Source: an uncultured Gammaproteobacteria bacterium
GTDB taxonomy: Bacteria > Patescibacteriota > Microgenomatia > Daviesbacterales > UBA10151
Reading direction: 5' to 3'
Length of the DNA: 64,000 bases
Assembly (NCBI GenBank): GCA_964406775.1
Contig: CAYOSW010000005.1
Span: forward strand, 1,362 to 65,361
Shown here: in pieces, positions 1 through 64,000 of the stretch
Layout of the letters: each line of letters starts with the position of its first letter
Numbering within the stretch: the stretch's first letter is position 1
Notes under the pieces: generated by a model
Told to the model about the DNA's origin: nothing
What the model saw: only the letters and a program-made list of their open reading frames with translations
The model's database searches: none
Made by a program: the position numbers and the translations under genes

Positions 1-237
1 TGTTTGTCTGCCGCCGGCAGGTAGTATACCATCTGCTGCGTGTACCGACATAACTGCAAGTCTTGCTCCGATTTCCCTGCTCCCGGGAGTCTTTCCCGAC
101 ATTAATGCGACTGCTATTAATGCGGATTCTGCATCCGAGGAAGCTCTGCTTACTCTTGTTGCTCTCTCCAAAGCCGAACTTACCGGTTCACTACCAAACA
201 TAGTTATCGGATGAAGGTCTCCTTCAGGTGTTTTCAT
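1..237 (-). CDS. hypothetical protein, 5' end only (gene continues past window start)
   Basis: Hand translation of the reverse complement from an ATG at 235-237 gives MKTPEGDLHPITMFGSEPVSSALERATRVSRASSDAESALIAVALMSGKTPGS... with no stop. Begins 1 nt after the rpsK stop. Not recognisable as rpsD or rpoA, which normally follow rpsK. Confidence 0.3.
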   Translation of the reverse strand, partial: MKTPEGDLHPITMFGSEPVSSALERATRVSRASSDAESALIAVALMSGKTPGSREIGARLAVMSVHAADGILPAGGRQT

Positions 238-238
238 T

Positions 239-640
239 TTAAACTCTTCTCCTTTTTTCAGCTCTCGGTCCGTTATGAGGCATAGGTGTCACATCGGCAA
301 TCATCATAATATTTAATCCGGAATTTTTTAAAGCCCTTATCGAAGCGTCTCTGCCGGGTCCGGGACCTTTGATATAAACTTCTACCTGGCTCATACCTAA
401 AGATTTTCCTTTAGCTGCAACTTTTTCAACAGCCGAGATAGCTGCAAACGGAGTTGCGCGACGGGCCCCTTTAAAACCGGCGTTTCCCGAGGAACTCCAG
501 GTAAGTGCTTTTCCGGCTGAATCGGTTAAGGTAACCAAAGTATTATTAAAAGTGGCTGTAACGTAAAGTCTTCCCAAAGCGACGCTCTTGGGAGCGGTTT
601 CTTTTTTCTTATTAGATTTAAGTTGTACTTTTTTTGCCAT
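239..640 (-). CDS. rpsK: 30S ribosomal protein S11
   Basis: 133 aa ORF. Has the S11 family C-terminus (KDVTPMPHNGPRAEKRRRV) and the conserved position after rpsM. Confidence 0.95.
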   Translation of the reverse strand: MAKKVQLKSNKKKETAPKSVALGRLYVTATFNNTLVTLTDSAGKALTWSSSGNAGFKGARRATPFAAISAVEKVAAKGKSLGMSQVEVYIKGPGPGRDASIRALKNSGLNIMMIADVTPMPHNGPRAEKRRRV

Positions 641-651
641 ATATTTTTAAA

Positions 652-1047
652 TTATTTTGAGGGTGCAGTTTTTGCAACCACTTCTTTTCTGACTGTACCG
701 ACTGTCTTCCTCTTGCCTTTTCTGGTGCGGGCGTTGTGTCTGGTGTTCTGGCCTCTGGCCGGTAAACCCCTTCTGTGTCTTAAACCGCGGTAGGCGCCGA
801 TATCCTCAAGTCTTCTGATATTCTGGCTTATTTCACGGGTTAAATCTCCCTCAACTGTAATTCCCTCCAAAGCTTTGGAGAGTCTGTTAACTTCCTCTTC
901 GGTTAAATCTTTAATTCTTTTTGAGCCGTCAACTTTAGCTTTTTCAAGCATAAGTTTGACGTTACTCCGGCCGATACCGAATATTACGGTTAAACCGATG
1001 TCTGCTCTCTTTTCTGCTGGTAAATCAACTCCTACAATTCTTGCCAT
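652..1047 (-). CDS. rpsM: 30S ribosomal protein S13
   Basis: 131 aa ORF starting [10 protein letters not shown], which is a typical S13 N-terminus. Basic C-terminal tail. Conserved position. Confidence 0.95.
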
Positions 1048-1067
1048 AATTTATCCTTGTCTCTGCT

Positions 1068-1184
1068 TTAGCCCTGACGTTGCTTATGCTTTGGGTCACG
1101 GGCACAAATCACAAATAAAATCCCCTCGCGCTTAACGAATTTACAACCGGTACATCTTGTTTTAACACTTGCTTGAACTTTCAT
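1068..1184 (-). CDS. rpmJ: 50S ribosomal protein L36
   Basis: Absent from the ORF track because it is under 60 aa. Hand translation gives [38 protein letters not shown] (38 aa). This has the C-x2-C ... C ... H zinc-ribbon pattern and the conserved KHKQRQG end. It sits between infA and rpsM as expected. Confidence 0.85.
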
Positions 1185-1199
1185 TTTTTAAATCTCCGA

Positions 1200-1460
1200 T
1201 CATTTAACTCTAAACGTAATGCGCCCTTTGTCCAAATCATATTTGGCGCTCATCTCAGCCTTAACTCTGTCTCCGACCAACAGCCTGATATAATGTTTGC
1301 GCATTTTACCAGATATGTGACACAAAATCACGCGGCCTACAAGTTCCGGAATGTCCGGGCTCGATACTATCTCCACCCTGAACAAAGTATTGGGCAGAAC
1401 TTCAAGTACCTTACCTTGGATCTCAATAATATCCGGTGTATCCATTATTGCGTCAACCAA
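1200..1460 (-). CDS. infA: translation initiation factor IF-1
   Basis: 86 aa ORF with S1-like OB-fold motifs ([30 protein letters not shown]). The true start may be an internal Met. Confidence 0.9.
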
Positions 1461-1626
1461 AATTTACGCTCAAGTATTTTACCAAACTCAAGCGTAAAGC
1501 ACAACCCATAGCATAGGTTGGAATAAACCAATAGTCCAATGTCAAATAAACCAATTCTCAATAATAAAGTAAATTGAGCTTTTGTATATTGGGTTATTTG
1601 TTTATCGGGTTATTAGTTTATTAAGT

Positions 1627-2400
1627 TTATACCTTTCTCCAGTCGGTTAAGACCTCCGCTTTATCGCTCCCGATAACGACCGTCATCTCAAAAAGACCGC
1701 CCCAGGAACCGTCTTTTGAGGAGATCGTCCATCCGTCATTTTCCAGAATTACCTCGTGCCCGCCACGGTTATAAATAGCCTCAATGGCGATTGTCTGTCC
1801 TTTTTTTAAAGGTAATCCTCTCCCCGGTCTTCCGAATCCCGGAACTTCCGGGTCTTCGTGCAGTTTTTTACCGATTCCGTGACCGACGAGTGACCTTACA
1901 ACCGAATATCCGCCCCCCTCAACCTGTTTCTGCATCGCCGCTCCGATATCTCCGATCTTATTACCGCCCCGGGCTTGGGAGATACCGTTCCACATCGCCT
2001 GTTCTCCGACTTTTAAAAATTTATCTTTTTCATCGAAATCGGCAATTTTTGATTTTTGACCGACCATCACGCTCCAGGCTGCATCGGTATGCCAGCCGTT
2101 ATAAACCGCTCCGATATCGACACTGAAAATATCGCCCTCTTTAAGTTCAATCGGGCGGGGGATTCCGTGGACTACTTCGTTATTTAAGGTAAGACAGGTT
2201 GCCCAGTGATATCCGGGAACTGTTTTAAAACTGACCTGACCTCCCAATTTTAAAATTTCCGCCTCGGCGATATTATCAAGCTCGATCAGGCTTATTCCCG
2301 GTTTGACAGCCTCAAGGACCGCTTTTAACGCACCGGCGGTTATTTCGCCGCTTTTACGCATCAGTTCAATTTGGGAAGAAGTTCTCGGTGTTAGGCTCAT
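1627..2400 (-). CDS. map: methionine aminopeptidase type I
   Basis: 257 aa ORF with the metal-binding pattern of the M24A family (D...D...HGIG...E...E). Confidence 0.93.
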   Translation of the reverse strand: MSLTPRTSSQIELMRKSGEITAGALKAVLEAVKPGISLIELDNIAEAEILKLGGQVSFKTVPGYHWATCLTLNNEVVHGIPRPIELKEGDIFSVDIGAVYNGWHTDAAWSVMVGQKSKIADFDEKDKFLKVGEQAMWNGISQARGGNKIGDIGAAMQKQVEGGGYSVVRSLVGHGIGKKLHEDPEVPGFGRPGRGLPLKKGQTIAIEAIYNRGGHEVILENDGWTISSKDGSWGGLFEMTVVIGSDKAEVLTDWRKV

Positions 2401-2912
2401 TTCAAATTCTCCTCAATTTTTGCGAAAATCTCACCAATTCCGGCCGTACCGTCAACTCTCACTAATTTTTCTTTGTAAAAGTCCAGTATTTTTTCCAAAT
2501 CTTCCTGCTGGACCCTGATTCTGGTTTCAATCGCGCCTTCGGAATCATCAGCCCGGCCTCTTCCCTTCATCCTGTCTTTTAAAACCTCAATCGGCACCTC
2601 AAGATAAAAAACCTTATCGAATCCGGGGTCAAAAAGCTCAACCTGTTCGGTTGTCCTGGGGTATCCTTCCATAATAAAATCGTCCCCGACTTTCCCCGCT
2701 TCTGCTTTAATCAGCTCCGCGACCGTTGCATCGTCTACCAACTCGCCCGAAGCCATAATAGCTTTAATTTTTTGCGCCAATTCACCCTCGCCTGAGGCTA
2801 TCTCACGCAGTATATTGCCCATTCTGACGGGCTGTAAGCCGTATTTATCGGCTATTTTGTCGATTTGTGTAGTTTTACCTGAACCGGGGAGACCGACAAT
2901 GAGTATCTTCAT
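2397..2912 (-). CDS. adk: adenylate kinase (short form)
   Basis: 171 aa ORF with P-loop GLPGSGKTTQ at the N-terminus. Overlaps map by 4 nt. Conserved secY-adk-map order. Confidence 0.93.
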   Translation of the reverse strand: MKILIVGLPGSGKTTQIDKIADKYGLQPVRMGNILREIASGEGELAQKIKAIMASGELVDDATVAELIKAEAGKVGDDFIMEGYPRTTEQVELFDPGFDKVFYLEVPIEVLKDRMKGRGRADDSEGAIETRIRVQQEDLEKILDFYKEKLVRVDGTAGIGEIFAKIEENLK

Positions 2913-2914
2913 AT

Positions 2915-4243
2915 CTATGAAAGGAATTTATCGTAGTTTTTCTCAATCATTTTGCTTTCAAACTGCTTGGCAGTATCTAAAATTACCGAAACCACGATCA
3001 AAAGAGATGTTCCTCCGACAACTAAAGTTGAGATTCCGGTAAAGGAGGAGATTACCGAAGGCATAACCGCAATTGTTCCCAGGAATATCGCACCGGCCAA
3101 AGTTATCCTTACCAGGATGTAGTTTAAATACGAGGCCGTTGCACTGCCCGGTCTGATACCCGGAACAAACCCACCGTATTTTTTAATTTCGTCTGCAATC
3201 TTGGTCGGATTAAAAACTACCGCAGTATAAAAATAAGTAAATCCGATAACCAAAAGGAAATAGGTAAGGTTATATGCTATTGATTCCGGCTGGAAGTTCT
3301 GCACCAAAAATCTGCCGATATTTTGCAGAACCGGAACAGGGGACTGGGCTAAAAACTGACTCCCGAAAGAGGGGAGCAGTACTAAGGAAATTGCAAAAAT
3401 AATCGGAATAACACCGGTTTGGTTAACGCGCAGAGGCAGGTATGTTTGGACCTGGCTCATTCTCCGGCCGGCCGAAAAACGCCTGGCGTAATGAATCTGG
3501 ATTTGTCTGCGTCCTTCGTTAATAAATACAATTGCTGCGGTTACGAGCAATCCGACTGCTACAAAAATTAGAATATTTAAAAGTTGGGACTGCTCTACAA
3601 TTGATACAGTCTGGAATAAAACAACCGGCGCTCTTGCCAAAATACCGACTAAAATCAAAATGGAAATACCGTTGCCGATTCCGTACTCGGTTAAAAGCTC
3701 ACCCAGCCACATTGTAAACACCGTACCTGCAACCATAGCAACAATGATTGAAAGAATCGCCAAAGGAGTTCCGGCCTCAACCAGACCCTGATTTTTCAAA
3801 AGCGTATACATACCGACCGACTGAATAACTGCCAAAGGAATCGTCAGGAACCGGGTATATTGATTAATCTTCTGACGGCCCATCTCCCCTTCTTTGCTCA
3901 TTTCTTCAAGCTTCGGGAAAACCATAGTTAAAAGCTGCATAATAATCGAGGCGTTAATATACGGATTCAAACCGAGCGCCAAAACGGAAAAGTTAGTTAA
4001 GGTTCCTCCGGAAAAAATATCCAAAAGCCCGAGGAGCTGGTTACTGCCGAAAAGCTGACGGATGCCTTCAACATTAATACCCGCAATCGGGATCTGTGCT
4101 GACAGACGGAAAACAAAAATGATAATGGCGGTAATGATTAATTTGCGGCGGAGCTCCGGAATTTTTAAGGCATTTAATATCGGTTGAATTAAACTAGCCA
4201 ACTTTGCCTCCTGCAGTTTCGATCTTTTCTTTGACCTTCGCAC
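2915..4243 (-). CDS. secY: preprotein translocase subunit SecY
   Basis: 442 aa polytopic membrane ORF located between rplO and adk. Confidence 0.93.
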
Positions 4244-4631
4244 TTACAGGAATTTCTACGACTAATCCTTTTACATTAAGCTCTCCCTTATTTAATACTT
4301 TTACTCCTCTTTTCAGCTTGCCCCGTCCGGATACAAGTCCGGCTTCAACCAGGGTTTCGATGCTTACTGTTGAATTAGTCTTGAATTTGTTTAAATCTTC
4401 GAGTGAAATCACAACCGGTGTCGGATCGGCTTTTTTATTTCCCCAACCGCGGACAAACGGAAGTTTCTTATATAAAGGCAAGCTTCCTCCGATGAAGGCT
4501 GCAGGAATTTTTCCGCGGGCTTTTTGTCCCTTTGAACCGCGTCCCCCGGTCTTACCTTTTCCTGACCCGGTTCCCCGGCCTAAACGCTTTTTACTTCTTT
4601 CAATTGTTTTAGGTAATTCGCTTAATTTCAT
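4194..4631 (-). CDS. rplO: 50S ribosomal protein L15
   Basis: 145 aa ORF with a Gly/Arg/Lys-rich N-terminal region ([20 protein letters not shown]) typical of L15. Position upstream of secY. Confidence 0.9.
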
Positions 4632-5236
4632 TTTGTTTCCTCTTTCTTTTTAGGCTCTTCCTTTTTCTCAGCCTTTTCAGCTTTCTTTTGTTCTTTTGCT
4701 TCTTTCAATGCTTTATTTTCATCTTCCTGTTTTTTATCGGCAACCGCATATTTGGATGCGGTAATTTCTTTCAAAGCGTGCAATGTTGCATAAACATTTG
4801 AAGCTTTGTTGTTGGTTCCCAGGATTTTTGAAACGACATCGTGAATTCCTGCCGCTTCTACTACAACCCTGACCGGACCTCCCGCAATAACTCCGGTTCC
4901 CTTAGGTGCCGGTTTAAGTAAAATAATCGCTGCACCGAGTTTGACGTTAACGGAATGCAGAATTGTCCTGCCGTCTTTTAACGGAACCATAACCATATGT
5001 TTTTTCGCATAACTGGTCGCTTTCCTGACTGCCGATTGAACATCCGCTGCTTTACCCAGTCCGACTCCGACTTTGCCTTTTTTATCACCGACGACAACCA
5101 ATACCGAAAGTGATCTTTTATCTCCACCCTTGGTTTTTTTGGAAACACGGTTGACCTGGACTACCTTCTCGTAAAAATCTGAAGGTTCCTGAAGTCTTCT
5201 GTTATCTCTTCTGTTATCACGTTGTTTAAAATCCAT
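4628..5236 (-). CDS. rpsE: 30S ribosomal protein S5 with Lys/Glu-rich C-terminal extension
   Basis: 202 aa ORF. The S5 dsRBD core (VNRVSKKTKGG, GGPVRVV) is followed by a roughly 45 aa K/E-rich tail ([35 protein letters not shown]). Confidence 0.9.
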   Translation of the reverse strand: MDFKQRDNRRDNRRLQEPSDFYEKVVQVNRVSKKTKGGDKRSLSVLVVVGDKKGKVGVGLGKAADVQSAVRKATSYAKKHMVMVPLKDGRTILHSVNVKLGAAIILLKPAPKGTGVIAGGPVRVVVEAAGIHDVVSKILGTNNKASNVYATLHALKEITASKYAVADKKQEDENKALKEAKEQKKAEKAEKKEEPKKKEETK

Positions 5237-5571
5237 TAGAACTGCAAACCTCCCTTTCTTAATCCTTCAGCAACAGCCGCAACCCGGCCGTGATAGGCAA
5301 ATCCCCCTCGGTCAAAAATTATTTTGGTAATTTTTGCTTTAACTGCTTTTTGAGCCAGAGTTTCACCGACTTTTGTTGCCCTTTCGGTTTTTGTACCGCC
5401 TTTGGCGTTCAGGTCAGATTCAGAAGCCAATGTTTTACCGGCATTATCGTCAATAATTTGAGCATAAATATGCTGACCGGATTTAAATACGGCGACTCTC
5501 GGTTTTTCGGCAGTACCGAAAATATTTTTTCTGACTCTTTTATGCTTACTTACTCTTAATATTTTTTTCAT
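5236..5571 (-). CDS. rplR: 50S ribosomal protein L18
   Basis: 111 aa ORF with the L18 pattern (RVAVFKS..HIYAQIIDD, FDRGGF.YHGRV). Position between rpsE and rplF. Confidence 0.9.
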   Translation of the reverse strand: MKKILRVSKHKRVRKNIFGTAEKPRVAVFKSGQHIYAQIIDDNAGKTLASESDLNAKGGTKTERATKVGETLAQKAVKAKITKIIFDRGGFAYHGRVAAVAEGLRKGGLQF

Positions 5572-5573
5572 TT

Positions 5574-6128
5574 TTATTTAGCTCCGGTGGCCGCTTTACC
5601 TGCTTTTCCGGCCTTCTTTCTTACGTATTCTCCGGCATATCTGATACCTTTACCCTGATAAACTTCCGGCGGTTTAACTCCTCTGATATTGGCGGCGATC
5701 TGGCCTACCAAAATCTTGTTATATCCTGAAACTTTAATTTTAGTGTTGTCGGCAACCGCAAAAGTAATTCCTTCAGGTGCTTTAATAACAACCTGGTGAG
5801 AAAAACCGACGTTTAAAGTCAGACTTTCCCCTCCGCCTTGCGCTCTGTATCCGACACCGACCATTTCCAGATTTTTATCCCATCCTGCCGAAACACCGAT
5901 TACCATATTGCTGATCAGCGAGCGGGTCAGTCCGTGCATTGCAGCCGCTTTTTCATAACCTTTTTTGGCTTTAACCGTTATTACACTTCCTTCGATCTCG
6001 AGCTTGACTGCAGGATTTAACTCCATAGCCAAAGTTCCTTTTGAGCCTTTTACGGTTAAATTATCACCCTCAAGATTTACTTCTACTCCTGCAGGTATTG
6101 TTATTGGATTGTTTCCTATTCTACTCAT
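5574..6128 (-). CDS. rplF: 50S ribosomal protein L6
   Basis: 184 aa ORF with two L6 repeats (PI.IP.GV.V, GYNKILVGQIAANIR). Confidence 0.9.
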   Translation of the reverse strand: MSRIGNNPITIPAGVEVNLEGDNLTVKGSKGTLAMELNPAVKLEIEGSVITVKAKKGYEKAAAMHGLTRSLISNMVIGVSAGWDKNLEMVGVGYRAQGGGESLTLNVGFSHQVVIKAPEGITFAVADNTKIKVSGYNKILVGQIAANIRGVKPPEVYQGKGIRYAGEYVRKKAGKAGKAATGAK

Positions 6129-6179
6129 AATTAATTTCTTCTTTTGGTTAAAAGCCCTTGCAAACTAAGTTTGCTCCGG

Positions 6180-6572
6180 TTACCAAACGTGTGCGAGAAT
6201 TTCTCCGCCCACGCCCTCCTTTCTTGCTCTTTTATCGCTCATTACACCTTTAGGCGTTGAGATGATTGCCAGTCCAAAGCCGTTTAATACTCTCGGTAAA
6301 GCCTTGCTCGGTTTGTAAACCCGCAGTCCCGGCTTGGAAATCCTTTTAACATCGGTCAGTGCGGCTTTCCTGCCTAAGTATTTCAGCTCAACGGTAATTT
6401 TGCTGAAATTTTTGCCTTCTATCTTTTCTTCTTTAAAGCTCTCGATAAATCCTTCCTCTTTTAAGAGTGCACAAATTGCCAAAACAAGTTTTGAGTAAGG
6501 CAATACAATCGTATCTTTAAACGAAAGATAACCGTTTTTTATTCTTATTAATGAGTCAGCTACTATATCCAT
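6180..6572 (-). CDS. rpsH: 30S ribosomal protein S8
   Basis: 130 aa ORF starting MDIVADSLIRIKNGY, a typical S8 N-terminus. Position between the S14 gene and rplF. Confidence 0.9.
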   Translation of the reverse strand: MDIVADSLIRIKNGYLSFKDTIVLPYSKLVLAICALLKEEGFIESFKEEKIEGKNFSKITVELKYLGRKAALTDVKRISKPGLRVYKPSKALPRVLNGFGLAIISTPKGVMSDKRARKEGVGGEILAHVW

Positions 6573-6656
6573 ATTTTTACTACCAGCTCGCTTTCTTTAC
6601 GCCGGGCAAATACCCTTTTAGAGAACGAAGTTCTCGCAAAGGCTATCTATCTATAC

Positions 6657-6836
6657 CTACCATGACGCTTTCTTAACGCCTGGTAGATAGCCTTTATAAA
6701 CGAATTCTCTGAAACAAATACGGCATAAGCCGAATCTGCGGAGATATCCGTGAGGTCTTCCGCAACGGGAACAGATGTTGCGCTTTTGAACCTCAAATTT
6801 AAACTTCTTTTTTACTACATTACTTGTTTTAGCCAT
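6657..6836 (-). CDS. rpsZ: 30S ribosomal protein S14 type Z (zinc-binding)
   Basis: Absent from the ORF track because it is under 60 aa. Hand translation gives [59 protein letters not shown] (59 aa). It has the C-x2-C ... C-x2-C motif of S14 type Z and sits between rplE and rpsH. Confidence 0.85.
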
Positions 6837-6901
6837 ATTTTTATTTTAAAAAACCTTTTCTTTATCTTGAAACGAAGGATCTTCGATTCAAGCTTCATAT
6901 T

Positions 6902-7456
6902 CTAACCTGTTTGTTGTGCTTTAGCAAAGGGCATACCCAATAGCTCCAGCAATTTTTTACCTTCCTCTTTATTGCGGGCAGATGTATTTATTGTAATCTG
7001 CAAACCGCGCAAACGATCGATAGTCTTATAATCAACCTCGGGGAAAAGAATTTGCTCCCTCAGTCCCAGGTTAAAATTACCCTGTCCGTCAAACGATTTA
7101 TCCGAAACTCCCCGGAAGTCCCTGACTTTTGGCAATACGATGTTGATCAGCTTGTCCAAAAATGCAAACATTTTCTCGCCTCTTAAAGTCGCCATAACTC
7201 CGATCGGCGCACCTTCGGTCAGCTTAAAGGCCGAAATCGATTTTTTAGCTCTTGTTGTCATAGCTTTTTGTCCGGCGATTGCAGTTATGTTCGCTGCTGC
7301 TTTTTCGATTACCGATGAGTTTTCTTTACCCTCGGAAACCGCCATATTAACAACAACCTTAATCAATCTCGGGAGAGCGTGAATATTTTTAGTACCAAGC
7401 TCTTCGGTAAGTTTGACTTTAACTTCTTCGTTATATTTTTGTTTTAAACGGTTCAT
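6902..7456 (-). CDS. rplE: 50S ribosomal protein L5
   Basis: 184 aa ORF starting MNRLKQKYNEEV. Position between rplX and the S14 gene. Confidence 0.9.
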   Translation of the reverse strand: MNRLKQKYNEEVKVKLTEELGTKNIHALPRLIKVVVNMAVSEGKENSSVIEKAAANITAIAGQKAMTTRAKKSISAFKLTEGAPIGVMATLRGEKMFAFLDKLINIVLPKVRDFRGVSDKSFDGQGNFNLGLREQILFPEVDYKTIDRLRGLQITINTSARNKEEGKKLLELLGMPFAKAQQTG

Positions 7457-7779
7457 TATCCTTTAATCTCCTTTTTGCATTTTCTGCAGATTCTAACTTT
7501 GACGCCTTTTTCGATCAGGAATCCGACCCTGGTTGGCTTTTTACAATTAGGGCAAACCAAAGCCACGTTAGAAATATCAACCGGTTTTACCAGATCAACA
7601 ATTCCCCCCTGAGTGTCGTTAAACTTTTTGACACTTCTTTTGGAGATGTTAATTCCTCCGACAATTACCCGGCTCTCTTTTGTTAAGACTTTCTCAACAG
7701 AGCCCTCTCTGCCCGAGTCTTTTCCTAATAATATTTTTACTTTATCGCCTTTTTTTATCTTGTTCATAATCTTTACCAC
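7456..7779 (-). CDS. rplX: 50S ribosomal protein L24 (KOW domain plus C-terminal zinc ribbon)
   Basis: 107 aa ORF. KOW motif (KKGDKVKILLGKDSGREGSV) plus CPNCKK ... CRKCKK, a C-x2-C ... C-x2-C pattern. Confidence 0.85.
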   Translation of the reverse strand: MVKIMNKIKKGDKVKILLGKDSGREGSVEKVLTKESRVIVGGINISKRSVKKFNDTQGGIVDLVKPVDISNVALVCPNCKKPTRVGFLIEKGVKVRICRKCKKEIKG

Positions 7780-8141
7780 ACCTCTCTCGCAAGCGAGATT
7801 ATTTTCGAAAATCCTGCATCCCTGACTTCTCTTGCGATCGGTCCGAATATACGGGTTGCTCTTAAATTATTATCTTTATCAACAACAACCCCGGCATTTT
7901 CGTCAAATTTAACGTAAGAACCGTCAGCACGTCTCTGCTCTTTTCTGCATCTGACGATAACTATTCTTACTACCTCACCGTTTTTAACCTGACCGTTCGG
8001 ATCAGCGCCTTTTACGACACCGACAACCAACTCTCCGGCTTTGGCTTTTCTTTTTCCGGATCCGCCCAAAGGCTGGATTACCATCAAAGCTTTAGCGCCC
8101 GAGTTATCTGCAACTTTAAGATACGTACGATGCTGAACCAT
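7773..8141 (-). CDS. rplN: 50S ribosomal protein L14
   Basis: 122 aa ORF starting MVQHRTYLKVADNSGAK, a typical L14 N-terminus. Confidence 0.95.
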   Translation of the reverse strand: MVQHRTYLKVADNSGAKALMVIQPLGGSGKRKAKAGELVVGVVKGADPNGQVKNGEVVRIVIVRCRKEQRRADGSYVKFDENAGVVVDKDNNLRATRIFGPIAREVRDAGFSKIISLAREVW

Positions 8142-8554
8142 TATTTAACAACCTCTTTCTTTGTCTTTTTTGCAACTTTTTTCTCTTCTTTTTTAGCTTC
8201 TTTTTTTGCAACCGGTTCAACTTTAGCTTCTGCTTCCGCAACTTCTACTGCTTCTTCCTTTTCCTCAGGCATAACTTCCGCTATTGCCTCTTCTTCAACC
8301 TGCTTCATTGCAGCCTCACCGAGAGCAACTACGTCTTTTCCTAAGATTTTTATCACTTTAAAGTGCTTGTTCTTAGAAATAGGTCTGGTTTCGGTGATGC
8401 TTACAACGTCACCCTCTTTTGCACCCATCTCGTCGTGAACTAAATATTTTTTGCTCCAGACATAAGTCTTTTTATAAAGAGGATGTGTTTTTTTACCCTC
8501 TACTAAAACCGAAACTGTCTTTTGCATTTTTGCCGACACTACTCTTCCTATCAT
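8141..8554 (-). CDS. rpsQ: 30S ribosomal protein S17 with acidic/K-rich C-terminal extension
   Basis: 137 aa ORF. The S17 OB-fold core (GRVVSAKMQKTVSV ... HDE ... GDVV.I.E.RPISK.K.F) is followed by about 50 aa that are E/K/A-rich. Confidence 0.85.
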   Translation of the reverse strand: MIGRVVSAKMQKTVSVLVEGKKTHPLYKKTYVWSKKYLVHDEMGAKEGDVVSITETRPISKNKHFKVIKILGKDVVALGEAAMKQVEEEAIAEVMPEEKEEAVEVAEAEAKVEPVAKKEAKKEEKKVAKKTKKEVVK

Positions 8555-8826
8555 TTTTTCTTTGCCTCCTTTTCTTCGGATTTCTTCACTTCTGCCTTTT
8601 CTTCTTTAGGCTCAAGTTTTGCAATCATCGATTTTTGAGACAGAACAGTCTGAACTCTTGCCAGCTCTTTCTTCTTTTTAGAAATTGATTTTAAGTCTTT
8701 TAATTTGTTCATATTTTTATCCAAAACCAAATCATTAATTTCAATTTTGAGCGCTTTTGATTTTGCAACCAAAGCTGCAATATCCAAAACTTTTATTTCA
8801 TTTTTTAAATCTCTTAATTTTGTCAT
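8551..8826 (-). CDS. rpmC: 50S ribosomal protein L29 with K/E-rich C-terminal tail
   Basis: The L29 helical core starts at MTKLRDLKNEIKVL. The ORF-track start at 8850 would overlap the rplP end, so the internal Met at 8826 is preferred. This start choice is uncertain. Confidence 0.75.
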   Translation of the reverse strand: MTKLRDLKNEIKVLDIAALVAKSKALKIEINDLVLDKNMNKLKDLKSISKKKKELARVQTVLSQKSMIAKLEPKEEKAEVKKSEEKEAKKK

Positions 8827-8830
8827 TTTT

Positions 8831-9247
8831 TTAACTTTCTTTAGATACAAATCTGGTTTTCAATGCCAGTTTATGAGCGGCCAATCTGATTGCTTCTCTG
8901 GCAATATCTTCGGCAACCGCACCCATTTCAAAAATTACCGTACCGGGTTTAACCACCGCGACATATCCGATAACATCTCCTTTTCCCGAACCCATTCTGG
9001 CTTCAGCCGGATGCTTTGTGATCGGCTTGTCAGGAAAAATCCTGATCCAGATACGTCCGCCCCTTTGGGTGAACTTGGTCATAGCTCTTCTGGCCGCTTC
9101 AATTTGTCTTGAAGTAATCCAGCCTGCTTCTTCCGATTTCAAAGCGAAAGACCCGAAAGAAATAGTATTATTTCTGGTCGCAATTCCGCCTCTTTTTCCC
9201 CTGAAGGCTTTTCTGTATTTAACTCTTTTAGGAGCTAACAGTGACAT
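8831..9247 (-). CDS. rplP: 50S ribosomal protein L16
   Basis: 138 aa ORF with L16/L10e family motifs ([25 protein letters not shown]). Confidence 0.95.
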
Positions 9248-9888
9248 TAGATTTTAGCCTCCCCTTTATTGATCCAAACTTTAACTCCGACATATCCTGA
9301 TTTGGTTAAAGCAGGGTATACCGCAAAATCAATGTTTGAACGCAAAGTGTGCAAAGGAATCGATCCTAAAGCCTTCCATTCTCTTCTGGCAATTTCTGCT
9401 CCTCCGATACGTCCCGATAAAACAACTTTGACTCCTTTTGCTCCGGCCTGCATAACTCTCTCAACAGCCTGATTCATAACTCTGGCTGCCGGCATTCTTC
9501 TTACCAACTGCTCGGAGATATTCACCGCAACAAGATATGCCTGTAAATCGGGAGCTCTAACATCCATAGGTGCAATCTCCAGTTTATTTTCATCTTTGAT
9601 CTTGATCTGCTTCATTAAGAACTTTTTCAGATCCAAGAGTCCGCTTCCGCCTTTACCGATCAGAACTCCGGGGCGGGTAACGTGGATTATCACTTTAACT
9701 TTACCGACCGCGCGCTCTATTTCGATCTTAGAAATACCTGCGGGCCTTAATTTTTTCATTAAGATCTCGCGGATTTTTATGTCTTCGTGCAATAAAGCCG
9801 CATATTTTTTGCCCGGAGCAAACCACCTGGATTCCCAGGGTGCTAATATTCCAAGTCTAAAACCGATCGGATTTATCTTTTGTCCCAT
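9247..9888 (-). CDS. rpsC: 30S ribosomal protein S3
   Basis: 213 aa ORF starting [13 protein letters not shown], the S3 KH-domain N-terminus. Confidence 0.95.
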
Positions 9889-9889
9889 A

Positions 9890-10339
9890 TTATTTAGCTT
9901 CCTCTTTCTTTTCTTCTTTTCTATCTACAATTTCCGCAACTTTTATCGCCGCAGGCGGCAAGCTTTGCTTATCCTTAACTTCATTTCTCGATACCTTAAT
10001 TTTCTTCTCCAACTTAACTTCATCAGTCAAAACTATTTTGATATGACTTGTTCTCTTTTTATAAGGCCTGCCGCGTCCGCGTCCTGCAGTTCCGACTCTG
10101 TAACGGCGCATTTTCAAACCTTCGTTAATCTCAACCGACTTAAAACTTAAGCCTTCTTTTGATCCGGCGTTGGCAATAACGGTCTTAATCGCCTGAGCCA
10201 AAGGTCTGGCTGCCGCATTAGATGTAAACTGCAAAACATCCAAAGCCGCATACGGATCCATTTTTCTGACCATCGTCGCAACCAGCCGCAATTTGCGGGG
10301 CGAGTTCTGTATATTCTTTTGTATTGTTATAAATTCCAT
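9890..10339 (-). CDS. rplV: 50S ribosomal protein L22 with C-terminal extension
   Basis: 149 aa ORF. L22 core (SPRK.RLVA..VR) followed by a K/E-rich tail. Confidence 0.9.
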   Translation of the reverse strand: MEFITIQKNIQNSPRKLRLVATMVRKMDPYAALDVLQFTSNAAARPLAQAIKTVIANAGSKEGLSFKSVEINEGLKMRRYRVGTAGRGRGRPYKKRTSHIKIVLTDEVKLEKKIKVSRNEVKDKQSLPPAAIKVAEIVDRKEEKKEEAK

Positions 10340-10358
10340 ATTTTTTCCCCGCTATTCC

Positions 10359-10646
10359 TTAAGTTTTGGCTGAACTCTTCTCAGTCATTTTTCCGTGTGT
10401 TCTGAAGGTTCTGGTCGGTGCAAATTCTCCTAATTTGTGTCCTACCATAGCTTCGCTTACGTAAACCGTAATAAAGTTTTTACCCTGATGCACCAAAAAA
10501 GTGTGTCCGACGAATTCCGGCGGAATGTCGCATCTTCTTGCCCAGGTTTTGATCGGAGTCTTCGATCCGCCCGGAGCTTTTTGCGCCTGCACTTTTTTCA
10601 TCAATTTCTCGTCAATGTACGGTCCTTTATATGAACTTCTGCTCAT
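10359..10646 (-). CDS. rpsS: 30S ribosomal protein S19
   Basis: 95 aa [15 protein letters not shown]... and GHTF.VH.GK are typical S19 motifs. Confidence 0.95.
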
Positions 10647-11462
10647 TTAAGCCTTTCTCCTTTTTAATATGTATTTGTCTGTCCATTTATTTTTCTTTCT
10701 GGTATTACCTACTGCCGGCCTGCCGTATTTAGTCATAGGCTTCTTCCTTCCGACTCCTGATTTAGCTTCTCCTCCTCCGTGAGGATGGCTTCTCGGATCC
10801 TGGGCTACTCCTCTGACTGTCGGCCTGATACCCATATGTCTTGAGCGTCCGGCTTTACCTAATTCAATATTTTTCCAGTCTTCATTACCCAATGCTCCGA
10901 CAGTCGCCATACAATTTGCATCAACCATTCTTATTTCGGTAGACGGCATTTTTATGTGCACGAATCTGCCTTCTTTTGCCTGAATAATCAGGGATGTTCC
11001 GGCGCTTCTTCCCAATATTCCGCCCTTACCTGCAGTCAGTTCAACGTTGTGAACAACTGTTCCGACAGGCAAGCTTGAGAGTTTTAAAGCATTACCCAAT
11101 TTAATCTCTACTTTACCGCTGGCTACATCGTCTCCTGCTTTAAGTCCTTTCGGAGCCAAAATATATCTTCTTTCTCCGTCTTCGTATTTCAGTAATGCTA
11201 TTTCAACATTACGGTTCGGATCATACTCTAAAGCTTCCACTTTTGCGGTCATATTCACTTTGTCCCTTTTAAAATCAATCATTCTGTAATATCTCTTATG
11301 TCTTCCGCCCTGATGTCTGACTGTAACTTTTCCCCCCGAACGTCCGGCTTTTTTAGGCAATAAGCTTTTTAAACCCTTCGGTGCACCGGGATTTGTCTTA
11401 GGTTTAAGCAATCTTGACGCAAATCTGCGTGTTCTGGTTTTTTCTTTATATGCAATTAACAT
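10647..11462 (-). CDS. rplB: 50S ribosomal protein L2
   Basis: 271 aa ORF with the conserved L2 C-terminal region (GGGEG...G.R..VRG.A.NP.DHPHGGGEG). Confidence 0.95.
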   Translation of the reverse strand: MLIAYKEKTRTRRFASRLLKPKTNPGAPKGLKSLLPKKAGRSGGKVTVRHQGGRHKRYYRMIDFKRDKVNMTAKVEALEYDPNRNVEIALLKYEDGERRYILAPKGLKAGDDVASGKVEIKLGNALKLSSLPVGTVVHNVELTAGKGGILGRSAGTSLIIQAKEGRFVHIKMPSTEIRMVDANCMATVGALGNEDWKNIELGKAGRSRHMGIRPTVRGVAQDPRSHPHGGGEAKSGVGRKKPMTKYGRPAVGNTRKKNKWTDKYILKRRKA

Positions 11463-11947
11463 TAGGCTTTTCCTTTCTTCTCCGGCTTATCGCTTACTTT
11501 TGTTGAACTGGTATGATCTTCCATTCTGGCTAACTTCCTTTTATCGTCTCCGACAGAAGCTGTTTTTTCGATTTTTACCTTTGTACCTTTAAGTAAGCTC
11601 TTCTTTTCTTTGATCTGTGTTACGGGCTCTCCCTCTGCTGTCGTGACCGTGACATCTTCTTCAGGCACAGCCTGTTCAAAGATAGCGATTTTATCACCTT
11701 TTCCGACTTTAACAATGGCTTTCTTTAAATCAGCCTGTTTAAAGTAACCTTTTCTGCTTCTCTGTTGTTTAACTTTTCCGGCTCTATTTAAGGTTTTAAC
11801 CGATAAAACTGTTACTTTAAATTTCTCGGCAACCACCTTGGCGATGAGGTCTTTGTCCGCGTCTTTGTGTACCTCAAAAGTATATAAACCGGTGCGGGTA
11901 AGTCCCATTGATTTCTCGCTGATTAAAGGTCTGATAATTACAGTCAT
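11462..11947 (-). CDS. rplW: 50S ribosomal protein L23 with long C-terminal extension
   Basis: 161 aa ORF. The N-terminal roughly 95 aa form the L23 core (IIRPLISEKS). About 65 extra residues follow. Confidence 0.8.
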   Translation of the reverse strand: MTVIIRPLISEKSMGLTRTGLYTFEVHKDADKDLIAKVVAEKFKVTVLSVKTLNRAGKVKQQRSRKGYFKQADLKKAIVKVGKGDKIAIFEQAVPEEDVTVTTAEGEPVTQIKEKKSLLKGTKVKIEKTASVGDDKRKLARMEDHTSSTKVSDKPEKKGKA

Positions 11948-12720
11948 TACTTTGCCTCCTTAGCCGGTGCTTTTTCTTCTTTTTTTGCAACTTTTTTCTC
12001 AAGAGCTTCAACAGCTTCTTTAGTTAAAAATAAACTCTGAGCTTTAATCACTTCAAAAGCATTCAGGTCTGCAACCGGTATCAGATTTACGTTCTCCAGA
12101 TTGCTTGTAGCTCTTTTTGCCAAGTCGGAAACTTTATCGGTAACGATAAGAGCTGATTTTGTCTCAATATTTTTTATAAATTTGGCGAATTCGGAAGTTT
12201 TACCTGTAACTTTATCGAGACCGGAAATTGCGGAAATGCCTTTATCAAGAAGTTTTTGTGAAAGGGCGGAGACGAGAGACGCTTTTTTCATTTTCTTGGG
12301 AAGGTCAAGGGTGGCTGTTCTGGACTTCGGACCGAGCGCTATACCTCCTCCGACGAAAATAGGAGCTCTGACACCACCGTGACGTGCACGTCCCGTTCCT
12401 TTTTGGCGGTAGATTTTTCTGGTTGAACCTTCGACTTCACCGCGGGTTTTAGTGTTTGAGAAATGACCTTTTTGATTGTTTAAATAAACTCTCAAAGCCT
12501 GAGAAAGGAGAGCTTTGTTCACTTCCGCTCCAAAAACGGATTTAGGAAGATCAAGACTTCCGGATTCTTTTCCTAAAAGAGAGTAAACAGTTACAGAAAA
12601 TCCGGAAGTTTTCGCGGAAGCTTTTACCGCCGGCTTAACTGCAATTTCTGCCTCAACTTTTTCAATTTTAGCTTTGGGTGCAGCTTTTTTAACAGTGGTT
12701 TCTTTTTTTGCGATAGCCAT
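11947..12720 (-). CDS. rplD: 50S ribosomal protein L4 with K/A/E-rich N- and C-terminal extensions
   Basis: 257 aa ORF with the L4 core (SNTKTRGEV.GS.RK.YRQKGTGRAR.G). Conserved order rplC-rplD-rplW. Confidence 0.85.
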   Translation of the reverse strand: MAIAKKETTVKKAAPKAKIEKVEAEIAVKPAVKASAKTSGFSVTVYSLLGKESGSLDLPKSVFGAEVNKALLSQALRVYLNNQKGHFSNTKTRGEVEGSTRKIYRQKGTGRARHGGVRAPIFVGGGIALGPKSRTATLDLPKKMKKASLVSALSQKLLDKGISAISGLDKVTGKTSEFAKFIKNIETKSALIVTDKVSDLAKRATSNLENVNLIPVADLNAFEVIKAQSLFLTKEAVEALEKKVAKKEEKAPAKEAK

Positions 12721-13550
12721 TATTTTGTCTCCTCTTCAGCTTTTACCTCTTCGGCCGGAGCTTCATTTACTTCTTCTTTTGGTGCTTCAGCTGCGGGCTC
12801 GGATGCGGCGGCTTCTTCAGGAACCTCTGTTGTGTCTCCTGCTGCCATTTGTTCTTTATCTGAAGGTACTTCTTCCTCGTCCTCTTTCTCTTCAGGAGGA
12901 GGTGTATAACCTTTGATAACGCCGGTTTTTGTAATTAATACGAGTCCTCCGTAAGGACCGGGGATTGAGCCTTTAATACTGACTACGTTATTTGTTCTGT
13001 CAACTGCGATCACTTCAAGTCCGCGGGTTGTTGCTGTTTCCGCACCCATATGACCTGCCATTCTTTTTCCCTTTAAAACACGTCCCGGAGTTGTACCCGT
13101 ACCGATTGATCCCGGTGCGCGGTGCCTGTCCGATTGTCCGTGTGTTTTAGGTCCTCCGTGGAATCCGTGGCGTCTCACGCCTCCCTGGAAACCGCGTCCT
13201 TTTTCGGTTCCGGTTACTTTAACTTCATCGCCTTTTCTGACAACCTGATTGGCTTTAATTTCTTTACCGTTTTCCAGTCCGCTTAAATCGCTCTCCTGGA
13301 CTCTTACTTCTTTTACGAATCTTAAGTTCTCGGCAACTCCGGCTTTTTTGAAGTGTCCCTGCTGAGGCTTCTTTACGCTTTTTTTGGTGGATGCTGCGAT
13401 CTGTACGGAGTTATAGCCTTCTTTATCGGTAGTTTTAATTTGAGTCACGAAATTGGGCTCAACTAAAACTTTAGTTATAGCCACTCTGCGGCCGCGGGTA
13501 TCATAACCCGAACTCATCTCTTTTTTTATACCAAGTATTGTTTGAATCAC
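12720..13550 (-). CDS. rplC: 50S ribosomal protein L3 with acidic C-terminal extension
   Basis: 276 aa ORF with the L3 core (MIQTILGIKKEM...GKGFQGGV.RHGF). Roughly 60 aa E/P/A-rich tail. The start codon is GTG on the minus strand (plus-strand CAC at 13548..13550, reverse complement GTG). Confidence 0.9.
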   Translation of the reverse strand: MIQTILGIKKEMSSGYDTRGRRVAITKVLVEPNFVTQIKTTDKEGYNSVQIAASTKKSVKKPQQGHFKKAGVAENLRFVKEVRVQESDLSGLENGKEIKANQVVRKGDEVKVTGTEKGRGFQGGVRRHGFHGGPKTHGQSDRHRAPGSIGTGTTPGRVLKGKRMAGHMGAETATTRGLEVIAVDRTNNVVSIKGSIPGPYGGLVLITKTGVIKGYTPPPEEKEDEEEVPSDKEQMAAGDTTEVPEEAAASEPAAEAPKEEVNEAPAEEVKAEEETK

Positions 13551-13570
13551 GTTTTTTTATTTCCTTTTTT

Positions 13571-13610
13571 TAAACAAGAAAAAAGTGAGTCCGGTTGCCC
13601 GGTACTCACT
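13571..13610 (-). terminator. intrinsic-terminator-like GC hairpin followed by a U-run (on minus strand), just upstream of the rplC RBS
   Basis: The plus strand reads aaaaaagtgagtccggttgcccggtactcact. Read on the minus strand this is the stem agtgagt ... actcact with a GC-rich inner ccgg ... ccgg, then a UUUUUCUUGUUU tract. Confidence 0.5.
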
Positions 13611-13817
13611 TCAGTAAATCGCCATATTACCAATCGCCGTATCTAACCTGTCTGCTCGACGCGCGACTAACTGAAAAGTATTTCTTTTTAAATCAACAAG
13701 CTTTAAGCATGTAGTCTTGGAATTCTAGCAGACCCCGTGCGTAAATGCAAGCGACAGTGAAGCTGTCGTCCTGAACGGAGTGAAGGATCTCTAGCGTATG
13801 CGAGTTACAATAAGTTT

Positions 13818-14123
13818 ATGCCTCATTATGTATATATTCTGACCAACAAATCTTATACTTTATATGCCGGGTCATCGAAAAATCTGTTTCGCAGAGTTAA
13901 TGAACATACTCGAAAAAAATCTAAGTTTGGATTTACTGCAAAATATAATCTCAACAAATTAATTTACTTCAAAGAGGTTGAAACCTACCGTGAAGCTATA
14001 GAACTGGAGAGAAAAATTAAGGGATGGACAAGAAAAAAGAAAATAGAGCTGATAAAAAGTTTGAATCCGGAATTCAGGGATTTAGCGGATCAATCTGAAA
14101 CAAGTTCAGAGATCCTTCGCTAA
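13818..14123 (+). CDS. GIY-YIG nuclease superfamily protein, YhbQ/UPF0213-like
   Basis: 101 aa ORF starting MPHYVYILTNKSYTLYAGSSKNLFRRVNEH, the GIY-YIG N-terminal motif. Plus-strand gene lying between the minus-strand rpsJ and rplC genes. Confidence 0.75.
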   Translation: MPHYVYILTNKSYTLYAGSSKNLFRRVNEHTRKKSKFGFTAKYNLNKLIYFKEVETYREAIELERKIKGWTRKKKIELIKSLNPEFRDLADQSETSSEILR

Positions 14124-14145
14124 GAGCTCAGGATGACGCTTCTCG

Positions 14146-14454
14146 TCACATCTTAACTTCGATATCAACGCCTGCAGGTAATTCCAAGTGCATTAAGGAA
14201 TCGATTGTCTTATCTGTCGGTTCAATAATCTCAACAATTCTTTTGTGAACTTTAATTTCGAAAGCTTCCTGGGAATTTTTATCGGTAAATGTGGATTTCG
14301 GGACTGTAATAACGGATCTTTTTGTGGGTAAAGGGATCGGGCCGGCAATTTTTGCACCTGTTCGCAAAGCAGTATCAAGCAACTGCTCGCAAGTGCTGTC
14401 TAAAACTCTATAATCAAATGATTTAAGTCTGACTCTAATTCTGCCTTTTGCCAT
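14146..14454 (-). CDS. rpsJ: 30S ribosomal protein S10
   Basis: 102 aa ORF with a typical S10 N-terminus (MAKGRIRVRLKSFD...L...KRSVITVPKS). Confidence 0.95.
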   Translation of the reverse strand: MAKGRIRVRLKSFDYRVLDSTCEQLLDTALRTGAKIAGPIPLPTKRSVITVPKSTFTDKNSQEAFEIKVHKRIVEIIEPTDKTIDSLMHLELPAGVDIEVKM

Positions 14455-14493
14455 ATTTCCCTTTCAACGTGCCAATTATACACCCTATATACC

Positions 14494-14514
14494 AAAAAAG
14501 AGCCTTTTGGGCTC
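14494..14514 (-). terminator. rho-independent terminator downstream of tuf
   Basis: Plus strand aaaaaag agccttttgggctc. On the minus strand this is the hairpin gagcccaaaaggctc followed by a UUUUUU run. It lies 25 to 45 nt after the tuf stop. Confidence 0.6.
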
Positions 14515-14538
14515 ATTTTGTATGAGATTTCATCTCAT

Positions 14539-15717
14539 TTAGGAGATAATTTTAGTAATAACTCCTGCTCCAACGGTTTTACCACCTTCGCGGATAGCAA
14601 ACCTTAAGCCTTCTTCCATAGCAACCGGAGTAATAAGTTTTACGTTAATTTTAGTTGTATCTCCGGGCATAGCCATTTCAACACCTTCAGGAAGTATAAC
14701 TTCTCCGGTCACGTCAGTTGTTCTGACATAAAACTGAGGTCTGTATCCTTTAAAGAAAGGTGTGTGTCTTCCGCCTTCGTCTTTACCCAAGATATAGATT
14801 TCAGCTTCAAATTCTGCGTGAGGTTTAATGGATCCCGGTTTTGCGAGAACTTGTCCGCGCTCTACATCGTCTTTTTCAATTCCGCGGAGCAATACTCCGG
14901 CGTTGTCTCCGGCTTCTCCCTGATCAAGTAATTTGTGGAACATTTCGATACCTGTTACAACTGATTTAGTTGTAGGTCTGATTCCGACAATTTCGATTTC
15001 CTCGTTGATCTTAACAACTCCTCTTTCGATTCTTCCTGTTACAACGGTTCCGCGTCCTTTAATTGAGAAAACGTCTTCAACAGCCATAAGGAAAGGCTTG
15101 TCTTTTTCGCGTACAGGGGTCGGAATCCATTCGTCTACCGCATTCATTAAGTCTTCTATTTCTTTTACTGCTTCTGCATCGCCTTCAAGAGCTTTTTTAG
15201 CAGATCCGCGGATAATAGGTGAATTTGAATCAAATTCATATTTCTTAAGTAAGTCGCGAACTTCTTCTTCAACAAGCTCAAGAAGTTCAGGATCGTCAAC
15301 CATATCGCATTTGTTAAGGAAAACAACAATAGCCGGAACTCCAACTTGTTTTGCAAGCAGTAAGTGCTCTCTTGTCTGAGGCATAGGTCCGTCCGGAGCG
15401 GAAACAACGAGGATTGCACCGTCAGTCTGAGCTGCACCGGTAATCATATTCTTGATGTAGTCTGCGTGACCAGGCATATCGATGTGTGCGTAGTGTCTTT
15501 TTTCTGTTTGATATTCCTGGTGAGAAATGTTGATTGTGATTCCGCGGGCTCTTTCTTCAGGAGCTGAATCGATTTGGTCGTATGCTCTGAATTCTGCCAT
15601 TCCTTTGTCTGCGAGGACTTTGGTAATAGCTGCGGTTAAGGTTGTCTTCCCGTGGTCAACGTGACCCATTGTTCCGACGTTTACGTGTGGTTTTGATCTG
15701 TCAAATGTTCCTGCCAT
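14539..15717 (-). CDS. tuf: elongation factor Tu
   Basis: 392 aa ORF with [23 protein letters not shown] and NKCD GTPase motifs. Confidence 0.97.
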
Positions 15718-15878
15718 TTTAGTTTATTTATTTTACTTTAACTAATTTAATTTTTCAATGCCTAGCCCAATAAGTCGAATTCTTCGACTTGCGCCTATCG
15801 GCATAAAAAACCAGCCGTAAAGTCAAGCTGGATTTGAGAATCATACACAATGTGTTTAAAAAATGCAAGGGGTGTATT

Positions 15879-15898
15879 TTGAGGCTAATTAGCCTCAA
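15879..15898. promoter_or_regulatory. perfect 20-nt palindrome in the divergent tuf / ORF208 promoter region (possible operator)
   Basis: ttgaggctaattagcctcaa equals its own reverse complement. It lies 18 to 37 nt upstream of the ATG at 15916. No U-run follows it on either strand. Confidence 0.35.
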
Positions 15899-15915
15899 AA
15901 ACAACGGTCGGGTTA

Positions 15916-16542
15916 GTGTCAAAGTTTCGTCCAGCAAGCCGGTCAGGGTTCATCTATAGTTTCCGTATGTCAGCCCAACCGGAAGCAGCAGTCGGCTATA
16001 GCCGTTTATTTCAATACTCCGCTACGGCAGAAGAGAGAGGTATAGTTGCAGACCAACCTGCACCGGAAATAAATCCGTCAGCACTTTCGGAGCTTTTAAG
16101 AGATGCTCTCCCCATCGGCCGGCCCGGTGAACTGGAACTCAGACACCCTTTCAGAGTTATTATTACGGCCTTATCGGTGACGGGAGACGATTACGCTGCC
16201 TACTTACCCGATGTTGAATCCGCACTCGATAAAACAGATACCGGACAGGTTACCGAAATTGGCGTCAGCGTTACTTTAGCCGGATCCGATATTCAGCCTG
16301 ACCGCGAAGCAGGACCTTTTATTAATCCGCTTCGTCTTTATGACGGAAAAACCGGATCCCTGGGTTTAAGCACAGTTACAGCTAACTTCCTCCTGGCTGC
16401 CGGAATAAGAAGACAGGCCGGAAGGATAAGAACGGGGTTTTCCCAGCCTCACGATACCCGGGATATGTACGGCTTTGCAAAACAAAGGACCGACCGGATG
16501 ATTGCCGGGCAGATTGAACCGGTTATCAGACTTAATACTTGA
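15916..16542 (+). CDS. hypothetical protein (A/G/R/P-rich, no recognisable domain), GC-richer than its surroundings
   Basis: 208 aa uninterrupted ORF in a segment that is visibly GC-richer than the flanking genes. No motif recognised. Inserted between tuf and fusA, on the strand opposite to both. Confidence 0.45.
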   Translation: MSKFRPASRSGFIYSFRMSAQPEAAVGYSRLFQYSATAEERGIVADQPAPEINPSALSELLRDALPIGRPGELELRHPFRVIITALSVTGDDYAAYLPDVESALDKTDTGQVTEIGVSVTLAGSDIQPDREAGPFINPLRLYDGKTGSLGLSTVTANFLLAAGIRRQAGRIRTGFSQPHDTRDMYGFAKQRTDRMIAGQIEPVIRLNT

Positions 16543-16574
16543 TAATCTTCTTATATATTTATATGGTTAAGTAA

Positions 16575-16952
16575 GTGAAGCATCAGTCAGGAATTGCCCA
16601 GGTTTATTTTCTTTTGATTATTCTTGCCGGAATTGCGATTTCTGTTTTCCTTGTTCAATATACTCAGGTTTTTAAACCCAAAGCTTATTCAGACGATGAG
16701 CTTGCCGCTTATTGCCAGGAAATTACCCAAAACAATACACCTAAAGGAGCCGGTCTTATCAGAATACCTGCCACGGCTCTGGACGGAAGATTTCAGGTCA
16801 TTGATGACTCGGTGGTTGACACCCAAAGCGGAGCGGCATTCTTTTACCTTGATTCATCAGACGGAACTCTGCGGGTACGGCGGAATCTTGATAATACCAA
16901 CGATAACGAAGAGAATAACCAGTTTATTGAAGTTTATATAGATAACCCTTAG
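16575..16952 (+). CDS. small membrane-anchored or secreted protein
   Basis: 125 aa ORF with an N-terminal hydrophobic helix (VYFLLIILAGIAISVFLV) and a polar, Asn/Asp-rich C-terminus. Ends 6 nt before the fusA stop, so the two genes are convergent. Confidence 0.45.
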   Translation: MKHQSGIAQVYFLLIILAGIAISVFLVQYTQVFKPKAYSDDELAAYCQEITQNNTPKGAGLIRIPATALDGRFQVIDDSVVDTQSGAAFFYLDSSDGTLRVRRNLDNTNDNEENNQFIEVYIDNP

Positions 16953-16957
16953 AAGAT

Positions 16958-19099
16958 TTAACTTTCAACTCTTCCGGTAAATCCGGAATCAGCAATAACT
17001 TTTTGAGTGATATTTGAAGGAACGGGCTCGTAATGTGATGGTTCAATATATGCTGTTGCTCTTCCCTGGGACATTGAACGGATAGCGGTAATATAGCCAG
17101 AAAGTTCAGCCAAAGGAACGAAGGCGTTGATAACAGTTGCATTTCCCCTCTTTTCGGTTCCCTGGATCTGGGCTCTTTTTGAGGATAAGTCTCCGATTAA
17201 ATCTCCCATAAATTCATCAGGAGTTGAAACCTCAACCTTCATTATCGGCTCAAGGAGAATCAAACCTGCTTTTTTGGCAGCTTCGGAAAGTCCTAAGGAA
17301 CCGGCAATCTTAAAGGCCATTTCCGAAGAATCAACATCGTGGAATGATCCGTCGTAAACCGTAACTTTAATATCCACAACCGGGAATCCTGCAAGCAGTC
17401 CGGTATCTTCTTTTTCTTCAACACCCTTACCGATAGGCGCAATGAATTCTTTCGGAATAGCTCCTCCGACGATTTCGGAAACGAATTCACGTCCGGTTCC
17501 TCTCGGGAGAGGCTCAATTCTGAGTAAACAGTGACCGTACTGACCGCGTCCTCCGGTTTGGCGCACATACTTACCTTCTCCTGTTGCCGGAAGAGTTATT
17601 GTTTCTTTATAGGCAACCTGAGGATCTCCGACGTTGGCTTCAACTTTAAATTCCCTCTTCATACGGTCAACGATAATTTCCAAATGAAGCTCACCCATTC
17701 CGGAAATTATTGTCTGTCCGGTTTCAGGGTTGGCTTTAACTCTGAAAGTCGGATCTTCTTCTGCCAGTCTTTGCAGAGCGAGTCCTAATTTTTCCTGATC
17801 GGATTTGGTTTTAGGCTCTATTGCAAGTGAGATAACGGGTTCTGCAAAGTTGATCGATTCCAAAACTAACGGATTTCCTTCATCAACAATTGAATCTCCG
17901 GTAATTGTATCTTTAAGACCCACAACCGCAACGATTTCTCCAGCATATGCTTCATCAATTTCTTCACGGTCGTTGGCGTGCATTAAAAGCACCCGGCCAA
18001 TACGTTCTTTGATTTGTTTTGTAGAATTGTAAATAGTTGATCCGGCTTTTAATGTTCCGGAATAAACTCTGACATAAGTTAAACGGCCGACGTGAGGATC
18101 AATCTGAATTTTAAAAGCGAGAGCCCCGAGAGGTGCATCTTTTGTGTTTGACTGAGTTACTTCTTCTCCTGTTTGGGAATTTTTACCCTTAACGTTCGGG
18201 ATATCAAGAGGTGAAGGTAAAAATTCCATAACCGCATCGAGCATTGGTTGCACACCTTTATTGCGCAGTGATGAGCCTGCCATAACCGGAACGATCTTTT
18301 TAGCGATAACTGCAGCTCTTAACGCTTTTTTAAGCTCATCGATTGAGATCTCTTCACCGTTTAAGTATTTCTCGAGCAGAACCTCGTCAGTTGAGGCAAT
18401 CTCCTCAACTAATTTCTCGCGGTGTTTTTTAACTTCATCAACCATATCGGCCGGAATGGGCTGTTCCTCAAATTTAGCGCCGGTCTGATCACCGAGCCAA
18501 ATCCAAGCCTTTTCGGTTAAAAGATCAACTATCCCTTTGAAATCGTTTTCAACACCAATAGGTAAGTTATAAGGAAGAGCATTCGCACCCAGGCGGTCAC
18601 GGGCGGATTGGATAGTTCCCAAAAAGTCAGCGCCTAAAACATCCATTTTATTGGAGAAGGCAATCAAAGGTACACCGTATTTATCTGCCTGTCTCCAGAC
18701 AGTTTCGGTTTGGGACTGAACACCTGAAGCCGAATCAAGAACTATGACTCCCCCGTCAAGCACACGAAGCGAACGCTCAACCTCAACTGTAAAGTCAACG
18801 TGACCGGGAGTATCGATTAAGTTAATCCGGAATTCTTCATCTTTGAAAGGACCGGATTTGGGAGTCCAGAAAGTGGTAACAGCTGCGGATACGATAGTAA
18901 TACCGCGCTCGCGCTCCTGTTCCATCCAATCGGTGGTGGTTGTACCTTCATCAATATCACCGATCTTATAAGTACGTCCGGTATAAAAAAGAATACGTTC
19001 GGTGGTAGTAGTTTTTCCCGCATCAATGTGGGCAATGATCCCGATATTTCTGATACGGTCTAACGGAAAATCGCGTTTTGTTTTCGTTGTAACTGCCAT
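16958..19099 (-). CDS. fusA: elongation factor G
   Basis: 713 aa ORF with [20 protein letters not shown] and NKMD motifs and the EF-G domain IV/V region. Confidence 0.97.
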
Positions 19100-19138
19100 A
19101 GCGAGATATTCTACCTTGAAGCGGAGATAAAAACAAGG

Positions 19139-19399
19139 CTAAGATTGATGAGCTGTAGAATTCTCCGGATTACCCTCAAGATCTTTGAGTATTTTCTTGG
19201 TTTCGCCGATACGGGCGGATAGAACTTCCCCCTGTTCCGTCAGCATCTGATAGGCTGCATTCTCGCTATTATCGCCCATATCCGTAGCGTCGCCTCTTTG
19301 TTCCATAATTGAGGCATACTCCTTCTCAAGAGTTGCGAGCTTCTCGCTCCACATTTTTACTTTTTCTTGCTTTATCTTATTGTTTGCCATAAAACACAA
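19139..19399 (-). CDS. stand-alone GreA/GreB N-terminal coiled-coil domain protein (mini-Gre)
   Basis: 86 aa ORF carrying the Gre finger-tip motif GDNSENAAY (compare canonical GDLSENAEY) within a predicted coiled coil. There is no C-terminal FKBP-like domain. The true start is probably MANNKIKQ. Confidence 0.6.
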   Translation of the reverse strand: MCFMANNKIKQEKVKMWSEKLATLEKEYASIMEQRGDATDMGDNSENAAYQMLTEQGEVLSARIGETKKILKDLEGNPENSTAHQS

Positions 19400-19527
19400 A
19401 GCCCCCTTGAGATTAATTCTTGGGGGTATTTGATGGTTACATACTAAAAAAGATTTCCGGAAATGTCAAACCTTAAGAGAACGATTGAATCCCTCTATAT
19501 CTGCTGTGCGTGTGGTAAAATTGCCGA

Positions 19528-20826
19528 ATGGAATTTGAGGTAATTGAACAAACTTATCCTGAAAACTTCCGCTCGGACATAACGCGCGAGCTCGGCGACC
19601 ATATTAACAAACGCCACAGCATCGTCTTTATAGGTATGCGCAGGGTCGGCATATCTAATTTCTTAAGGTTTTTTCTGTATCACAAACAACTCCGCCAAAA
19701 AACTTCGGCAGACAAACACCTCCTTATCGCCATCGATTTAAACGATCTTATCGAACGGACTATTCCTTCTTTTTGGGTATTAACGTTAAAGAGAGTTCTT
19801 GATACCGTCGAAGGGTCCGATTTTGCCCCTAAAACTAAAAAATATATCGAGAATCTATTTCTTGACGGTATCCAGTCCAAAAATACTTTTCTTCTTATAG
19901 AAAATATTAAAAAAGCTCTAAGTAAAATTATTTCCGAAGGTGTTTTCCCGACAATTTTTTTCATCCGGTTTGACAGGATTTCCGAATCCGCAACAGCCGA
20001 TTTTCTGGCAAATCTCGAAGGACTTAAAAGCTCAACCCACGGCAAGTTAAGCTATGTGTTCACAACTTCGCGCGGATTAAACTCCATCTCGCCAAAAGTC
20101 TTCTCGCACACTTCTCTTTCTCTTGCCGAAACGGAGATATTTTTAAAACCGGCAAGCCCGGAAGATCTTCAGGTAATTTGCGATGCCTATATCAAGAGAT
20201 TCGGGCTCCGGATTTCCGCGGAAACGGAGAAAGAATTAATTAAGCTTACCGGAGGCTACGTCCAATACCTCCAGCTGGCTCTAATTACCTTAAACGAGCC
20301 TGAGGTGAATAATAAAAAAATCAGTAATCTGTCCGAACTCTTAGAAAACGACGAGCGGATCAAACTTCAATCGGAAGAACTTTGGGAAGGCCTTACCGGA
20401 GATGAACAGGAAATCCTGCTTAAAGTTGTTGAGGGTGAAAAACTTACGGAAAAAGATTTAAAAGACAATAAATATTTATCAGACAGCGGATTTATGGTTA
20501 AACTCAAAAACGGCTTCAATATTTTCAGTCCGCTTTTTGAAAAGTTCCTGAAGAAAAAAGCCGAAAAAGGGGAGGGGAGTAACGGGAAAATCGATCTCTC
20601 CAAAAAAGAGCATCTGCTATTTTCCTTCCTTAAAGACAATTTAGGTGAGATTTGTGAGCGGGAAGCCATAATTGAGGCCGTCTGGCCGGAAGAGGAGGCT
20701 TTAGGGGTCTCTGATTGGGCAATTGACCGCCTTGTCGCCCGCCTGCGCAAAAAGATTAAGGATGAAGGCGAATTTGAAATAGTAACAATAAAAACCCGGG
20801 GATTTAAATTAATAGGAAAAAATTAA
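19528..20826 (+). CDS. STAND/AAA-like NTPase with degenerate P-loop fused to a C-terminal OmpR/PhoB-type winged-helix DNA-binding domain
   Basis: 432 aa ORF. The N-terminal region has IVFIGMRRVGISNF, which fits GxxxxGxS with Ile in the Lys position, and a Walker B-like LLIAIDLND. The C-terminus (EREAIIEAVWPEE...DWAIDRLVARLRKKIKDEG.FEIVTIKTRGFKLIG) matches the trans_reg_C wHTH. Confidence 0.55.
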   Translation: MEFEVIEQTYPENFRSDITRELGDHINKRHSIVFIGMRRVGISNFLRFFLYHKQLRQKTSADKHLLIAIDLNDLIERTIPSFWVLTLKRVLDTVEGSDFAPKTKKYIENLFLDGIQSKNTFLLIENIKKALSKIISEGVFPTIFFIRFDRISESATADFLANLEGLKSSTHGKLSYVFTTSRGLNSISPKVFSHTSLSLAETEIFLKPASPEDLQVICDAYIKRFGLRISAETEKELIKLTGGYVQYLQLALITLNEPEVNNKKISNLSELLENDERIKLQSEELWEGLTGDEQEILLKVVEGEKLTEKDLKDNKYLSDSGFMVKLKNGFNIFSPLFEKFLKKKAEKGEGSNGKIDLSKKEHLLFSFLKDNLGEICEREAIIEAVWPEEEALGVSDWAIDRLVARLRKKIKDEGEFEIVTIKTRGFKLIGKN

Positions 20827-21161
20827 CTGTAATTTCTGGTTCTGTCCAGATATGGCGCTTCTTTCCAATCGTGACTTATTCTTCTTCCTGAAAAGCTGGA
20901 GTCTGTAGCTACAGATAAACTTCTGAAATGGTGGCCGTCAGCACCGTGCTCACGTTCTATACCATCTTCATCAGGATATTTGTCTCCATAGTCAGCCCAA
21001 ACAGTCACGGCAGTTTTAGCCAGTTCCGCCGGCTCATCCCAATTTATTTTCGCTCCGTAGGGTAAAACCTCAAAACCTAAACCTTTAGGCTTCAAATGGT
21101 GAAACCTTTCTCTTGTAGTTCTTCGTTCTGTCCCGGGTCTGCCTGCGATATGTTCTTTCAT
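20823..21161 (-). CDS. hypothetical protein (His/Asp/Gly-rich)
   Basis: 112 aa ORF in a relatively GC-rich segment. No recognisable motif. First gene after the rpsG 3' remnant. Confidence 0.35.
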   Translation of the reverse strand: MKEHIAGRPGTERRTTRERFHHLKPKGLGFEVLPYGAKINWDEPAELAKTAVTVWADYGDKYPDEDGIEREHGADGHHFRSLSVATDSSFSGRRISHDWKEAPYLDRTRNYS

Positions 21162-21197
21162 AAGAATTTTGGGTTTTTGTTGGCGGAAGTTTCTGCA

Positions 21198-21225
21198 CCT
21201 ACCATCTAAAGTGGGCGCAGGCCTT
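21198..21225 (-). repeat. diverged duplicate of the rpsG 3' terminus (last 8 codons plus stop)
   Basis: The minus strand reads AAG GCC TGC GCC CAC TTT AGA TGG TAG, encoding KACAHFRW*. The true rpsG end at 21291-21317 reads AAG GCT TTT GCG CAT TTT AGA TGG TAA, encoding KAFAHFRW*. That is 19 of 27 nt identical, and most of the differences fall at third-codon positions. Confidence 0.5.
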
Positions 21226-21290
21226 AAAAGATTGTAGTTCTACAAGACGACGATCATTGTAGAAGCGAAAATCTCGCAAGGCTTTGCGCT

Positions 21291-21764
21291 TTACCATCTA
21301 AAATGCGCAAAAGCCTTATTGGCTTCAGCCATTCTGAGAGTATCTTCTTTCTTCTTTGCTGCGTACCCCTTGCCTTCTGCAGCGTCCATCAATTCCTGGG
21401 CTAATTTTAAGTGGAATCCGTGGAATTCTTTATTTGATTTAGCGCGGGCACCGGCGATTATCCAGCGGATCGCCAAAGATTCTTTTCTTTCTCCTCTGAC
21501 TTCAACGGGAACCTGGTAAGAGGCTCCTCCAACCCTTCTCGGACGGACTTCCATCTTCGGAGCAACGGTTGCAAGAGCGGTATCCAAAACAACCAAAGGT
21601 TTTTTGCCTGTTTTTTCGATTTGTTCGAGTGCATCATAAACCAATCTTTGTGCGGTAGTTTTTTTACCGTCACGCATTATTCTATTGATAATTTTGGTTA
21701 TAATTTTGGATCCGTAAATCGGATCTGCCTGAATTATTCTTTTCGGTGCTTTACCTGATCTCAT
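21291..21764 (-). CDS. rpsG: 30S ribosomal protein S7
   Basis: 157 aa ORF with S7 family motifs (PVVEVRPRRVGGASYQVPVEV). Immediately downstream of rpsL. Confidence 0.95.
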   Translation of the reverse strand: MRSGKAPKRIIQADPIYGSKIITKIINRIMRDGKKTTAQRLVYDALEQIEKTGKKPLVVLDTALATVAPKMEVRPRRVGGASYQVPVEVRGERKESLAIRWIIAGARAKSNKEFHGFHLKLAQELMDAAEGKGYAAKKKEDTLRMAEANKAFAHFRW

Positions 21765-22207
21765 TAGCTTGCAGCTGCGGTCTTAGGACCTGCGACTGCT
21801 CCCCCTTTCTTCTGGCCGTATTTGCTTCTGGATGTCTTTCTCTTTGCAACTCCGGACAAATCGAACTTACCGCGGATTAAATGATATTTAACTCCGGGCA
21901 AATCCTTAACTCTTCCTCCACGGACCAAAACGATACCGTGCTCTGCTAAATCGTGACCTTCACCCATAATATAAGCTGTAACTTCGGTTCTGTTGGACAA
22001 TCTGACCCTCGCTACTTTACGTAAAGCCGAATTAGGTTTTTTCGGAGTCATTGTTCTAACCAAAGTAACAACTCCCCTTTTCTGAGGGTTAAAGTTAGTA
22101 ACATATTTACGGTCTTTTGCATTATAAGAGCGTCTCAGGGCTGTCGCCTTGATTTTTCTTGCTGACGTCTTACGTCCTTTTCGTACTAATTGATTAATTG
22201 TTGGCAT
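21764..22207 (-). CDS. rpsL: 30S ribosomal protein S12
   Basis: 147 aa [16 protein letters not shown]-terminus, the [10 protein letters not shown] loop and the [13 protein letters not shown] motif. Confidence 0.95.
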
Positions 22208-22318
22208 CTCTGTTTTTTTATATTCCGGGAGAAAGAATCAAAAGATTACACGAAGTAAAATTTAAATTCCTTCATCCCTAACCGGGATTACTCTAATCCG
22301 GAAATCCGGACCAGTAAT

Positions 22319-25300
22319 TTAGGATGGTTCCATTGCGGCCCGTTCAGGGCTTGTTGGAATCAACCGGCCAATAATAACATTTTCTTTCAGTCCAATCAAC
22401 TTGTCGATCTTACCTGAAGCTGCTGCTTCCGAAAGAACTGTTGTTGTTTCAACGAATGAAGCTGCTGACAGGAAGCTTTCGGTCTGGAGTGAAGCTCTGG
22501 TTATACCCAAAACGATTACTCCTGCAGTTGCCGGCTCTCCGCCCTCTGCCAAGACTCTGGTGTTCTCTTCTTCGAATCTGGTTTTATTTACAACTTCTCC
22601 GGGCAATAATACTGTATCGCCTTGAGATTCGATTCTGACTTTATCACTCATCTTGCGGACGATAATTTCAAAGTGCTTTTCATTAATATGCACACCCTGG
22701 GATTCGTAAACTTCTTTAGCTGCGTCAACAATGTATCTTTGAGCTTCTTTAAGTCCTTTTACTCTTAAGACTTCTTTAATATCCAAATGTCCTGCGGCAA
22801 GTTGAGTTCCTGCGGAAATCAACTGACCGTCTTCAACCAAGAGATCTGCTGTGATCGGAATTGCATATTCCCTTTCTTCGTGAGGCTTGGTTGTGGTTCT
22901 GACCCTGATAACTCTTCCTGTTTCGGTGTTAGAGATAGTAACTTTTCCGGCAATTTCCGAAATCGGGCTGGTTGATTTTGGAGTTCTGGCCTCAAAAAGT
23001 TCTTCAACACGGGGCAAACCTTGTGTAATATCGATACCGACAACTCCTCCTGAGTGGAAAGTACGCATTGTGAGCTGTGTACCGGGCTCTCCGATAGCCT
23101 GAGCTGCAACAACTCCGACAGGTGTTCCGAGACCTACCGGTTTTCTGGATGACAGATCAAGACCATAGCAGGCTGCACAAATTCCATATCTTGCTTCGCA
23201 GGTAAGAGGAGCGCGCACTAAAACTTCAGTAACTTCACTCTTGTAAATTGCTTCTACTTCCGGCTCTTCAAGATAAATTCCATCCGGAAGAAGCTGTTTT
23301 TTAGTTTTCGGATCTACAACTTTTCCGAGCAACTTGCGTCCCAGGAATCTGGTTGAATTTGATGCCGGATTATCGTGAATAACTTCAACAGGGAATCCGT
23401 TTTGGGTTCCGCAGTCCTCAATTCTGACGATCATATCGTGGGATACATCTACCAATCTTCTGGTCAGATATCCTGCATCGGCGGTTCTGATAGCACGGTC
23501 TGCAACTCCCTTTCTCGCTCCTCTACAGGAAGTGAAGTACTCGAACACTCCGAGTCCTTCACGGTAGTTGGATTTTGTAGGAAGTTCCACGATTTTACCT
23601 GTCGGATCAACTGAGAATCCTCTCATTCCGGCAGTTTGCGCGATCTGAGCTGTAGTTGCACGGGCTCCTCCGGACTGCATAATGATCTGGATAGGATTAT
23701 CAGGATCGATTGCCGCAAATGTTTTTCTGACAATTTCGTCTCCAATTCTGGTCCAGACTTCCTGGGAAAGAGCGCGTTTTTCTTCGCTGGTAATGATTTC
23801 CTTTTTAAAGTTATCTTCAATATCGGCAATTTCTTTATCACCCTTAGCAATTAAGGATTTCTTCTCAGGGATAATTTTGTTGTCAAAAATACCGACTGAA
23901 AGTCCGGAAATTGTTGCGCCCCAGAAACCGAATTCTTTAATATCGTCAATCAGTTGAGCAACTTCATCTTTGGTGAAGGCTTTAAATGCCTGCATTATGA
24001 TTCTTGAGATAACTCCGGCGTTAATTGTTTCGTTGATAAAGCGGAGTGATTCAGGCAGGAAGTTGTTAAAAATAATTCTTCCGACTGTTGTTTCGATAAT
24101 TGCATCGCCGATTTTAGCTTTAATCGGAGCTCTTAAATCAAGATTTGCTGTTTGGAATGCAAATTCGGCTTCTTCTCTTGAGTAAACCTTATCGGTAAGC
24201 ACTTTTGTCTTATCAATCGAAGTTACGAAGTAAGAACCCAATGCCATTTCACGGTTAGGAACGTTGATAGGTGATGAATTCGCAGGGCGCAGAATGTTTT
24301 CTTTTGCCATCATCAGATTTTTAGCTTCTTCTTTGGCTTTTTCGGACAAAGGTACGTGAACAGCCATTTGGTCTCCGTCAAAGTCGGCATTAAATCCGGC
24401 ACAGATACAAGGGTGAATCTGGATTGCGTTTCCGTCAATTAAGATCGGGAAGAATGCCTGAATACCTAATCTGTGCAGGGTAGGCGCACGGTTGATCAGA
24501 ACCGGGTGATCTTTGATAACTTCTTCCAAAATATCCCAAACCTCCGGAGGTCTGAATTCCAAAACATTTTTAGCTCCTTTTACGTTTGAAGCCAGGCCTC
24601 TTGAGATAACTTCGCGCAGTACGAAAGGCTTAAACATCTCAAGCGCCATTTCTTTAGGAAGTCCGACCTGAGCCAATTTAAGTTTAGGACCGACGATAAT
24701 AACCGAACGTCCTGAGTAATCTACCCTTTTTCCGAGCAAATTCTGTCTGAATCTTCCCTGTTTTCCTCTCAACATCTCGGAAAGTGATCTTAACTGGTGG
24801 GTTCCGGCTCTTCTGGTTGTTCTGGATGAAGAATCGATTAATGAATCGACTGCTTCCTGAAGCATTCTTTTCTCGTTTCTTAAAATAATTTCAGGAGCAC
24901 CGAGATCAATAAGTCTTTTCAAACGGTTATTTCTGTTGATAACTCTTCTGTAGAGATCGTTTAAGTCCGAAGTTGCAAATCTTCCTCCCGGTAATTGCAC
25001 CATAGGGCGCAAGTCAGGCGGGAGAACAGGCAATATTGTCAAAACCATTGAAGCCGGAGAAATTGTTGATTTTCTCATTCCTTCAACGAGTCTTAATCTT
25101 TTAGTGGCTTTGATATGGCGCTGACCTGAAGATTTTGAAACCTCGACTCTAAGCTCTGAAGCTAATTTATCCAGATCAATCTTATTTAATACCTCAAGCA
25201 ATGCTTCAGCTCCCATCTTAACTTCAAGGAAGTCTGCAACTCCGTACTCATCAAGTTTGAAGTATTCATCCTCCGAAAGAAGTTTCATCGGATTAATATT

Positions 25301-26005
25301 TTTAACCAATTCGGAAACTGTTTTGTAAATTTCCTCAAGCTGAGCGAGCTCTACCTGGTTTTGTTCTTTGAGCTGAGCAATTTTTCTTCTTGCTTCGATT
25401 TGGAATTCGGCAGCCTGGAGCTCGAATTTCTCGTCATTGCCGATTTTCTTCTTAAGTTCTTTTAATTCTCCGGTAGTTACGTCTTCCGCTTCCTTGATTG
25501 TTTTTTCCAAAGCTTCTTTTGAAGCGTCCTGTTTTTCGCCGAGCTGTTTTTCAAGTTTTTCGATAGCTTCAGCTTTTTTATCAGTATCAATTCCGGTAAC
25601 CAGGTATGAAGCAAAGTAAATTATTGCCTCAAGATTCTTCATAGTTAAATCAAGAATCAGGGATAATTTGCTCGGCGCACCTTTAACAAACCAGATATGG
25701 GCCACAGGCGAAGCTAAAGTAATATGACCCATTCTCTCGCGTCTTACTTTGGATTGTGTGACCTCAACTCCGCACTTGTCGCAGATAACACCACGGTAAC
25801 GGATTCTTTTATATTTTCCGCAGTAACATTCCCAATCCTTTGTCGGGCCGAAAATATTTTCAGCAAATAATCCGTCTTTTTCAGCTTTCAAAGTCCGGTA
25901 ATTAATTGTTTCCGGGCGTGTAACCTCACCGAATGACCAGCTTCTGATAATATCGGGTGAAGCGATAGCTACTTTAAGTTGATCAAAATCGAGTAAATTA
26001 TTCAT
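22319..26005 (-). CDS. rpoC: DNA-directed RNA polymerase subunit beta'
   Basis: 1228 aa ORF with the N-terminal zinc finger (CYCGKYKRIRYRGVICDKCGVEV), the NADFDGDQM catalytic loop and the trigger-loop region. Confidence 0.97.
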   Translation of the reverse strand: MNNLLDFDQLKVAIASPDIIRSWSFGEVTRPETINYRTLKAEKDGLFAENIFGPTKDWECYCGKYKRIRYRGVICDKCGVEVTQSKVRRERMGHITLASPVAHIWFVKGAPSKLSLILDLTMKNLEAIIYFASYLVTGIDTDKKAEAIEKLEKQLGEKQDASKEALEKTIKEAEDVTTGELKELKKKIGNDEKFELQAAEFQIEARRKIAQLKEQNQVELAQLEEIYKTVSELVKNINPMKLLSEDEYFKLDEYGVADFLEVKMGAEALLEVLNKIDLDKLASELRVEVSKSSGQRHIKATKRLRLVEGMRKSTISPASMVLTILPVLPPDLRPMVQLPGGRFATSDLNDLYRRVINRNNRLKRLIDLGAPEIILRNEKRMLQEAVDSLIDSSSRTTRRAGTHQLRSLSEMLRGKQGRFRQNLLGKRVDYSGRSVIIVGPKLKLAQVGLPKEMALEMFKPFVLREVISRGLASNVKGAKNVLEFRPPEVWDILEEVIKDHPVLINRAPTLHRLGIQAFFPILIDGNAIQIHPCICAGFNADFDGDQMAVHVPLSEKAKEEAKNLMMAKENILRPANSSPINVPNREMALGSYFVTSIDKTKVLTDKVYSREEAEFAFQTANLDLRAPIKAKIGDAIIETTVGRIIFNNFLPESLRFINETINAGVISRIIMQAFKAFTKDEVAQLIDDIKEFGFWGATISGLSVGIFDNKIIPEKKSLIAKGDKEIADIEDNFKKEIITSEEKRALSQEVWTRIGDEIVRKTFAAIDPDNPIQIIMQSGGARATTAQIAQTAGMRGFSVDPTGKIVELPTKSNYREGLGVFEYFTSCRGARKGVADRAIRTADAGYLTRRLVDVSHDMIVRIEDCGTQNGFPVEVIHDNPASNSTRFLGRKLLGKVVDPKTKKQLLPDGIYLEEPEVEAIYKSEVTEVLVRAPLTCEARYGICAACYGLDLSSRKPVGLGTPVGVVAAQAIGEPGTQLTMRTFHSGGVVGIDITQGLPRVEELFEARTPKSTSPISEIAGKVTISNTETGRVIRVRTTTKPHEEREYAIPITADLLVEDGQLISAGTQLAAGHLDIKEVLRVKGLKEAQRYIVDAAKEVYESQGVHINEKHFEIIVRKMSDKVRIESQGDTVLLPGEVVNKTRFEEENTRVLAEGGEPATAGVIVLGITRASLQTESFLSAASFVETTTVLSEAAASGKIDKLIGLKENVIIGRLIPTSPERAAMEPS

Positions 26006-29000
26006 CTTCTCCTCCTTCTTTTTCCATTGCCTGCGCAGCTAAATCTGCCGCTTGAGCTTCAGAATTATCGTCGTTTTCAGCGTCCGCGTCAACCAGTCCT
26101 GCATCTTCTTCCTGCGCCTCAACTGCTTCCTTCTTAGTTTCAGGTTCACCCTGCGCATCAAGTACTTCCATAGGGCCTGTTTCAGCGTTCAATTCCGAAT
26201 CAACTCCGACTTCTCCGACGCCCAAAGCTTCTTTTGCAGCCTCAATCGCAGCGGTTTCTGTAGATGACTCTTCTTTAACCTCTTCTTCATTAACTTCCTT
26301 GACACCCATCGGGATAACTTCAATACCCAAGCTCTGAAGTTCTTTTACAAGCACTTTAAACGATTCAGGAATTAAGGCTTGTGGAATTTCAGTTCCTTTA
26401 ATTATTGCCTCGAATGCTTTAGCACGTCCGACAACATCATCGGATTTTAAGGTCAACATTTCCTGAAGTACATTCGCAGCTCCGTATGCTTCCAGTGCCC
26501 AAACTTCCATTTCTCCGAGTCTTTGTCCTCCCATTTGGGCTTTTCCTCCCAAAGGCTGTTGTGTAACGAGTGAGTAAGGTCCAGTCGAACGGGCGTGAGT
26601 TTTATCCTCAACCATATGGATAAGCTTCAGGAAGTAAGCAATACCCACAACAACATCCTGTTTGAAGTATTCGCCGGTTCTTCCGTCAATCAACTTTGAT
26701 TTACCTGAAACAGGCAAGTTAGCTTTTTGGAGCTGTTCGATTAAAACTTCTTCGGGGATTTTCTCAAAAACCGGAGCTGCAACTTTAAATCCGAGTTTTT
26801 TAGCCGCAAGTCCTAAATGCGCCTCAAGAAGCTGTCCCAAGTTCATACGGGAAAGCACTGTAACCGAAGAAATAATGATATCCAAAGGTGTACCGTCTTC
26901 CAAATGAGGCATATCGGCAGCGGCAACGATTTTTGAGATAACACCTTTGTTTCCGTGTCTACCTGCGAGCTTGTCTCCGGCTGTAACTTTACGCAGTTGT
27001 GCTACTTTTACTTTGATTCTTTGTAAAACTCCGGCTCCAAGATCATCTCCTGCTTCGCGGGAAAGGATTTCGATACCGATAACTGTTCCTTTTTCTCCGT
27101 GAGGCATTCTTAAAGAGGTATCGCGGACTTCTTTAGCTTTTTCTCCGAAGATCGCACGGAGCAACCTCTCTTCTGCTGTAAGCTCGGTCTCTCCTTTGGG
27201 CTGAACTTTACCGACTAAAATATCACCGGGAGCTACTTCCGCACCGATTCTGACGATACCTGTCTCATCAAGATTTGCCAAAGCTTCTTCGGAAACGTTA
27301 GGAATATCAGGAGTTACTTCATCCGGACCGAGTTTTGTTTCAACAACGTCGGTGTTATATTCTTCGATGTGGATCGAAGACAAAACATCCTGTTTAACTA
27401 ATCTATCGGAAATAACGATAGCGTCTTCGTAACCGAGTCCGTCATAGCTCATATAACCGATCAGTAAATTAGTTCCGAGGGATAATTCTCCGTTGTCTGT
27501 TGAGGTTCCTTCAATCAAAAGATCGTCGGTTTTGATTTTCTGACCGGGAACAACTGCCGGCTTTTGTGAATAACAAGTCATAGAAGGGGAGTTGACGAAT
27601 TTTTTAACTTTAAATTCCTGCTTCTGTCCTTTTCCGGAAAGCATAATTTTTTCTCCGTCAGCGTAAGTGATCTCTCCGTCAAAAGGAGCTCTGACTGTTC
27701 TTGCCATAGTGTCCGCAATCATTGTTTCCATTCCCGTTCCGATAACCGGAGCCTGAGGCAAAAGAAGCGGTACGGCCTGACACTGCATATGAGTACCCAT
27801 CAAAGCACGGTTTGCATCATCGTGAGCCAAAAACGGAATTAAGGAAGCTGAAGTTCCGACGATTTGCTGAGGTGAGATATCGATTAAATTAACTTTTTCA
27901 ACTTCGGTTTCAAAAAAGCTTCCGAGGTAACGTACCGGAACTCTGGGCTGGTTAATAAAACCTTTATCGTCCATCTCAACAGTTGCTTCGGTAATATAAA
28001 GATCTTCCTCATCATCTGCAGTAAGATAGATTATTTCATCTGTTGCGCGGGGCTTACCTTTTTCGAGAACTACTTTTCTGTAAGGAGTTTCCAAAAATCC
28101 GTATTCGTTAATTCTTGCGTACAAAGCTAAATATGTAACCAAACCGATGTTCGGTCCTTCAGGAGATCTGATAGGATCGATTCTTCCGTACTGGGAATGG
28201 TTAATATCACGGATTGAGAAGCTGGCTCTGTCTCTTGAGATACCGCCGGTACCTGTAACTGACAATCTTCTCAAATGGTCAATTTCGGAGAGGGGATTGG
28301 TCTGATCTAAAATCTGGGAAAGCTGTGAACTTCTGAAGAATTCGTTGATAGCCGCAATTACCGGGCGGGCATTAACTAATCCTGCAGCTGTAATCTCCTG
28401 GTCAAGAGATAAAAGACTCATTCTCTCTTTGATTACTCTTTCGAGTCTTTGCAGACCAATCCAGAAAGCATTTTGAGCAACTAATTCTCCTACCATTCTG
28501 ACCCTGCGGTTGCCTAAATGATCGATATCGTCGGTTTTTCCGTTGCCGTTAGCTAAATTGATCAGGTATTTGAGAGTTGCAACAATATCTTCCTTGGTTA
28601 AAATCCAATTTTCAGGAGAATTAGGAATATCCAAACCCAATCTCTTGTTGATTTTGAATCTTCCGACACGGGTTAAATTATATCTTCTGGCGTTAAAGAA
28701 CATGTTTTGAAGTAAAGACTTTGCAGTTTCCAAAACAACAGGGTCTCCGGGACGCATTTTGCGGAAGATCTCAAGAAGGGCTTCGTTTTGATCCTTGGTC
28801 GGATCTTTTGCCATTGTTGATTCGATATAGCGGTGTTCGCCGTTATTATCAACGCTTTCAAAATTGGTTCTGATTTCATCTTCGGAAAGACCCAAAGCGC
28901 GGAGCAAGGTTGTTGCGGCAAATTTTCTTCTACGGTCGATCTTAACGGTTAGAACATCCGAGCGGGAAACTCCGAATTCAAGCCAGGAACCGTGCTGAGG

Positions 29001-29486
29001 TCTGATTTCAGCACCGTAAAGTCTGCGTCCGGTAATAGGATCATCTGAGGCAGAAAAAAACGCTCCGGGGGAGCGTACTATCTGATTGATTATTACCCTT
29101 TCGACTCCGTTAATAATAAATGTACCTTTTTCGGTCATTTGCGGAATGTCGCCGAGGAATGCTTCCTGTTTATATGTATCGTTGTTTTGAAGGTTTGTTA
29201 AAACTACGCGGACTTTTAAAGGCGCATCATATGACATTCCCTTAACTTTGCACTGATCAGGGGTAAATCTGGGCTTGCCGAAGAAGTATTCTCCGAATTC
29301 AAGCTTCCAGTTTTTTCCGGTAAAATCCGAAACGGGAGTTATTTCATTAAGTAGTGTTCCGATTCCTTCATCGAGGAATTTTTGGTAAGAATCGCGTTGC
29401 AGGCGTGTAAGGTCTAGTTTTTTGACTTGTGTGGGTCTTTTTCCCCAGTAAAGTCTGCCGTTAATAGTATTAGACGCTGTTTGCAT
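25998..29486 (-). CDS. rpoB: DNA-directed RNA polymerase subunit beta, with roughly 100 aa acidic C-terminal tail
   Basis: 1162 aa ORF with conserved beta motifs (RFGEMEVWALEAYGAA..LQE.LT.KSDD). The family normally ends near IPESFKVLVKELQSLGIEV. Here it is followed by an E/D/A-rich tail and overlaps rpoC by 8 nt. Confidence 0.97.
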   Translation of the reverse strand: MQTASNTINGRLYWGKRPTQVKKLDLTRLQRDSYQKFLDEGIGTLLNEITPVSDFTGKNWKLEFGEYFFGKPRFTPDQCKVKGMSYDAPLKVRVVLTNLQNNDTYKQEAFLGDIPQMTEKGTFIINGVERVIINQIVRSPGAFFSASDDPITGRRLYGAEIRPQHGSWLEFGVSRSDVLTVKIDRRRKFAATTLLRALGLSEDEIRTNFESVDNNGEHRYIESTMAKDPTKDQNEALLEIFRKMRPGDPVVLETAKSLLQNMFFNARRYNLTRVGRFKINKRLGLDIPNSPENWILTKEDIVATLKYLINLANGNGKTDDIDHLGNRRVRMVGELVAQNAFWIGLQRLERVIKERMSLLSLDQEITAAGLVNARPVIAAINEFFRSSQLSQILDQTNPLSEIDHLRRLSVTGTGGISRDRASFSIRDINHSQYGRIDPIRSPEGPNIGLVTYLALYARINEYGFLETPYRKVVLEKGKPRATDEIIYLTADDEEDLYITEATVEMDDKGFINQPRVPVRYLGSFFETEVEKVNLIDISPQQIVGTSASLIPFLAHDDANRALMGTHMQCQAVPLLLPQAPVIGTGMETMIADTMARTVRAPFDGEITYADGEKIMLSGKGQKQEFKVKKFVNSPSMTCYSQKPAVVPGQKIKTDDLLIEGTSTDNGELSLGTNLLIGYMSYDGLGYEDAIVISDRLVKQDVLSSIHIEEYNTDVVETKLGPDEVTPDIPNVSEEALANLDETGIVRIGAEVAPGDILVGKVQPKGETELTAEERLLRAIFGEKAKEVRDTSLRMPHGEKGTVIGIEILSREAGDDLGAGVLQRIKVKVAQLRKVTAGDKLAGRHGNKGVISKIVAAADMPHLEDGTPLDIIISSVTVLSRMNLGQLLEAHLGLAAKKLGFKVAAPVFEKIPEEVLIEQLQKANLPVSGKSKLIDGRTGEYFKQDVVVGIAYFLKLIHMVEDKTHARSTGPYSLVTQQPLGGKAQMGGQRLGEMEVWALEAYGAANVLQEMLTLKSDDVVGRAKAFEAIIKGTEIPQALIPESFKVLVKELQSLGIEVIPMGVKEVNEEEVKEESSTETAAIEAAKEALGVGEVGVDSELNAETGPMEVLDAQGEPETKKEAVEAQEEDAGLVDADAENDDNSEAQAADLAAQAMEKEGGEDE

Positions 29487-29658
29487 AAGTAGATGGTTAC
29501 TCTTGGCGAAGCTAAGCTCCGTTTAATACACCAAAAAGGTACGCATACCTCACTAGTAGTATGCCTACCATATTTTCCAATATTTAGGTTAAGGGGTAAT
29601 ATACTATAAATCTTATAGCAATTGCAAGCAGTAACTTTCCGGTAATCCGTAAGCTGAT

Positions 29659-29856
29659 TTACTTATCTACATAAGTGTTCGGAGCAGCCGGCCCGCCCGG
29701 AACATATTCGGTTTGGACCGCAGGCTGATAACTCTCCTGGGCGCTCGGGAAAAAGCCCGTTCCGTTAACCAGCAGATAGATACCTACTGCTATACCGGCA
29801 ACCACCAGAACTATCACTGCCATAGGAACCGATCCTTTTTGAGTTAATTCATTCAT
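29659..29856 (-). CDS. small single-pass membrane protein
   Basis: 65 aa ORF with one hydrophobic helix (MAVIVLVVAGIAVGIYLLV) and a Pro/Gly-rich tail. Confidence 0.35.
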   Translation of the reverse strand: MNELTQKGSVPMAVIVLVVAGIAVGIYLLVNGTGFFPSAQESYQPAVQTEYVPGGPAAPNTYVDK

Positions 29857-29901
29857 ATATACATAATTCCTGTTTTGTAAAATTTTGTCAATGCGCAGGA
29901 G

Positions 29902-30777
29902 TTATTTTGCGCTGATGATCTTGAAAGTTGCGGCAATATCCTCGTCCCCCCAACCCTCATCCATTGTTTTTTTATAGATACCTTCTGTCGTTTTTAAAAT
30001 CGGCAGGGGAGTGGTGGACGCTTTTTCAGTTAAACCTAATTTTAGATCTTTGCGCATATTGGCAACCGAAAACATCACCGGATATTTTCCCTCAACAATC
30101 ATCGGCATTTTATTTTTCATATTGGGGGAGATGGAAAAGGTATTTTTAAGAGCTTCGTAAATTTGTTTTTTCGTGAGTCCTAATGATTGCCCCAGCAGAA
30201 AAGCCTCACCCAAAACTGCGATAGTTTCCCCGCCTATTAGATTATTCACAAGCTTAATGGCCTGACCCGAACCGACCGGACCCATATATGGCAACTCGAT
30301 ACCCATTGCCATAAGTACGGGTTTCACTTTTTCAAATATCTTTTTGTCTCCCCCGACAAAAATAACCAGCTCGCCCGATTTTGCCCGGTCGGTGCTTCCG
30401 GTTACCGGCGCATCGATAAAATCAACTCCTTTTTTAGCGAGACCCTTTGCTACCTCTTTTGCCATCGAAGGGCCGATCGTACTCATATCGATATGGATTA
30501 AGCCGGAATGAGCACCCTCAATAATTCCATTTTTCCCTAAAGCCACTTCTTTAACATCTTTGGGTGCGGTAATCATCGTTATTACTACGTCCGAATTTGC
30601 CGCAAGTTCGGCAGGGGAGGAGTAAACGGAAATTCCCATTTTCTTAAATTCGGCAGCTTTGGCGGGGGTGCGGTTATAAACGGATAATTCAAACCCTTTT
30701 TTATGAATGTTTAAAGCCATAGGTTTCCCCATAAGCCCTAAACCAATAAAACCTACTTTGAGTTTTGACATAGGCAA
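29902..30777 (-). CDS. NAD(P)-dependent 3-hydroxyisobutyrate dehydrogenase family oxidoreductase (MmsB/GarR-like)
   Basis: 291 aa ORF. N-terminal Rossmann motif GFIGLGLMGKPMA and a 6-phosphogluconate-dehydrogenase-like C-terminal half. Confidence 0.85.
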   Translation of the reverse strand: MPMSKLKVGFIGLGLMGKPMALNIHKKGFELSVYNRTPAKAAEFKKMGISVYSSPAELAANSDVVITMITAPKDVKEVALGKNGIIEGAHSGLIHIDMSTIGPSMAKEVAKGLAKKGVDFIDAPVTGSTDRAKSGELVIFVGGDKKIFEKVKPVLMAMGIELPYMGPVGSGQAIKLVNNLIGGETIAVLGEAFLLGQSLGLTKKQIYEALKNTFSISPNMKNKMPMIVEGKYPVMFSVANMRKDLKLGLTEKASTTPLPILKTTEGIYKKTMDEGWGDEDIAATFKIISAK

Positions 30778-30955
30778 AATTTATCACAACATCTATTAAA
30801 ATGCGAGTCTAAATATTGAGCCTTGCATTGAACGCAGCAGCGTTAAAAACTTGAGTGAGGCTACCAGGGGAAAAGCGGACCTTGTGTGCGAAGGGGTGAA
30901 TCCCCGGTTAGCCGAGCGAAAGTTTAGCTGACCGTTCACTGCAAGCGGCTTTTGT

Positions 30956-31000
30956 GTCGCTTTTGCCGGCAAAAGCGACAGAGACTTTGCTTGCAAAGTC
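30956..31000. repeat. two adjacent perfect palindromic hairpins just downstream of tgt
   Basis: gtcgcttttgccggcaaaagcgac (30956-30979) is a 24-nt perfect palindrome. gactttg-cttg-caaagtc (30983-31000) is a 7-bp stem. Neither is followed by a U-run on either strand. Confidence 0.5.
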
Positions 31001-31008
31001 GTATAAAA

Positions 31009-32370
31009 TTAACCCAACCATTGTTTCTTCAACTTTTTAAACTGTTTATCAATTATCGACTGTCTTATTTTTTTTACCAGATTGACCATAAAATATAAAT
31101 TGTGAATCGAAGCCAGACGGAAATAGAGGAGTTCTCGGGCAATGAATAAGTGACGAAGATAACTTTTTGAGAAATTTTGACAGGTATAGCAGCCGCATCC
31201 GGGATCAATAGGTTTGCTGTCATATATAAATTCGGAATTGCCGATATTTAAGACAAATTTATTCTTGAACTTTCCTCCGTTTTCCGGGGAAATATATAGC
31301 GAACCGTTGCGGGCGCGGCGGGTGGGGGCGACACAGTCAAACATATCGACTCCTTTTTCGATACATAGAAAAAAATCAACAACTTCGCCGATCCCTAAAG
31401 CGTGTCTGGGCCAGGAGTCGGGGAGGAGGGGAGTAACCCAACTCATTGTCTGCTCAATTGAACGGGTCGAAGCCCATTCAACTTCCGCAAACTCGGGATT
31501 TTTTGTAAGAGATTCCGACCAGAGAGGAGAGGTGCCGAAAGACCCGCCGATCGAAACCCCGTCAAAATCCTGTTTAGCAATCCATTTGGCTTCCTGCTCA
31601 CGGATCCTTCTGTCATCAACTCCTTGTAAAATGCCAAACAGACTTCCCTTTTTTTCACGGTTTTTTTTCACAATAGTCTTATAATATTTCTGACTGCGGA
31701 GTTCCCAACGGTGCGTGCGCTCTAAAGATTGTGCGACATAGGATTCCGAATGGAGTGGAGAAATCAGTTCGTCCAATACTAAAATGATATCCGCTCCTAG
31801 ATTGAATTGAATCTCAATACTCCGCTCCGGAGTCAGAAGGTGCTTTCCCCCATCAAGATGAGATTTGAACTCGACCCCCTCCTCCGTAATCTTGGATAAA
31901 GCTTTTACCGCTTCGGGCTTCACCTCAACGGTTACCCTTCTGTGGATCGTCTTGTTTTTAGTGTCATAAACTTTTCCGCTTTTCCTGACTTTTGGTTCCT
32001 CCTGATTCAGGATTCCTGATTTATGATTTAGCGGCTGACTCACTTTTTTTATTCCGTGTTCTATCATCGCGCCAAGCGAAAAAGCCTGGAATCCTCCCGA
32101 ATCCGTCAGGATCGGGCCGTCCCAACCCATAAATTTATGTAAACCGCCCATTTTCTTAATAAGTTCGGATGTAGGCCTTAAGTTTAAATGATAGGTATTT
32201 CCCAAAATTATCTCCGCTCCTAAAGTTTTCAAATCATCCGGAGTCAGAGACTTAACAGTGCCTTGAGTTCCGACAGGCATATAAACAGGTGTTTGCACCT
32301 TACCGTGGGGAGTAGAAAGAATTCCCGCTCTGGCCTGTCCGTCTTTTGCAATAGTTTTAAAAACCGCCAT
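31009..32370 (-). CDS. tgt: queuine tRNA-ribosyltransferase (with insertions)
   Basis: 453 aa ORF with Tgt motifs (LTDSGGFQ catalytic Asp region, and C-terminal zinc site CGCYTCQNFSKSYLRHL). Confidence 0.88.
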   Translation of the reverse strand: MAVFKTIAKDGQARAGILSTPHGKVQTPVYMPVGTQGTVKSLTPDDLKTLGAEIILGNTYHLNLRPTSELIKKMGGLHKFMGWDGPILTDSGGFQAFSLGAMIEHGIKKVSQPLNHKSGILNQEEPKVRKSGKVYDTKNKTIHRRVTVEVKPEAVKALSKITEEGVEFKSHLDGGKHLLTPERSIEIQFNLGADIILVLDELISPLHSESYVAQSLERTHRWELRSQKYYKTIVKKNREKKGSLFGILQGVDDRRIREQEAKWIAKQDFDGVSIGGSFGTSPLWSESLTKNPEFAEVEWASTRSIEQTMSWVTPLLPDSWPRHALGIGEVVDFFLCIEKGVDMFDCVAPTRRARNGSLYISPENGGKFKNKFVLNIGNSEFIYDSKPIDPGCGCYTCQNFSKSYLRHLFIARELLYFRLASIHNLYFMVNLVKKIRQSIIDKQFKKLKKQWLG

Positions 32371-32412
32371 AACGGCTAATTCTAAAAATTATTAAACCAA
32401 ATAGCAAATCAG

Positions 32413-33204
32413 ATGAAATACTATAAGCTTGATTTACTCTTTCAGTACTGCTATACTTCCCCGATGCTTATTGAGGCCAAACAACACAGACAGGATGCTC
32501 TTGCGGTACACGATGCGCAGACACTGCGCGGATTTATGGAGAAATATTTTACCAGAGTATTTGTTGCCGACTATCCGGGAGAGGTCATTAAATCTATCAG
32601 GGAATCCAATCCGGACAGACTCAGTAACCCGGATTATTTCAGATTCTACGCACTTGTTATTTCAGGCACAGCTGAATTCGGTTTTAAATCTGCCGAGGGT
32701 CAAAGATTCCGTCACGATAAAAGAGGTTTTACCCGCGATTATACCGATCCGAGGCATCTTCTGGCTTTAGGCTGTTATTTGGCTGATTTAAATATCCAAG
32801 CCTATGATCAAAAAATGAAAATGCTCCGCCTTCAAAGGAGCGCCGGAGGAGGACTTACCCCGGAACAGGAAGAAGCGATATGGGCGGCGACCGATTTATT
32901 TGTCCAGTCAGGTAAAGTTTCCATAAATTTTACCGAAACAAGAAGAAAGAGGAAAAATTTTGACGCCCGTACTCTCGTTTGCCTGCCCGATATAGACCGT
33001 CACAGAAGAGTCAGCCTTATCGGTTTTACCGGAAGAGATGCTGACAGGATGGACCGCGAGACTTTTACTAGGACTAAATTACCTCTTGTCGAGGCGGCTT
33101 ACGGCGACTGTTTAGATATTAGAGGAATTTTTTTGAACGGATCGGAAAAATGGATATCGTCTCCCGACAGACCTTCTCAATCATCTTACGCATTCGGAGC
33201 TTAA
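32413..33204 (+). CDS. hypothetical protein
   Basis: 263 aa ORF on the strand opposite to both neighbours. No recognisable motif. Confidence 0.4.
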   Translation: MKYYKLDLLFQYCYTSPMLIEAKQHRQDALAVHDAQTLRGFMEKYFTRVFVADYPGEVIKSIRESNPDRLSNPDYFRFYALVISGTAEFGFKSAEGQRFRHDKRGFTRDYTDPRHLLALGCYLADLNIQAYDQKMKMLRLQRSAGGGLTPEQEEAIWAATDLFVQSGKVSINFTETRRKRKNFDARTLVCLPDIDRHRRVSLIGFTGRDADRMDRETFTRTKLPLVEAAYGDCLDIRGIFLNGSEKWISSPDRPSQSSYAFGA

Positions 33205-34625
33205 TGCCCCGGAGACTCATCAAAATCCGCGTGCTGTTTAATCAGCTCAATCAGTTTTTCGTGTCTTCCCTGGTAATTCTCAATCTCTTCCTCAACATTC
33301 AACCTGAGCAGAGGTTCGGTATTGCTCATCCTTAAAGAGAATCTCCATTCAGGATACTGGACTGCTACCCCGTCAATTTCGGAAATCTCACCGTCTGCGT
33401 GGAGCTCTTTTAATTTTTCGATTATTTCTTTGGCATTTTTAACCCGGAAATTCATCTCACCCGACTCGCGGGAACGCTTAACATCTGATGCAAGTTCGGA
33501 AAGTTTTTTGCCCGTTTTAGTCATAGCATTTAAAACGTGAAGCAAAACAAGGAGAGGCCCTTCGGCATTTCCTGTGGCTTTAAAGAAATAATGCGCCGAT
33601 GATTCCCCAGCAAAAATCCCACCGCCTTTATTCATCATTTCGGTAATAAAAGCGTGGCCGACTTTCGTAATTACGGCTTCCCCACCCTCCTCTTCCGTAA
33701 CTCTTTTGGGAGTCATAATATATCTGATATCAAATAATATCTTTTCCCCTTTGTGTTCCCGGAGGAGTTCTCGGGCAACGATAGCCGTAATCTTAGAAGG
33801 GGATACCACCTCTCCCCTCTCGTCAATAAAAAATATTCTGTCGCCGTCTCCGTCCAACGCCAATCCCAAGTCAGCTTTCTCCTCTACTACTTTCTTTTGA
33901 ACATCTTCGTTGTTTTTAGGATCCAGGGGGTCTGCCGCGTGGTTCGGGAAAGTTCCGTCAAGTTCAAAATAGAGTTTTACCAATTCCCCCGGAATATGCT
34001 TGTATAGATGATCAATATATAAAGCCCCCATCGCATTTGCCGCATCGGCTACTACTTTATAGGAATTAATTTTCGGATGATCCATTATCTTTAAGGCATT
34101 CTGAACTTCGTTCTCCGTGACATTTTCAATTTGAGTTATCTTACCGCTACCTCTCGGCTCAACTTCAACACCTTCCGCCGCCATCTTCTTAATATCCTCC
34201 ATACCGGTCGGCTTCCCTACTTTAATAAGTCCCCCGTTTTTAGGATTAACGACAATCTTTAATCCGTTGTAATTTTTAGGATTATGGGAAGCAGTGATCT
34301 GGATTCCGGTGTCATATCCGCCTGAAAAAACCGCGTAATAAAAAGTCGGAGTCGAAACAAGTCCGGGGTCAATGACGTGAGCCCCTAAATTTACAAGAGT
34401 TTCGGTTACTGATTTAAATATTGCCGGGCTTGAAGCGCGCATATCCCGGCCGACGACGACCGTTAATTGTTCTTTATCGGGAAATTGTTTCAGGAAAAAA
34501 GAGTAAATTGCTTTTGCGGCAATGACAACATTGTCTTCATTGAGCTGATCAGGATATGTCCCCCTAATGTCGTAACTTTTAAAAATGCTTTCAGGAATAT
34601 TCATCTTTTTCTTTGAACTGCGCAT
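33201..34625 (-). CDS. phosphoglucomutase/phosphomannomutase (alpha-D-phosphohexomutase)
   Basis: 474 aa ORF with the active-site phosphoserine motif TASHNP, the metal loop DGDGDR and sugar-binding loops. Confidence 0.9.
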   Translation of the reverse strand: MRSSKKKMNIPESIFKSYDIRGTYPDQLNEDNVVIAAKAIYSFFLKQFPDKEQLTVVVGRDMRASSPAIFKSVTETLVNLGAHVIDPGLVSTPTFYYAVFSGGYDTGIQITASHNPKNYNGLKIVVNPKNGGLIKVGKPTGMEDIKKMAAEGVEVEPRGSGKITQIENVTENEVQNALKIMDHPKINSYKVVADAANAMGALYIDHLYKHIPGELVKLYFELDGTFPNHAADPLDPKNNEDVQKKVVEEKADLGLALDGDGDRIFFIDERGEVVSPSKITAIVARELLREHKGEKILFDIRYIMTPKRVTEEEGGEAVITKVGHAFITEMMNKGGGIFAGESSAHYFFKATGNAEGPLLVLLHVLNAMTKTGKKLSELASDVKRSRESGEMNFRVKNAKEIIEKLKELHADGEISEIDGVAVQYPEWRFSLRMSNTEPLLRLNVEEEIENYQGRHEKLIELIKQHADFDESPGH

Positions 34626-34784
34626 TTACTCAGTGCTGATGAAACTGCGTGATGCAGCAAAAGCGCCATAGCTTTCGTGCCGGCAATGGCTATACTTCTC
34701 GTTTCTCTGCTTTCGGTCGGGCGTCCGCTAACCATAATAAATCCCTGATTTTCTCTTCTCTGTTCCGCTGCCATAAAAATGATT

Positions 34785-35318
34785 CTATTCCTTCTCCGCT
34801 AATTTTTCCAGTACCTTTTGCAGTACTTTTTCAGGCTTTAACTCTGTTGTATCAATAACCAGATCAAAGTATTTGGGATCCAAAAAATCCGAAACCCCGT
34901 ACAATTTATTGAATTTATCAACCAAGTCTTTGGCTCTTTGGACTGATAAATTTTTTGCTTCTTCTTCTGTTACCGAATCCCTCTTGGCCACTCTTTTATA
35001 TGCCTCACTATCTTCTACCGTGCAAAGAACTTTTAAAGTTTCCGCGTAATCTTTAGCCAGCCATCCTGCCAAACGGGATTCAAAAACAACACCGGATTTT
35101 TCCGCCATCTCCTTTTTAAAATCGGCTTCCATTTTCCTGTCTTCCTCTTCGGGGATTCCGTAAACTTTTGACACATCCATCCCCTGACCCGCATACCACT
35201 CGCGGAAATAATTTCCGGCACTGATATATTCCCAATCCAGTTTTTCGGACAAAAGTCTGGCTAAAGTCGATTTGCCTGTGCCGATATCTCCGGAGATTGC
35301 AACGTTTTTGAATTTCAT
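34785..35318 (-). CDS. cytidylate kinase-like P-loop NMP kinase
   Basis: 177 aa ORF with P-loop AISGDIGTGKST. Small NMP-kinase fold. Confidence 0.65.
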   Translation of the reverse strand: MKFKNVAISGDIGTGKSTLARLLSEKLDWEYISAGNYFREWYAGQGMDVSKVYGIPEEEDRKMEADFKKEMAEKSGVVFESRLAGWLAKDYAETLKVLCTVEDSEAYKRVAKRDSVTEEEAKNLSVQRAKDLVDKFNKLYGVSDFLDPKYFDLVIDTTELKPEKVLQKVLEKLAEKE

Positions 35319-35415
35319 TTTGTTTCTAATATGCCTTTCTTCAAAAAGGCAAGGTTCTGAGAGCGATGTGTTACTTAAACACAGCGCGAGCAGGTCCTTA
35401 TATTCTTGAATTTCA

Positions 35416-36282
35416 TTAGCCTAAACTATACCCCATATTCTCAAGCTCTGCCACAAAGTCATCACTCTTTTCGCTGTTACAGGCTTCACAAAACGGCATC
35501 ATACAGAAAGTAATTTCTTTATTCGTTAATATTTGACGGATCTTTTGACGGAAGACTTCTTCGACTTCCGATAAATTTTCCAGATCAAAATCTCGGGTAA
35601 AACTTTCATCTTTCGGATCCTGCCAAAAAACTACCCTGAATTTAGCTTTCTTATACCCTCGCTTCAGAAGATCTTCCGCGAGCAATAAGGTATAAAGTTT
35701 CGGCATCAAATCCATATCCATATTCATCTTTCCCTTGGCAATATCCTGGCGCGATTTATAATCAATGACTTCCGGAATTCCGTCTTGTCCTATCTCAAGC
35801 GTGTCCGGTCCTCCCCAAAGTTTATATTTTTCACCGTCTATCTCTATTACTTTTTGATAAAAACCGATATCCGTAATTTTCTTTTTAAATCTGCCTTCTA
35901 TTTGCCCGTAATAATTTTGGAGCACCTGTTCGGCAGCTAAAATCACTTCCTCTGTTAAAAATTCAACCGTTGCGGTGTTAAAATTCGGCCTCGGCTTACT
36001 CTTCTCTTCTTCTTTGATTTCTTCAGCGCTAAACCGCACTCCTTTCAGCAATCTTTTTAGTGGGTAATCATAAGCTGGGCGTTTGTGTATGTTTTTAATC
36101 GTCTTGTCCAGCAAAACCCCTAAGGCCATCTGAGGACTCCCCTTGCCGATTTCATATTTTTTGTCCAACTCGTGCTTGACCAGAAATTTGAATACACAAG
36201 TATCAAAATCGTGGAGATCTGAGAGTGAATAACCTCGGATTTTCGGTATGAAGTCAGAAGCCATAGGTTTGTATTGAAACAT
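35416..36282 (-). CDS. PD-(D/E)xK nuclease, Cas4/RecB-like, with 1+3 cysteine Fe-S pattern
   Basis: 288 aa ORF with EVIDYKS, which matches the (I/V)DYK(T/S) motif III of RecB-family nucleases. One N-terminal Cys (DTCVF) plus C-terminal C-x5-C-x2-C (FCMMPFCEAC). No CRISPR array nearby. Confidence 0.5.
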   Translation of the reverse strand: MFQYKPMASDFIPKIRGYSLSDLHDFDTCVFKFLVKHELDKKYEIGKGSPQMALGVLLDKTIKNIHKRPAYDYPLKRLLKGVRFSAEEIKEEEKSKPRPNFNTATVEFLTEEVILAAEQVLQNYYGQIEGRFKKKITDIGFYQKVIEIDGEKYKLWGGPDTLEIGQDGIPEVIDYKSRQDIAKGKMNMDMDLMPKLYTLLLAEDLLKRGYKKAKFRVVFWQDPKDESFTRDFDLENLSEVEEVFRQKIRQILTNKEITFCMMPFCEACNSEKSDDFVAELENMGYSLG

Positions 36283-36295
36283 ATTTTATGGTATT

Positions 36296-36832
36296 TTGCA
36301 TAAAATGCCAAAACTACCCGGTATACTTTTACTCCTTTTGTTATTAGTTATCTCCACACCAGCCGTTTATGCCCGGATTACTCCTGAGGATATTTATAAT
36401 GAAAAAAGGCAGGCTTACGAAAGTAAAAGACAAACCTATTCGCTTGAAAACCAGAAAAAACTCGATGCTTATGAAAAAGAGATAAAAAGCTTAAACAGCT
36501 TTATTACTTCCGAACTTGAAAACAATACCTTAAGACAGGGCGAAATTCTGGACGAATACATTATCAGGAATAATATTCCCACAGTTCCCGAGACTGACGG
36601 TATAAAAAGAAATCTCGATGATCCGGTCGAGAATGCCAGGTATTGGATCACTTATGCGCACGAGGCAATCGCGTTTCAGGCTGCAAAAAATTATTTATTC
36701 GGATTGACCGGCGAAACAAGTATTAACAAGGATATTATTATTCAGATTCAGGCTCTTCAGGCTGACACAGGAGTTCTTAAAGGCAAGGTCGAGAAATCCA
36801 AACAAGCACTGATTAAACTTTTAAATAAGTAA
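36296..36832 (+). CDS. secreted coiled-coil protein
   Basis: 178 aa ORF with a signal-peptide-like N-terminus (LLLLLLLVISTPAVYA) followed by a charged, helix-prone region. Confidence 0.45.
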   Translation: MHKMPKLPGILLLLLLLVISTPAVYARITPEDIYNEKRQAYESKRQTYSLENQKKLDAYEKEIKSLNSFITSELENNTLRQGEILDEYIIRNNIPTVPETDGIKRNLDDPVENARYWITYAHEAIAFQAAKNYLFGLTGETSINKDIIIQIQALQADTGVLKGKVEKSKQALIKLLNK

Positions 36833-37125
36833 TGAACACTAAAGCCGTCATTGCAGTAATAATAGTTGCGGTCCTCATAGGAGTTCTTTACGTAATGTTT
36901 GAAAAAAGCTTTACGGCCTCAGGCGACCTGAGTCAGGCACCAACCACTTCAGAACAGGTGGCAACAAAACTTCCCGATCAGCCCGATACAACAGTGTTGC
37001 CCACACCTGAACCTACACTCCCGCCCATCGATAAAAACTCTAACCTTGCTGAGGAAGCCGCAGCTCTGCAAATGCGGGATTATTCGGGGATGTTTGAAGA
37101 TTTAAAAAGCAAAGTCAGCAAATGA
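36832..37125 (+). CDS. small membrane protein with Pro/Thr-rich tail
   Basis: 97 aa ORF with one TM helix and a PT-rich linker. Start overlaps the stop of the upstream gene (ATGA). Confidence 0.4.
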   Translation: MNTKAVIAVIIVAVLIGVLYVMFEKSFTASGDLSQAPTTSEQVATKLPDQPDTTVLPTPEPTLPPIDKNSNLAEEAAALQMRDYSGMFEDLKSKVSK

Positions 37126-37850
37126 GAATCCTCCTTTTCGGAAAAAACTCCGATTCAATCCGCCACCTTTTACCTATACACGGTCTGGAAGCAGTTGAAG
37201 ACAAGCCTGATGTGATTATTTCCTACGGCGGAGACGGTACACTACTGTCGGCTGAGAGAAAATTTCCGGGAATTCCCAAACTACCCATCAGAGATAGCAA
37301 GGTTTGCAAAAAATGTTCCCTGCATACTACTGAAACCCTGCTTGAGACTCTATCTAAAAATATTCTGCGCTTTAAATTATATCCTAAGTTAGAAGCTAAA
37401 TCAGGCTCAAGCACCGATATTTTGGCCATTAACGATATTGTCATCCGCAACAGCACGCCAATGCACGCTTTAAGATTCAGCGTTTTTTTAAACGGGGTGC
37501 AAGTTGAACCTAAAATAATAATCGGCGACGGCATTGTCGTTACAACACCTTTCGGCTCAACCGGCTACTATAAAAGCATTACGAGAGATACAATAACTTC
37601 CGGATTCGCCTTTGCTTTTAACAACACCACAAAACCGATCAAGCCTGTCAAATTTACGGCGATTCAGGATGTTAAGGTCTTAATTATCCGTGGACCCGGA
37701 TCGCTATCATCTGATAACAACCCGAAGATTTATCCTCTGAAGGAGCAGGACTGGGTAAAAATTTTTGCTTCCCCGCATAAAGCCCATATTTTTATGGATA
37801 CTCTCCGTTGTGAAGATTGCGTAGTTTTGCGCGACAAGAGACTGCGCTAG
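37122..37850 (+). CDS. nadK: NAD+ kinase
   Basis: 242 aa ORF with the GGDGT motif (VIISYGGDGTLLSA), NE/D and the conserved C-terminal beta region. Confidence 0.85.
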   Translation: MRILLFGKNSDSIRHLLPIHGLEAVEDKPDVIISYGGDGTLLSAERKFPGIPKLPIRDSKVCKKCSLHTTETLLETLSKNILRFKLYPKLEAKSGSSTDILAINDIVIRNSTPMHALRFSVFLNGVQVEPKIIIGDGIVVTTPFGSTGYYKSITRDTITSGFAFAFNNTTKPIKPVKFTAIQDVKVLIIRGPGSLSSDNNPKIYPLKEQDWVKIFASPHKAHIFMDTLRCEDCVVLRDKRLR

Positions 37851-38845
37851 CGGTGAGCCGCCACATTGGCATTATGTTCTTCTAAAGTCTTAGCGTAATA
37901 CGAATTACCCTGAAGGTCGTGATAATAATAGAGATAAGGTGTCTCTGCATCCGCATCGGCAACTGCCTGAAGCGACATCAGTGAAGGATTGGCTATCGGA
38001 CCTGGAGGGAAGCCGTTGTTGGTATATGTATTGTAGGGCGAGACCACAGCCTGATAATCCGAAACAAGTACCGGCTGCCAAAACTTCTCAAGATTTCCGT
38101 TTTTTAACTTTTGAGTATCTTTAGCGTATTGAACTGTTGCATCAGCATCCAGCTTCATCCCCATCTTGAAACGCTTTAAAAGTATCCCGGCAATCTTTGT
38201 ACGGACTTCCTTACTCCTACCTTCTCTTTCAACAATGGACGCTAAAATTACGCCCTGCTCCGGAGTTAAACCGCGCGCTTTAATTTTCTGCTGAAGCTCG
38301 GCTGTATACTTCCGGTCAAAAGTAGCACGGAGAGTTTGAATGATGGTATCGATGCTTGCATCGGGATGAAAAAAATAGGTGTCGGGAAAAAGATATCCTT
38401 CCTCGTCTTTCGCTTTTTGTAAAAATTCCTCGCCGTCTATTTTCATCACCTCACTTAAAGCCCTTGAAACCTGCTCTACTCTCCACCCTTCAATTAAAGT
38501 AACCCTTATGTCCGCAGAACCGCCTTCGAATGTTTCAATAATCTGCGAATTATTCATAGCCGGCGAAACTATAAAATCTCCCGCATTTATACCCGTAAGT
38601 CCTGCATCTTTGGCATTCATTTTAAAATACCAGGCAGACCGGATAACCCCTGCTTTTTCCAGATTGGAAGCTACATCCGAAACCGTTTCCCCCGGATCTA
38701 CAACAAAAGCAATCTCCTTTCCTTTAGGATCAACCGGACCCTGTAAGTAGCCCAAAAACCCTTTGACAGCAAAAAAACCGATAATAATCAAAACAATCAG
38801 AGACAATACTGCCCGGCCTGCGCCGGATTTTCGTTTTCTTTCCAT
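37847..38845 (-). CDS. mltG: endolytic murein transglycosylase MltG (YceG family)
   Basis: 332 aa ORF with an N-terminal TM anchor and YceG motifs (EGYLFPDTYFF, LASIVEREG, SPYNTYTNNGFPPGPIANPS). Confidence 0.88.
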   Translation of the reverse strand: MERKRKSGAGRAVLSLIVLIIIGFFAVKGFLGYLQGPVDPKGKEIAFVVDPGETVSDVASNLEKAGVIRSAWYFKMNAKDAGLTGINAGDFIVSPAMNNSQIIETFEGGSADIRVTLIEGWRVEQVSRALSEVMKIDGEEFLQKAKDEEGYLFPDTYFFHPDASIDTIIQTLRATFDRKYTAELQQKIKARGLTPEQGVILASIVEREGRSKEVRTKIAGILLKRFKMGMKLDADATVQYAKDTQKLKNGNLEKFWQPVLVSDYQAVVSPYNTYTNNGFPPGPIANPSLMSLQAVADADAETPYLYYYHDLQGNSYYAKTLEEHNANVAAHR

Positions 38846-38863
38846 ATAAATTATTATTAACTC

Positions 38864-39259
38864 TTAAGCTACAGAGTCTAAAAAATTTTGCAGAATGATA
38901 ACTGCCGAATAAGCGTCTTCTTTTTTCCGGGACTTCTCACTCATTCCCAGATCAATCATCATATCCTTTGCCGAACTTGAACTTAAAGTTTCATCAACTT
39001 CAATTACCGAAACCTGCTTTTCTCCGAGATCTGTTTTGAGTTTTGCGATAAATTTTTTGACCGCGCTCCTTGACTCCCCGCTTTCGGCCACACCGATAAT
39101 AACCCGGCCGATTTCCTCCTTTTGAATAACGCTTAAGATTTTATTTACGGCATCGGCAAGTCCCGAAATTTCAATAACCTTAAGCGGCGAAGCAATCTGT
39201 CCTTCCGAAAGAGCAAGACCTATTTTCTTCAAACCGTAATCGATCCCGAGATAACGCAT
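38864..39259 (-). CDS. ruvX: Holliday junction resolvase-like protein RuvX/YqgF
   Basis: 131 aa ORF starting MRYLGIDYGLKKIGLALSEG, which is the RNase H-fold YqgF signature. Confidence 0.9.
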   Translation of the reverse strand: MRYLGIDYGLKKIGLALSEGQIASPLKVIEISGLADAVNKILSVIQKEEIGRVIIGVAESGESRSAVKKFIAKLKTDLGEKQVSVIEVDETLSSSSAKDMMIDLGMSEKSRKKEDAYSAVIILQNFLDSVA

Positions 39260-39269
39260 TTAGAAGAAA

Positions 39270-39521
39270 TTATACATTAATTTCCAGTTTTAATACCTGA
39301 ATTTTAGTCTCCCGTTTCCAACTTTTTATTTCCGCTTCCCTTTTTAAGGCCTCGGACTTACTTTCAAGTTCTTCCGAATATATTATTTTTACCGGAGGAT
39401 GGGAGCGGGTATAGCTTCCGCCTTTGCCCCTTTCGTGATCTTTAAATCTCTTTTCCAGGTTATTTGTTAATCCTGTATAAAGACTTTGATCCGAGCATAA
39501 GAGTATATAGACAAACCACAT
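39270..39521 (-). CDS. GIY-YIG nuclease superfamily protein, YhbQ/UPF0213-like
   Basis: 83 aa ORF starting MWFVYILLCSDQSLYTGLTNNLEKRFKDHERGKG. Second YhbQ-like paralog in the window. Confidence 0.8.
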   Translation of the reverse strand: MWFVYILLCSDQSLYTGLTNNLEKRFKDHERGKGGSYTRSHPPVKIIYSEELESKSEALKREAEIKSWKRETKIQVLKLEINV

Positions 39522-39522
39522 A

Positions 39523-40560
39523 TTAACGCAATAATTTTCCTGCGGCAGTATCGACCGACTTTAGGCAATATTCTTTATCTGAATCTGATAATTGACTGCA
39601 AACATTTAACGCCCCGTCTTTATCGTACACCGTTACCACCGCAATCACTCCGTTGATGCAATTTTTACGGTCATCTTCAGTCCCGGTACACAGCAGATCC
39701 GGCTTTATCTCTCCTCTTCGGACCGGCTGGGCAAAAGCAAACCCCAGGCCGTTAAAACATCCGCTCCTCTCTGTCCCATCGGCTATCAATGAGCAGGAGT
39801 GACTCACCTCTTTATACGGCACGCGGCTGTAGTTATATAGAAGCTTGTACCGGTAACACGCAGCGGGAGAGCCGAGACCGGCACAGGGCTCCTCAAACTG
39901 CGGATTTTTATCCGTATTTTCGGTAAAATACTGCATAAATACACCGTTGTCACAGTCAAAAACCTGCTCAGGATCTTTGAAATCATCACAATAAGAAAGC
40001 GCTTTCTTTAAATTATTTTCGGACAATGCGAAAAGCGCGTGACCTATACCGTGAGGACAAATCCCGCTACCGCCTTTTACCGATTTCCCGCTTTTAGAGC
40101 AGACATCCCTAATTATTCCTCCCAGCTGATCAATTGCGATATGCCCGTCCGCTGATGTTCCTTTTTTGCCTATCTCTGCAGTAAACGCCCCGGATATTAC
40201 TCCGTGCAGACAACCATAGGTGCATTTATCCGAGCAAATAAGCATTGCCTGCTCGATATCATTTGTTTTCTGATAAATTACCCGGCCGATGTTATGACCT
40301 TTAATATGGCATTGGGATTCACTGCCGACCGCCTCCAGCATTTTTTCCGGACCCAGCAAATCATAATATTCATCAATAATCTTAACCGGAATCTCCTGCC
40401 TGCCTGCCTTTGAGCTGATTTGCTTAAAAGCGATAAGAGCTTCCTCAGTATCTTTCCCTTTTCCGGGGATTAACTTATTTAAAATAAAAAACACCCCTGC
40501 CAGGCTCAAAAAAACTATCGCAAAAACTAAAACTGCCGGTTTATATCCGATCTTCTTCAC
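39523..40560 (-). CDS. membrane-anchored extracytoplasmic cysteine/histidine-rich protein
   Basis: 345 aa ORF with one N-terminal TM helix followed by about 20 cysteines and several CxxxC/HG patterns (CTYGCLHG, GICPHGIGHA). Confidence 0.45.
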   Translation of the reverse strand: MKKIGYKPAVLVFAIVFLSLAGVFFILNKLIPGKGKDTEEALIAFKQISSKAGRQEIPVKIIDEYYDLLGPEKMLEAVGSESQCHIKGHNIGRVIYQKTNDIEQAMLICSDKCTYGCLHGVISGAFTAEIGKKGTSADGHIAIDQLGGIIRDVCSKSGKSVKGGSGICPHGIGHALFALSENNLKKALSYCDDFKDPEQVFDCDNGVFMQYFTENTDKNPQFEEPCAGLGSPAACYRYKLLYNYSRVPYKEVSHSCSLIADGTERSGCFNGLGFAFAQPVRRGEIKPDLLCTGTEDDRKNCINGVIAVVTVYDKDGALNVCSQLSDSDKEYCLKSVDTAAGKLLR

Positions 40561-40607
40561 AAAGCTATCATAGGGGAAAACTTCGAAGCGATCAAAGAGG
40601 GCTGCAC

Positions 40608-41096
40608 TTACGGAGTATAAGAATTCAAAGGATCAATTTTAGGTACAAGCTCCGTTATCGCCCGGATTGTATCTCTTGGCCTATAAATACTGCCTTCCTC
40701 GGGGAGCTGTAGGCCTTTTCGGGATAAGTTTTGCGTAGTCCAAATCGTATACGCACCTATCTCATTTCCCGCCCTGATTTCCTCCTCCAGATTATCACCA
40801 ACCACTGCACTCCCCTGAGGCTCCACACCCATTCCCACCAAAAGAGCTCCGAAATCCTTCCTCGGTCTGCCTGATCTGAAATCTAAGATCTCCACTGTCG
40901 AGAAAAAACGGGTTAAACCAAAAGCGGCTAATTCATCTTCCCTGGAACTTGCATACCGGGCAATAGTAACTAAAGCCAGTCTGATTTCACGGTCTCTTAA
41001 CTGCTGGAGCACATCAACAACCCCTGGAAAGAGTTGTTTTGTGTCAGGATTGCCTAAAGTTCTGCCGAAATCAAACACCACCGCTTCAATTTTCAT
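40608..41096 (-). CDS. HAD-superfamily hydrolase
   Basis: 162 aa ORF with HAD motif I DFGRT (VVFDFGRTLG) at the N-terminus and a motif IV-like GDN. Confidence 0.7.
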   Translation of the reverse strand: MKIEAVVFDFGRTLGNPDTKQLFPGVVDVLQQLRDREIRLALVTIARYASSREDELAAFGLTRFFSTVEILDFRSGRPRKDFGALLVGMGVEPQGSAVVGDNLEEEIRAGNEIGAYTIWTTQNLSRKGLQLPEEGSIYRPRDTIRAITELVPKIDPLNSYTP

Positions 41097-41228
41097 CGGA
41101 GGATTATACTAAAGAGGATCAATAGAGTCGCAGTTTACGGTTGCGGGGAGTGGAACAGATTAGGAATTGTTTTCTTGCATAGTATAATTTGCCGTTAGTA
41201 ATCATTAATATATTCGGATAATAATTAG

Positions 41229-42215
41229 ATGAAAGAACCTGGATCTGGTAAGCAAATTAATTTTTTAGATGGCTATCAACTAGTATCAGTTAGAAGTGGA
41301 TACAATAACGAAATTGGTATTTGGGAACAACCAGAAAAACCACGAATTGTTACCCGGAAGCTCAGAGAAATGGGTTCTGAATATGCTGATTTATCTGTAC
41401 TATCCCCCTCTTTAAGTCCCGATAAGCTAGAGAAAGAATTCGTATTACTCAGATTCCTTGAAGGTCGACACCTGCCGATAGCAAGGTGTCTCTATCATGA
41501 GCCGTCCATATCAGTATATGAGTGGGCCGCTGGGAAAGAACTTGATTTTGAAGAGTTTAAACAACACCCTATCAAACAAAGGGTAACAATGGGAACTAAC
41601 TTGGGCGGATTTTTAGGAAAATTTCATAACTCACAGAAAAGTAGCGAAGGCCAGAAATTGATCAATCAGGTTCCGGGTCAATTTGGCCATACTACTCTTA
41701 GAGAAAAACATCTGTGGAGGCTTGATTCAAGTATTAGGTATTTAGAACAACAAGGGGCAATCGATGGAGATACGGCAAAAAGAGTTAGGACCCTAGGAAC
41801 AAGTCGGATCAATCAAGTTCCAGAAACTTCATTTAGAGTTATCCATGGAGATTTATATTCACGAAACATATTTATAGATCCTAATAATTTCGACATTACT
41901 GCTGTTATAGACTGGATTGATGCATCAGAGGTAGATGATCCTTACGCAGATTTACTCTTAACGGCAAGGTGGTATGGTTTTAATGATGATTTAACAGATC
42001 TTGATCTCCAATCGAATAGAGATTCTTTCTATAGTGTTATTCGAGGATATGAAGACCTAACCCACACTAAGGTAGAACAGGATCCACTAGAATTGTTTAA
42101 AACTTATGATTTATTGTGGCATATGAGGGTTTTGGTTGCGGAACAAGCTAAGAGAAATAATCAAATCGTAAAACAGTTTGGAGCAACACTACATAACCTT
42201 CTAAAACAAATGTAA
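41229..42215 (+). CDS. aminoglycoside/choline-kinase-family phosphotransferase (APH fold)
   Basis: 328 aa ORF with the Brenner motif HGDLYSRNIFID and IDWIDASEVDDPYADL (the D of DFG-equivalent). Markedly AT-richer than its neighbours. Confidence 0.7.
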   Translation: MKEPGSGKQINFLDGYQLVSVRSGYNNEIGIWEQPEKPRIVTRKLREMGSEYADLSVLSPSLSPDKLEKEFVLLRFLEGRHLPIARCLYHEPSISVYEWAAGKELDFEEFKQHPIKQRVTMGTNLGGFLGKFHNSQKSSEGQKLINQVPGQFGHTTLREKHLWRLDSSIRYLEQQGAIDGDTAKRVRTLGTSRINQVPETSFRVIHGDLYSRNIFIDPNNFDITAVIDWIDASEVDDPYADLLLTARWYGFNDDLTDLDLQSNRDSFYSVIRGYEDLTHTKVEQDPLELFKTYDLLWHMRVLVAEQAKRNNQIVKQFGATLHNLLKQM

Positions 42216-42287
42216 TAGTATTTCTCAAAGATCGTTCGTTGAATGCCTAACCTACTATTTTACTGTAATAATTGAAGCTAAAATACT

Positions 42288-42305
42288 TGGTTGCGGGGAA
42301 TGGAT
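42288..42305 (-). repeat. partial direct duplicate of the tRNA-Met 3' end (att-like)
   Basis: ttgcggggaatggat (15 nt exact, 42291-42305) repeats the 3' acceptor/T-arm end of tRNA-Met at 42416-42430, about 110 bp away and in the same orientation. Confidence 0.5.
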
Positions 42306-42370
42306 GAATACGAATTTGCTGCGCAAATTTCCGAACCAAATCAGAGATTTGCTTGAATCCACCGTCCCAG

Positions 42371-42412
42371 AAAAAAAGAAAAATCCCGCAAATGCGGGAT
42401 GGGTTTTCTTTT
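42371..42412. terminator. bidirectional intrinsic terminator
   Basis: aaaaaaagaaaa-atcccgcaaatgcgggat-gggttttctttttg. This is an 8-bp GC stem flanked by an A-tract upstream and a T-tract downstream, so it works on both strands. Serves the APH gene on the plus strand and tRNA-Met on the minus strand. Confidence 0.6.
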
Positions 42413-42414
42413 TG

Positions 42415-42486
42415 TTGCGGGGAATGGATTCGAACCATTGACCTTGAGATTATGAGCCTCACGAGCTACCACTGCTCTACCCCGCG
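42415..42486 (-). tRNA. tRNA-Met (anticodon CAU), initiator-like
   Basis: The reverse complement folds as a cloverleaf CGCGGGG-TA-GAGC-AGTGGTA-GCTC-G-TGAGG-CTCATAA-TCTCA-AGGTC-AATGG-TTCGAAT-CCATT-CCCCGCA-A. It has a C1:A72 mismatch as in initiator tRNA. CCA is not encoded. Confidence 0.85.
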
Positions 42487-42505
42487 AGTGAATTATACTC
42501 CTAAG

Positions 42506-42859
42506 CTAGTGAAGAAACAACCTTAGCCAGCCTTGCCAGTTCGGAATTTTAATTTCAGGGGGTTTAACATCGGGGGTCAGAACCTTATCCACCATTTCCT
42601 GGGGAATAATTACAACTGTTTCGTTCGGAAGCGACATATTTAAGTCGTTCCGGGCAATTTCCTCTACGGAATCATAGCTTTCAGCCTGGGCCAGCTCTTT
42701 TTTTAGCTGTTTATTGTCCCTTTCAAGGCTTCCGACATCCTCCAGTAACTGGTTCAAACGTTTGTCACTGCCCAAAGCAAACGAGATCTGCTTGACCAAT
42801 CCGATCAAGATGACAATAGCCACAATAATAATAACTATGACAGACAATTTTTTATACAT
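42506..42859 (-). CDS. FtsB/DivIC-like septum formation initiator
   Basis: 117 aa ORF with an N-terminal TM helix, a coiled coil (LLEDVGSLERDNKQLKKELAQAE) and an ARNDLNM motif as seen in FtsB/DivIC. Confidence 0.6.
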   Translation of the reverse strand: MYKKLSVIVIIIVAIVILIGLVKQISFALGSDKRLNQLLEDVGSLERDNKQLKKELAQAESYDSVEEIARNDLNMSLPNETVVIIPQEMVDKVLTPDVKPPEIKIPNWQGWLRLFLH

Positions 42860-43017
42860 TTGGATTACTATTGCGTTATGAACTCATCATTTAATGCGTA
42901 TTTCCCAAAACCTGCTTTCAGATCAAAAAAATCCCTTTTCACCGCTTCAATTTAATCCTATAATTATTATTCATTACTTGACATTCGGTTTGCTAAATTA
43001 TAATATTATGGGACATT

Positions 43018-43887
43018 ATGATTAGCCTTAAAGACGCACATCAGCAGTTCGTTGGCCATTTAAAGGGCAGAAACCGGGCTGCAGCTACAATTCTAGCTTA
43101 CGGTAAAGACATTGAGCAACTCATTAACTTTTTAGTTTCAAACGGAAGAGAGATGTCTGAGAGTGTTTTGACCGAAGATTTAAAGCTTTTTATGGATAAA
43201 TTGAGCAAGGAAAACTACACTCCTAAATCAATTTCCAGAAAAACCAATTCGACAAAAACTTTCTTTAAATTCTTAAAAACTTCAAATTTGATCCCGGATG
43301 ATCCGGCCAGATCCTTAGAACACCCTAAATTTGAGAATAAACCGCCGAGAATCTTATCCGAACTTGAATACCGGGCGTTAAGGGACGCTTCCCGCTCCGA
43401 TTTAAGAATGTTTGCGATCATCGAACTTTTCCTGCAAACCGGAATCAGAATCGGAGAACTTGCCAAACTTCAGGTTGGTGATGCGGATCTTGATTCCAGT
43501 TCACCTTCCCTGCACATCCGCCCGGAAGAAGGAACAGTCGAAAGAACCATTCCCTTGAATAAACCTGCAGTTGAATCCATCAGAAAATACTTACAGGTCA
43601 GACCTCAAACAGCAAACCTGGCACTGTTTGTCACCAAAACCGGAAAACCTTTACTTATAAGAAACATCAGAACCGCAATCGACAGATATTTCCGCCTTGC
43701 AGGTATTAAAGAGGCCAAAGTTAATGATTTAAGACACACCTGGATTGCTCATCACTTAAAGGCAGGAACTTCTCTGCTCTTAATTTCTAAATTGGCCGGA
43801 CATAAAAGAGTTTCTACTACCGAAAGATATTTACAATTCATTCAGGGAAAAACTACCGAAGGTAAAATCACCCTCGACGAACTCTAA
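43018..43887 (+). CDS. tyrosine recombinase, XerC/XerD-like
   Basis: 289 aa ORF with the catalytic signature R (GIRIGEL), LRHTWIAHHL (the H-x-x-R box) and TTERY (the Tyr nucleophile). Its size and N-terminal core-binding domain are typical of Xer recombinases. Confidence 0.85.
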   Translation: MISLKDAHQQFVGHLKGRNRAAATILAYGKDIEQLINFLVSNGREMSESVLTEDLKLFMDKLSKENYTPKSISRKTNSTKTFFKFLKTSNLIPDDPARSLEHPKFENKPPRILSELEYRALRDASRSDLRMFAIIELFLQTGIRIGELAKLQVGDADLDSSSPSLHIRPEEGTVERTIPLNKPAVESIRKYLQVRPQTANLALFVTKTGKPLLIRNIRTAIDRYFRLAGIKEAKVNDLRHTWIAHHLKAGTSLLLISKLAGHKRVSTTERYLQFIQGKTTEGKITLDEL

Positions 43888-43899
43888 ACCCACAAACTT

Positions 43900-44403
43900 A
43901 TGTCCAAAGATATAATCAGGCCTCCGATGCCGGAAAGAAGTGTTATTGTACCTGTAGAAAGCTTTGGTATGCTACGAAGAGAAGATTTGACACCAGCTTT
44001 CCACCTCTTTGAATACAGGTTTGCGCAACTTACTAGATATATCATTGGGCGTGACTACAAGGGACCTGCATTACCTGAAGGAGTTCAAGAAGTACACAGC
44101 AGAATCCTGGCAGCAGAGGATTCACTGACTCCTGATGGACAGCTCGTAGGATATGCAAAAGTAGGTTATCAAACTCATAATCCAAATGACAAATATTTAG
44201 GCATTGCTTTCGATGGCAAAAGGGGTGTTTTTGCTCAAGCTGAACCTCGATATACCCATCCTGATTTACCATCCGGAATAGATGCATATCATCCTGGATT
44301 TGAGTATTTAGAAATGAATTACTATCCAACCGGAAGTGAAGTTGATTTAGGTAAATTATTAGGAATCCAAGAGAGATTCCAGTGTTTTGTACCTAATCAA
44401 TGA
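43900..44403 (+). CDS. hypothetical protein
   Basis: 167 aa ORF directly downstream of the recombinase. No motif recognised. Confidence 0.4.
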   Translation: MSKDIIRPPMPERSVIVPVESFGMLRREDLTPAFHLFEYRFAQLTRYIIGRDYKGPALPEGVQEVHSRILAAEDSLTPDGQLVGYAKVGYQTHNPNDKYLGIAFDGKRGVFAQAEPRYTHPDLPSGIDAYHPGFEYLEMNYYPTGSEVDLGKLLGIQERFQCFVPNQ

Positions 44404-44894
44404 TTCAAGGTCATTAAAAGTTTATTGTATTCCTTGCTTATTTCCAGATCTTCAAATCCTAATTTTCTATAAAGGGCAACGGCCGGCTCGTTCTCAGGCG
44501 AAACCGAAAGCCAGAATTTCGGATGAGGGTGTTTTTTATATTCTTCCGAATCTTTAAAATCAGCCATAACCTCTTCCGTAAACGGAAGCGCCAATCCTTT
44601 TCCGCGCGCCTTACCGTACAAACGGATAGCAAATGAGATTCCGTATTCTGAAGGGCTCTCCCGGTTTAAATAAAGATCCAAGTCGTGGAACCAGATTATT
44701 CCCAGCAGATTATCTTCATCATCAACCAGAGTATAGTAACTAAGAATTTCTTTTGAGAATTCGTCGAAGCTTTCCCTATTTTTAAATCTCTTCGGATCGG
44801 ATGTATATTTTAATCCTTCGTCAGTTGCCGCGTAATTTATGAGTTGGGAAATCTGCTTATCGGTAATGCCTTTTTTAATTTTGTAATCTTCCAT
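44397..44894 (-). CDS. GNAT-family N-acetyltransferase
   Basis: 165 aa ORF with an acetyl-CoA-binding motif-A-like segment (RLYGKARGKGLA) and the C-terminal YRKLGF motif typical of GNATs. Confidence 0.6.
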   Translation of the reverse strand: MEDYKIKKGITDKQISQLINYAATDEGLKYTSDPKRFKNRESFDEFSKEILSYYTLVDDEDNLLGIIWFHDLDLYLNRESPSEYGISFAIRLYGKARGKGLALPFTEEVMADFKDSEEYKKHPHPKFWLSVSPENEPAVALYRKLGFEDLEISKEYNKLLMTLNH

Positions 44895-44953
44895 AAGATC
44901 TCCCCTCCATAACTTGTTTTGATATCACGCTTGCCGTAAAATATCAACATTCT

Positions 44954-45028
44954 GCGCGGATAGCTCAGCGGTAGAGCGGTTGTCTTATACACAATTGGTC
45001 CCAGGTTCAAATCCTGGTCCGCGCACCA
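44954..45028 (+). tRNA. tRNA-Ile with anticodon UAU
   Basis: Cloverleaf GCGCGGA-TA-GCTC-AGCGGTA-GAGC-G-GTTGT-CTTATAC-ACAAT-TGGTC-CCAGG-TTCAAAT-CCTGG-TCCGCGC-A-CCA. It has a 7-bp acceptor stem, U33 and A37 flanking anticodon TAT, and an encoded CCA. Confidence 0.8.
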
Positions 45029-45031
45029 AAT

Positions 45032-47398
45032 TTAAAGTCGTGCCCGTTCTGAAATATTTGCCTCAACCGCGGCCCGGTCTCTCCCGTATGTCAGCCTGGA
45101 TAGTTCGCGTATCGCCCGCCCGACTTCAGGACGGCGCATTTTTTGCCATTCCTCATAGGACGGGAATGTCGTGTCTACGGAGAAAGGATGAACGGGCTCT
45201 CCCTGCACCTGGGTTTTTACATAGATGTGGCGCGCTTCAATATTAACCAGATCCTGCTCATTAAAAGTAGGCGCAAACTCGTGCTGGAGGAAGTTGGCAT
45301 CGGTGACACCGACACGGAAAGCGATCACCGTACCGACGTTACCGAAAACGGCATTTTTTAACTCCTCGCCTATCTGACCTATAAATTGGTTAGCGACGGT
45401 TAAATTCAGCTTATATTTACGCGCCTCGGCCAAAATTTCAGCAAAAGTGTCGGTTGCGAAGTTTTGGAACTCATCAACGTACAGGAAAAAGTCGCGTCTT
45501 TGTTCCTGAGGAATATCGGTTCGGCTCATTGCAGCGGCTAAAATCTTCGGAACCAGAACCAGCCCTAAAAAGTTTGAATATTCATCCCCGATCCTCCCTT
45601 TTGATAAATTCACAATCAGAATCTTTCCCTGGTCCATAACCTGACGCAGATTGAACGAAGAGACAGATTGGCCGATGATATTTCTCATCATCATATTGGT
45701 AACAAACCGCCCGAACTTTGATACGTTATAATCCAAAATTTCCGATTTATGGAATTCTGCAGTTTGGGCAATCTGGTCGGTCCAATACCTGCGGACAACC
45801 GGATCCTGAACGTAGGGCAAAAGCTCCTTTACGAATTCCGGATCAGTCAAAACACGTACCACCTCAAGAAAAGTATTGCCGGGTTTACTCATACAGGTCA
45901 GCATCGCATTACGGACGTTATGCTCAAACCTCGGCCCGATAATACCGGTTTTATGAGGATCATAAAGCTTGTACATCAGTCCGATGATTGAAGCAACCAC
46001 AAAGTGTTTTTGCTCCTCGGTTGTGGCTTCAAGCATATTCAAACCGAAGGGGCGGGCAGAATCAGAGGGGTCAAAATAAATTACATCCTGGGCGCGGTTG
46101 GGCGGAATCCTCTCCAACATATCTTCCGCCGCATCTCCGTGGGGATCAATAAAACAAATACCCCGACCGGCATAAATATCCTGAATCATCATAGACTTTA
46201 AAAGCTCGGTTTTTCCGGTACCGGTTCTTCCGATGATATACATATGCCTTTGACGGTCAAAATCGGAAATAAACACCGGCCGTTCCTGACCCCGGAATTT
46301 CGATTTACCGATATAAAGACCTTTTGTCGGAATTTTTTCAGGAGGAGGGGCCGATTTGGCGGGAAGCCACTGAATATGCGGAGTTTCAACTTGTTTATTC
46401 GGTAAGTGGAAAAGCGAGGAAATCTCGTCCGCAGTTAAAACGGAAAGTTTATCAAATCTGGGTAGATATCTGTAAACAAAATCTCTGATAAAGCCTTTTT
46501 GTGAAGGAATTTTGGCTCCAGTAAAGCCGTTATACGGCCCGTTAAACTGCTCAAAAGCCGCTTTAATGTTGCCTAAATGAGCCTTAGCGGCTTCCTCCGA
46601 AGTCGAGGATGTAACAATCCGAACTATGGTTGAAAATCCGGCTTTAGTTATCTTTCCCTCGACTGCCTCAAGCTGTTTCTGATCCGGAGGAGCTTTCGGC
46701 TTCTCACCGTCTCCCGGATCGCGCTCCTTTTTCAGGAATTTCTTTCCCGAATTCTTAAAGTCATCGCCTGCAGGAGCTATAAGTAATTGAATTACCGCCC
46801 CTTCTCCCTGCTGCATTTTTCCGAGTGCTGAGGTAATACCTGATAACGGATCTGTCGGAAGCTCCTTATAAGTTTTTATCGGAAAATAATCGGAAGATTT
46901 AAGTTTGTAAGCGGTATAGGCAACCTTGCCGGTTTCCGAAAAAATATTATATTCAGGAACTTCTTTTACCGATGCGTCCGGATATGCTCCGTTGATTTGT
47001 TTTTCAATTAAATCCTGGTATTTTTTATGGCAGGCGACGTAAAATCTGATCGATTCCGGCAGCGCCACAATCTCAAAGGCAATATGAGGTTGGGGCTTTA
47101 AGTCCTTAAACATCCCCAAAAATCCTCCCGCTCCGATTTTTATGGAATACAGAGCTGAGATAAACTGCTCGGCCGCGTCAATTTTTACTTCATTGGCCTT
47201 AGGAACGGTAATTTGCAGCAGTACAAACCCCAATGAATATTTCTCCCGCTCCCGGTATTTATACAGATTCTTAAAATATGGATAAAAATATATCAAAAAA
47301 CCAATCAGAATGAGTGTTCCGAACAGGGCGACTAAAACCAAAACTGCAAAAAACAATAAGTCCGGTCCCTGAGCAACAGTAGTTTGAGTAACTTCCAT
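45032..47398 (-). CDS. membrane-anchored FtsK/HerA/TraD-superfamily P-loop ATPase (type IV coupling-protein-like)
   Basis: 788 aa ORF. Two N-terminal TM helices, Walker A HMYIIGRTGTGKTE and Walker B FFLYVDEFQNF. The architecture resembles VirD4/TraG/TraD coupling proteins. Family assignment is tentative. Confidence 0.5.
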   Translation of the reverse strand: MEVTQTTVAQGPDLLFFAVLVLVALFGTLILIGFLIYFYPYFKNLYKYREREKYSLGFVLLQITVPKANEVKIDAAEQFISALYSIKIGAGGFLGMFKDLKPQPHIAFEIVALPESIRFYVACHKKYQDLIEKQINGAYPDASVKEVPEYNIFSETGKVAYTAYKLKSSDYFPIKTYKELPTDPLSGITSALGKMQQGEGAVIQLLIAPAGDDFKNSGKKFLKKERDPGDGEKPKAPPDQKQLEAVEGKITKAGFSTIVRIVTSSTSEEAAKAHLGNIKAAFEQFNGPYNGFTGAKIPSQKGFIRDFVYRYLPRFDKLSVLTADEISSLFHLPNKQVETPHIQWLPAKSAPPPEKIPTKGLYIGKSKFRGQERPVFISDFDRQRHMYIIGRTGTGKTELLKSMMIQDIYAGRGICFIDPHGDAAEDMLERIPPNRAQDVIYFDPSDSARPFGLNMLEATTEEQKHFVVASIIGLMYKLYDPHKTGIIGPRFEHNVRNAMLTCMSKPGNTFLEVVRVLTDPEFVKELLPYVQDPVVRRYWTDQIAQTAEFHKSEILDYNVSKFGRFVTNMMMRNIIGQSVSSFNLRQVMDQGKILIVNLSKGRIGDEYSNFLGLVLVPKILAAAMSRTDIPQEQRRDFFLYVDEFQNFATDTFAEILAEARKYKLNLTVANQFIGQIGEELKNAVFGNVGTVIAFRVGVTDANFLQHEFAPTFNEQDLVNIEARHIYVKTQVQGEPVHPFSVDTTFPSYEEWQKMRRPEVGRAIRELSRLTYGRDRAAVEANISERARL

Positions 47399-47427
47399 AG
47401 TGAATTTAGTATTTTATCATCAAGCCG

Positions 47428-47859
47428 TCAGTTGTGTAGCCAATCGACAAATTTTTTAACGGGTCCACGGTTATCTTTTTTCGGCTCAGTTGCAAACTGC
47501 ATCCTCCTGTCCTCTTTCTCAGCTCTTTGGGTCGTAAAGTGATGCGCCTCGCCCACAACGTGGGTCCGGCCGGTGACCAGTTGGTCGGCATAATCTAAAT
47601 GCTCAGAGAGAGTTTTCAGAGGAGACAGCGCTGTTTCCGGCGATCTAAAACTCCCCGGAATTTTGTTTTCCATATCGATTTTACCCTGATCTATAATATT
47701 TTCGGCAGGCTGATCAGGGACGTGCACAGGCTTGACCGCTTCGTATGTCACCGGAACTCCCGCATTTTGCAAATTCCCGGCTACGGATTTCTGGAGATCA
47801 TTAAGACGGGTTTCCGTATATGTAATTTGGGCACTAGGCTGGGCAGGTACTTCGGCCAT
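47428..47859 (-). CDS. hypothetical protein
   Basis: 143 aa ORF immediately downstream of the ATPase gene. No motif recognised. Confidence 0.35.
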   Translation of the reverse strand: MAEVPAQPSAQITYTETRLNDLQKSVAGNLQNAGVPVTYEAVKPVHVPDQPAENIIDQGKIDMENKIPGSFRSPETALSPLKTLSEHLDYADQLVTGRTHVVGEAHHFTTQRAEKEDRRMQFATEPKKDNRGPVKKFVDWLHN

Positions 47860-47892
47860 AAGATCATTATAAACAAAGCTGAGTGTTAAAGT

Positions 47893-48183
47893 CTAAGCAA
47901 GGTTAGGTAAAACACACACAACTCTTCCTAATATTCTTTTTCTTTCAATCCAGGGGTAAGACTTGGAGTCATTACTGTTATCCCCCTTTACTAAAATAAG
48001 CTTATTCTTAGCCTCCGCAACTCTTTTAACAATCACTTTATCCCCGTCTCTGAAGGCAATCAGGTGTCCTTTTTTTGGATTCAAAAATAAATAAGGCAAC
48101 CCCGTTACCAATATTTCCTGACCCGGATTTAGCACGGGCTGCATACTGTGACCGGAAACTTTAAAACGGGACAGAACGATCAT
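47893..48183 (-). CDS. sodX: S26-family signal-peptidase-like maturation protease for Ni-SOD (SodX-like)
   Basis: 96 aa ORF with SGHSMQP (the Ser nucleophile box) and VKRV (the Lys box) of the Ser/Lys dyad. Lies directly downstream of sodN, overlapping it by 4 nt. Confidence 0.65.
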   Translation of the reverse strand: MIVLSRFKVSGHSMQPVLNPGQEILVTGLPYLFLNPKKGHLIAFRDGDKVIVKRVAEAKNKLILVKGDNSNDSKSYPWIERKRILGRVVCVLPNLA

Positions 48184-48689
48184 TCACTTTCGTAAGTAAC
48201 AATCTCGCCCTCTGTGGGGTAGAGTGATTTAATTCTCTTTGGCGTTACTCCCTTGGATTTGTAAAATATTTCAGCAAATTCCTGCACTTTAGAAAGGAGC
48301 TGTCCTGCCGATTCTCTATCTATGTCCTGTTTGGCTTTTGACGCCAGTTTCATTATTTCAAAAACCAGTTGATGAAGTTCCGGGAACTTCTCCAGGTGTT
48401 CAGGCTTAAAGTAGTCGCCCCAGATTACCCTTACCTCGTATTTAATTTTTTCAGCGTGATCTTCTTTAGTCCGGGTAAGTCTGGCTATCTTATGCACATC
48501 TTCGCCGGCCTCGGACAATAAATCCGTCATTCTTATAACCGTATGTGCCGAAAGTTGAGCTTCGTGGGGGTCATATATTCCGCAGGGAATATCACAATGA
48601 GCGTAAATAGTACCTAACGGAAGAAATTTTATAATAAGACTTACAATCCGCATAGTTAAAAATATAACACTTCGCATCACATTAACCAA
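48180..48689 (-). CDS. sodN: nickel superoxide dismutase precursor
   Basis: 169 aa ORF. Leader peptide followed by HCDIPCGIYDP, the Ni-hook (His-Cys-x-x-Pro-Cys-Gly-x-Tyr). Also has conserved GDYFKPEHLEKFPELHQLV. Confidence 0.85.
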   Translation of the reverse strand: MVNVMRSVIFLTMRIVSLIIKFLPLGTIYAHCDIPCGIYDPHEAQLSAHTVIRMTDLLSEAGEDVHKIARLTRTKEDHAEKIKYEVRVIWGDYFKPEHLEKFPELHQLVFEIMKLASKAKQDIDRESAGQLLSKVQEFAEIFYKSKGVTPKRIKSLYPTEGEIVTYESE

Positions 48690-48694
48690 GGATG

Positions 48695-49639
48695 TTATTG
48701 AGTCTTATCCGTAACAGACTGGTTCTCGAGATAATGCTCGACCTCAAAAGTCGCTTTTGTTCCCGCACCGGCAGCTGTCACCGCCTGACGGTATTTAAAG
48801 TCGGATACATCACCCGCTATAAATATCCCGGGGACCGAACTGAGTACTTCATCGCGGACCTTTACGTAGCCTTTTTCATCCAAATCCAAATGTCCTTTCA
48901 GAAAATCCGTTGAAGGTTTGTGCCCGATGGCGATAAATACCGCATCAATCGGCATCTCGGAGACCTGCCCCGAAACCGTATCTTTAAGCTTTACACCCTT
49001 CACCATATCCTCCCCCAATACCTCCTCTATAACTTTATTGAAAAGGATTTCCACATTGGGCTTTGATTTAACCAGATCCACAAGGGCTTTTTGAGCACGG
49101 AACTGATCTCTACGGTGAACTACATAAAGTTTTCCGGCAATCTTCGAAAGATGCTGAGCCTCCCTCATCGCGGTATCACCCCCACCGACGACGATAATAT
49201 TTTTTCCTTTGAAGAAAAATCCGTCACAAACCGCGCAAGCTGAAACACCCCTACCGATTAATTTTTGTTCTGACGGAATCCCCAACCACATAGCACTTGC
49301 ACCTGTGGCAATAATCACGGTTTGGGTTTTTATCTGCTGGGTTTCAGTCTGAATTAGATATGGCTGTTTGGAGAAATCCACAGAAACAACATCCTCATTA
49401 ATAAATCTTGTGGCAAATCTTTCAGCCTGGGCGCGCATTTTTGTCATCAGCTCCGGACCCTGAATTCCATCGGGAAATCCGGGGAAATCATCAACATCCG
49501 TTGTTAACATAAGCTGTCCTCCGGCCGCTCTTCCGGCAACAACCAGCGGATTTAAACCGCCCCGCGCTGCATAAATTGAGGCTGTTAAACCTGCAGGGCC
49601 CGATCCGACAATAACAAGTTTTTCCACTCCCTCACTCAT
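48695..49639 (-). CDS. trxB: thioredoxin reductase
   Basis: 314 aa ORF with FAD motif VIVGSGPAGLTA, the redox-active CAVC, and NADPH motif VVGGGDTA. Confidence 0.93.
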   Translation of the reverse strand: MSEGVEKLVIVGSGPAGLTASIYAARGGLNPLVVAGRAAGGQLMLTTDVDDFPGFPDGIQGPELMTKMRAQAERFATRFINEDVVSVDFSKQPYLIQTETQQIKTQTVIIATGASAMWLGIPSEQKLIGRGVSACAVCDGFFFKGKNIIVVGGGDTAMREAQHLSKIAGKLYVVHRRDQFRAQKALVDLVKSKPNVEILFNKVIEEVLGEDMVKGVKLKDTVSGQVSEMPIDAVFIAIGHKPSTDFLKGHLDLDEKGYVKVRDEVLSSVPGIFIAGDVSDFKYRQAVTAAGAGTKATFEVEHYLENQSVTDKTQ

Positions 49640-49690
49640 AGGATATTAAAAATACAGGATTATACTTACTTTCTCAAGTACTTACCGGTT

Positions 49691-49951
49691 TTACCGTTTA
49701 GTCTTTGCGGAAGGCGAGGCCTGTTTAGAACTTCCGGATTTGGTCGCTTCTTTTGGATTGGCAGACGCAGACGCTACAACTGAAGGACTTGGCTGTAAAG
49801 AGGGCGAAGGAGCGATAGACGGCGCCATTACTACCTCAGGCGATGGTGTCGGTGCCGGTGTTGAAGCCACTTTGTCCCGAAGCCAAACTAAATAGGTGCC
49901 CAAAAGAATGATGATTAATATTATTACTACTATTGTGATGTTCCTACTCAT
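49691..49951 (-). CDS. small membrane-anchored Pro/Ser-rich protein
   Basis: 86 aa ORF with an N-terminal TM helix and a PS-rich low-complexity tail. Confidence 0.3.
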   Translation of the reverse strand: MSRNITIVVIILIIILLGTYLVWLRDKVASTPAPTPSPEVVMAPSIAPSPSLQPSPSVVASASANPKEATKSGSSKQASPSAKTKR

Positions 49952-50045
49952 ACAGTTCCCCTCCTCCCGGCAGCTTTGGGGCTAGTATAGACTTACACCT
50001 CCCTCTTTGACAAGGATCAAAAATCACGTATATTGAGTATCTAAA

Positions 50046-50603
50046 ATGGACAAAAAAGATGTTTATTTCGAACCCGGTTTTAAACAGTATTTAATTTTTT
50101 TTGAGCAGGCAGTCATAGATCCCGCATTGTTTGCATCAAACCTAAAGAATTTAAATCTGAGAAAAAGTTTTGCCTTTTTTCTTGTCAATGCACTTTGCTG
50201 GCTTATCCTTTCTTCCTTAATAAAAACTTTTTTCCTCAATAAATATTCACTATTTTTTGCAGTTTTATCTGAAACACTTGTATTACTTTTCCCGCTTCTT
50301 ATCACAGCCGTCTCTTTCGGTATTTTACTGCACATAATAGCCAGATTTTTCGGAAGCAGAGCTAAAATAACCAGTAATCTTAAATCGGTTTTTTTCTCTT
50401 CTATTCTATTACCTTTTTTTGCCGTACCCGTTTTTAAAACGCTGGCAGTGATAATCAGTATATTTATATTGATTTATTGTTTTAAGAATGTGAACCGGTT
50501 TGACCGCTTAAGGGCATCTCTTTCGGTACTGATACCCGCAGTACTGATACTGCTGGTTCTATATTCGACAGGAATATTAAATTCCAACCTGATTACCCGA
50601 TGA
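50046..50603 (+). CDS. polytopic membrane protein (Yip1-like?)
   Basis: 185 aa ORF with 4 to 5 predicted hydrophobic helices. Its stop overlaps the start of the downstream oxidoreductase (ATGA). Confidence 0.45.
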   Translation: MDKKDVYFEPGFKQYLIFFEQAVIDPALFASNLKNLNLRKSFAFFLVNALCWLILSSLIKTFFLNKYSLFFAVLSETLVLLFPLLITAVSFGILLHIIARFFGSRAKITSNLKSVFFSSILLPFFAVPVFKTLAVIISIFILIYCFKNVNRFDRLRASLSVLIPAVLILLVLYSTGILNSNLITR

Positions 50604-51328
50604 AACTGAGACTTATTGAAAAAAAACAGGAAAATAGCGATACGATTAGTTTCTTATTTAAACCTGAGGAAAGTTTAATATACAAAGCCGGGCAATATCT
50701 CCGCTATCATATTGCAAATCCTCATCCTGATGAACGGGGCGAAAACCGTTTTTTTTCTATTTCTTCTGCGCCTTTTGAAAATATCATCCGCCTCTCTACA
50801 AAATTTGCCCTGAACGGATCGACATTCAAAAAGGATCTTCAGGCTCTTTCCAGGGGCGATACGGTTGAGGTTTCCGGTCCCTACGGTAAATTCTCAGCAG
50901 AAAATACGGATAAGGAATACGTATTTATTGCCGGAGGAATCGGAATAACTCCATTCCGGTCAATACTGTTTGATTGGGATCACAATAATCTGCCGATTAA
51001 GGCGACGTTAATTTATGCAACAAGGAATCAGGAGACTCTCTTTAAAGAGGAATTATTAAATCTTGTGAAGAGACATCACGGTTTTAAAATCTATCAAATT
51101 ATTTCCGGGAATATTGAAAAACAGGCAAAGAAAACAAATCTTACACTATTAAAAGGAAGGGTCGATGGGAATCTTATTAAGAAACTCATCCCGGAAATGC
51201 AAGATAAACTTTATTACATCTCGGGACCTGAAGAAATGGTTATGGAACTTGAACAGGTTATTTGGAATTTAGGAGTCCCCGAGGAAAATACCAAACGCGA
51301 TTATTTCCCGGGTTACGGCAACTACTGA
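50600..51328 (+). CDS. ferredoxin-NADP reductase-like FAD/NAD(P)-binding oxidoreductase
   Basis: 242 aa ORF with FAD-binding RFFSISS (R-x-Y/F-S), GPYG, and the NAD-binding GGIGITP motif. Confidence 0.75.
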   Translation: MKLRLIEKKQENSDTISFLFKPEESLIYKAGQYLRYHIANPHPDERGENRFFSISSAPFENIIRLSTKFALNGSTFKKDLQALSRGDTVEVSGPYGKFSAENTDKEYVFIAGGIGITPFRSILFDWDHNNLPIKATLIYATRNQETLFKEELLNLVKRHHGFKIYQIISGNIEKQAKKTNLTLLKGRVDGNLIKKLIPEMQDKLYYISGPEEMVMELEQVIWNLGVPEENTKRDYFPGYGNY

Positions 51329-52218
51329 TTCAACAATTTCAGGATTATTTCCCGGGCTAACTTTACAGTTTTTTCGCCCCCGGGTTTTTTAGGATTGATC
51401 TCAACCATATCCATAGAAACTTCCGGTCTTTTAAAAATCAGATCGAGAATTGCAAACACTTCATCTTTAAACCACCTTCCGTCCTCCGGTAACCCTGTTG
51501 CTTCAGAAACCGATCTGTCGAAGACATCGACGTCAAAATTAACGTGGATATGTCCGAAACGACCCAAGAAAGCATCTATCTCTTCAAGCCGTCCTTGCTT
51601 ATCTTCATTGAACTCCTCCCTGTTTATATTCCTGATATTATTTTCCCTATAGAAACGCTCTTCTTCCGTATTTTCCCCGTCAAAAATTATATCCCCAATC
51701 GCAAGTATCTGACCGGTCTGCATTTTACCCGGAACAAGCGAGTCAATATCAGGCTGATCAAATTTATCAAAAAAAGGACGCATATACATTCCGTGAAAGT
51801 TTTTTGATATGGATGTTTCCGATTGATGCATCTCACCGTGGGAATCAAATTGCACATATCCGACTTTACCGGGATCACCCATCCTTTCTATTACTGCCTC
51901 GAGGGAAGATAAAGTTACGGTGTTGTCTCCTCCTAAAACTATCTGTATCCCGCCTGCCCCCATATTTGCGTTGATCAAATCTTTAAGATCCTTTAATTCA
52001 CCGGCAATTATTTCCCAATATTTTTCGTGAGGTATTTTTTCAGGTTCGGTAAAAATAAAGTTATTTACCTGAGGATTTTGTACTTCTTTTAAAAATTCTT
52101 CAGTCAGTACTGCGTCAGATGCTTCTTCGACACCGAAATTAAATTCACTGTGCCTTATCGGAGGATGCGTTAAACCGATTCTGGATTTAACCTTAAAAAA
52201 ATACGGAGTTTTACCCAC
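51322..52218 (-). CDS. arginase/agmatinase/formiminoglutamase-family ureohydrolase
   Basis: 298 aa ORF with Mn-binding motifs (GGDNTVT, DSHGEM, VNFDVDVFD, SMDMVEINP). Confidence 0.8.
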   Translation of the reverse strand: MGKTPYFFKVKSRIGLTHPPIRHSEFNFGVEEASDAVLTEEFLKEVQNPQVNNFIFTEPEKIPHEKYWEIIAGELKDLKDLINANMGAGGIQIVLGGDNTVTLSSLEAVIERMGDPGKVGYVQFDSHGEMHQSETSISKNFHGMYMRPFFDKFDQPDIDSLVPGKMQTGQILAIGDIIFDGENTEEERFYRENNIRNINREEFNEDKQGRLEEIDAFLGRFGHIHVNFDVDVFDRSVSEATGLPEDGRWFKDEVFAILDLIFKRPEVSMDMVEINPKKPGGEKTVKLAREIILKLLNQ

Positions 52219-52237
52219 TTAGTGATAATATTGGAAT

Positions 52238-52411
52238 ATGTTAAGTCCCGCAACTCCCCAAAGCACTTCAAATTACTCACATCAAAATAAACAAAACCCG
52301 CGTCCGGATCAGCAACTTTGTCCCGGCTGCGGTTATATAATGGGAAGTCTTGCCGGAAGCCAAGATGCCGTCTGTAGAAATTGCGGTTTTAAGGATCCCT
52401 GTTGCGAATAA
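52238..52411 (+). CDS. small zinc-ribbon peptide (C-x2-C ... C-x2-C)
   Basis: Not in the ORF track because it is under 60 aa. Hand translation gives MLSPATPQSTSNYSHQNKQNPRPDQQLCPGCGYIMGSLAGSQDAVCRNCGFKDPCCE. Confidence 0.3.
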   Translation: MLSPATPQSTSNYSHQNKQNPRPDQQLCPGCGYIMGSLAGSQDAVCRNCGFKDPCCE

Positions 52412-52473
52412 CTGCCGATTGTCATTATTCTGTCAAGAAATACATCCATCTTTACAGATAATTAACCAAATTA

Positions 52474-53493
52474 ATGGATAAAAATATTTTTGAGAACTTT
52501 GTAAAAACTTTTAATACTTCAACCCGGAAAGCGGCCATCGCAGCTTATAAGGAGATTCAAAAACTCCATAAGGAACAACCTGATCCGCAATCTAGAGATA
52601 ATAAAGCGCTCGGAAGATTAATTGATAAAGCCGCAGTTGAAGCAATGCAGGAAGTTTTTGAGACTCAGCCTCATTTTTATATAGAAATAAGAGGCAGTGA
52701 GGGCAGAAAAGATACCCGCAGAGACGGAATAGAGAGTCCGGATTTATACGGGTCTTACGGTCCTGAAAAAGGAGCCGTTGTAGAAATTGTTAATGATGCT
52801 GTTGAAGGAACAGCTTTTGCTTCAAGAAATGTTCCCGGAGCCGGTTCGGTTTTAACCGCTGCACTGAATCAACAAAACGGTTTAATTCAAACCGGTAATT
52901 TTGATTATATGAATAAACTTTTCGGACCTGCGCCTCTCAAAGGAAAAATCTCGCTCGAATTAAGTCCTTCGGAAAATATTAAGATCGCCTTAAAGGAATT
53001 AAAGATCCGTAACCCTGCAGATTTAGCCGTCGTTATTCTTGACCGCCCAAGAAATCAATTTGAAATTCAATCGGCAGAAAGTTTAGGAACGACTGTTATT
53101 CTCATTCCGGGAGGAGATCTGACTCCAGGACTTTTGGCTGTATCGGATCCGGGAATAATTTCCAAACTTAAAAACAGCAAGATTCCTCGGTTAGCTAAAG
53201 GAGTCCTTGTTATGGGCAGCGGCGGTTGGGAAGAAGGAATTATCGTTGCTGCGGCAGCTAAAGCTTCGGGAGGATTTGCCCAGGGGAAAATTTATTCCGA
53301 AGACAAAGAAGCGGTTGAACAGGCTAAAATTCTGGAGGTCAGTGATTTAGTTCCGGCAGAACCCGAATCTCTACTGGTAAGTCTTACCCCGATTACTGGC
53401 GATCCCTGGTTCGGCATTTCAGGCATATCAACTGAACTTAAATCTCATACAATTAACATAACTCATAAGGGCCTTGATATCTCGGAGAATTAG
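52474..53493 (+). CDS. glpX: fructose-1,6-bisphosphatase class II (GlpX-like)
   Basis: 339 aa ORF with GlpX-family motifs (ILDRPR, GTAF, GSGGWEEGIIVAAAAKASGG). Confidence 0.75.
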   Translation: MDKNIFENFVKTFNTSTRKAAIAAYKEIQKLHKEQPDPQSRDNKALGRLIDKAAVEAMQEVFETQPHFYIEIRGSEGRKDTRRDGIESPDLYGSYGPEKGAVVEIVNDAVEGTAFASRNVPGAGSVLTAALNQQNGLIQTGNFDYMNKLFGPAPLKGKISLELSPSENIKIALKELKIRNPADLAVVILDRPRNQFEIQSAESLGTTVILIPGGDLTPGLLAVSDPGIISKLKNSKIPRLAKGVLVMGSGGWEEGIIVAAAAKASGGFAQGKIYSEDKEAVEQAKILEVSDLVPAEPESLLVSLTPITGDPWFGISGISTELKSHTINITHKGLDISEN

Positions 53494-53542
53494 TCAGAAT
53501 GGTGTCTAGCAAATTAGTTATTTCTTTAGCATAATACTTTTT

Positions 53543-54517
53543 ATGGATGTTTCAGAAATTGCAAAAAAATTATCATCTCCCCCGGGAGTAATCGTCGCAG
53601 CAGATGAGTCACCTTCAACAATGAAGGCCCGCTTGGATGCAGTCGGTATACCCGATTCATTTGAAATGAGGGCTAAGTGGCGGGAATTAATTACCGGGGC
53701 CGATATCGCAGAGGCCGGCGCCACTGGAATAATCTTACACCCCGAGATGCTCGATGTGCCGGAGGTGATAAGCAACTTAAAAAAACATAATATTGTCATC
53801 ATCGTTAAAATAGACGGTGGGCTTTCCGATTTTAACGACCGGGGCGAACAGGTTACGAAATATGCTGAAAATTTGACGGAACTTTTGCAAAAATGGAAAG
53901 ATTTAGGAGCTTCCGCCACAAAGTTCAGAAGTGTTTTTAAAATAACCGATTCAACCCCTTCAGATGAATTAATTGCCGCAAATGCTAAGGTCCAGGCAAC
54001 GCTGGCAAAGATGACTCAGGATGCGGGTATGGTACCTATGATCGAGCCTGAGGTTTTAAGAGCCGGAGGCCACTCTCTGCAAAAAGATGCCGAAGTAACA
54101 AGTAAGGTTTTAGATACCGTATTCGAAGAAGTAAAAAAAGCCGGGGTTGATCTAACAACCTCAATACTTAAACCGAATATGATTACCCCCGGAGAAGATT
54201 CTCAAGATCAAGCGGATGCAGAGGATGTGGCAAAAGCCACGCTGAATGTATTAAATAATCACGCACCCAAGGAGCTTGCAGGTATTAACTTCCTGTCCGG
54301 AGGAATCAGCGATGAATTATCAGAACAATACTTGAATAAGATTTGCCAGCTGGCAAAAGAACAAGGCCAGGAAAATATAAGCGCTTCTTTCGGAAGAGCG
54401 ATAGTCGGGGCTCCACTTAAAATTTGGCTCGGAAAAGAAGAAAATATTGAAAAAGCCAGGGAATCTTTGGTGCAAAGAATTCAAAAAAGCAGCCTCGCCC
54501 GCCAGGGAAAACTCTAA
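53543..54517 (+). CDS. fructose-bisphosphate aldolase class I
   Basis: 324 aa ORF with GVIVAADESPSTMKARL, which matches the class I aldolase ILAADES motif. Also has the Schiff-base Lys region and a TIM-barrel length. Confidence 0.8.
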   Translation: MDVSEIAKKLSSPPGVIVAADESPSTMKARLDAVGIPDSFEMRAKWRELITGADIAEAGATGIILHPEMLDVPEVISNLKKHNIVIIVKIDGGLSDFNDRGEQVTKYAENLTELLQKWKDLGASATKFRSVFKITDSTPSDELIAANAKVQATLAKMTQDAGMVPMIEPEVLRAGGHSLQKDAEVTSKVLDTVFEEVKKAGVDLTTSILKPNMITPGEDSQDQADAEDVAKATLNVLNNHAPKELAGINFLSGGISDELSEQYLNKICQLAKEQGQENISASFGRAIVGAPLKIWLGKEENIEKARESLVQRIQKSSLARQGKL

Positions 54518-54987
54518 AAATAACCCAAAAGTTTAGTCGTCGAGTGTTCGGGAATCTTCTTTAAAACTACCTTAACTATACCGCCTGCCTCTCGGGCCTG
54601 AATTTTCTTTACTGACACATTAGGATCTCCTGCAGTTACCGCTATAATATCGGGAGAGATTTTTCTTACGATATCGTTATAATCTTCGCTCTTAAAAGGC
54701 CCCGGTAATGGCACCACAAAATCCACAAATTCAATCGCCGACAAAACTTTTGCCCTATCCCTGAGACTATTAACGGGCCTTTCTTTGCCCTTTAAAAGTT
54801 TAATCGCCTGATCTGATTCCAAAAGCAAAACCAGAACACCTCCTGAGCTTTTGGCTTTTTCCAAAAAGGAAATATGTCCGATATGTAAAATATCAAAACA
54901 TCCGCCTGCCAGAACTATTTTCTCGCCTTGAGCTCGATACTTTTCCAAAATAGAGACAATCCGCGAAACGCTGACAATTTTTTTCAT
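54514..54987 (-). CDS. cytidylyltransferase-like nucleotidyltransferase (RfaE domain II / HldE-C-like)
   Basis: 157 aa ORF with the HxGH motif GGCFDILHIGH and SD....LKGKERPV, as in heptose-1-phosphate adenylyltransferase. Confidence 0.7.
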   Translation of the reverse strand: MKKIVSVSRIVSILEKYRAQGEKIVLAGGCFDILHIGHISFLEKAKSSGGVLVLLLESDQAIKLLKGKERPVNSLRDRAKVLSAIEFVDFVVPLPGPFKSEDYNDIVRKISPDIIAVTAGDPNVSVKKIQAREAGGIVKVVLKKIPEHSTTKLLGYF

Positions 54988-55023
54988 GCCTCAAATTCTA
55001 GATTTATTTGAGCCATTTTGCAA

Positions 55024-55359
55024 TCACGCCTGCTTCTTCTTCGGTTTTGCTTTCGTCTTAGTTTTTTTTGAACTCTCAGATTTACCGGCCTCTAATCTAT
55101 TCTTTACCGTCGCAGCCTCTTTTTGAACTATATCCAAAACATCAAATCCCTGTTTTTTCAAGCCCTCAAGCGCCTGTTCCAATTTTTTACGGTTTTTCTT
55201 ATTGGATAAGATTATCGCTCCCGCACCTACCGCTGCACCTAAAGCAGCTCCTGCAAGCGATGCAATCACGGGATTCACCTGACCTTTATCATTATTATTA
55301 TCTTCCGCCATTTTCTTCACCTCCGATCTTTTTACTATCTTACCAGATAGCGTCAACAA
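55024..55359 (-). CDS. small membrane protein with Lys-rich tail
   Basis: 111 aa ORF with one Gly/Ala-rich TM helix and a K-rich C-terminus. Confidence 0.3.
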   Translation of the reverse strand: MLTLSGKIVKRSEVKKMAEDNNNDKGQVNPVIASLAGAALGAAVGAGAIILSNKKNRKKLEQALEGLKKQGFDVLDIVQKEAATVKNRLEAGKSESSKKTKTKAKPKKKQA

Positions 55360-55425
55360 TAATTGACAGTATCAGCCGCTAGATTATAATCAACTAATGT
55401 TACAAATCATAAGGGGTTCAGAGTA

Positions 55426-55962
55426 ATGGAAATTGCTGTTTTTGCAGGAGGATGCTTTTGGTGCACCGAAGCGGTATTTAAAAGACTTAAAGGCGTTGAG
55501 GAAGTTGAATCCGGTTATTCAGGTGGACGGACGGAAAATCCTACTTACGAAGAAGTCTCATCAGGGGAAACAGGTCACGCTGAAGCGATACGGGTTAAGT
55601 TTGATCCCGAAATTATAACGTACGGACAACTTGTCGAAATTTTTCTTAAACTTCACGACCCTACAACACTAAATCAGCAAGGAGCCGATACCGGAGAACA
55701 GTACCGCTCAGCAATTTTCTATCTGAATGAAGCCCAAAAAGAAATTGCCGAAGAAACTGTGGATAAATTCAGCAAAGAAAAAATATATCCCGATCCGATC
55801 GTAACGGAAATCGTGCCTTTTGAAAAATTTTATAAAGCCGAAGGCTATCATCAGGATTACTACGAACAAAACCGGAATTCAAACGCTTACTGCAGAATAG
55901 TTATCGATCCGAAGATACAAAAACTTTACCGGGATTTTAAAGATCAAGTCCGCGAATTTTAA
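55426..55962 (+). CDS. msrA: peptide methionine-S-sulfoxide reductase
   Basis: 178 aa ORF with the catalytic GCFWC motif (FAGGCFWCTEAVF) and GYSGG...NPTYEEV..G.TGHAE. Confidence 0.9.
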   Translation: MEIAVFAGGCFWCTEAVFKRLKGVEEVESGYSGGRTENPTYEEVSSGETGHAEAIRVKFDPEIITYGQLVEIFLKLHDPTTLNQQGADTGEQYRSAIFYLNEAQKEIAEETVDKFSKEKIYPDPIVTEIVPFEKFYKAEGYHQDYYEQNRNSNAYCRIVIDPKIQKLYRDFKDQVREF

Positions 55963-57986
55963 AGATCGAGCACAACACCGGACTTTGCGGGATCCGCTTT
56001 TAAAATATAGACTTTCTCTCCGTTATTCTCAAAGTAGACATCCGTATTCACATAGAACAGCTCCGGTCTGCTTTTATAAACGTTATAAATAAGCTCTCCG
56101 ATATCTTTTTTTGACACTCCCGGCTCCGGCAGGAGATATCTAAATCTGCGGATCTTTACGCCTTTAATATCCTCCGCCTTTTTCTCTATTCCCTCTTCAA
56201 AATCTTTCAGTACTCCAACATATCTGGGATAATCATCCGGCACTGACTGCCTTACGGAATCTCCCACCTGCAATGAAGAATTCTTAATAGTTACATTTTC
56301 CAATTCATTCAGAGTTTTCGGCCACTCAATATGTCTGGTTATCATATAAACCGCTTTACCGTCTCCCGGTTTTGCAACAGCCACACCCCCCCGTCTAATC
56401 ATCGATAAAGGGATCTCTCCCTTTTCTATGATTATTTTTTTATCCGGGCTGTAGCCAGGCCATAAATAATCCCATTTCCAAACCAACATTGTTTGGTTAT
56501 TTACCTCCTTAAATTCAAAAACAGGGGCAAACCCCAATTCACCATACTGGGAATCGTATTTAATTCCATATCCGACATCGGTCAAGTCCCCTTTCCGTTT
56601 AATATCATTTATTTTGACTTCAATTTTTTTCACTCCCAAAGTTTCATAGAAACTTTCAAGGTCTGAAATAAATTTTTGTTCGGGAATTGTTTTTCTCTGA
56701 TCCGGATCTATGCTTCTGTAAAGTTCGCGGTAAGCTCTTTTTGCAATAAAGCTCCCCACTGCCTCAGAGTTTGAGTAATAATTTTTGGATGCCATACTGT
56801 TTGTTAAAAAAGGAAGGTTCAATAGTGCGATTATTACCAAGATAAACCAGTATTTTTCCCACCGTGAATTTTTTCCAAAAAAATAGGAGGCTGATAAAAC
56901 AAAACCCGGAATTGCCGGCATTAAATACCTGGGCCAAAATGAAAGGAAAGTGTTGACGATTAAAAATATTAAAGTCACACCCGAAATATAAATCCACATT
57001 TTCTCCTTCTTTTTTAAAGCCAAAATTAAAACTATTACTGTCGCTAGAACTCCTATAGGTAAAAGAGGAGACCAGTCTCCTAATGTAATTTTTCCTATAT
57101 CCCACCAGCCCTGATAACTGTTCATAAATATGCCTCTCCATTGATTCAGATGATCGATATTACTGTCGGGGCTTAAGTAAAAATCCAGCTGTTTTTGATG
57201 TAGTTTAACCCAAGGTATCGGATTCGGGTGTCTCGAGAAGTAAGCGATATACGAAAGACAGTAGCCGGCAAAAACAGAGCCTGCATAAAAGACAGGATTA
57301 AAAAGCTTATTTACTATTTTTTTACCGTCCCAGACAAGCAGCAATAATCCGAGTAAAAGTATCGGTGGAGTGTAAACTCCGATTTTTGTACCAGTCGCCA
57401 AACCCAAAAAAATTCCCCCTATAGCTAGCGAGAAAAGTTTTTTGTTCTTCAAGTGTTTTACAAAAAAATAAGCATTTGCCAAGAAGAAGCAGGTAACAGG
57501 CAAATCCAGCATCGTATCCCTGATCTGGGTCGCGATGAATGGCGTGGTTACAAATATGAGCTGTGCGGCCAGAACTGTCTTCTCACTCTTAATAAGCAGT
57601 TTTAAGAAGATATAGAAGATCCCAATCGTTGATAGATAAATTACCAAACTTATCAGATACGGATTCGAAAAATAATATTCTGCCAATCCGTACAGATATT
57701 TACCGAAAGGAGGAACTTCGTAGTTCAGATAAAAAGTATTCTCACCCTGAACCAATCGGTATCCGACAAACTTGTAAAGCATCCCGTCCGATATACCTCT
57801 TGTACTTCCGGGTATATTCCACTGGGAATGATAGTAAAGATTTTCATAATATTCCGGTTCATAAACAAAAAAGAAAATCTGTCTTGAGAAAAAAATCACA
57901 TAGGCAACAGTTATTAAAACCGCTGTTACAAGCAATATATGAATTGTTTTTGCGGAGTGGTTAAAAAATTTTTGAAGCGGAAACAT
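55959..57986 (-). CDS. GT-C fold glycosyltransferase (PMT/ArnT, GT39/GT83-like) with C-terminal extracytoplasmic domain
   Basis: 675 aa ORF with about 11 N-terminal TM helices and a roughly 250 aa soluble C-terminal domain. Family assignment rests on architecture only. Confidence 0.5.
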   Translation of the reverse strand: MFPLQKFFNHSAKTIHILLVTAVLITVAYVIFFSRQIFFFVYEPEYYENLYYHSQWNIPGSTRGISDGMLYKFVGYRLVQGENTFYLNYEVPPFGKYLYGLAEYYFSNPYLISLVIYLSTIGIFYIFLKLLIKSEKTVLAAQLIFVTTPFIATQIRDTMLDLPVTCFFLANAYFFVKHLKNKKLFSLAIGGIFLGLATGTKIGVYTPPILLLGLLLLVWDGKKIVNKLFNPVFYAGSVFAGYCLSYIAYFSRHPNPIPWVKLHQKQLDFYLSPDSNIDHLNQWRGIFMNSYQGWWDIGKITLGDWSPLLPIGVLATVIVLILALKKKEKMWIYISGVTLIFLIVNTFLSFWPRYLMPAIPGFVLSASYFFGKNSRWEKYWFILVIIALLNLPFLTNSMASKNYYSNSEAVGSFIAKRAYRELYRSIDPDQRKTIPEQKFISDLESFYETLGVKKIEVKINDIKRKGDLTDVGYGIKYDSQYGELGFAPVFEFKEVNNQTMLVWKWDYLWPGYSPDKKIIIEKGEIPLSMIRRGGVAVAKPGDGKAVYMITRHIEWPKTLNELENVTIKNSSLQVGDSVRQSVPDDYPRYVGVLKDFEEGIEKKAEDIKGVKIRRFRYLLPEPGVSKKDIGELIYNVYKSRPELFYVNTDVYFENNGEKVYILKADPAKSGVVLDL

Positions 57987-57995
57987 CCTTAAGAT

Positions 57996-60155
57996 TTAAT
58001 TCGAGTTTATCTCAAGAGTTATATTTTGGGGTAGTATTGGAAGTCTTAAAAACGGACTCGGCAAATGAGGTGTCACTTTTATATCCGCTCCTATTACGCT
58101 TTCATTTGACTTCAGAATTTCTTCGACTTTATCTGGTGTCTTAAATGTGATTTGAGATTTTAATTTATTAAGGTCAAGCTTAGGCATTAGCTTGGCCTTA
58201 AATTTAGCGGTAAATATTATTTTTCCGTCTTTTTCTACTTTAGAGACCGTCGCCTGAGTCTCGGTTCTTTGCAGATCTAAATCATAACCATCGGGAATAG
58301 TGGTCACAACAAGTTTTCCGACAATACTCTTCAGATCGGTGTCTGAATACGCTGTTCCTTTAAGATTCAAATTCAGAGTTAAAGAAAACTCGGATGCCTG
58401 GTCACCTGGATTTTTCGAGAATGATTGTTTTAAAACTTTTTCTATAAAAGTTTCTTCCAAAATCTTCATATCATCAGTAAGCTTTCCCTGCACTTCTTCC
58501 TGAGCTCTTTTTTTAAGATCTGAGGTTAAAGTTGCCAAAAGCTTCTTCTGATCTTCTGCAGTCACGACAGTTACATCTTTAGATATTCCTCCGGAAAAAG
58601 CCGTATCAACTTTCGCCGAATACTGGTCGGTTCCGAAACCTTTTATGGTCATCTCCTTTCCAGCAGCCAAATTCCCGTCAGGTCCTATGGTTGACGCAGT
58701 GGCACTCGCGGTTCCTTTACCGAAGGAGATCCCACCATCAACTGCGGATTGAGATGCGATATTAACACTAGTATCCAGAACAAAATTAAGATTACCGGGA
58801 CCGATAAGTACAGTCCCCTGAGAGAATGTCTTCGGTGATGCGGTTTTATTATAAATCACAACAGTTCCTTTGGCCGGATCACCGATTTGTTTTTTACCCG
58901 TAGCGGCGGCCTTACTGGTACCGTCTACTGTCGTTTCAACAACTCTGCCCGGGATTTGCTTATTAGCCTCATCCATTGCGGTAATTTTAGGATCAGCAAC
59001 TATCTGGGTCTCTTTTTCAAGGATTTTCGGATCAACAAACATTACTACTGTTGCTTTCGGCAGAAAAACATAGGCCCCGACCAGTACGATGAGAATTATA
59101 AGAGGCACTAAAAGAGTGAAACCGAACCCGCCTGCCAGCCTTAACGGATTAGGGAACCGGGAGAAAAAACCGCCGGTTGAAAACCCGTTTTTTATAGCTC
59201 CACCCATCTTTCTCGGCATATTCGTCTGATAGGCCTCAAGTTCAGTCCGGGCCGTCTGATCTTTTTGCATCTGCTCAATATCACCTTCAGCAAAAGCAGT
59301 CTCATATTTTTCCTCAACAGGAATATGCTTAACCGGCTGAGGCGTGTGTGGAACAGTCGGTGCAATTGGTACAGTCTGGTGATCAAGATGAATATGCGGA
59401 TTAATTTCGGATGCTCCGGCAAAACTCAAGCTTTTTATTTCAATATCTTTCTCGAGCTCCTCAACCTTAGGTAAATGAAGAAAAGGCAACTGTCCCATCC
59501 AATTAAAGGACACCATTTCCTCTCTATAGTGAGACAGCTCACCGCTACCAAAAATTAATATCTTCGCCGGCAATACTTCTATATCTCCGAAGGACAGGAG
59601 GGCTTTCTCTATATCTCTCGGAAGGTTATTCCCCCGGGGCTGGTCTTTTGTGCCTAAAATTTTCCCGGCCTTAACTACTGATATCGAAATCGGATCTCCG
59701 ACTTCGACGATTATCGCGGTCACCGGAACACCGTCCTGACGCTGAAGGTAGTGGCATACTGCGTGCATTGTCGCCACATAAGCCATCGGGACAACATCCA
59801 ACTCTTTGACAAGCTGTTTCAGGACTTTTGAATATTTAGGCTTTAGATCCTCATCCGCCAGCCAGGAATCCGGTACCCCGAAGAGTATCTTTTCAGGTTC
59901 AGGCTGAAAGTCTGCCAGGGCTTCATCAAGGGCTATATTGGCGGCTTCAATTAGGCTGTGGGGGCTTTCCGAAATATCTTCAGGCTCGTGAAATTTTCTT
60001 CTGGCTACGGAAACAATCTTCACTTTACCGCCTTGTATTCCCCAGACGCAACCTTCGGCAATTCCTGGTTTAATATTTAAGCCAAAGTAATATTCTTCCG
60101 GTACGCTTGATTTAGAAGCAGGCAAAAATTTAGACAGACTATCGAGTATAGACAT
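57996..60155 (-). CDS. FtsA/PilM-like actin-fold domain fused via a TM helix to a large extracytoplasmic domain
   Basis: 719 aa ORF. The N-terminus (YFGLNIKPGIAEGCVWGIQGGKVKIVSVARRK) resembles the first beta-hairpin of the FtsA/PilM ASKHA fold. A TM helix (GFGFTLLVPLIILIVLVGAYVFL) follows, then about 340 aa that are Thr/Lys/Gly-rich and beta-rich. Confidence 0.45.
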   Translation of the reverse strand: MSILDSLSKFLPASKSSVPEEYYFGLNIKPGIAEGCVWGIQGGKVKIVSVARRKFHEPEDISESPHSLIEAANIALDEALADFQPEPEKILFGVPDSWLADEDLKPKYSKVLKQLVKELDVVPMAYVATMHAVCHYLQRQDGVPVTAIIVEVGDPISISVVKAGKILGTKDQPRGNNLPRDIEKALLSFGDIEVLPAKILIFGSGELSHYREEMVSFNWMGQLPFLHLPKVEELEKDIEIKSLSFAGASEINPHIHLDHQTVPIAPTVPHTPQPVKHIPVEEKYETAFAEGDIEQMQKDQTARTELEAYQTNMPRKMGGAIKNGFSTGGFFSRFPNPLRLAGGFGFTLLVPLIILIVLVGAYVFLPKATVVMFVDPKILEKETQIVADPKITAMDEANKQIPGRVVETTVDGTSKAAATGKKQIGDPAKGTVVIYNKTASPKTFSQGTVLIGPGNLNFVLDTSVNIASQSAVDGGISFGKGTASATASTIGPDGNLAAGKEMTIKGFGTDQYSAKVDTAFSGGISKDVTVVTAEDQKKLLATLTSDLKKRAQEEVQGKLTDDMKILEETFIEKVLKQSFSKNPGDQASEFSLTLNLNLKGTAYSDTDLKSIVGKLVVTTIPDGYDLDLQRTETQATVSKVEKDGKIIFTAKFKAKLMPKLDLNKLKSQITFKTPDKVEEILKSNESVIGADIKVTPHLPSPFLRLPILPQNITLEINSN

Positions 60156-60209
60156 GGGACAACTACAATCTTAACACACCATGCAAAGCTGAAAAAGCCT
60201 TTTTAAGAT

Positions 60210-62066
60210 TTAAGCCAGCTCTGCCCTGATTCTGCGGATACCCGCCGAAATAGCCTCCTCTTTCGTGATTTTCAGACCTTTAATGATTCCTGTCTTCTCA
60301 ACGTGTGGACCGCCGCAAAATTCCAGAGAATAATAACTCCCCCTTTCGCGCTTATCTTTACTTGTCGGTTCCACAGCATAGTCAGGACCGATACAGTAAA
60401 TAGAGACATTAGACTTATCGTATTTTTCATCAAATAGTCCTATGGCATTCATAGATTTCGCTTCCTCAAAGGTCATATATTTGCGCTCAACCTTTAAATC
60501 TTCCGCAATTTTTTCGTTTACCAGCTCCTCCACCTCCCTTAACTCCTCATCAGTCATTTTTCTGTCGAATGAGAAATCAAACCTCAATCTTTCCGTTGTA
60601 ATATTCGAGCCTTTCTGAAAGACCTCAGGTCCCAGAACGTCACGCAGGGCCTGATGTAGGAGGTGAGTCGCCGTGTGGTATTTTGTTTCTATTTCGGAAT
60701 GCCCGGCTAATCCTCCGGCAAATTTTCCCACGGAAGCAGTCCGTGAAAGATCCCTGTGTTTTTTAAATTCATCCTCAAAATCAGCCTTATTGAGGGTCTG
60801 TCCTTTTTGACGTACCAACTCAATCGTCAGCTCGAGAGGAAATCCAAAGGTTTGATATAAATCAAATGCGGCTTTCCCGTCAATATTTTTAAGTTTGCCT
60901 ACCTCTTTTAGTCCTTTATCAAGCGATTTTCCGAATTTTTCCATCTCTTCAACAATCACTCTGACAACCAGTTCCCTTTGGGACTTTTCATTAATGCCGA
61001 ATAAGCCGTCATAAATTAATAAAACAGCATCTGCGCAGGCCGCTTCAAAAGCATCAGTAGGAATTTCTCCTTTATTAACCTTCCCGCGCAATTCGTGCAT
61101 CTTCACCGCTACGCGTCTTATAAGGCGGCGCAATACATAACCCTGCATCTTATTGGAAGGGAGGACCCCGGAAACAATTAAAAATGTTGCCGCTTTCAAG
61201 TGATCCGCAATAATCCGGATATTCGGCTTTGATTCATTCTGTGAATAATTTTTGCCTGAGTATTTTTCAATAAGCTTAATTACTGGCAGATATAAATCGG
61301 TATTAAAAATATCGGGATCGTCATTTGCTGCAGCCGCAAGGCGTTCGAGCCCTCCACCGAAGTCCACATTTTTTTGAGACAATTCCTCAAATTCCCCATC
61401 TCCGGTTTTTTTATACTGAATAAAAACTGAATTAGCAATTTCAGAGAATCTTCCGCACTCACAGTTGGGATGACATTTTTCTCCAAAAGCTGGGTCGTGT
61501 TTGACGGATTCGAACTCATAAAAAACCTCAGAATCCGGACCCCCAATTTCACCCACAGGCATTTTATCGGGCGTTCCCGACTTTGACCACCAGTTTTTTG
61601 AAACCCCGTATTCAAAAATCCGCTCTTCCGGAATCCCCAAACTTTTCCAAATCTCCCGACTCTCCTCGTCCTTCGGAACGAACTCATTTCCTTCAAAAAC
61701 AGTCACATACATTCTCTCTTTAATTAGCCCGAGCTCTTCCGTTAAAAATTCCCATATCCAGGATAATTGTTCTTTTTTAAAGTAGTCGCCCAGTGACCAG
61801 TTTCCGAGCATTTCAAAAGCAGTGGTATGACGGTTATCACCGACTTCTTCAATATCCTCGGCGCGGAAAGATGGTTGCGAGTTTACCAGGCGCACACCCC
61901 CTGGATGCTTCTCCCCCAACAAAAACGGCACTAGAGGCTGCATTCCTGATGAAGTAAAAAGCGTCGTCGGGTCATTCTCCAAAACCAGTTTTGCCGGTTC
62001 AATTTCTTGATGTCCCCGTTTAACGAAAAATGAAATGTATTTTTGGCGGATATCCCTGCTTGTCAT
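60210..62066 (-). CDS. alaS: alanine--tRNA ligase, compact form lacking the C-Ala domain
   Basis: 618 aa ORF with class II motifs (RHTTAFEMLGNWSLGDYFK), the editing-domain HTATHLLH and CGGPHV. No C-terminal C-Ala domain. Confidence 0.85.
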   Translation of the reverse strand: MTSRDIRQKYISFFVKRGHQEIEPAKLVLENDPTTLFTSSGMQPLVPFLLGEKHPGGVRLVNSQPSFRAEDIEEVGDNRHTTAFEMLGNWSLGDYFKKEQLSWIWEFLTEELGLIKERMYVTVFEGNEFVPKDEESREIWKSLGIPEERIFEYGVSKNWWSKSGTPDKMPVGEIGGPDSEVFYEFESVKHDPAFGEKCHPNCECGRFSEIANSVFIQYKKTGDGEFEELSQKNVDFGGGLERLAAAANDDPDIFNTDLYLPVIKLIEKYSGKNYSQNESKPNIRIIADHLKAATFLIVSGVLPSNKMQGYVLRRLIRRVAVKMHELRGKVNKGEIPTDAFEAACADAVLLIYDGLFGINEKSQRELVVRVIVEEMEKFGKSLDKGLKEVGKLKNIDGKAAFDLYQTFGFPLELTIELVRQKGQTLNKADFEDEFKKHRDLSRTASVGKFAGGLAGHSEIETKYHTATHLLHQALRDVLGPEVFQKGSNITTERLRFDFSFDRKMTDEELREVEELVNEKIAEDLKVERKYMTFEEAKSMNAIGLFDEKYDKSNVSIYCIGPDYAVEPTSKDKRERGSYYSLEFCGGPHVEKTGIIKGLKITKEEAISAGIRRIRAELA

Positions 62067-62142
62067 GGCTAGAATGATATCAAAGCGTGGCTCTTTTTAG
62101 AAGTTTGAGTTTACCAAGAAGTTCTTGCGATTCAAAAAAACC

Positions 62143-62412
62143 TTATTTTTTAGAAGACATAATCCCACTGATAATGTTCTTTATTGATCCTATTGAATTT
62201 TTCGCCATAAAGGCCACGATTGAAGCCATTACAACTTTTGAGGGAAGGTCGACCTTATCGGCTACGGCTTCAGTTTTATCCAGGATATCATTAGCTTTGG
62301 TAATTGCCCTTTTGATTGCCAAAAAGATCATTACCAGCGCAATTCCGATGATAAGGAAGATTACCGACCAAATTACAACTAATATAATTAAGGCTGCTTC
62401 AAGCGCGGTCAT
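62143..62412 (-). CDS. small two-helix membrane protein
   Basis: 89 aa ORF. Preferred over the overlapping plus-strand 110 aa ORF because both flanking genes are minus-strand and its hydrophobic helices are cleaner. Confidence 0.35.
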   Translation of the reverse strand: MTALEAALIILVVIWSVIFLIIGIALVMIFLAIKRAITKANDILDKTEAVADKVDLPSKVVMASIVAFMAKNSIGSIKNIISGIMSSKK

Positions 62413-62436
62413 AAGATGATTATAACATTGTACCGA

Positions 62437-63075
62437 TTATTTTTTGATATAAACAGTTCTGTCTATTTTGGTTGACTGTCCGAATTTTGAGGTCGCAACA
62501 ACGGAGATATTGTTTACGGAGGAAGAAAGCTTAACTTCTTCCTTAAAATTCCCCGCCGTATCTGTACCTATTTCCTGATCATTTACAAAAACTTTGGTTT
62601 CAGGATCAGTTGAACCCTCAATAAGGACAGACGTTGCTTCCACAGTTTGGCCTTGCGACGGGCTGGAAAGATCTAGTTTAGGAGAGCCAACGAACTGTCT
62701 ATATTCAAACCAAAGATAGGCAAAAAAAACCAATACTACCACAGCAATAACAACCCCCACTAACCGCGAAGGAGTTATCAGAATCCTTTTCCTGCTCATC
62801 GGTTTTGATAAGCTTTCCAAAATTACAGGAGGATGCTTTTTAGACTCAAAATCCCGTCTTAGAATCGCCATCAGTTTACCGGCTTCCAGCCCTAAAAACT
62901 TACCGTAATTTTTGACAAACCCCTGAATAAAAGTTAAGGGCGGCAGCTTAGCGTAATCATCTTCCTCAAGAGCTTTAAGCAACTCCTTCCTGATCTTGGT
63001 GTGTTTTTCCACCTCTTCCAGAGTATATAGCTTCGCTTCTCTTGTTTCTTTAAGTAGTTGACCGATTGTCCTCAT
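62437..63075 (-). CDS. RodZ-like cytoskeleton protein (XRE HTH, TM, C-terminal domain)
   Basis: 212 aa ORF with an N-terminal HTH (TIGQLLKETREAKLYTLEEVEKHTKIRKELLKALE), one TM helix and a periplasmic C-terminal domain. Confidence 0.6.
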   Translation of the reverse strand: MRTIGQLLKETREAKLYTLEEVEKHTKIRKELLKALEEDDYAKLPPLTFIQGFVKNYGKFLGLEAGKLMAILRRDFESKKHPPVILESLSKPMSRKRILITPSRLVGVVIAVVVLVFFAYLWFEYRQFVGSPKLDLSSPSQGQTVEATSVLIEGSTDPETKVFVNDQEIGTDTAGNFKEEVKLSSSVNNISVVATSKFGQSTKIDRTVYIKK

Positions 63076-63102
63076 GATGCATTATTATACCCTTAAGCTT
63101 AG

Positions 63103-63660
63103 TTGCTTGCCAAAGGCTATCTGAATATAATATGGCCAATGTCCGATACGAATCAAACTAACCCTCCCAAAGGGGATTTCGATAAAGCCGATAAGTATAT
63201 TAACCAGCTTGCAGAGCTGATAAATCAAAAAAGAATTGAGGTTTTTCATACCGACTTAAAAAAATTTGATCCTACAACACTCCAGGACCACTATACGATA
63301 AAACTCCAAGATTACCAGATAGAAATCAGTCATAGTAAACAGCCGAATACCGGTAAAGACTCATTTGTAATGATTTTTAACAACTTTAAAAACTTAAGCG
63401 ATGGTAATGGTGCGAAGGCAATTTTAGCTTATATATATCTTGCCGACTCCCATTTCTCCAAGTTTAAAATCGTTGCAGACAGGCAGATTGAAGACAGAAG
63501 AAGGGCAGAAGAAGAAAAAAGATTTAAAGAAGCTTTGGCCCCTATCGATAATTTACTAAGTCAGGCCCAGACACTGCCAGATTCCTCAGCGACTCAAAAA
63601 ACTGCCCCTGCCTCCCCCCAGCTTCTTTCCTTTGACAACCAATCCACACTGCTCGACTAA
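63103..63660 (+). CDS. hypothetical protein
   Basis: 185 aa ORF with no recognisable motif. Charged, helix-prone C-terminal half. Confidence 0.35.
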   Translation: MLAKGYLNIIWPMSDTNQTNPPKGDFDKADKYINQLAELINQKRIEVFHTDLKKFDPTTLQDHYTIKLQDYQIEISHSKQPNTGKDSFVMIFNNFKNLSDGNGAKAILAYIYLADSHFSKFKIVADRQIEDRRRAEEEKRFKEALAPIDNLLSQAQTLPDSSATQKTAPASPQLLSFDNQSTLLD

Positions 63661-63890
63661 GCAACCAGCTTGTGTTGAGCAAAACAGCTCTGGGGTGATA
63701 TACAAGTAAGCTCATTTGAAGGGATGCTCGGTTTTGTGACAATTTCCAGTAGGTTGATTTTATTCCAGGTACTCATTTCAATAGCAGCCTTTAGGAGTTC
63801 ATCGCGGGTTGAGAATAAATGCTTACGTTCGGTACCCGGGCTCTGAGCAGTTGACCCTCTTGTTTCTGCGGATTTTTCAACTAAAGACAT
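63657..63890 (-). CDS. hypothetical small protein
   Basis: 77 aa ORF, convergent with the previous gene and overlapping it by 4 nt. Weak call. Confidence 0.2.
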   Translation of the reverse strand: MSLVEKSAETRGSTAQSPGTERKHLFSTRDELLKAAIEMSTWNKINLLEIVTKPSIPSNELTCISPQSCFAQHKLVA

Positions 63891-64000
63891 TGATCCTCCT
63901 TATTTGTACAATAAGTCTAACATTATTACTTCAAAAAATAAAGTACCTTTATATATTGAATTATATCGTATTTTTAACGGCAACGAATTTAGGGTGGACA

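Follow-up and report, generated by a model that had tools for sequence, protein, structure and literature searches.

Three copies of an initiator tRNA-Met 3' end as probable junctions of successive site-specific integrations in Candidatus Daviesbacteria

In a 64-kb stretch of DNA from Candidatus Daviesbacteria (CPR), referred to below as the window, three direct copies of the 3' end of the initiator tRNA-Met gene were found which are probably the junctions of successive site-specific integrations into this gene. The locus is a genuine att-type scar with tandem accretion at a tRNA hotspot that is used throughout the Daviesbacteria group, and as such belongs to a known class of events, although some of its details are unusual. 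We observed the repeats themselves, a polymorphism among strains at these repeats, their recurrence across the lineage and recombinase-bearing elements at the same site. In the proposed history, an incoming element would bring its own copy of the tRNA 3' end and so restore the gene, while each insertion would push the previous copy and the older element further downstream. The window would accordingly be read as tRNA, a 124-bp unit without open reading frame (ORF), DR2, a 1150-bp kinase unit, DR3 and a HAD gene. Since neither unit encodes a recombinase, both are taken to be decayed or non-autonomous, and the exact inner repeat (DR2) combined with an outer repeat carrying two mismatches (DR3) fits an order in which the newest unit lies innermost.

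The integration target (attB side, now attL) is the initiator-type tRNA-Met(CAT) gene at 42414..42486 on the minus strand, which was detected by ARAGORN, scores 64.3 bits against Rfam RF00005, shows the C1:A72 mismatch in the alignment and, being full length, forms an intact tRNA at one boundary of the island. On the plus strand, TTGCGGGGAATGGAT is present in exactly two copies in the window, at 42291-42305 and 42415-42429. The original prediction had correctly described this 15-nt duplicate and its common orientation, with the tRNA copy placed one base off (42416-42430). Full identity extends over 16 nt (GTTGCGGGGAATGGAT; 42290-42305 equals 42414-42429), and an extended match covers 18/19 positions (42287-42305 versus 42411-42429). 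DR1, the 3'-terminal 16 nt of the tRNA (42414..42429, minus strand; ATCCATTCCCCGCAAC in tRNA sense), runs from T-loop nucleotide 59 to C74, one base beyond the discriminator. Its exact copy DR2 (42290..42305, minus strand; 16/16 matches) forms the junction of the 124-bp unit, called type A, and the kinase unit, called type B; the start-to-start distance is 124 nt and 108 bp lie between the copies, close to the 110 bp predicted. A third copy in the same orientation, GTTGCGGGGAGTGGAA at 41140-41155, had been overlooked, so that instead of one repeat pair enclosing one segment there are three copies and two tandem units. This degenerate copy, DR3 (41140..41155, minus strand; TTCCACTCCCCGCAAC in tRNA sense), constitutes the outer boundary of the array and matches 14/16 positions, with two mismatches compared to the resident tRNA and one compared to the CCACT allele of sister species. 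Both DR2 and DR3 are therefore displaced fragments of the same tRNA 3' end, downstream and on the same strand. The intergenic DNA of 35000-41139 holds no copy beyond DR3, and on such evidence the island cannot be extended to the HAD gene and a hypothetical gene.

Comparison with conspecific contigs, whose flanks are 94-98% identical, revealed that homology is lost exactly at the repeats. In one of them (L001) the kinase is absent: 174 bp of unrelated DNA replaces 1258 bp, and homology breaks off at 41154, within DR3, and at 42413, where the tRNA 3' end lies. In another (L006) the 124-bp unit and DR2 are kept with different DNA beyond, homology ending at 42278, about 12 nt past DR2. The comparison of the locus across related strains, which had been proposed as a check, thus uncovered a variable segment with its breakpoints at the repeats. 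For the window's species, neither an excised circle nor an empty site was seen. Across 55 Candidatus Daviesbacteria initiator-tRNA loci, counting copies with no more than 3 mismatches in 16, we found 26 copies of the tRNA 3' end, all downstream and 0 upstream. In a control test with 16-mers of each tRNA-Met at its own locus, the 3' end recurred 16 times, the 5' end twice and the middle 0 times. The arrays comprise 1-4 units (the maximum of four in L028 and L027), and the repeat tracks species-specific T-stem alleles (CCATT, CCACT, CCCAC, CCAAC, CCGGC and CTGGC). Toxin-antitoxin pairs, Fic, a second APH kinase and membrane proteins make up the array cargo in relatives, which is typical accessory material, and the cassette genes of these relatives lie on both strands without orientation bias. 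Homology breaks at the repeats, strain polymorphism and recurrence in relatives together bear out the predicted att-like footprint of integration into a tRNA 3' end.

The original prediction had also argued that a chance 15-mer repeat is very unlikely, an argument that is invalid when standing alone: direct repeats of 15 nt or more form 11 distinct pairs in the window, compared to about 3 repeated 15-mers in base shuffles, and 15-nt repeats are therefore not rare. Although this count would favour a chance match or a local slippage duplication without mobile history, that explanation is effectively refuted, as the tRNA-end 15-mer has three matches at no more than two mismatches in the window against 0.12 expected, every copy is downstream and co-oriented, the strain breakpoints coincide with the repeats and the lineage-wide copies show the 26-to-0 asymmetry. 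Chance is excluded because of the position and orientation of the repeat in combination with the comparative data.

The kinase unit (type B, 1150 bp, 41140..42289, minus strand) consists of a 1134-bp body (41156-42289) and DR3, and is missing in L001. That the repeat might mark the edge of the APH-kinase segment had been offered as a second alternative, and indeed DR2 lies at one edge of the unit and DR3 at the other. The sole ORF of at least 50 aa located wholly between DR1 and DR3 is its cargo gene (41229..42215, plus strand), which encodes an APH-fold phosphotransferase of 328 aa (Pfam PF01636, E = 7e-15) that only weakly resembles the structure of an aminoglycoside phosphotransferase. Among 5.8 billion proteins, no more than 3 homologues (43-56% identity) were found, and since neither a tRNA nor a repeat lies beside these three (L093-L097), there is no evidence of the cassette travelling as a unit. 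The homology search returned the identical kinase (P0121) on one 65.5-kb NCBI contig; a search for exact-protein records gave none for the kinase or the HAD protein. With a GC content of 0.365 versus 0.436 and 0.40 in the flanks the kinase cassette is modestly AT-rich. In the suggested boundary calculation, the flip in skew tracks the coding strand and is not diagnostic. In the outer flank of the array, a HAD-family hydrolase gene (40608..41096, minus strand; Pfam) is common to L001 only. For annotation purposes, the APH-family kinase is to be described as strain-specific acquired cargo. The tRNA-proximal arm of the unit (42265..42289, minus strand; CAAGTATTTTAGCTTCAATTATTAC in tRNA sense) resembles the sequence following repeat copies in L015, L028 (unit 4) and L009, and the distal arm, of the P-arm type (41156..41168, minus strand; AATTCCTAATCTG in tRNA sense), displays TTCCTAA 17 nt ahead of CCCCGCAA.

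This distal arm connects the kinase unit to intact elements of 5-7 kb that occupy the initiator-tRNA site in relatives. These elements carry replication genes (primase, DnaD-like proteins) and the gene of a large serine recombinase with Resolvase, Recombinase and zinc-ribbon domains. The recombinase belongs to a large, uncharacterised family (P0001; 593 homologues at E < 1e-20). Its gene lies inside the island in the related loci L050, L086, L089 and L142, and in six independent contexts, spread over three CPR lineages (L050, L086, L087/88, L089-91, L142/143 and L144), its 3' end overlaps that of the tRNA in antisense. Remnants of the recombinase C-terminus adjoin repeats in L027 and L028. In 18 of the 19 distal junctions, among them those of the recombinase-bearing L050, L086 and L089 and the DR3 junction of the window, TTCTAA starts 17 nt ahead of CCCCGCAA, compared to 12 nt for the TTCGAA of the T-loop. 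The motif in the element arm is thus shifted outward by 5 bp relative to the tRNA T-loop, clearly so in the left arm only. In serine integrases the motif bound by the zinc-ribbon domain is likewise shifted by 5 bp between attP and attB (PMC3783163), and the outward shift is as expected for such a pair. Many loci have a TTCGAC motif after the repeat, at inconsistent offsets; right-hand half-site symmetry of the proposed sites was not used as evidence, the geometry being inconsistent across loci. Crossover is predicted inside the invariant CCCCGCAA block, and the predicted attP reads GGTTCTAACAGC + CTCCCGCCCCCGCAAC + ACAGTGGTATTGGAAGC, with exchange expected within CCCCGC. The kinase unit shares the distal-arm signature of this element family; most likely it was inserted by a large serine recombinase or is a deletion derivative of such a 5-7 kb element. 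In the window, tblastn gave no match to this serine recombinase, the island contains no integrase gene and no recombinase gene is situated between the repeats. Apart from the core Xer gene, none lies elsewhere in the 64 kb either, which counts against the preferred explanation, and mobilisation would have to be in trans.

The core flank outside the mobile units comprises DivIC (42506-42859, minus strand; Pfam, NCBIfam) and the Xer-family tyrosine recombinase (43018-43887, plus strand; Pfam, NCBIfam). The latter had been noted about 500 bp away on the tRNA 5' side, a location that we confirm (532 bp), and could be thought to catalyse the insertions in the manner of XerCD/dif exploiters or of an integron integrase with its array. 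Besides proximity, this idea can draw on the weak similarity of the protein to XerA/integron-integrase models and on the preservation of the tRNA-fMet/DivIC/Xer neighbourhood even in Gottesmanbacteria and Levybacteria, which also host recombinase-bearing elements. However, Xer and DivIC are syntenic with or without an array (in most of 79 related loci and in all Daviesbacteria-level ones), and XerC/XerA/XerD models match the protein at about 150 bits, compared to only 61 bits for the integron-integrase model (cutoff 265). Moreover, the repeats have no dif-like dyad with a 6-8 bp spacer and the intact elements at the site bring their own serine recombinase. A catalytic role of Xer is consequently very improbable; the gene is a conserved core gene that is probably not involved, and should not be annotated as the island integrase.

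The 124-bp type A unit (42290..42413, minus strand) has no ORF and is composed of a 108-bp body (42306-42413) and DR2. It is a member of a second, conserved family of miniature units, homologues of which adjoin tRNA-fMet in L001, L006, L008, L010 (two), L011, L012, L014, L017, L018 and L028. In each, a replacement terminator is followed by a degenerate repeat copy in inverted orientation, then by two hairpins and finally by the repeat itself. The bidirectional intrinsic terminator that had been predicted in the enclosed segment was confirmed from the sequence as a hairpin at the start of the unit (42383..42400); it is predicted to end the tRNA transcript and, on the opposite strand, the kinase transcript. 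The L motif (42351..42370, minus strand; CTGGGACGGTGGATTCAAGC in tRNA sense), identified by inverted repeat, alignment and regex cross-matches to antisense tRNAs, represents the tRNA acceptor-3'/T-arm in inverted, degenerate form. It is conserved among type A units, with pairwise alignments to antisense tRNA that are individually weak (p 0.04-0.6). Hairpin hp1 (42338..42350; AAATC TCT GATTT) has counterparts in relatives with compensatory changes (GGATC/GATCC, CGATC/GATCG). The T-arm-like motif GGTTCGG (42331..42337, minus strand, tRNA sense) marks a mosaic junction, the left 80 nt of the window's unit being L010a-like and the right part L010b-like. Hairpin hp2 (42313..42329; AATTTGC GCA GCAAATT) is a perfect hairpin of 6-8 bp, with differing stem sequences, in 11/12 type A units (per-sequence shuffle p 0.001-0.08). 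Derivation of the whole unit from a decayed tRNA copy was considered and rejected because only the inverted L motif is consistently recognisable; the alignments, sense or antisense, are individually non-significant (p 0.04-0.9). Searches with the short type A pattern GGATTC..GTTCG..ATCCNNNCCCCGCAA gave 44 matches in metagenomes, all spurious (mostly high-GC contigs, 0 with a matching tRNA 3' end upstream), and one spurious match in viral contigs.

Such an architecture might point to a functional structured element rather than a mobile remnant, one acting as RNA within the 3' trailer of the tRNA or the 3' UTR of the kinase, or as a site of folded DNA, with the repeat kept identical to the tRNA by selection, for instance as a protective second landing pad or as a tRNA-like minihelix. 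The architecture is kept while the sequence varies, as hp1 and hp2 illustrate, and in predicted structures (z-scores of -1.2 to -3.3) the L motif closes onto the repeat. Among genomes with type A units, 9/11 have an exact repeat despite differing T-stem alleles, compared to 1/14 for type B, and type A is the tRNA-proximal unit in 5/5 mixed arrays; neither this exactness nor this constant place is predicted by a simple random-order accretion model. In addition, the window and L010 share about 91% identity in the left half of the unit, compared to about 75% in core genes. On the other hand, Rfam 15 contains no match for the unit (at E <= 1, only two tRNAs were matched in 38000-47000), no promoter was found between the strong terminator and the unit, and the closing helix of L motif and repeat exhibits no clear covariation with the T-stem (5 sequences, the middle of the helix not maintained). 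Size differences among conspecifics (the unit of L001 is long, those of the window and L006 are short), the tandem arrangement in L010 and the mosaics look like mobile or recombining DNA, and many relatives have no type A unit. We therefore consider a purely functional origin unlikely.

Integration of the 124-bp unit nevertheless has difficulties of its own: it lacks the TTCTAA arm, 124 bp is a very short segment for excision as a circle, which counts against the preferred explanation, and successive integration explains this small structured unit only partly. It may have been made in trans by a tyrosine integrase or another enzyme, such as a transposase or a casposase-like enzyme generating a 16-bp target-site duplication, the repeat then being the host's own sequence copied at insertion. 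Casposons insert at a tRNA 3' end with duplications of 14-15 bp. The repeat equals the host's T-stem allele, whichever that is, an identity that target duplication gives automatically, and tyrosine integrases classically insert at tRNA 3' ends (PMC4383910). Yet the unit ends without terminal inverted repeats, and no transposase, casposase or second tyrosine recombinase was found in the arrays examined. In L027, type-A-like distal arms occur on cassettes that start with serine-recombinase remnants, which links both arm types to the same enzyme class. Taken together, insertion of the unit by one of these other enzymes is quite improbable.

CPR genomes are very small and have few documented mobile elements, and the locus reveals the place and the route by which accessory genes enter one of them, namely an initiator-tRNA hotspot fed by small replicative elements with a serine, not a tyrosine, recombinase. 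A broader and as yet doubtful reading joins several of the above observations: in Daviesbacteria and neighbouring CPR lineages, a single initiator-tRNA gene may serve as a platform for cassette capture by large serine recombinases. Recombinase-less cassettes (kinases, toxin-antitoxin pairs, Fic) would keep both element arms and would be shuffled in trans by the 5-7 kb replicative elements, whose attP would overlap the recombinase stop region. The conserved 124-bp unit could in that case be a functional structured module that serves as a folded landing pad or an insulator: by duplicating the target it would spare the essential tRNA the risk of insertions. The same process could be what makes the tRNA T-stem change unusually fast among close relatives. 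The attB and attP sequences predicted for the P0001-type recombinase family are testable and might serve as integration tools.

Regarding known systems, the arrays share with integron cassette arrays the short units of 1-3 ORFs (0.6-1.4 kb) between repeated recombination sites and a cargo rich in toxin-antitoxin genes. Unlike integrons, they have no IntI-type integrase with adjacent attI and promoter (Pc), and instead of co-oriented cassettes bounded by attC imperfect palindromes (R/L boxes) the junctions are copies of a tRNA 3' end, with another class of recombinase. Neither do the repeats correspond to the dif-like sites flanking IMEX (two 11-bp arms, 6-8 bp spacer), as they consist of acceptor/T-stem sequence. 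CIMEs, which are non-autonomous integrated elements (background in PMC5704250), resemble the window's units in being flanked by att sites, in lacking a recombinase and in their tandem arrangement with related elements; the 124-bp unit is far smaller than described CIMEs, and trans-mobilisation is putative for the locus described here.

The recombinase of the relatives has the Resolvase, Recombinase and zinc-ribbon domains of the serine integrases of A118/LI, Bxb1 and phiC31 (PMC3783163), resembles the catalytic domain of the SPbeta integrase, and agrees with their attP/attB sites in that the shared motif of the element arm is displaced outward by 5 bp compared to the host arm. It differs in its tRNA-gene target and in an identity block of 9-16 nt, where a short common core is typical (PMC10654092), and the predicted attP extends into the final codons of the recombinase gene itself. 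Islander-type tRNA/tmRNA islands (PMC4383910) likewise have an intact tRNA at one end and a displaced direct 3' fragment at the other, supply a replacement 3' end (here including a terminator) and vary in presence among strains. In contrast to these, the window's units are without integrase and very small (124 bp and 1.15 kb), and intact relatives use a large serine recombinase where a tyrosine integrase is usual. Compared to the tycheposons and tandem island arrays of Prochlorococcus (bioRxiv 10.1101/2020.12.28.424599), the host phylum (CPR) and the target (initiator tRNA) are different, and no counterpart of the structured mini-unit without ORF has been described in them. In both cases, however, the host genome is streamlined, older elements are displaced outward by repeated insertion at one tRNA, the island contains scattered partial tRNAs and integrase fragments, and cargo-carrying elements possess replication genes (here primase and DnaD-like). 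A minority of tycheposon-type elements also carry large serine recombinases (bioRxiv 10.1101/2020.12.28.424599).

The direct repeat measures 16 nt (GTTGCGGGGAATGGAT) and is identical at 42290-42305 (DR2) and 42414-42429 (DR1). At the latter copy a minus-strand tRNA-Met(CAT) gene (42414-42486; Rfam score 64.3 bits) has its 3' end; the gene shows the C1:A72 mismatch characteristic of initiator tRNAs. In tRNA numbering the repeat runs from T-loop nucleotide 59 through the 3' strands of the T-stem and the acceptor stem to the discriminator plus one base. The 15-mer duplicate of the original prediction lies within it in the same orientation, with exact copies at 42291-42305 and 42415-42429; the coordinates 42416-42430 proposed for the tRNA copy were off by one base. 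Both copies described there stand, and a third, GTTGCGGGGAGTGGAA at 41140-41155 (DR3, 2 mismatches), had been overlooked. The argument that a chance 15-mer repeat is very unlikely in 64 kb fails in general, as the window holds 11 different pairs of direct repeats of 15 nt or longer, and about 3 repeated 15-mers arise when its bases are shuffled. The repeat is significant because of its position, its orientation and the third copy, and not by its 15-nt length alone; at up to 2 mismatches, 3 matches were observed against 0.12 expected. The same survey returned an exact 20-mer repeat, TTTTTTGCAACTTTTTTCTC, at 8166-8185 and 11981-12000, and a GC-rich 17-mer, GAGGAGTTCTCGGGCAA, at 31126-31142 and 33762-33778.

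In the tRNA's own orientation, from right to left on the plus strand, the locus opens with the DivIC gene (42859-42506) and the tRNA-fMet (42486-42414), of which DR1 is the 3' terminus. A 108-bp body then separates DR1 from DR2 and contains, in order, a bidirectional terminator (42383-42400), as foreseen for this enclosed segment of about 110 bp, an inverted degenerate copy of the tRNA 3' end (42351-42370), hairpin hp1 (42338-42350), a GGTTCGG motif (42331-42337), hairpin hp2 (42313-42329) and a 7-nt linker between hp2 and DR2. Beyond DR2, a 1134-bp segment carries a single gene on the strand opposite to the tRNA, encoding an APH-fold kinase (41229-42215; Pfam PF01636), and closes with AATTCCTAATCTG directly before DR3, after which a HAD hydrolase gene follows. 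Because DR2 and DR3 flank this segment exactly, the kinase is precisely bracketed by the two repeats, which bears out the suggestion that the repeat marks an edge of the kinase segment. No recombinase gene lies between the repeats. The product of the neighbouring Xer gene (289 aa) reaches about 150 bits with the XerC, XerA and XerD models, which is under the cutoff of each. Xer and DivIC occur as a pair in most retrieved loci and in every Daviesbacteria-level one, array or not, and the same Xer/tRNA neighbourhood occurs in Gottesmanbacteria and Levybacteria. This Xer is best read as a core chromosomal recombinase and its nearness to the tRNA as ancient synteny; that it catalysed the integrations is unlikely.

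Three conspecific contigs from other samples, whose Xer or DivIC proteins are identical and whose flanks show 94-98% nucleotide identity, allowed a comparison between strains. Homology between the window and the first of these (L001) reaches 41154, the end of DR3, and restarts at 42413, at the tRNA 3' end; 174 bp of unrelated sequence replace the 1258 bp of the window. L001 lacks the kinase; a degenerate repeat adjoins its HAD gene, and its ORF-less unit is longer than the window's and differs from it. A second contig (L006) retains the tRNA, the 108-bp body and DR2, past which it shows no relation to the kinase segment. The strain breakpoints thus coincide with the repeats, and the comparison with related strains reveals the variable segments expected of an att-like scar. 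A second small presence/absence polymorphism concerns a 167-aa hypothetical gene between Xer and a GNAT acetyltransferase (43900-44403), also present in L003/L004, replaced by about 30 bp in L001 and missing from another conspecific contig, L002; its product had no hit in Pfam. Almost all relatives share with the window (44954-45028) a tRNA-Ile gene with anticodon TAT downstream of Xer; in L002 (1979-2052) this 78-bp gene is inverted (98.7% identical) with different immediate flanks, and its orientation varies among 79 related loci. A UAU-anticodon tRNA-Ile is unusual in bacteria, CAU with lysidine being the normal solution.

These 79 loci were retrieved with the Xer protein and belong mostly to Candidatus Daviesbacteria (CPR/Patescibacteria). 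As a control, 16-mers from three parts of each tRNA-Met were searched for in the remainder of the same locus, allowing up to 2 mismatches, with 2 recurrences for the 5' part, 0 for the middle and 16 for the 3' part. At up to 3 mismatches, 26 copies of the 3' 16-mer were found in 55 initiator-tRNA loci, all 26 downstream and 0 upstream, and the copies track the species-specific T-stem allele (CCATT, CCACT, CCCAC, CCAAC, CCGGC or CTGGC). The largest arrays comprise four units (L028, L027); in many relatives no repeat copy is present, and the sequence that follows the tRNA varies strongly. None of the 79 loci contains a counterpart of the kinase, for which 5.8 billion proteins yielded only three homologues, all distant (43-56%) and 0/3 beside a tRNA repeat.

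The initiator tRNA itself varies as well. At least 8 T-stem alleles occur among close Daviesbacteria with 70-93% identical Xer, which is much for an initiator tRNA; speculatively, 3'-end replacement by incoming elements could add to this variation. In many relatives (L012, L015, L022, L026, L027, L034, L037, L041, L044, L045, L047, L055, L081, L087, L142) the gene is interrupted just before the anticodon by a candidate group I intron, judged by eye from GATATAGTC...AGTAATG motifs; ARAGORN misses such genes, and the window's tRNA has no intron. The tRNA-fMet, with its array if any, is inverted relative to DivIC-Xer in L010, L026, L037, L042, L047, L051 and L057, where the array or tRNA 3' end abuts the DivIC 3' end; otherwise the tRNA 5' end does. 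Small GIY-YIG proteins (about 80 aa; 39270-39521 in the window) recur beside this region in many relatives. A repeated GC-rich motif (ACTTCGACTCGCTTCGCTCGCTCAGTGCAGGCAC, CCTGAGCGATGGTGAGCGTAGTCGAACC) is often found with them and also takes the place of hp2 in the L014 unit.

Two kinds of unit make up the arrays. Type A units are ORF-less, 100-210 nt long and built like the 108-bp body with DR2. A perfect 6-8 bp hp2 hairpin with differing stem sequences occurs in 11/12 of them (shuffle p 0.001-0.08 each), and hp1 displays compensatory changes. Short and long forms coexist within one species (window and L001) and in tandem in one genome (L010); as a mosaic, the unit in the window combines the left half of one L010 unit (L010a) with the right half of the other (L010b), joined at GGTTCGG. 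Type B units, among them the window's kinase unit, span 0.6-6 kb with 1-7 ORFs, carry toxin-antitoxin pairs, Fic, PIN-like proteins, membrane proteins and two different APH kinases among them, and have a distal end of the form (A/G)TTCTAAYnnn plus repeat. In 5/5 mixed arrays the unit nearest the tRNA is of type A, whose repeat is exact in 9/11 cases versus 1/14 for type B (Fisher p = 2e-4). The conserved hairpins, always-proximal position and exact repeat of type A are more than simple accretion explains, and a functional role is possible.

One relative (L050) carries a 6057-bp unit between the tRNA and the distal repeat, encoding a large serine recombinase (1495-3189) with Resolvase, Recombinase and zinc-ribbon domains; the 3' end of its gene overlaps that of the tRNA in antisense. 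The 64-kb window contains no match to this recombinase. At E < 1e-20 the family comprises 593 homologues, the named hosts being Daviesbacteria, Gottesmanbacteria, Levybacteria and other Microgenomates. The same gene arrangement recurs in every inspected context: L086 (6.8 kb), L087/88, L089-91 (5.1 kb), L142/143 (Gottesmanbacteria, 6.2 kb) and L144 (Levybacteria). Recombinase-bearing elements also hold primase-like and DnaD-like replication genes and HTH regulators, and C-terminal recombinase remnants adjoin repeats in L027 and L028. Distal repeats with a TTCTRA arm occur in L050, L086, L089 and L142. TTCTAA starts 17 nt before CCCCGCAA in 18/19 distal junctions, and the T-loop TTCGAA 12 nt before it. 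The shared motif thus sits 5 bp further out in the element arm than in the host arm, the pattern described for serine-integrase attP versus attB, where the zinc-ribbon-domain motif is shifted outward (Rutherford et al., PMC3783163), and this likely places the crossover inside the invariant CCCCGC. As to symmetry, the left arm alone is clear, the right-arm geometry being inconsistent among loci. The recombinase ORFs of L050, L086, L089, L142 and L144 take their last codons from the antisense tRNA 3' end (...N-T-T-V-L-R-G-stop), and the enzyme's C-terminus would therefore differ between the integrated and the excised form.

Most likely, a family of elements integrates site-specifically at the 3' part of the initiator tRNA and stacks units there. 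The att-scar reading is supported by the repeat, by strain breakpoints at repeats and by lineage-wide recurrence downstream of the tRNA, and recombinase elements occupy the same site. An attP composed of a distal arm, a tRNA-like core and a proximal arm would recombine with the tRNA 3' part, the incoming core copy restoring the tRNA and the displaced copy remaining at the far end, so that successive integrations would stack units outward; the recombinase may have been lost through decay or internal deletion. For the window's two units, the enzyme, the arrival order and any remaining mobility are inferences. The outer one, bounded by DR3 with its 2 mismatches, is probably the older and is the kinase cassette with serine-recombinase-type arms; the inner one, with the exact DR2, is a type A mini-unit that also supplies the tRNA's terminator.

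The locus is a further example of a well-known kind of event, and what makes it interesting is its CPR host, its link to a serine recombinase and the mini-unit that accretion leaves unexplained. An integron was rejected, since IntI and attC are lacking and cassette genes display no orientation bias. The locus has the classical signature of tRNA islands (Islander, PMC4383910). The closest described analogue is formed by the tycheposon islands of Prochlorococcus, with tandem integration, partial tRNAs and degraded integrases, a minority of these elements also carrying large serine recombinases (10.1101/2020.12.28.424599). In mycobacterial prophages, tRNA sites go with tyrosine integrases, and serine integrases with short common cores at other sites (PMC10654092). 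The present site departs from the textbook tRNA island in its serine-class recombinase, in the choice of the initiator tRNA as target, in a predicted attP that overlaps the last codons of the recombinase itself, and in the presence of an ORF-less structured mini-unit.

Follow-up and report, generated by a model that had tools for sequence, protein, structure and literature searches.

A chromosomal block of Candidatus Daviesbacteria that encodes an orphan T4CP-family ATPase of the DUF8128 type

Orphan T4CP homologues in CPR bacteria and their relatives on mobile elements

A 2025 survey of Patescibacteria (PMC12102498) recorded homologues of the type IV coupling protein (T4CP) in 2,918 of 3,035 genomes (96%, versus 80% for VirB4). 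The t4cp homologue of S. epibionticum was found to be dispensable for epibiotic growth, whereas other T4SS genes were essential, and the authors left room for exaptation as well as for a derivation of the CPR T4SS, in deep time, from a monoderm element (PMC12102498). The 788-aa ATPase described here is an "orphan" T4CP homologue of this kind, already known as near-universal in CPR; its 70%-identical orthologue P0078 (KKR24209.1) is given in Table S3 of the survey as "T4CP, t4cp1, not near virB4". VirB4 and T4CP co-occurred in 0 of 3 Daviesbacteria genomes in the tables of that survey, a small sample of incomplete genomes, and the virB4 locus of Microgenomatia lies near dnaA/dnaN.

Outside CPR, the family largely belongs to mobile elements, with 713 records from plasmids, of which 196 are typed as conjugative. 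An 812-aa actinobacterial plasmid T4CP aligned with our protein over its full length with hhalign (probability 100%, E = 3.5e-54), and its gene is situated in a T4SS/relaxase cluster that also encodes PrgI and NlpC/P60 close by; the immediate neighbors specify a VirB4-like ATPase on one side and a replication-relaxation protein on the other. The homologue on Clostridium plasmid pCB111 (probability 99.8%) is partnered by a VirB2/TrbC-like small protein. Full-length homologues also occur in Bacillus phages: in phage vB_BceS-M2 a pair consisting of a small open reading frame (ORF) and the ATPase is located among early replication and recombination genes, and in phage G a VirB-like ATPase is encoded directly upstream of the homologue. 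No annotated T4SS adjoins the pair in vB_BceS-M2 or pCB111.

Gene content of the locus

Within the window, the whole stretch of 64,000 nucleotides that was analyzed, a preliminary description had identified two tRNA genes, a tyrosine recombinase, an acetyltransferase, and the 788-aa ATPase in alternating orientations. ARAGORN, Rfam, and Pfam confirmed all of these, each at the same position. The tRNA-Met gene (anticodon CAU; 42414..42486, minus strand; Rfam tRNA, 64.3 bits) is followed by a 117-aa ORF (42506..42859, minus strand), which had been listed as one of two hypothetical genes and which proved to encode a septum-formation protein of the DivIC/FtsB/FtsL type (Pfam DivIC, E = 1.5e-13, 50.7 bits with a cutoff of 28.9; NCBIfam FtsL and FtsB models matched weakly). 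This protein has one NH2-terminal transmembrane helix and a coiled coil, and its gene is divergent from that for Xer in 45 of 82 loci. The other hypothetical gene, a 167-aa ORF (hyp167; 43900..44403, plus strand), remained without a match among Pfam, NCBIfam, and PHROG families and had no homologue in 99 related loci; it is lineage specific, being missing even from relatives whose ATPase is 91–93% identical, and the slot 3' of the Xer gene is filled by unrelated ORFs in other loci.

The recombinase is a 289-aa Xer-like protein (43018..43887, plus strand) with Pfam Phage_integrase (E = 6e-27) and SAM-like (SAM_1; E = 9e-12) domains. NCBIfam XerC, XerA, and XerD models matched it at about 1e-45 and yet under their cutoffs. 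Alignment to XerD and XerA from the PDB showed that R-I, R-II, H-III, and the Tyr are retained, that the beta-hairpin Lys is absent, and that Asn replaces His-II. The canonical catalytic Lys and His-II are missing from the adjacent Xer in all 47 of 47 orthologues. A promoter-like site (TTGACA-17-TAATAT; 42978..43006, plus strand) upstream of the gene is a consensus-scan match and not proof of function. The fallback suggestion of the preliminary description, that this enzyme is a chromosomal Xer rather than the integrase of an element, fits our data.

Downstream lie a gene for a 165-aa GNAT N-acetyltransferase (44397..44894, minus strand; Pfam Acetyltransf_3, 30.1 bits with a cutoff of 25.4, and Acetyltransf_1, also above cutoff), which is shared by close relatives only (47–76% identity), and the gene for tRNA-Ile (anticodon UAU; 44954..45028, plus strand; Rfam, 74.3 bits), which is separated by 3 nt from the stop codon of the ATPase gene (45032..47398, minus strand). 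A fast-evolving 143-aa ORF (47428..47859, minus strand) begins the module 29 nt upstream of the ATPase gene, beyond the segment covered by the preliminary description, and is preceded by a second promoter-like site (TAGACT-18-TATAAT; 47866..47895, minus strand) from the consensus scan. The 143-aa ORF has no family match. An ORF on the same strand directly precedes the ATPase gene in 79 of 82 loci, mostly with gaps of –30 to +20 nt, and belongs to the "up151" family in 54 of those 79. Its identity was 68% in a relative with a 95%-identical ATPase and 28% in one with a 93%-identical ATPase. The ORF is probably in one operon with the ATPase and is a candidate for its partner.

Domains of the ATPase

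The protein is a DUF8128-type T4CP. It scored above the cutoffs of Pfam T4SS-DNA_transf (26.4 bits versus 20.1) and TrwB_AAD_bind (24.9 bits versus 20.5) and far below those of NCBIfam TraD models, and 5,625 homologues carrying the precomputed annotation PF26449 (DUF8128) were retrieved. The likeness to coupling proteins noted in the preliminary description was thus sharpened, and the translations of its Walker A (GRTGTGKT; 46208–46231, minus strand) and Walker B (LYVDEFQNF; 45458–45484, minus strand) motifs were verified, both being invariant in 57 homologues. Only one of the two NH2-terminal transmembrane helices proposed was found: residues 14–42 (29 aa; 47273..47359, minus strand) are the sole segment with a KD hydropathy of ≥1.6, and residues 14–47 form one continuous helix in the AF2 model (pLDDT of 88 for the whole protein).

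The COOH-terminal P-loop motor (residues ~360–745 with a helical insert at ~461–590; 45164..46321, minus strand) resembles that of TrwB and TraD, whereas the NH2-terminal alpha/beta domain (residues ~56–330, corresponding to Pfam DUF8128; 46409..47233, minus strand) resembles that of VirB4. Profiles of TraD, TrwB, and TraG matched the motor, and Foldseek aligned it with TrwB at a TM-target of 0.60–0.64 (E ~1e-12); the match to full-length TrwK/VirB4 had an E value of 1e-16. Modeled alone with AF2 (pLDDT of 95.3, pTM of 0.92), the NH2-terminal domain is predicted to have the VirB4 NH2-terminal domain fold, with its best 14 Foldseek matches in the PDB all being TrwK/VirB4 chains (E = 6e-9 to 5e-5) and the next one being unrelated (E = 1.3e-3). 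A COOH-terminal helical tail (residues 748–788; 45035..45157, minus strand) contains the motif ELSRL.YGRD...VE..I..RA.L, whose residues are invariant or near-invariant among homologues, and the tail is also alignable in the Clostridium plasmid homologue.

Conservation and inheritance of the block

Relatives of the ATPase were present in at least 593 species genomes. Matches included sequences named Daviesbacteria, those at 68–100% identity all being about 780–790 aa, and identity was 55–75% across Curtiss-, Levy-, Woese-, Shapiro-, Gottesman-, and Amesbacteria. The recurring order in Microgenomates is small ORF, ATPase, tRNA-Ile(UAU), a variable segment, Xer, DivIC, and tRNA-Met, and the whole block is common to relatives with 91–95% identical ATPases. 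The tRNA-Ile(UAU) gene lies 3' of the ATPase gene in 29 of 30 scanned loci (tRNA-Glu occupies this place in the remaining one) and in 79 loci overall; here it alone is inverted relative to loci L095, L097, and L087. A convergent Xer gene (47/82 loci) and then DivIC (45/82) follow the ATPase, and tRNA-Met adjoins DivIC in most related loci. Variable DNA lies in the interval from tRNA-Ile to Xer, which contains GNAT and hyp167, and on the 3' side of tRNA-Met, with HAD and APH genes at about 40.6–42.3 kb.

The identities of ATPase and Xer covary (r = 0.90, n = 46), the composition of the block is typical of the window (29 of 60 5-kb windows are equally or more deviant), and the flanks encode the housekeeping proteins TrxB, Ni-SOD, RuvX, and YceG or, in other classes, NrdR-RNR. 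Genes for a T4SS, relaxase, or pilin were not detected among the scanned ORFs of the window, nor near the ATPase here or in ~90 related loci. The ATPase is a near-universal orphan T4CP homologue in a conserved block and is therefore not the leftover of a mobile element. The cluster is ordinary core chromosome, vertically inherited in Candidatus Daviesbacteria (Microgenomates, CPR), and both tRNA genes, whose proximity had been taken as a sign of integration, are members of the conserved block.

Possible roles of the ATPase

The preliminary description regarded the locus as what may be left of an integrated element. Such an integrative (conjugative) element would have entered at a tRNA gene, Xer being its integrase and the ATPase its coupling protein. 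The largely mobile family outside CPR, the location of the variable genes between Xer and the tRNA-Ile 3' end, and the possible monoderm-element source of the CPR T4SS would all suit such an origin, as would the sequence at 42287–42305, which partially repeats the 3' end of tRNA-Met. This repeat, however, is on the far side of tRNA-Met from Xer, and partial tRNA-end copies are not specific att scars because they also occur at 5' ends (3/59 and 4/79 genes). Given in addition synteny that spans a class-level radiation, codivergence of ATPase and Xer, typical composition, no relaxase, T4SS, or att pair bounding the block, and relatives carried by just 2 of the 2.9 million IMG/VR viral contigs, we regard this origin as very improbable. 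An FtsK-like role, in which the ATPase would pump chromosomal DNA at the septum together with Xer and the divisome protein DivIC to resolve or segregate chromosomes, appears unlikely, if less so. T4CPs belong to the FtsK/HerA superfamily, the FtsK_SpoIIIE profile matches the ATPase weakly, the ATPase is conserved at the level of a core gene, and it codiverges with Xer, which with DivIC follows it in several Microgenomates classes. A housekeeping FtsK/SpoIIIE in a block syntenic across the clade had been raised at the outset; the synteny is borne out, but the protein is not FtsK/SpoIIIE (FtsK_SpoIIIE, 16.2 bits with a cutoff of 24; no gamma domain; a single transmembrane helix). The linkage to Xer is moreover no stronger than that to the upstream NrdR-RNR operon (31 loci) and therefore looks like inherited gene order, and it is absent in Curtissbacteria and ~40%-identical relatives. 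No conserved dif-like motif was found beside Xer and no GC-skew switch in the window, and two complete chromosomes carry the locus at 82–100 kb of 763 kb and at 30–48 kb of 811 kb.

An exapted stand-alone translocase made up of the small ORF and the DUF8128 ATPase, which might for example take up, export, or exclude DNA or a protein by moving it along or across the membrane, is a possibility of some weight that we nonetheless hold to be rather doubtful. The module resembles the two-gene versions in Bacillus phages and the Clostridium plasmid and may act alone; the pair is tight and never beside T4SS genes in CPR loci; identity between classes is very high (57–60%); and the wider distribution of T4CP than of VirB4 and the nonessential t4cp of S. 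epibionticum (PMC12102498) point the same way. Against this, the small partner in Firmicute elements is VirB2/TrbC-like, and thus a T4SS part, the best-characterized context of a full-length homologue is the T4SS/relaxase cluster, and phage G has the VirB-like ATPase upstream. On balance, we lean towards a core chromosome block whose ATPase most likely couples to a T4SS encoded elsewhere. The locus would then comprise three unrelated housekeeping items (the two tRNA genes, the divergent Xer–DivIC/FtsB pair, and the short variable spacer with GNAT and hyp167) and one two-gene module, the small fast-evolving protein followed by the membrane-anchored ATPase. The motor would oligomerize at the membrane as other VirB4/VirD4 ATPases do; its VirB4-like NH2-terminal domain may provide the docking contact with small membrane partners, and the substrate, a macromolecule (DNA or protein), would be passed to the T4SS at the expense of ATP. 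The ATPase would thus most likely serve these bacteria as a T4SS coupling ATPase, or else as an exapted stand-alone translocase.

Gene content and conserved order of the block

The window belongs to a Candidatus Daviesbacteria genome (Microgenomates, CPR/Patescibacteria), its closest protein matches bearing that name, and also encodes EF-Tu, EF-G, AlaRS, tRNA-guanine transglycosylase, and other housekeeping proteins. The block comprises tRNA-Met(CAU) (42414-42486, minus strand), a 117-amino acid septum protein of the DivIC/FtsB type (42506-42859, minus strand; Pfam DivIC, 1.5e-13), a 289-amino acid Xer-like tyrosine recombinase (43018-43887, plus strand), a 167-amino acid ORF without a family match (43900-44403, plus strand), a GNAT acetyltransferase (44397-44894, minus strand), tRNA-Ile(UAU) (44954-45028, plus strand), a 788-amino acid ATPase (45032-47398, minus strand), and, 29 nt upstream of the ATPase gene, a 143-amino acid ORF (47428-47859, minus strand). 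An Rfam scan revealed nothing beyond the two tRNAs. The preliminary description was essentially right with regard to these genes, and the Walker A (GRTGTGKT) and Walker B (LYVDEFQNF) motifs of the ATPase lie where it had placed them. It had counted two hypothetical genes in the block; one of these, the 167-amino acid ORF on the plus strand, indeed has no family, whereas the 117-amino acid ORF on the minus strand is a recognisable division gene. The two transmembrane helices ascribed to the ATPase were reduced to one, given that the protein contains a single hydrophobic segment of 29 residues that was modelled as one long helix.

We compared the window with 97 related loci, drawn from three large Daviesbacteria contigs and 80 GTDB species genomes and including six close relatives. 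Relatives of the ATPase were confirmed in at least 593 genomes by a genome scan, and sequence identity to the ATPase was 55-75% across Daviesbacteria, Curtiss-, Levy-, Woese-, Shapiro-, Gottesman-, and Amesbacteria. With tblastn and ORF clustering, the ATPase gene was found to be followed by a convergent Xer gene in 47 of 82 loci and then by a divergent DivIC gene in 45 of the 82; this order extends outside Daviesbacteria, where the Xer protein is just 42-59% identical. A scan of 30 loci placed the tRNA-Ile(UAU) gene immediately 3' of the ATPase gene in 29 of them, the total number of loci with this arrangement being 79, and DivIC was followed by one or two tRNA-Met genes in the related loci. 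On the upstream side, the order in Daviesbacteria is TrxB, then Ni-SOD, and then an S26-like peptidase, and that in 31 non-Daviesbacteria loci consists of same-strand genes for NrdR, a class II ribonucleotide reductase (RNR, ~800 amino acids), and cobalamin adenosyltransferase, with the NrdR-RNR stretch lying 0.3-6 kb upstream of the ATPase gene in L025, L028, L029, L034, L043, L048, and other related loci. The entire block is shared, gene for gene, with relatives whose ATPase is 91-95% identical.

A cluster of tRNA genes, a recombinase gene, and a gene for a T4CP-like ATPase resembles the signature of a mobile element, and the block had been considered a possible remnant of an integrated element. 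The identities of the ATPase and Xer proteins to those of the window were correlated (Pearson r = 0.90, 46 loci), as expected under vertical co-inheritance. The tetranucleotide distance of the block was equal to the window median, with 29 of 60 5-kb windows being equally or more deviant, and GC content was flat along the window. A relative of the ATPase was encoded in only 2 of 2.9 million IMG/VR viral contigs, and no repeat pair bracketing the block was found in the window. The comparison of presence and absence among relatives showed that the block is syntenic across Microgenomates rather than patchy. The class-wide synteny, the co-variation of identities, the typical composition, and the absence of bounding att repeats thus speak against an element remnant, and against an integrative (conjugative) element inserted at a tRNA gene; in Microgenomates this cluster is a fixed core gene order.

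A candidate att scar at 42287-42305, a copy of the tRNA-Met 3' end with 18 of 19 matches, was also rejected. The copy is 107 nt from the tRNA gene, on the side away from Xer. Partial 3'-end copies were found after 6 of 59 tRNA-Met genes and 6 of 79 tRNA-Ile genes in related loci, and a control performed with 5' ends yielded copies at 3 of 59 and 4 of 79, respectively. Given that the 5'-end control also yields such copies, the 3'-end copy is not specific evidence of integration. A second partial copy of the tRNA-Met 3' end is present at 41137-41155 (15 of 19 matches).

The variable spot of this region is the 3' flank of tRNA-Met (~40608-42305), and not the block itself. Genes for a HAD hydrolase (40608-41096) and an APH-type kinase (41229-42215) are located there, and none of 99 related loci contains a homologue. 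In L095, a relative at 95% identity, the pair is missing and a homologue of a 345-amino acid gene directly follows tRNA-Met, and toxin-antitoxin genes occupy the same slot in the related locus L097. Within the block, tRNA-Ile and Xer are separated by anything from zero (L009) to four genes, which in the window are the GNAT gene and the orphan 167-amino acid ORF, and different loci carry unrelated ORFs on the 3' side of Xer.

The tRNA genes themselves presented several unusual features. The tRNA-Ile(UAU) gene of the window is alone inverted relative to its collinear close relatives, being 98.6-100% identical to the genes of L097 and L095, and its orientation is shared with L088, L086, and L004. 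Such a precise inversion of a single gene could have resulted from a flip between the complementary arms of the acceptor stem. Perfect partial tRNA copies form tandem arrays beside tRNA genes in two loci: the tRNA-Met 3' 18-mer is repeated eight times at a spacing of 39 nt in L059 (12906-13196), and the 3' end of tRNA-Ile is repeated three times at a spacing of ~77 nt in L025 (10475-10647 and 12266-12335), which also contains 5'-end copies upstream of a tRNA-Met gene.

Upstream of the block, a gene for a 96-amino acid S26/S24-like peptidase (47893-48183, minus strand) adjoins one for a nickel superoxide dismutase (Sod_Ni, 1.2e-43; 48180-48689, minus strand), and the peptidase is probably the maturation protease of the dismutase. 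Thioredoxin reductase is encoded next to them (48695-49639), and the trio was found again in many Daviesbacteria loci, where the reductase gene lies a few genes upstream of the ATPase gene, usually with SodN and the S26-like peptidase in between. The upstream neighbourhoods of Daviesbacteria and of the other classes are alike in that both are related to deoxynucleotide synthesis. Elsewhere in the window, a 719-amino acid ORF without a Pfam family (57996-60155, minus strand) neighbours a gene for a 675-amino acid PMT_2-type glycosyltransferase.

Architecture and relatives of the ATPase

The T4CP signal of the ATPase in sequence profiles was weak and confined to its C-terminal half, with Pfam scores of 26.4 bits for T4SS-DNA_transf (cutoff 20.1) and 24.9 bits for TrwB_AAD_bind (cutoff 20.5). 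The NCBIfam TraD models TIGR03743 (57.4 bits versus 366) and TIGR03754 (38 versus 647) were not reached. The DUF87 score, at 21.8 bits versus a cutoff of 23.2, did not place the protein in the HerA family, and FtsK_SpoIIIE likewise remained below its Pfam cutoff (16.2 bits versus 24), matching residues 373-405 only; the other sub-threshold matches were limited to the P-loop. A sequence search of the PDB returned TrwB and DotL only, at the Walker A region.

We obtained a structure model of the ATPase with AlphaFold2 from 57 homologues with 37-86% identity (pLDDT 88, pTM 0.79). The model consists of one transmembrane helix, the hydrophobic helix at residues 14-42; an alpha/beta N-domain (residues ~56-330) that corresponds to the Pfam family DUF8128 (PF26449), an assignment precomputed for all homologues; a P-loop domain (~360-745) into which an entirely helical segment (~461-590) is inserted between Walker A and Walker B; and a conserved helical tail of 40 amino acids at the C-terminus. 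The insert lies at a position that would be equivalent to that of the all-alpha domain of TrwB. When the model was compared with PDB structures by Foldseek, full-length TrwK/VirB4 of R388 gave the lowest E-values (1.9e-16), followed by the soluble domain of TrwB (~1e-12, TM-target 0.60-0.64) and then by Cag-beta and HerA, with HerA matching less strongly than either TrwB or VirB4. The N-domain was also modelled alone (pLDDT 95.3, pTM 0.92), and its top 14 PDB matches were all TrwK/VirB4 chains (E-values of 6e-9 to 5e-5, TM-query ~0.5), the 15th being an unrelated oxidase (1.3e-3). No Pfam match to the VirB4 sequence families CagE_TrbE_VirB, TraC, and P-loop_TraG was detected, with the N-domain searched up to an E-value of 10, and the sole VirB4-related sequence match was to NF045975 at 1.9e-4. 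Together, the fold of the N-domain and the profiles of the motor point to a VirB4-type N-domain combined with a motor that is nearer to T4CPs by sequence. As judged from the sequence profiles and the predicted structure, the ATPase is a member of the T4CP family with a VirB4-type N-domain, a combination that may bear on the divergence of VirB4 and T4CP ATPases. Its catalytic motifs are intact and invariant, and the protein is under strong purifying selection and has core-gene status.

Comparison with named systems revealed partial similarities. The ATPase shares with the T4CPs TrwB (R388), TraD, and VirD4 the fold of the P-loop motor, the Walker A and B motifs, and membrane anchoring, but classical T4CPs have two transmembrane helices rather than one and lack the extra VirB4-like N-domain of ~280 amino acids. 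Unlike the genes for these T4CPs, that for the ATPase is a chromosomal core gene without an adjacent relaxase or T4SS gene; no relaxase or mating-pair-formation genes were detected in the window or in ~90 related CPR loci, and linkage to such genes was apparent only for distant plasmid homologues. The two-domain layout is that of VirB4/TrwK, yet neither VirB3 nor other inner-membrane T4SS genes adjoin the ATPase gene at the loci examined, and CPR genomes are reported to carry a separate canonical VirB4, with TrsD (PMC12102498). FtsK/SpoIIIE proteins belong to the same P-loop superfamily and are also membrane anchored, and Xer and a divisome gene are found nearby in the window, but FtsK/SpoIIIE proteins possess four or five transmembrane helices rather than one, and the ATPase gave no Pfam match to Ftsk_gamma, the winged-helix domain that binds KOPS and XerD. 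The earlier designation of the ATPase as T4CP-like was therefore right, and is sharpened by the Pfam scores above cutoff, the fold match to TrwB, and the alignment with a plasmid T4CP described below, whereas its assignment to FtsK/SpoIIIE, which had been entertained as well, is disfavoured by the sub-threshold score, the missing gamma domain, and the single transmembrane helix.

Full-length homologues were identified on plasmids and in phages, indicating that the architecture of the ATPase is not an oddity of CPR bacteria. The linear plasmid NZ_CP108778.1 of Embleya sp. (Streptomycetaceae) encodes WP_331738717.1, a protein of 812 amino acids annotated as 'type IV secretory system conjugative DNA transfer family protein', with which the family profile was aligned by hhalign over 672 columns including the N-domain (probability 100%, E-value 3.5e-54, 27% identity). 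The gene order there is PrgI (VirB3-like), XF1762, VirB4-like ATPase, T4CP, replication-relaxation protein, and NlpC/P60 hydrolase. This DUF8128-type T4CP is similar in length to the ATPase, but it has T4SS and relaxase neighbours, of which there are none near the window gene. The VirB4-like neighbour in Embleya aligned only weakly with the motor of the ATPase (probability 80%). Plasmid pCB111 of Clostridium botulinum encodes a full-length homologue of 800 amino acids (hhalign probability 99.8%), preceded by a 133-amino acid protein with two transmembrane helices whose score for TrbC/VirB2 pilin, 27.7 bits, is just under the cutoff of 27.9.

Among cultured phages, full-length structural homologues were found by Foldseek against BFVD in Bacillus phage G (gp156, E-value 5e-46) and Bacillus phage JL (2e-40, TM 0.68), with further Bacillus phage homologues including ORF201 of 0305phi8-36 and 'MsbA-like' proteins of the JL/PBC5 type, and PHROG 5156 matches the ATPase family with an E-value of 6.5e-81. 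In phage G (L099, 89194-93336), a gene for a 'VirB-like' ATPase, gp155, is directly upstream of the homologue, and in phage vB_BceS-M2 (L098, 34487-37139) the homologue is part of an early replication and recombination module, behind a small VirB2-like ORF with two transmembrane helices. The phage and pCB111 homologues share with the CPR proteins the full-length architecture and a small ORF directly upstream, but they reside on mobile elements and are only ~20-25% identical, and their small protein is VirB2/TrbC-like with two transmembrane helices, in contrast to the acidic and probably disordered CPR partner. No VirB2 pilin arrays were found beside the ~40%-identical CPR relatives at L089 and L090, where the flanking small ORFs had no Pfam match. 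An exhaustive HMMER search returned 23,206 cluster representatives at an E-value of ≤1e-3, many of which are proteins of 1,400-2,000 amino acids that have the motor alone in common with the ATPase; cluster look-ups yielded no names for the long relatives.

In 79 of 82 loci, the ATPase gene is preceded on its own strand by an ORF whose end lies no more than a few tens of nucleotides from the ATPase start. At 54 loci this ORF belongs to a family, 'up151', with an acidic, probably disordered NH2-terminal half and a conserved hydrophobic or amphipathic helix at the C-terminus. The Daviesbacteria ORF is too diverged to be detected by the 'up151' HMM. At loci with ATPase identities of 95%, 92%, and 93%, the small ORF retains identities of 68%, 60%, and 28%, respectively; the ORF thus evolves far faster than the ATPase, yet its position is retained across the class. 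A consensus scan placed a promoter-like site ahead of the small ORF, a match that does not constitute evidence of function. The small ORF and the ATPase gene probably form an operon of two genes, in which the small protein would be a rapidly evolving partner. By analogy with VirB3 and the tails of VirB8, which bind TrwK, the small protein might bind the VirB4-like N-domain.

Active site and context of the Xer-like recombinase

The recombinase matched Phage_integrase (6.4e-27) and Phage_int_SAM_1 (8.7e-12) in Pfam, and its best family matches were XerC, XerA, and XerD (~1e-45), with which it shares its size and two-domain layout. The NCBIfam cutoffs were not reached for XerC (155.9 bits versus 335), XerA (152.5 versus 220), or XerD (149.6 versus 330). 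We aligned the protein with the sequences of the XerD and XerA crystal structures and in a set of 48 sequences. The residues R-I, R-II, and H-III and the nucleophilic Tyr are conserved. The Lys of the beta2-beta3 hairpin is absent, with EEGTVER in the window versus GKGNKER in XerD (and EGSNER, ATQPER, EKHPER, or EDTRER at other loci), and His-II is replaced by Asn (NDLR versus HVLR). Both changes are present in 47 of 47 Microgenomates orthologues, including those at L001 (11352-12215) and L048 (12862-13728). As read from these alignments, a candidate Xer clade without Lys and with Asn for His may offer a small, separate lead for recombinase research.

Given that Xer is maintained beside divIC and co-diverges with its host, it appears to be a chromosomal recombinase rather than the integrase of an element, in agreement with the fallback offered in the preliminary description. 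The search for a dif site in its surroundings was negative: k-mer and palindrome searches of the Xer-DivIC spacer and the 3' flank of Xer at 45-47 loci revealed no conserved dif-like motif, returning only promoter-like TATAAT motifs and pieces of tRNA. No switch in GC skew was detected in the window.

Possible roles of the ATPase and the published record of its family

In a recent survey of Patescibacteria (Quinonero-Coronel et al. 2025, PMC12102498), 5,713 T4CP homologues were reported in 2,918 of 3,035 genomes, with 148 of them near virB4, compared with VirB4 in 2,417 genomes and relaxases in only 103. The T4CP family is described there as near-universal in the phylum and encoded apart from virB4, and the Patescibacteria T4SS of Microgenomatia as encoded near dnaA/dnaN. 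The ATPase belongs to this same family, which the passages cited here treat only as an HMM match of unknown role: P0078, a Daviesbacteria orthologue with 70% identity, is KKR24209.1, which is listed in Table S3 as 'T4CP, t4cp1' with 75% coverage and 'No' for VirB4 proximity. The same table lists a second T4CP match, KKR23392.1, with identical profile coverage in the genome of KKR24209.1 (GCA_000995285.1), which suggests that a paralogue of the ATPase family is encoded elsewhere in that genome. A t4cp homologue was reported to be non-essential in S. epibionticum (PMC12102498).

The most economical reading is that the protein fulfils the coupling function for the T4SS of Patescibacteria, for which we estimate at best about an even chance. 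This reading draws on the location of the best-understood homologue in a T4SS/relaxase cluster and on the pairing of the Firmicute versions with a VirB2-like protein. Like other VirB4/VirD4 ATPases, the protein would then form a membrane-associated oligomer and would use ATP to hand a macromolecule to the translocon. T4SS genes were never linked to the ATPase gene at the CPR loci examined, however, and the family is more widespread than VirB4 (PMC12102498). These observations, together with the two-gene versions on phages and plasmids, would fit a stand-alone, exapted role, a serious rival that we consider rather unlikely but to be reckoned with.

An FtsK-like role, exerted together with Xer and DivIC from the adjoining genes, has its appeal but is a weak proposal, and we judge it improbable. 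The linkage to Xer is no better conserved than that to the RNR operon, and neither Curtissbacteria nor the ~40%-identical CPR relatives have kept it. The ATPase lacks a gamma domain, there is neither a dif-like motif beside Xer nor a switch in GC skew in the window, and the locus lies well off mid-chromosome in two complete chromosomes. A motif search found no canonical FtsK in ~1.5 Mb of related loci and the window, although these are local neighbourhoods and say nothing of the genomes. The retained ATPase-Xer-DivIC order and conservation at the level of a core gene would also allow a bolder version, in which an unorthodox pair of proteins would both resolve and segregate the chromosomes of Microgenomates, the Xer-like recombinase without the canonical general-acid Lys and His-II and the ATPase as a DNA pump, replacing FtsK or acting beside it. 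If true, a conjugation motor would have been exapted into the cell cycle. Because the synteny is weakly specific and the gamma domain is missing, we regard such a pair as very improbable.

Coupling of the Patescibacteria T4SS thus remains our leading, tentative reading, and the ATPase gene is a case of a known Patescibacteria family in a conserved core context. The literature searched contained no mention of 'DUF8128'. Newly added here are the prediction that DUF8128 is a VirB4-type N-domain, the small ORF found linked to the ATPase gene, the order of genes shared by Microgenomates, the occurrence of full-length homologues on plasmids and in phages, and the atypical active site of Xer. These details are useful and leave the category of the finding unchanged. 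They provide a sharper description of a protein that is encoded, by the published counts, in ~96% of Patescibacteria genomes.

Follow-up and report, generated by a model that had tools for sequence, protein, structure and literature searches.

A conserved isoleucine tRNA gene with an encoded UAU anticodon in Candidatus Daviesbacteria and other CPR lineages

The decoding of AUA is a textbook example of one wobble modification, the lysidine made by the essential enzyme TilS, fixing both codon and amino-acid identity. An IleRS that recognises U34 would be expected to carry Arg or Lys at the position of E. coli W905, or to have a type-2 C-terminus. TilS has been called almost universal in bacteria (PMC11938285). 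In Mycoplasma mobile, which has no tilS, the UAU tRNA is unmodified, Arg865 of IleRS accepts U34, and the ribosome rejects AUG (PMC3575796). In 2013, this tilS-less UAU type was known from nine species, which fell into three clades (Taniguchi et al. 2013, PMC3575796), and it includes Bifidobacterium and Neorickettsia, both with a eukaryote-type (type-2) IleRS, as well as the haemoplasmas (PMC3575796). Both systems occur together in Lactobacillus casei, L. plantarum, Cyanothece and Ferrimonas (PMC3575796). Later counts of UAU gave 19 species (PMC4013482) and 17 genomes (PMC8450103), and tRNAscan-SE 2.0 names the tRNA 'tRNA-Ile3(UAU)' (PMC8450103). Archaeal tRNA-Ile(UAU) has been reported from Nanoarchaeum equitans and Korarchaeum cryptofilum (PMC8450103). 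No paper found in the literature searched connects tilS, lysidine or the decoding of AUA with CPR lineages.

Here, we analyzed a 64-kb stretch of DNA (the window) that carries a tRNA-Ile(UAU) gene. A rough gene call gave 81 ORFs, which together take up 94% of the window, among them a ribosomal-protein cluster, EF-Tu and rpoB/rpoC, which were assigned by ORF size and order, and Pfam searches identified EF-G, TGT, AlaRS, methionine aminopeptidase and glycolytic enzymes. The membrane ATPase next to the tRNA is 788 aa long and has more than 5,600 homologues, of which the named ones come nearly all from Candidatus Daviesbacteria or Microgenomates, both within the Patescibacteria group (CPR). GC content is flat across the window (0.38-0.45) and is 0.436 at the tRNA. 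Based on the rpoBC, EF-Tu, EF-G, TGT and AlaRS content, the relatives of the ATPase and the flat GC, the window is core chromosome of Candidatus Daviesbacteria (CPR/Patescibacteria, Microgenomates). ARAGORN found two tRNA genes in it, Ile(UAU) and Met(CAU) (Table 1).

Table 1 Features at and around the tRNA-Ile(UAU) gene, in window coordinates
Feature	Position	Strand	Basis
tRNA-Ile(UAU) gene, including the encoded 3' CCA (45026-45028)	44954..45028	+	ARAGORN, Rfam RF00005, sequence, family covariation
Anticodon loop C32 U33 U34 A35 U36 A37 C38, with the anticodon at 44986-44988	44984..44990	+	Sequence
VirD4/TraD-like membrane ATPase (DUF8128), convergent, stop 3 nt from the tRNA 3' end	45032..47398	-	Pfam, NCBIfam
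Small GNAT acetyltransferase, divergent from the tRNA	44397..44894	-	Pfam, NCBIfam
Xer-type tyrosine recombinase, housekeeping, no phage integrase	43018..43887	+	NCBIfam best models XerC, XerA, XerD
DivIC/FtsB septum-formation protein	42506..42859	-	Pfam PF04977; syntenic in relatives
Initiator-type tRNA-Met(CAU), C1xA72 mismatch, conserved AUN-box tRNA neighbourhood	42414..42486	-	ARAGORN, Rfam

ARAGORN assigned the gene to tRNA-Ile with anticodon tat, and Infernal aligned nucleotides 44954-45025 to the full length of the Rfam model RF00005 (model positions 1-71, 74.3 bits, E = 2e-14; gathering score 29) with zero non-canonical pairs flagged. Read from the sequence, the acceptor stem is GCGCGGA/TCCGCGC, the D arm GCTC-AGCGGTA-GAGC, the anticodon arm GTTGT-CTTATAC-ACAAT, the variable loop TGGTC (5 nt) and the T arm CCAGG-TTCAAAT-CCTGG. 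The anticodon is preceded by C32 (44984) and U33 (44985) and followed by A37 (44989) and C38 (44990), and the discriminator base A73 lies at 45025, directly before the encoded CCA. The Ile identity determinants of E. coli tRNA-Ile, as Nureki et al. reportedly described them in 1994, include A73, U12-A23 and C4-G69; all three are present in the window tRNA, and C29-G41 is absent. These results bear out the original prediction of an isoleucine tRNA with an encoded UAU anticodon, good cloverleaf geometry and an encoded CCA. A scan around the gene found no consensus promoter upstream and no terminator. A TAAAAT hexamer was spotted by eye at 44938-44943, 10 nt 5' of the gene. The exact 75-nt gene had no match in the species-genome collection, in which the source genome is not a representative.

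The family gathered here consists of 157 CPR tRNA(UAU) genes (130 unique sequences), whose anticodon loops read CUUAUAC in 142, CUUAUAA in 9 and CUUAUAU in 6 cases. When the family was thinned to 45 sequences of <90% identity, 99.7% of the cells in the cloverleaf were paired and double changes were seen in 20 of 21 pairs; none of 500 shuffles reached the score, and no slid register came close. Alignment columns 33-38 (C32 to A37, anticodon included) and A73 are invariant in this set, U12-A23 is retained in 44 and C4-G69 in 34 of the 45 sequences. In the larger family, each of 155 genes has A73. The CCA is encoded in just 23 of 155, so that of the window gene is no family trait. C38 is typical of CPR and archaeal tRNA(UAU), and the C32/C38 loop sets these apart from viral and most other bacterial genes. 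The window tRNA(UAU) gene is structurally intact and under strong purifying selection.

The codon that this tRNA is expected to read is in regular use. The AUA count proposed along with the original prediction was carried out on the window: of 1499 Ile codons, 321 (21%) are AUA, a frequency of 16.1 per thousand codons. In RpoB, RpoC, EF-Tu and EF-G, the E. coli residue aligned with AUA is Ile in 47% and Met in 6% of cases, while AUU/AUC align with Ile in 45% and AUG with Met in 53%. A comparison of the ATPase with 35 orthologues gave the same picture, with AUA matching Ile in 61% and Met in 3% of cells and AUU/AUC matching Ile in 67-68%. Since AUA aligns with Ile as AUU/AUC do, it is an ordinary, frequent Ile codon here. 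AUA is depleted in the highly expressed RpoB, RpoC, EF-Tu and EF-G (17 of 265 Ile codons); such a depletion is expected if a minor tRNA reads the codon.

ARAGORN takes the isotype from the anticodon alone, and one might therefore suspect that the gene is a CAU tRNA with a misassembled T34, or that AUA has been reassigned and the tRNA carries an amino acid other than Ile. We regard this as exceedingly improbable. The identical CTTATA loop in 157 related CPR tRNA genes from independent assemblies excludes that C34 of an ordinary CAU tRNA was misread as T. Reassignment is contradicted by the match of AUA to Ile rather than Met, and charging with another amino acid by the three determinants that agree with Ile identity.

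The gene order TrxR - Ni-SOD - ATPase - tRNA - ... - Xer - DivIC - tRNA-Met is kept in four other Daviesbacteria. The ATPase orthologues are 86% (L002), 78% (L003/L004), 72% (L005) and 69% (L006) identical to that of the window, and a tRNA(tat) fills the slot after the ATPase in L002, L003, L005 and L006, that is, together with the window, in 5 of 5 Daviesbacteria examined. Two of these loci sit on contigs of 744 and 770 kb. The tRNA-Met(CAU) has identical or near-identical copies in L002 and L003. The GNAT gene adjoins the tRNA in L002 and does not in L003, L005 and L006, and its position is unconserved beyond the closest relative. A look-up of the GNAT protein returned a single 1.4-kb contig.

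The original prediction considered that the tRNA might be element-borne, with the nearby recombinase as a sign of mobility. According to such a scenario, the gene would be carried by an element or recently transferred by means of the tyrosine recombinase, and would supplement AUA decoding like phage tRNA-Ile(TAT). A tyrosine recombinase and a conjugation-like ATPase are indeed close by, the orientation of the window tRNA relative to its neighbours is inverted compared with L002, and viral contigs are rich in tRNA(TAT) genes (at least 120). However, the recombinase scores best as XerC/XerA/XerD and lies beside DivIC in 14 CPR loci among the matches listed, a synteny that extends across Microgenomates, and the ATPase is a conserved CPR gene. 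GC is flat, and no repeats were found flanking the tRNA. The slot is filled in all Daviesbacteria examined.

The similarity of the tRNA itself points the same way. Among the 242 tRNA(tat) genes gathered from the matches listed, the closest is a Daviesbacteria gene with 93% identity (L049), and a second Daviesbacteria gene shares 86% (L029); two Saccharibacteria genes share 92% (L092) and 88% (L095). The best of the 117 viral genes listed reaches 75%, and blastn against a phage database gave merely generic tRNA similarity of at most 78%. Viral tRNA(TAT) genes belong to tRNA arrays, which average 5 tRNAs per locus among the matches listed, and have A38 or U38 in 111 of the 117 listed, whereas the window gene has the CPR-type C38. 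A mobile or phage-borne tRNA was rejected, as we found neither repeats, an element integrase, odd GC nor patchy presence, and no close viral relative. An element-borne origin is highly improbable. The window tRNA(UAU) is a vertically inherited core gene, chromosomal and syntenic.

To analyze the distribution of the family, we scanned one genome per prokaryotic species with a degenerate pattern (D-loop GGTA, CTTATA, T-loop GGTTCRANTCC). The scan gave at least 120 matches, and ARAGORN called a tRNA(tat) in 120 of the 120 matches listed. By record title, 86 of the loci listed belong to CPR lineages, 7 to Archaea, 7 are titled 'bacterium' and 20 come from other bacteria (5 of them arrays with at least three tRNAs), in a scan whose pattern demands a particular D loop and T loop and may favour certain tRNA backbones. 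CPR make up what we take to be well under 10% of the species in the collection, so their enrichment among the matches is large. About 20 named CPR lineages are represented among the matches listed. They include Saccharibacteria, Paceibacteria, Parcubacteria and Minisyncoccia, and further Kaiser-, Levy-, Davies-, Curtiss-, Collier-, Beckwith-, Dojka-/WS6, Magasanik-, Uhr-, Nomura-, Vogel-, Taylor-, Adler-, Kerfeld- and Staskawicz-bacteria.

Two genomic contexts were seen among the 86 CPR genes listed. In the first, found in Saccharibacteria and Parcubacteria-type lineages, the tRNA adjoins FtsH (37 loci) and RecG (31 loci). The second is of the Microgenomates type, like the window, and features the VirD4-like ATPase (16 loci), Xer (14) and DivIC (8). 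A sample independent of the tRNA was obtained by picking 80 metagenomic loci by a Saccharibacterial FtsH alone (67-91% identical to the query). Downstream of ftsH, at least 1.2 kb of sequence was available in 56 loci; 55 of these have a tRNA(tat) within 2 kb on that side, and the 56th has it at 3.8 kb. The original prediction had called a genomically encoded UAU rare; this agrees with the small counts in the literature but does not hold within CPR, where tRNA(UAU) is widespread both among the matches listed and at the FtsH loci.

The canonical system is found at the same neighbourhood in a relative. The cultivated Saccharibacterium Southlakia epibionticum has an essential tilS (SEML1_0730, 885 nt) directly upstream of ftsH (PMC10633639, Tn-seq gene table). 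Three 'tRNA-Met' genes lie nearby, two of them flanking DivIC, and the single annotated tRNA-Ile is in the rRNA operon (PMC10633639, supplementary gene table). Given this genome, with tilS at ftsH and no annotated second tRNA-Ile, CPR is a mosaic in which TilS-type genomes occur alongside UAU-type ones.

Among the UAU-type loci, the region upstream of ftsH held no tilS in 54 metagenomic loci (at least 1.5 kb visible in each), about 20 genomic CPR loci and the Collierbacteria locus L051. The ORFs upstream of ftsH that were considered as TilS proved to be an S1-domain protein, an M3 peptidase, SmpB, a pilin, a radical-SAM protein, PyrE/PyrF and Trp/TyrRS instead. No PP-loop/TilS gene was found among the ORFs scanned in the window, and a scan of 1.68 Mb for the SGGxDS motif returned no PP-loop ORF. 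A tblastn search with E. coli TilS against all DNA gathered, run without a CPR TilS as positive control, gave no match. The sequence covered in these searches corresponds to about 1% of each UAU-type CPR genome. A jumbo-phage TilS that was followed up resembles Rickettsiella, not CPR.

L051 has the order ftsH, tRNA-binding protein, Trp/TyrRS, tRNA(CAT), DivIC, Xer, tRNA(UAU), and in three Microgenomates loci (L017, L054 and L075) the TAT gene is accompanied by two CAT genes, an initiator and a second one (Met or Ile2). The locus data fit, as circumstantial evidence, a replacement of Ile2(CAU)/TilS by Ile(UAU). We also observed that the CAT, CAT and TAT trio of L017, L054 and L075 parallels the set of three CAT genes in S. 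epibionticum.

Another possibility is redundant decoding, in which tilS and tRNA-Ile2(CAU) reside elsewhere in the genome and tRNA-Ile(UAU) is a supplementary decoder of AUA. Such double systems exist in L. casei/L. plantarum and Cyanothece and have been proposed to be a transitional state (PMC3575796), at least one CPR bacterium keeps an essential tilS, and our view of this genome spans 64 kb. On the other hand, CPR genomes are strongly reduced, so a duplicate system would be unexpected. No second tRNA-Ile is annotated in the sole TilS-positive CPR genome examined, and none of the UAU-type CPR loci seen has tilS at its canonical place upstream of ftsH. The lack of a PP-loop ORF in the 1.68 Mb also speaks against redundancy. 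We consider redundant decoding unlikely; it is likely that tRNA-Ile(UAU) is the sole AUA decoder of this genome and that tilS and tRNA-Ile2(CAU) have been lost.

We propose the following model for AUA decoding by this tRNA. The gene would be transcribed from the + strand and its product, a minor Ile tRNA of the Daviesbacteria genome, presumably charged by IleRS. The encoded U34 would pair directly with the A of AUA, with no need for TilS to convert CAU to its lysidine form. Misreading of AUG may be limited by an unmodified U34 in combination with a discriminating ribosome, as in M. mobile, by a modification of U34, or by tuning of the loop through C32/C38. The different AUA-decoding strategy that the original prediction read from the encoded UAU is upheld as decoding without lysidine. 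Overall, it is quite likely that the gene encodes a minor tRNA-Ile that reads AUA via its encoded UAU anticodon without TilS, and that it is a core gene of a CPR-wide family.

The loci gathered contained no CPR IleRS; the probes matched archaeal IleRS, and CPR LeuRS and ValRS in L093. For the IleRS of S. epibionticum, no zinc-finger domain is listed, and two tandem C-terminal domains share the same ECOD fold (PMC10633639). The type-2 IleRS C-terminus is defined in bioRxiv 10.64898/2026.02.03.703510. As a hint, the domain layout of the S. epibionticum enzyme suggests such a type-2 C-terminus. A far-reaching and rather doubtful extension of our model is that a large part of CPR/Patescibacteria, and with it a considerable fraction of bacterial diversity, swapped TilS/lysidine for a tRNA-Ile(UAU) with the C32/C38 loop shared with DPANN-type archaeal tRNA-Ile(UAU). 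The swap might be ancient or linked to an archaeal-like (type-2) IleRS, AUG might be excluded in an undescribed way (by tuning of the loop, by a novel modification of U34 or by some feature of the ribosome), and the TilS-retaining Saccharibacteria would be the exception.

If the pattern seen at these loci holds genome-wide, CPR would be by far the largest group with alternative AUA decoding, and with TilS-type and UAU-type relatives at a common ftsH locus the switch could be traced stepwise. We take tilS to be part of GTDB bac120, a set of bacterial single-copy markers in wide use; if so, its absence from these genomes would be biological rather than a result of incomplete assembly. Saccharibacteria are genetically manipulable (PMC10633639), which makes the avoidance of AUG misreading, the acceptance of U34 by IleRS and the dispensability of tilS testable in a second, independent lineage.

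Compared with known systems, the window tRNA shares its anticodon with phage tRNA-Ile(TAT), which differ in their tRNA arrays, their A38/U38 and an identity to the window tRNA of at most 75% among the viral matches listed. The canonical tRNA-Ile2(CAU)/TilS pair of S. epibionticum performs the same task, reading AUA as Ile, in the same neighbourhood of ftsH, DivIC and Met tRNAs. It does so with an encoded CAT and an essential TilS, whereas the window tRNA encodes the U and UAU-type loci have no TilS at the canonical site. The archaeal tRNA-Ile(UAU) genes, which among the matches listed include DPANN and Bathyarchaeia genes, are alike in that UAU stands in for a modified-cytidine route (agmatidine/TiaS in archaea). 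Six of the seven archaeal genes listed have the C32...A37-C38 loop, and their median identity to the window tRNA is 75%, the same as for other CPR genes. However, they belong to a different domain, and the tRNA lies beside IleRS in 4 of the 7 archaeal loci listed, which was not seen in CPR.

The closest resemblance is to the M. mobile type. In both cases, a bacterium with a reduced genome uses AUA as Ile and has an Ile-type tRNA with an encoded TAT, and the window tRNA combines TAT, U33 and A37 with the Ile determinants and presumably replaces the TilS/lysidine route. For M. mobile-type organisms, the absence of tilS, the adaptation of IleRS and the unmodified U34 have been shown, whereas the CPR family is known here from its genes. 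C38 is present in about 90% of CPR family members, unlike the M. mobile type. In contrast to the sporadic cases of that type, the CPR family spans many lineages and two deep contexts, ftsH-tRNA-recG and ATPase-tRNA-Xer-DivIC. The mechanism class is already known from M. mobile, and what appears to be new, in the literature searched, is the spread of the encoded UAU across CPR and its deep synteny.

Between the window and L002, a close relative whose ATPase shares 86% identity, the tRNA-Ile(UAU) gene alone is inverted while the flanking genes are collinear, and no inverted repeats flanking the tRNA gene were found in this comparison. In the metagenomic CPR loci selected by FtsH similarity alone (L251-L330), the tRNA lies in the same orientation as ftsH in 50 cases and in the opposite one in 14. 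Judging from this gene order, the orientation of the tRNA(UAU) gene has been flipped repeatedly in CPR.

Across Microgenomates, the ATPase gene beside the tRNA is found at a conserved chromosomal position, and its homologues number more than 5,600. This distribution suggests that the gene belongs to the CPR core rather than to a conjugative element. The same slot next to the ATPase orthologue is occupied in two other Daviesbacteria, L003 and L005, by a very different tRNA(UAU): its acceptor stem is AGGCCCG, A1 pairs with U72, the variable loop has 4 nt and the D stem is altered. Such a sequence type could have arisen by rapid divergence, or a tRNA from another source could have taken over the slot.

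Coordinates of the features discussed
Feature	Locus	Position	Strand	Details
Initiator-type tRNA-Met	window	42414-42486	-	C1xA72 mismatch; A11-U24
tRNA-Ile(UAU)	window	44954-45028	+	
tRNA(UAU), inverted	L002	4654-4727		
tRNA(UAU), divergent type	L003	12562-12633		
tRNA(UAU), divergent type	L005	12815-12886		
ATPase, membrane protein	window	45032-47398	-	788 aa; N-terminal DUF8128, VirD4/TraD-like coupling-ATPase domain
Nickel superoxide dismutase (PF09055)	window	47893-48689	-	HCDIPCGIY motif
Alanyl-tRNA synthetase	window	60210-62066	-	618 aa
RluA-family pseudouridine synthase (PF00849), example	L115	1409-2227		

Other neighbours recur in the species-genome loci retrieved with a degenerate tRNA(UAU) pattern (L007-L126). 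Among the matches listed, 6 of 86 CPR loci have an RluA-family gene no more than 2.5 kb from tRNA(UAU); this gene is noteworthy because the anticodon of eukaryotic tRNA-Ile(UAU) contains pseudouridine, and its proximity may reflect lineage synteny. tRNA-Ser(GCU) is a frequent neighbour (14 CPR loci among these matches and seven in L251-L330), and ARAGORN predicts tRNAs with the unusual anticodon ACT, three and five in the same two sets, respectively.

AUA accounts for 21% of the Ile codons window-wide versus 6% (17/265) in rpoB, rpoC, tuf and fusA (window 14539-29486), four genes with high expression. Such depletion in highly expressed genes is consistent with a low-abundance AUA decoder.

The window also carries an oxidative-stress cluster conserved in Daviesbacteria, in which a thioredoxin reductase gene adjoins the nickel superoxide dismutase gene. 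In relatives, the gene after that of the dismutase encodes a small peptidase of the S26/S24 type, which is probably the maturation protease. The alanyl-tRNA synthetase is short compared with the E. coli enzyme (~876 aa) and stops directly after the tRNA_SAD domain, so that, from the predicted protein, the C-terminal domain seems to be missing. Initiator tRNAs normally conserve three consecutive G-C pairs in the anticodon stem; the stem of the window tRNA-Met (A29-U41, G30-C40 and G31·U39) retains one of the three, and the gene does not encode CCA. Among relatives, the distinctive positions of this tRNA, including the C1xA72 mismatch, A11-U24 and the anticodon-stem pairs, are variable.

Outside CPR, the pattern scan also recovered archaeal and other bacterial tRNA(UAU) genes. 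Among the matches listed, the CPR-type C38 anticodon loop is present in six of seven archaeal tRNA-Ile(UAU) genes, and an IleRS gene adjoins the tRNA in four of the seven archaeal loci (L068, L074, L090 and L106). Most of the listed tRNA(UAU) genes of non-CPR bacteria have A38, and some of them, in Treponema and Phycisphaerae MAGs (L073 and L112), lie within arrays of 12-20 tRNAs, which suggests a prophage or tRNA-island origin for these array-borne genes.
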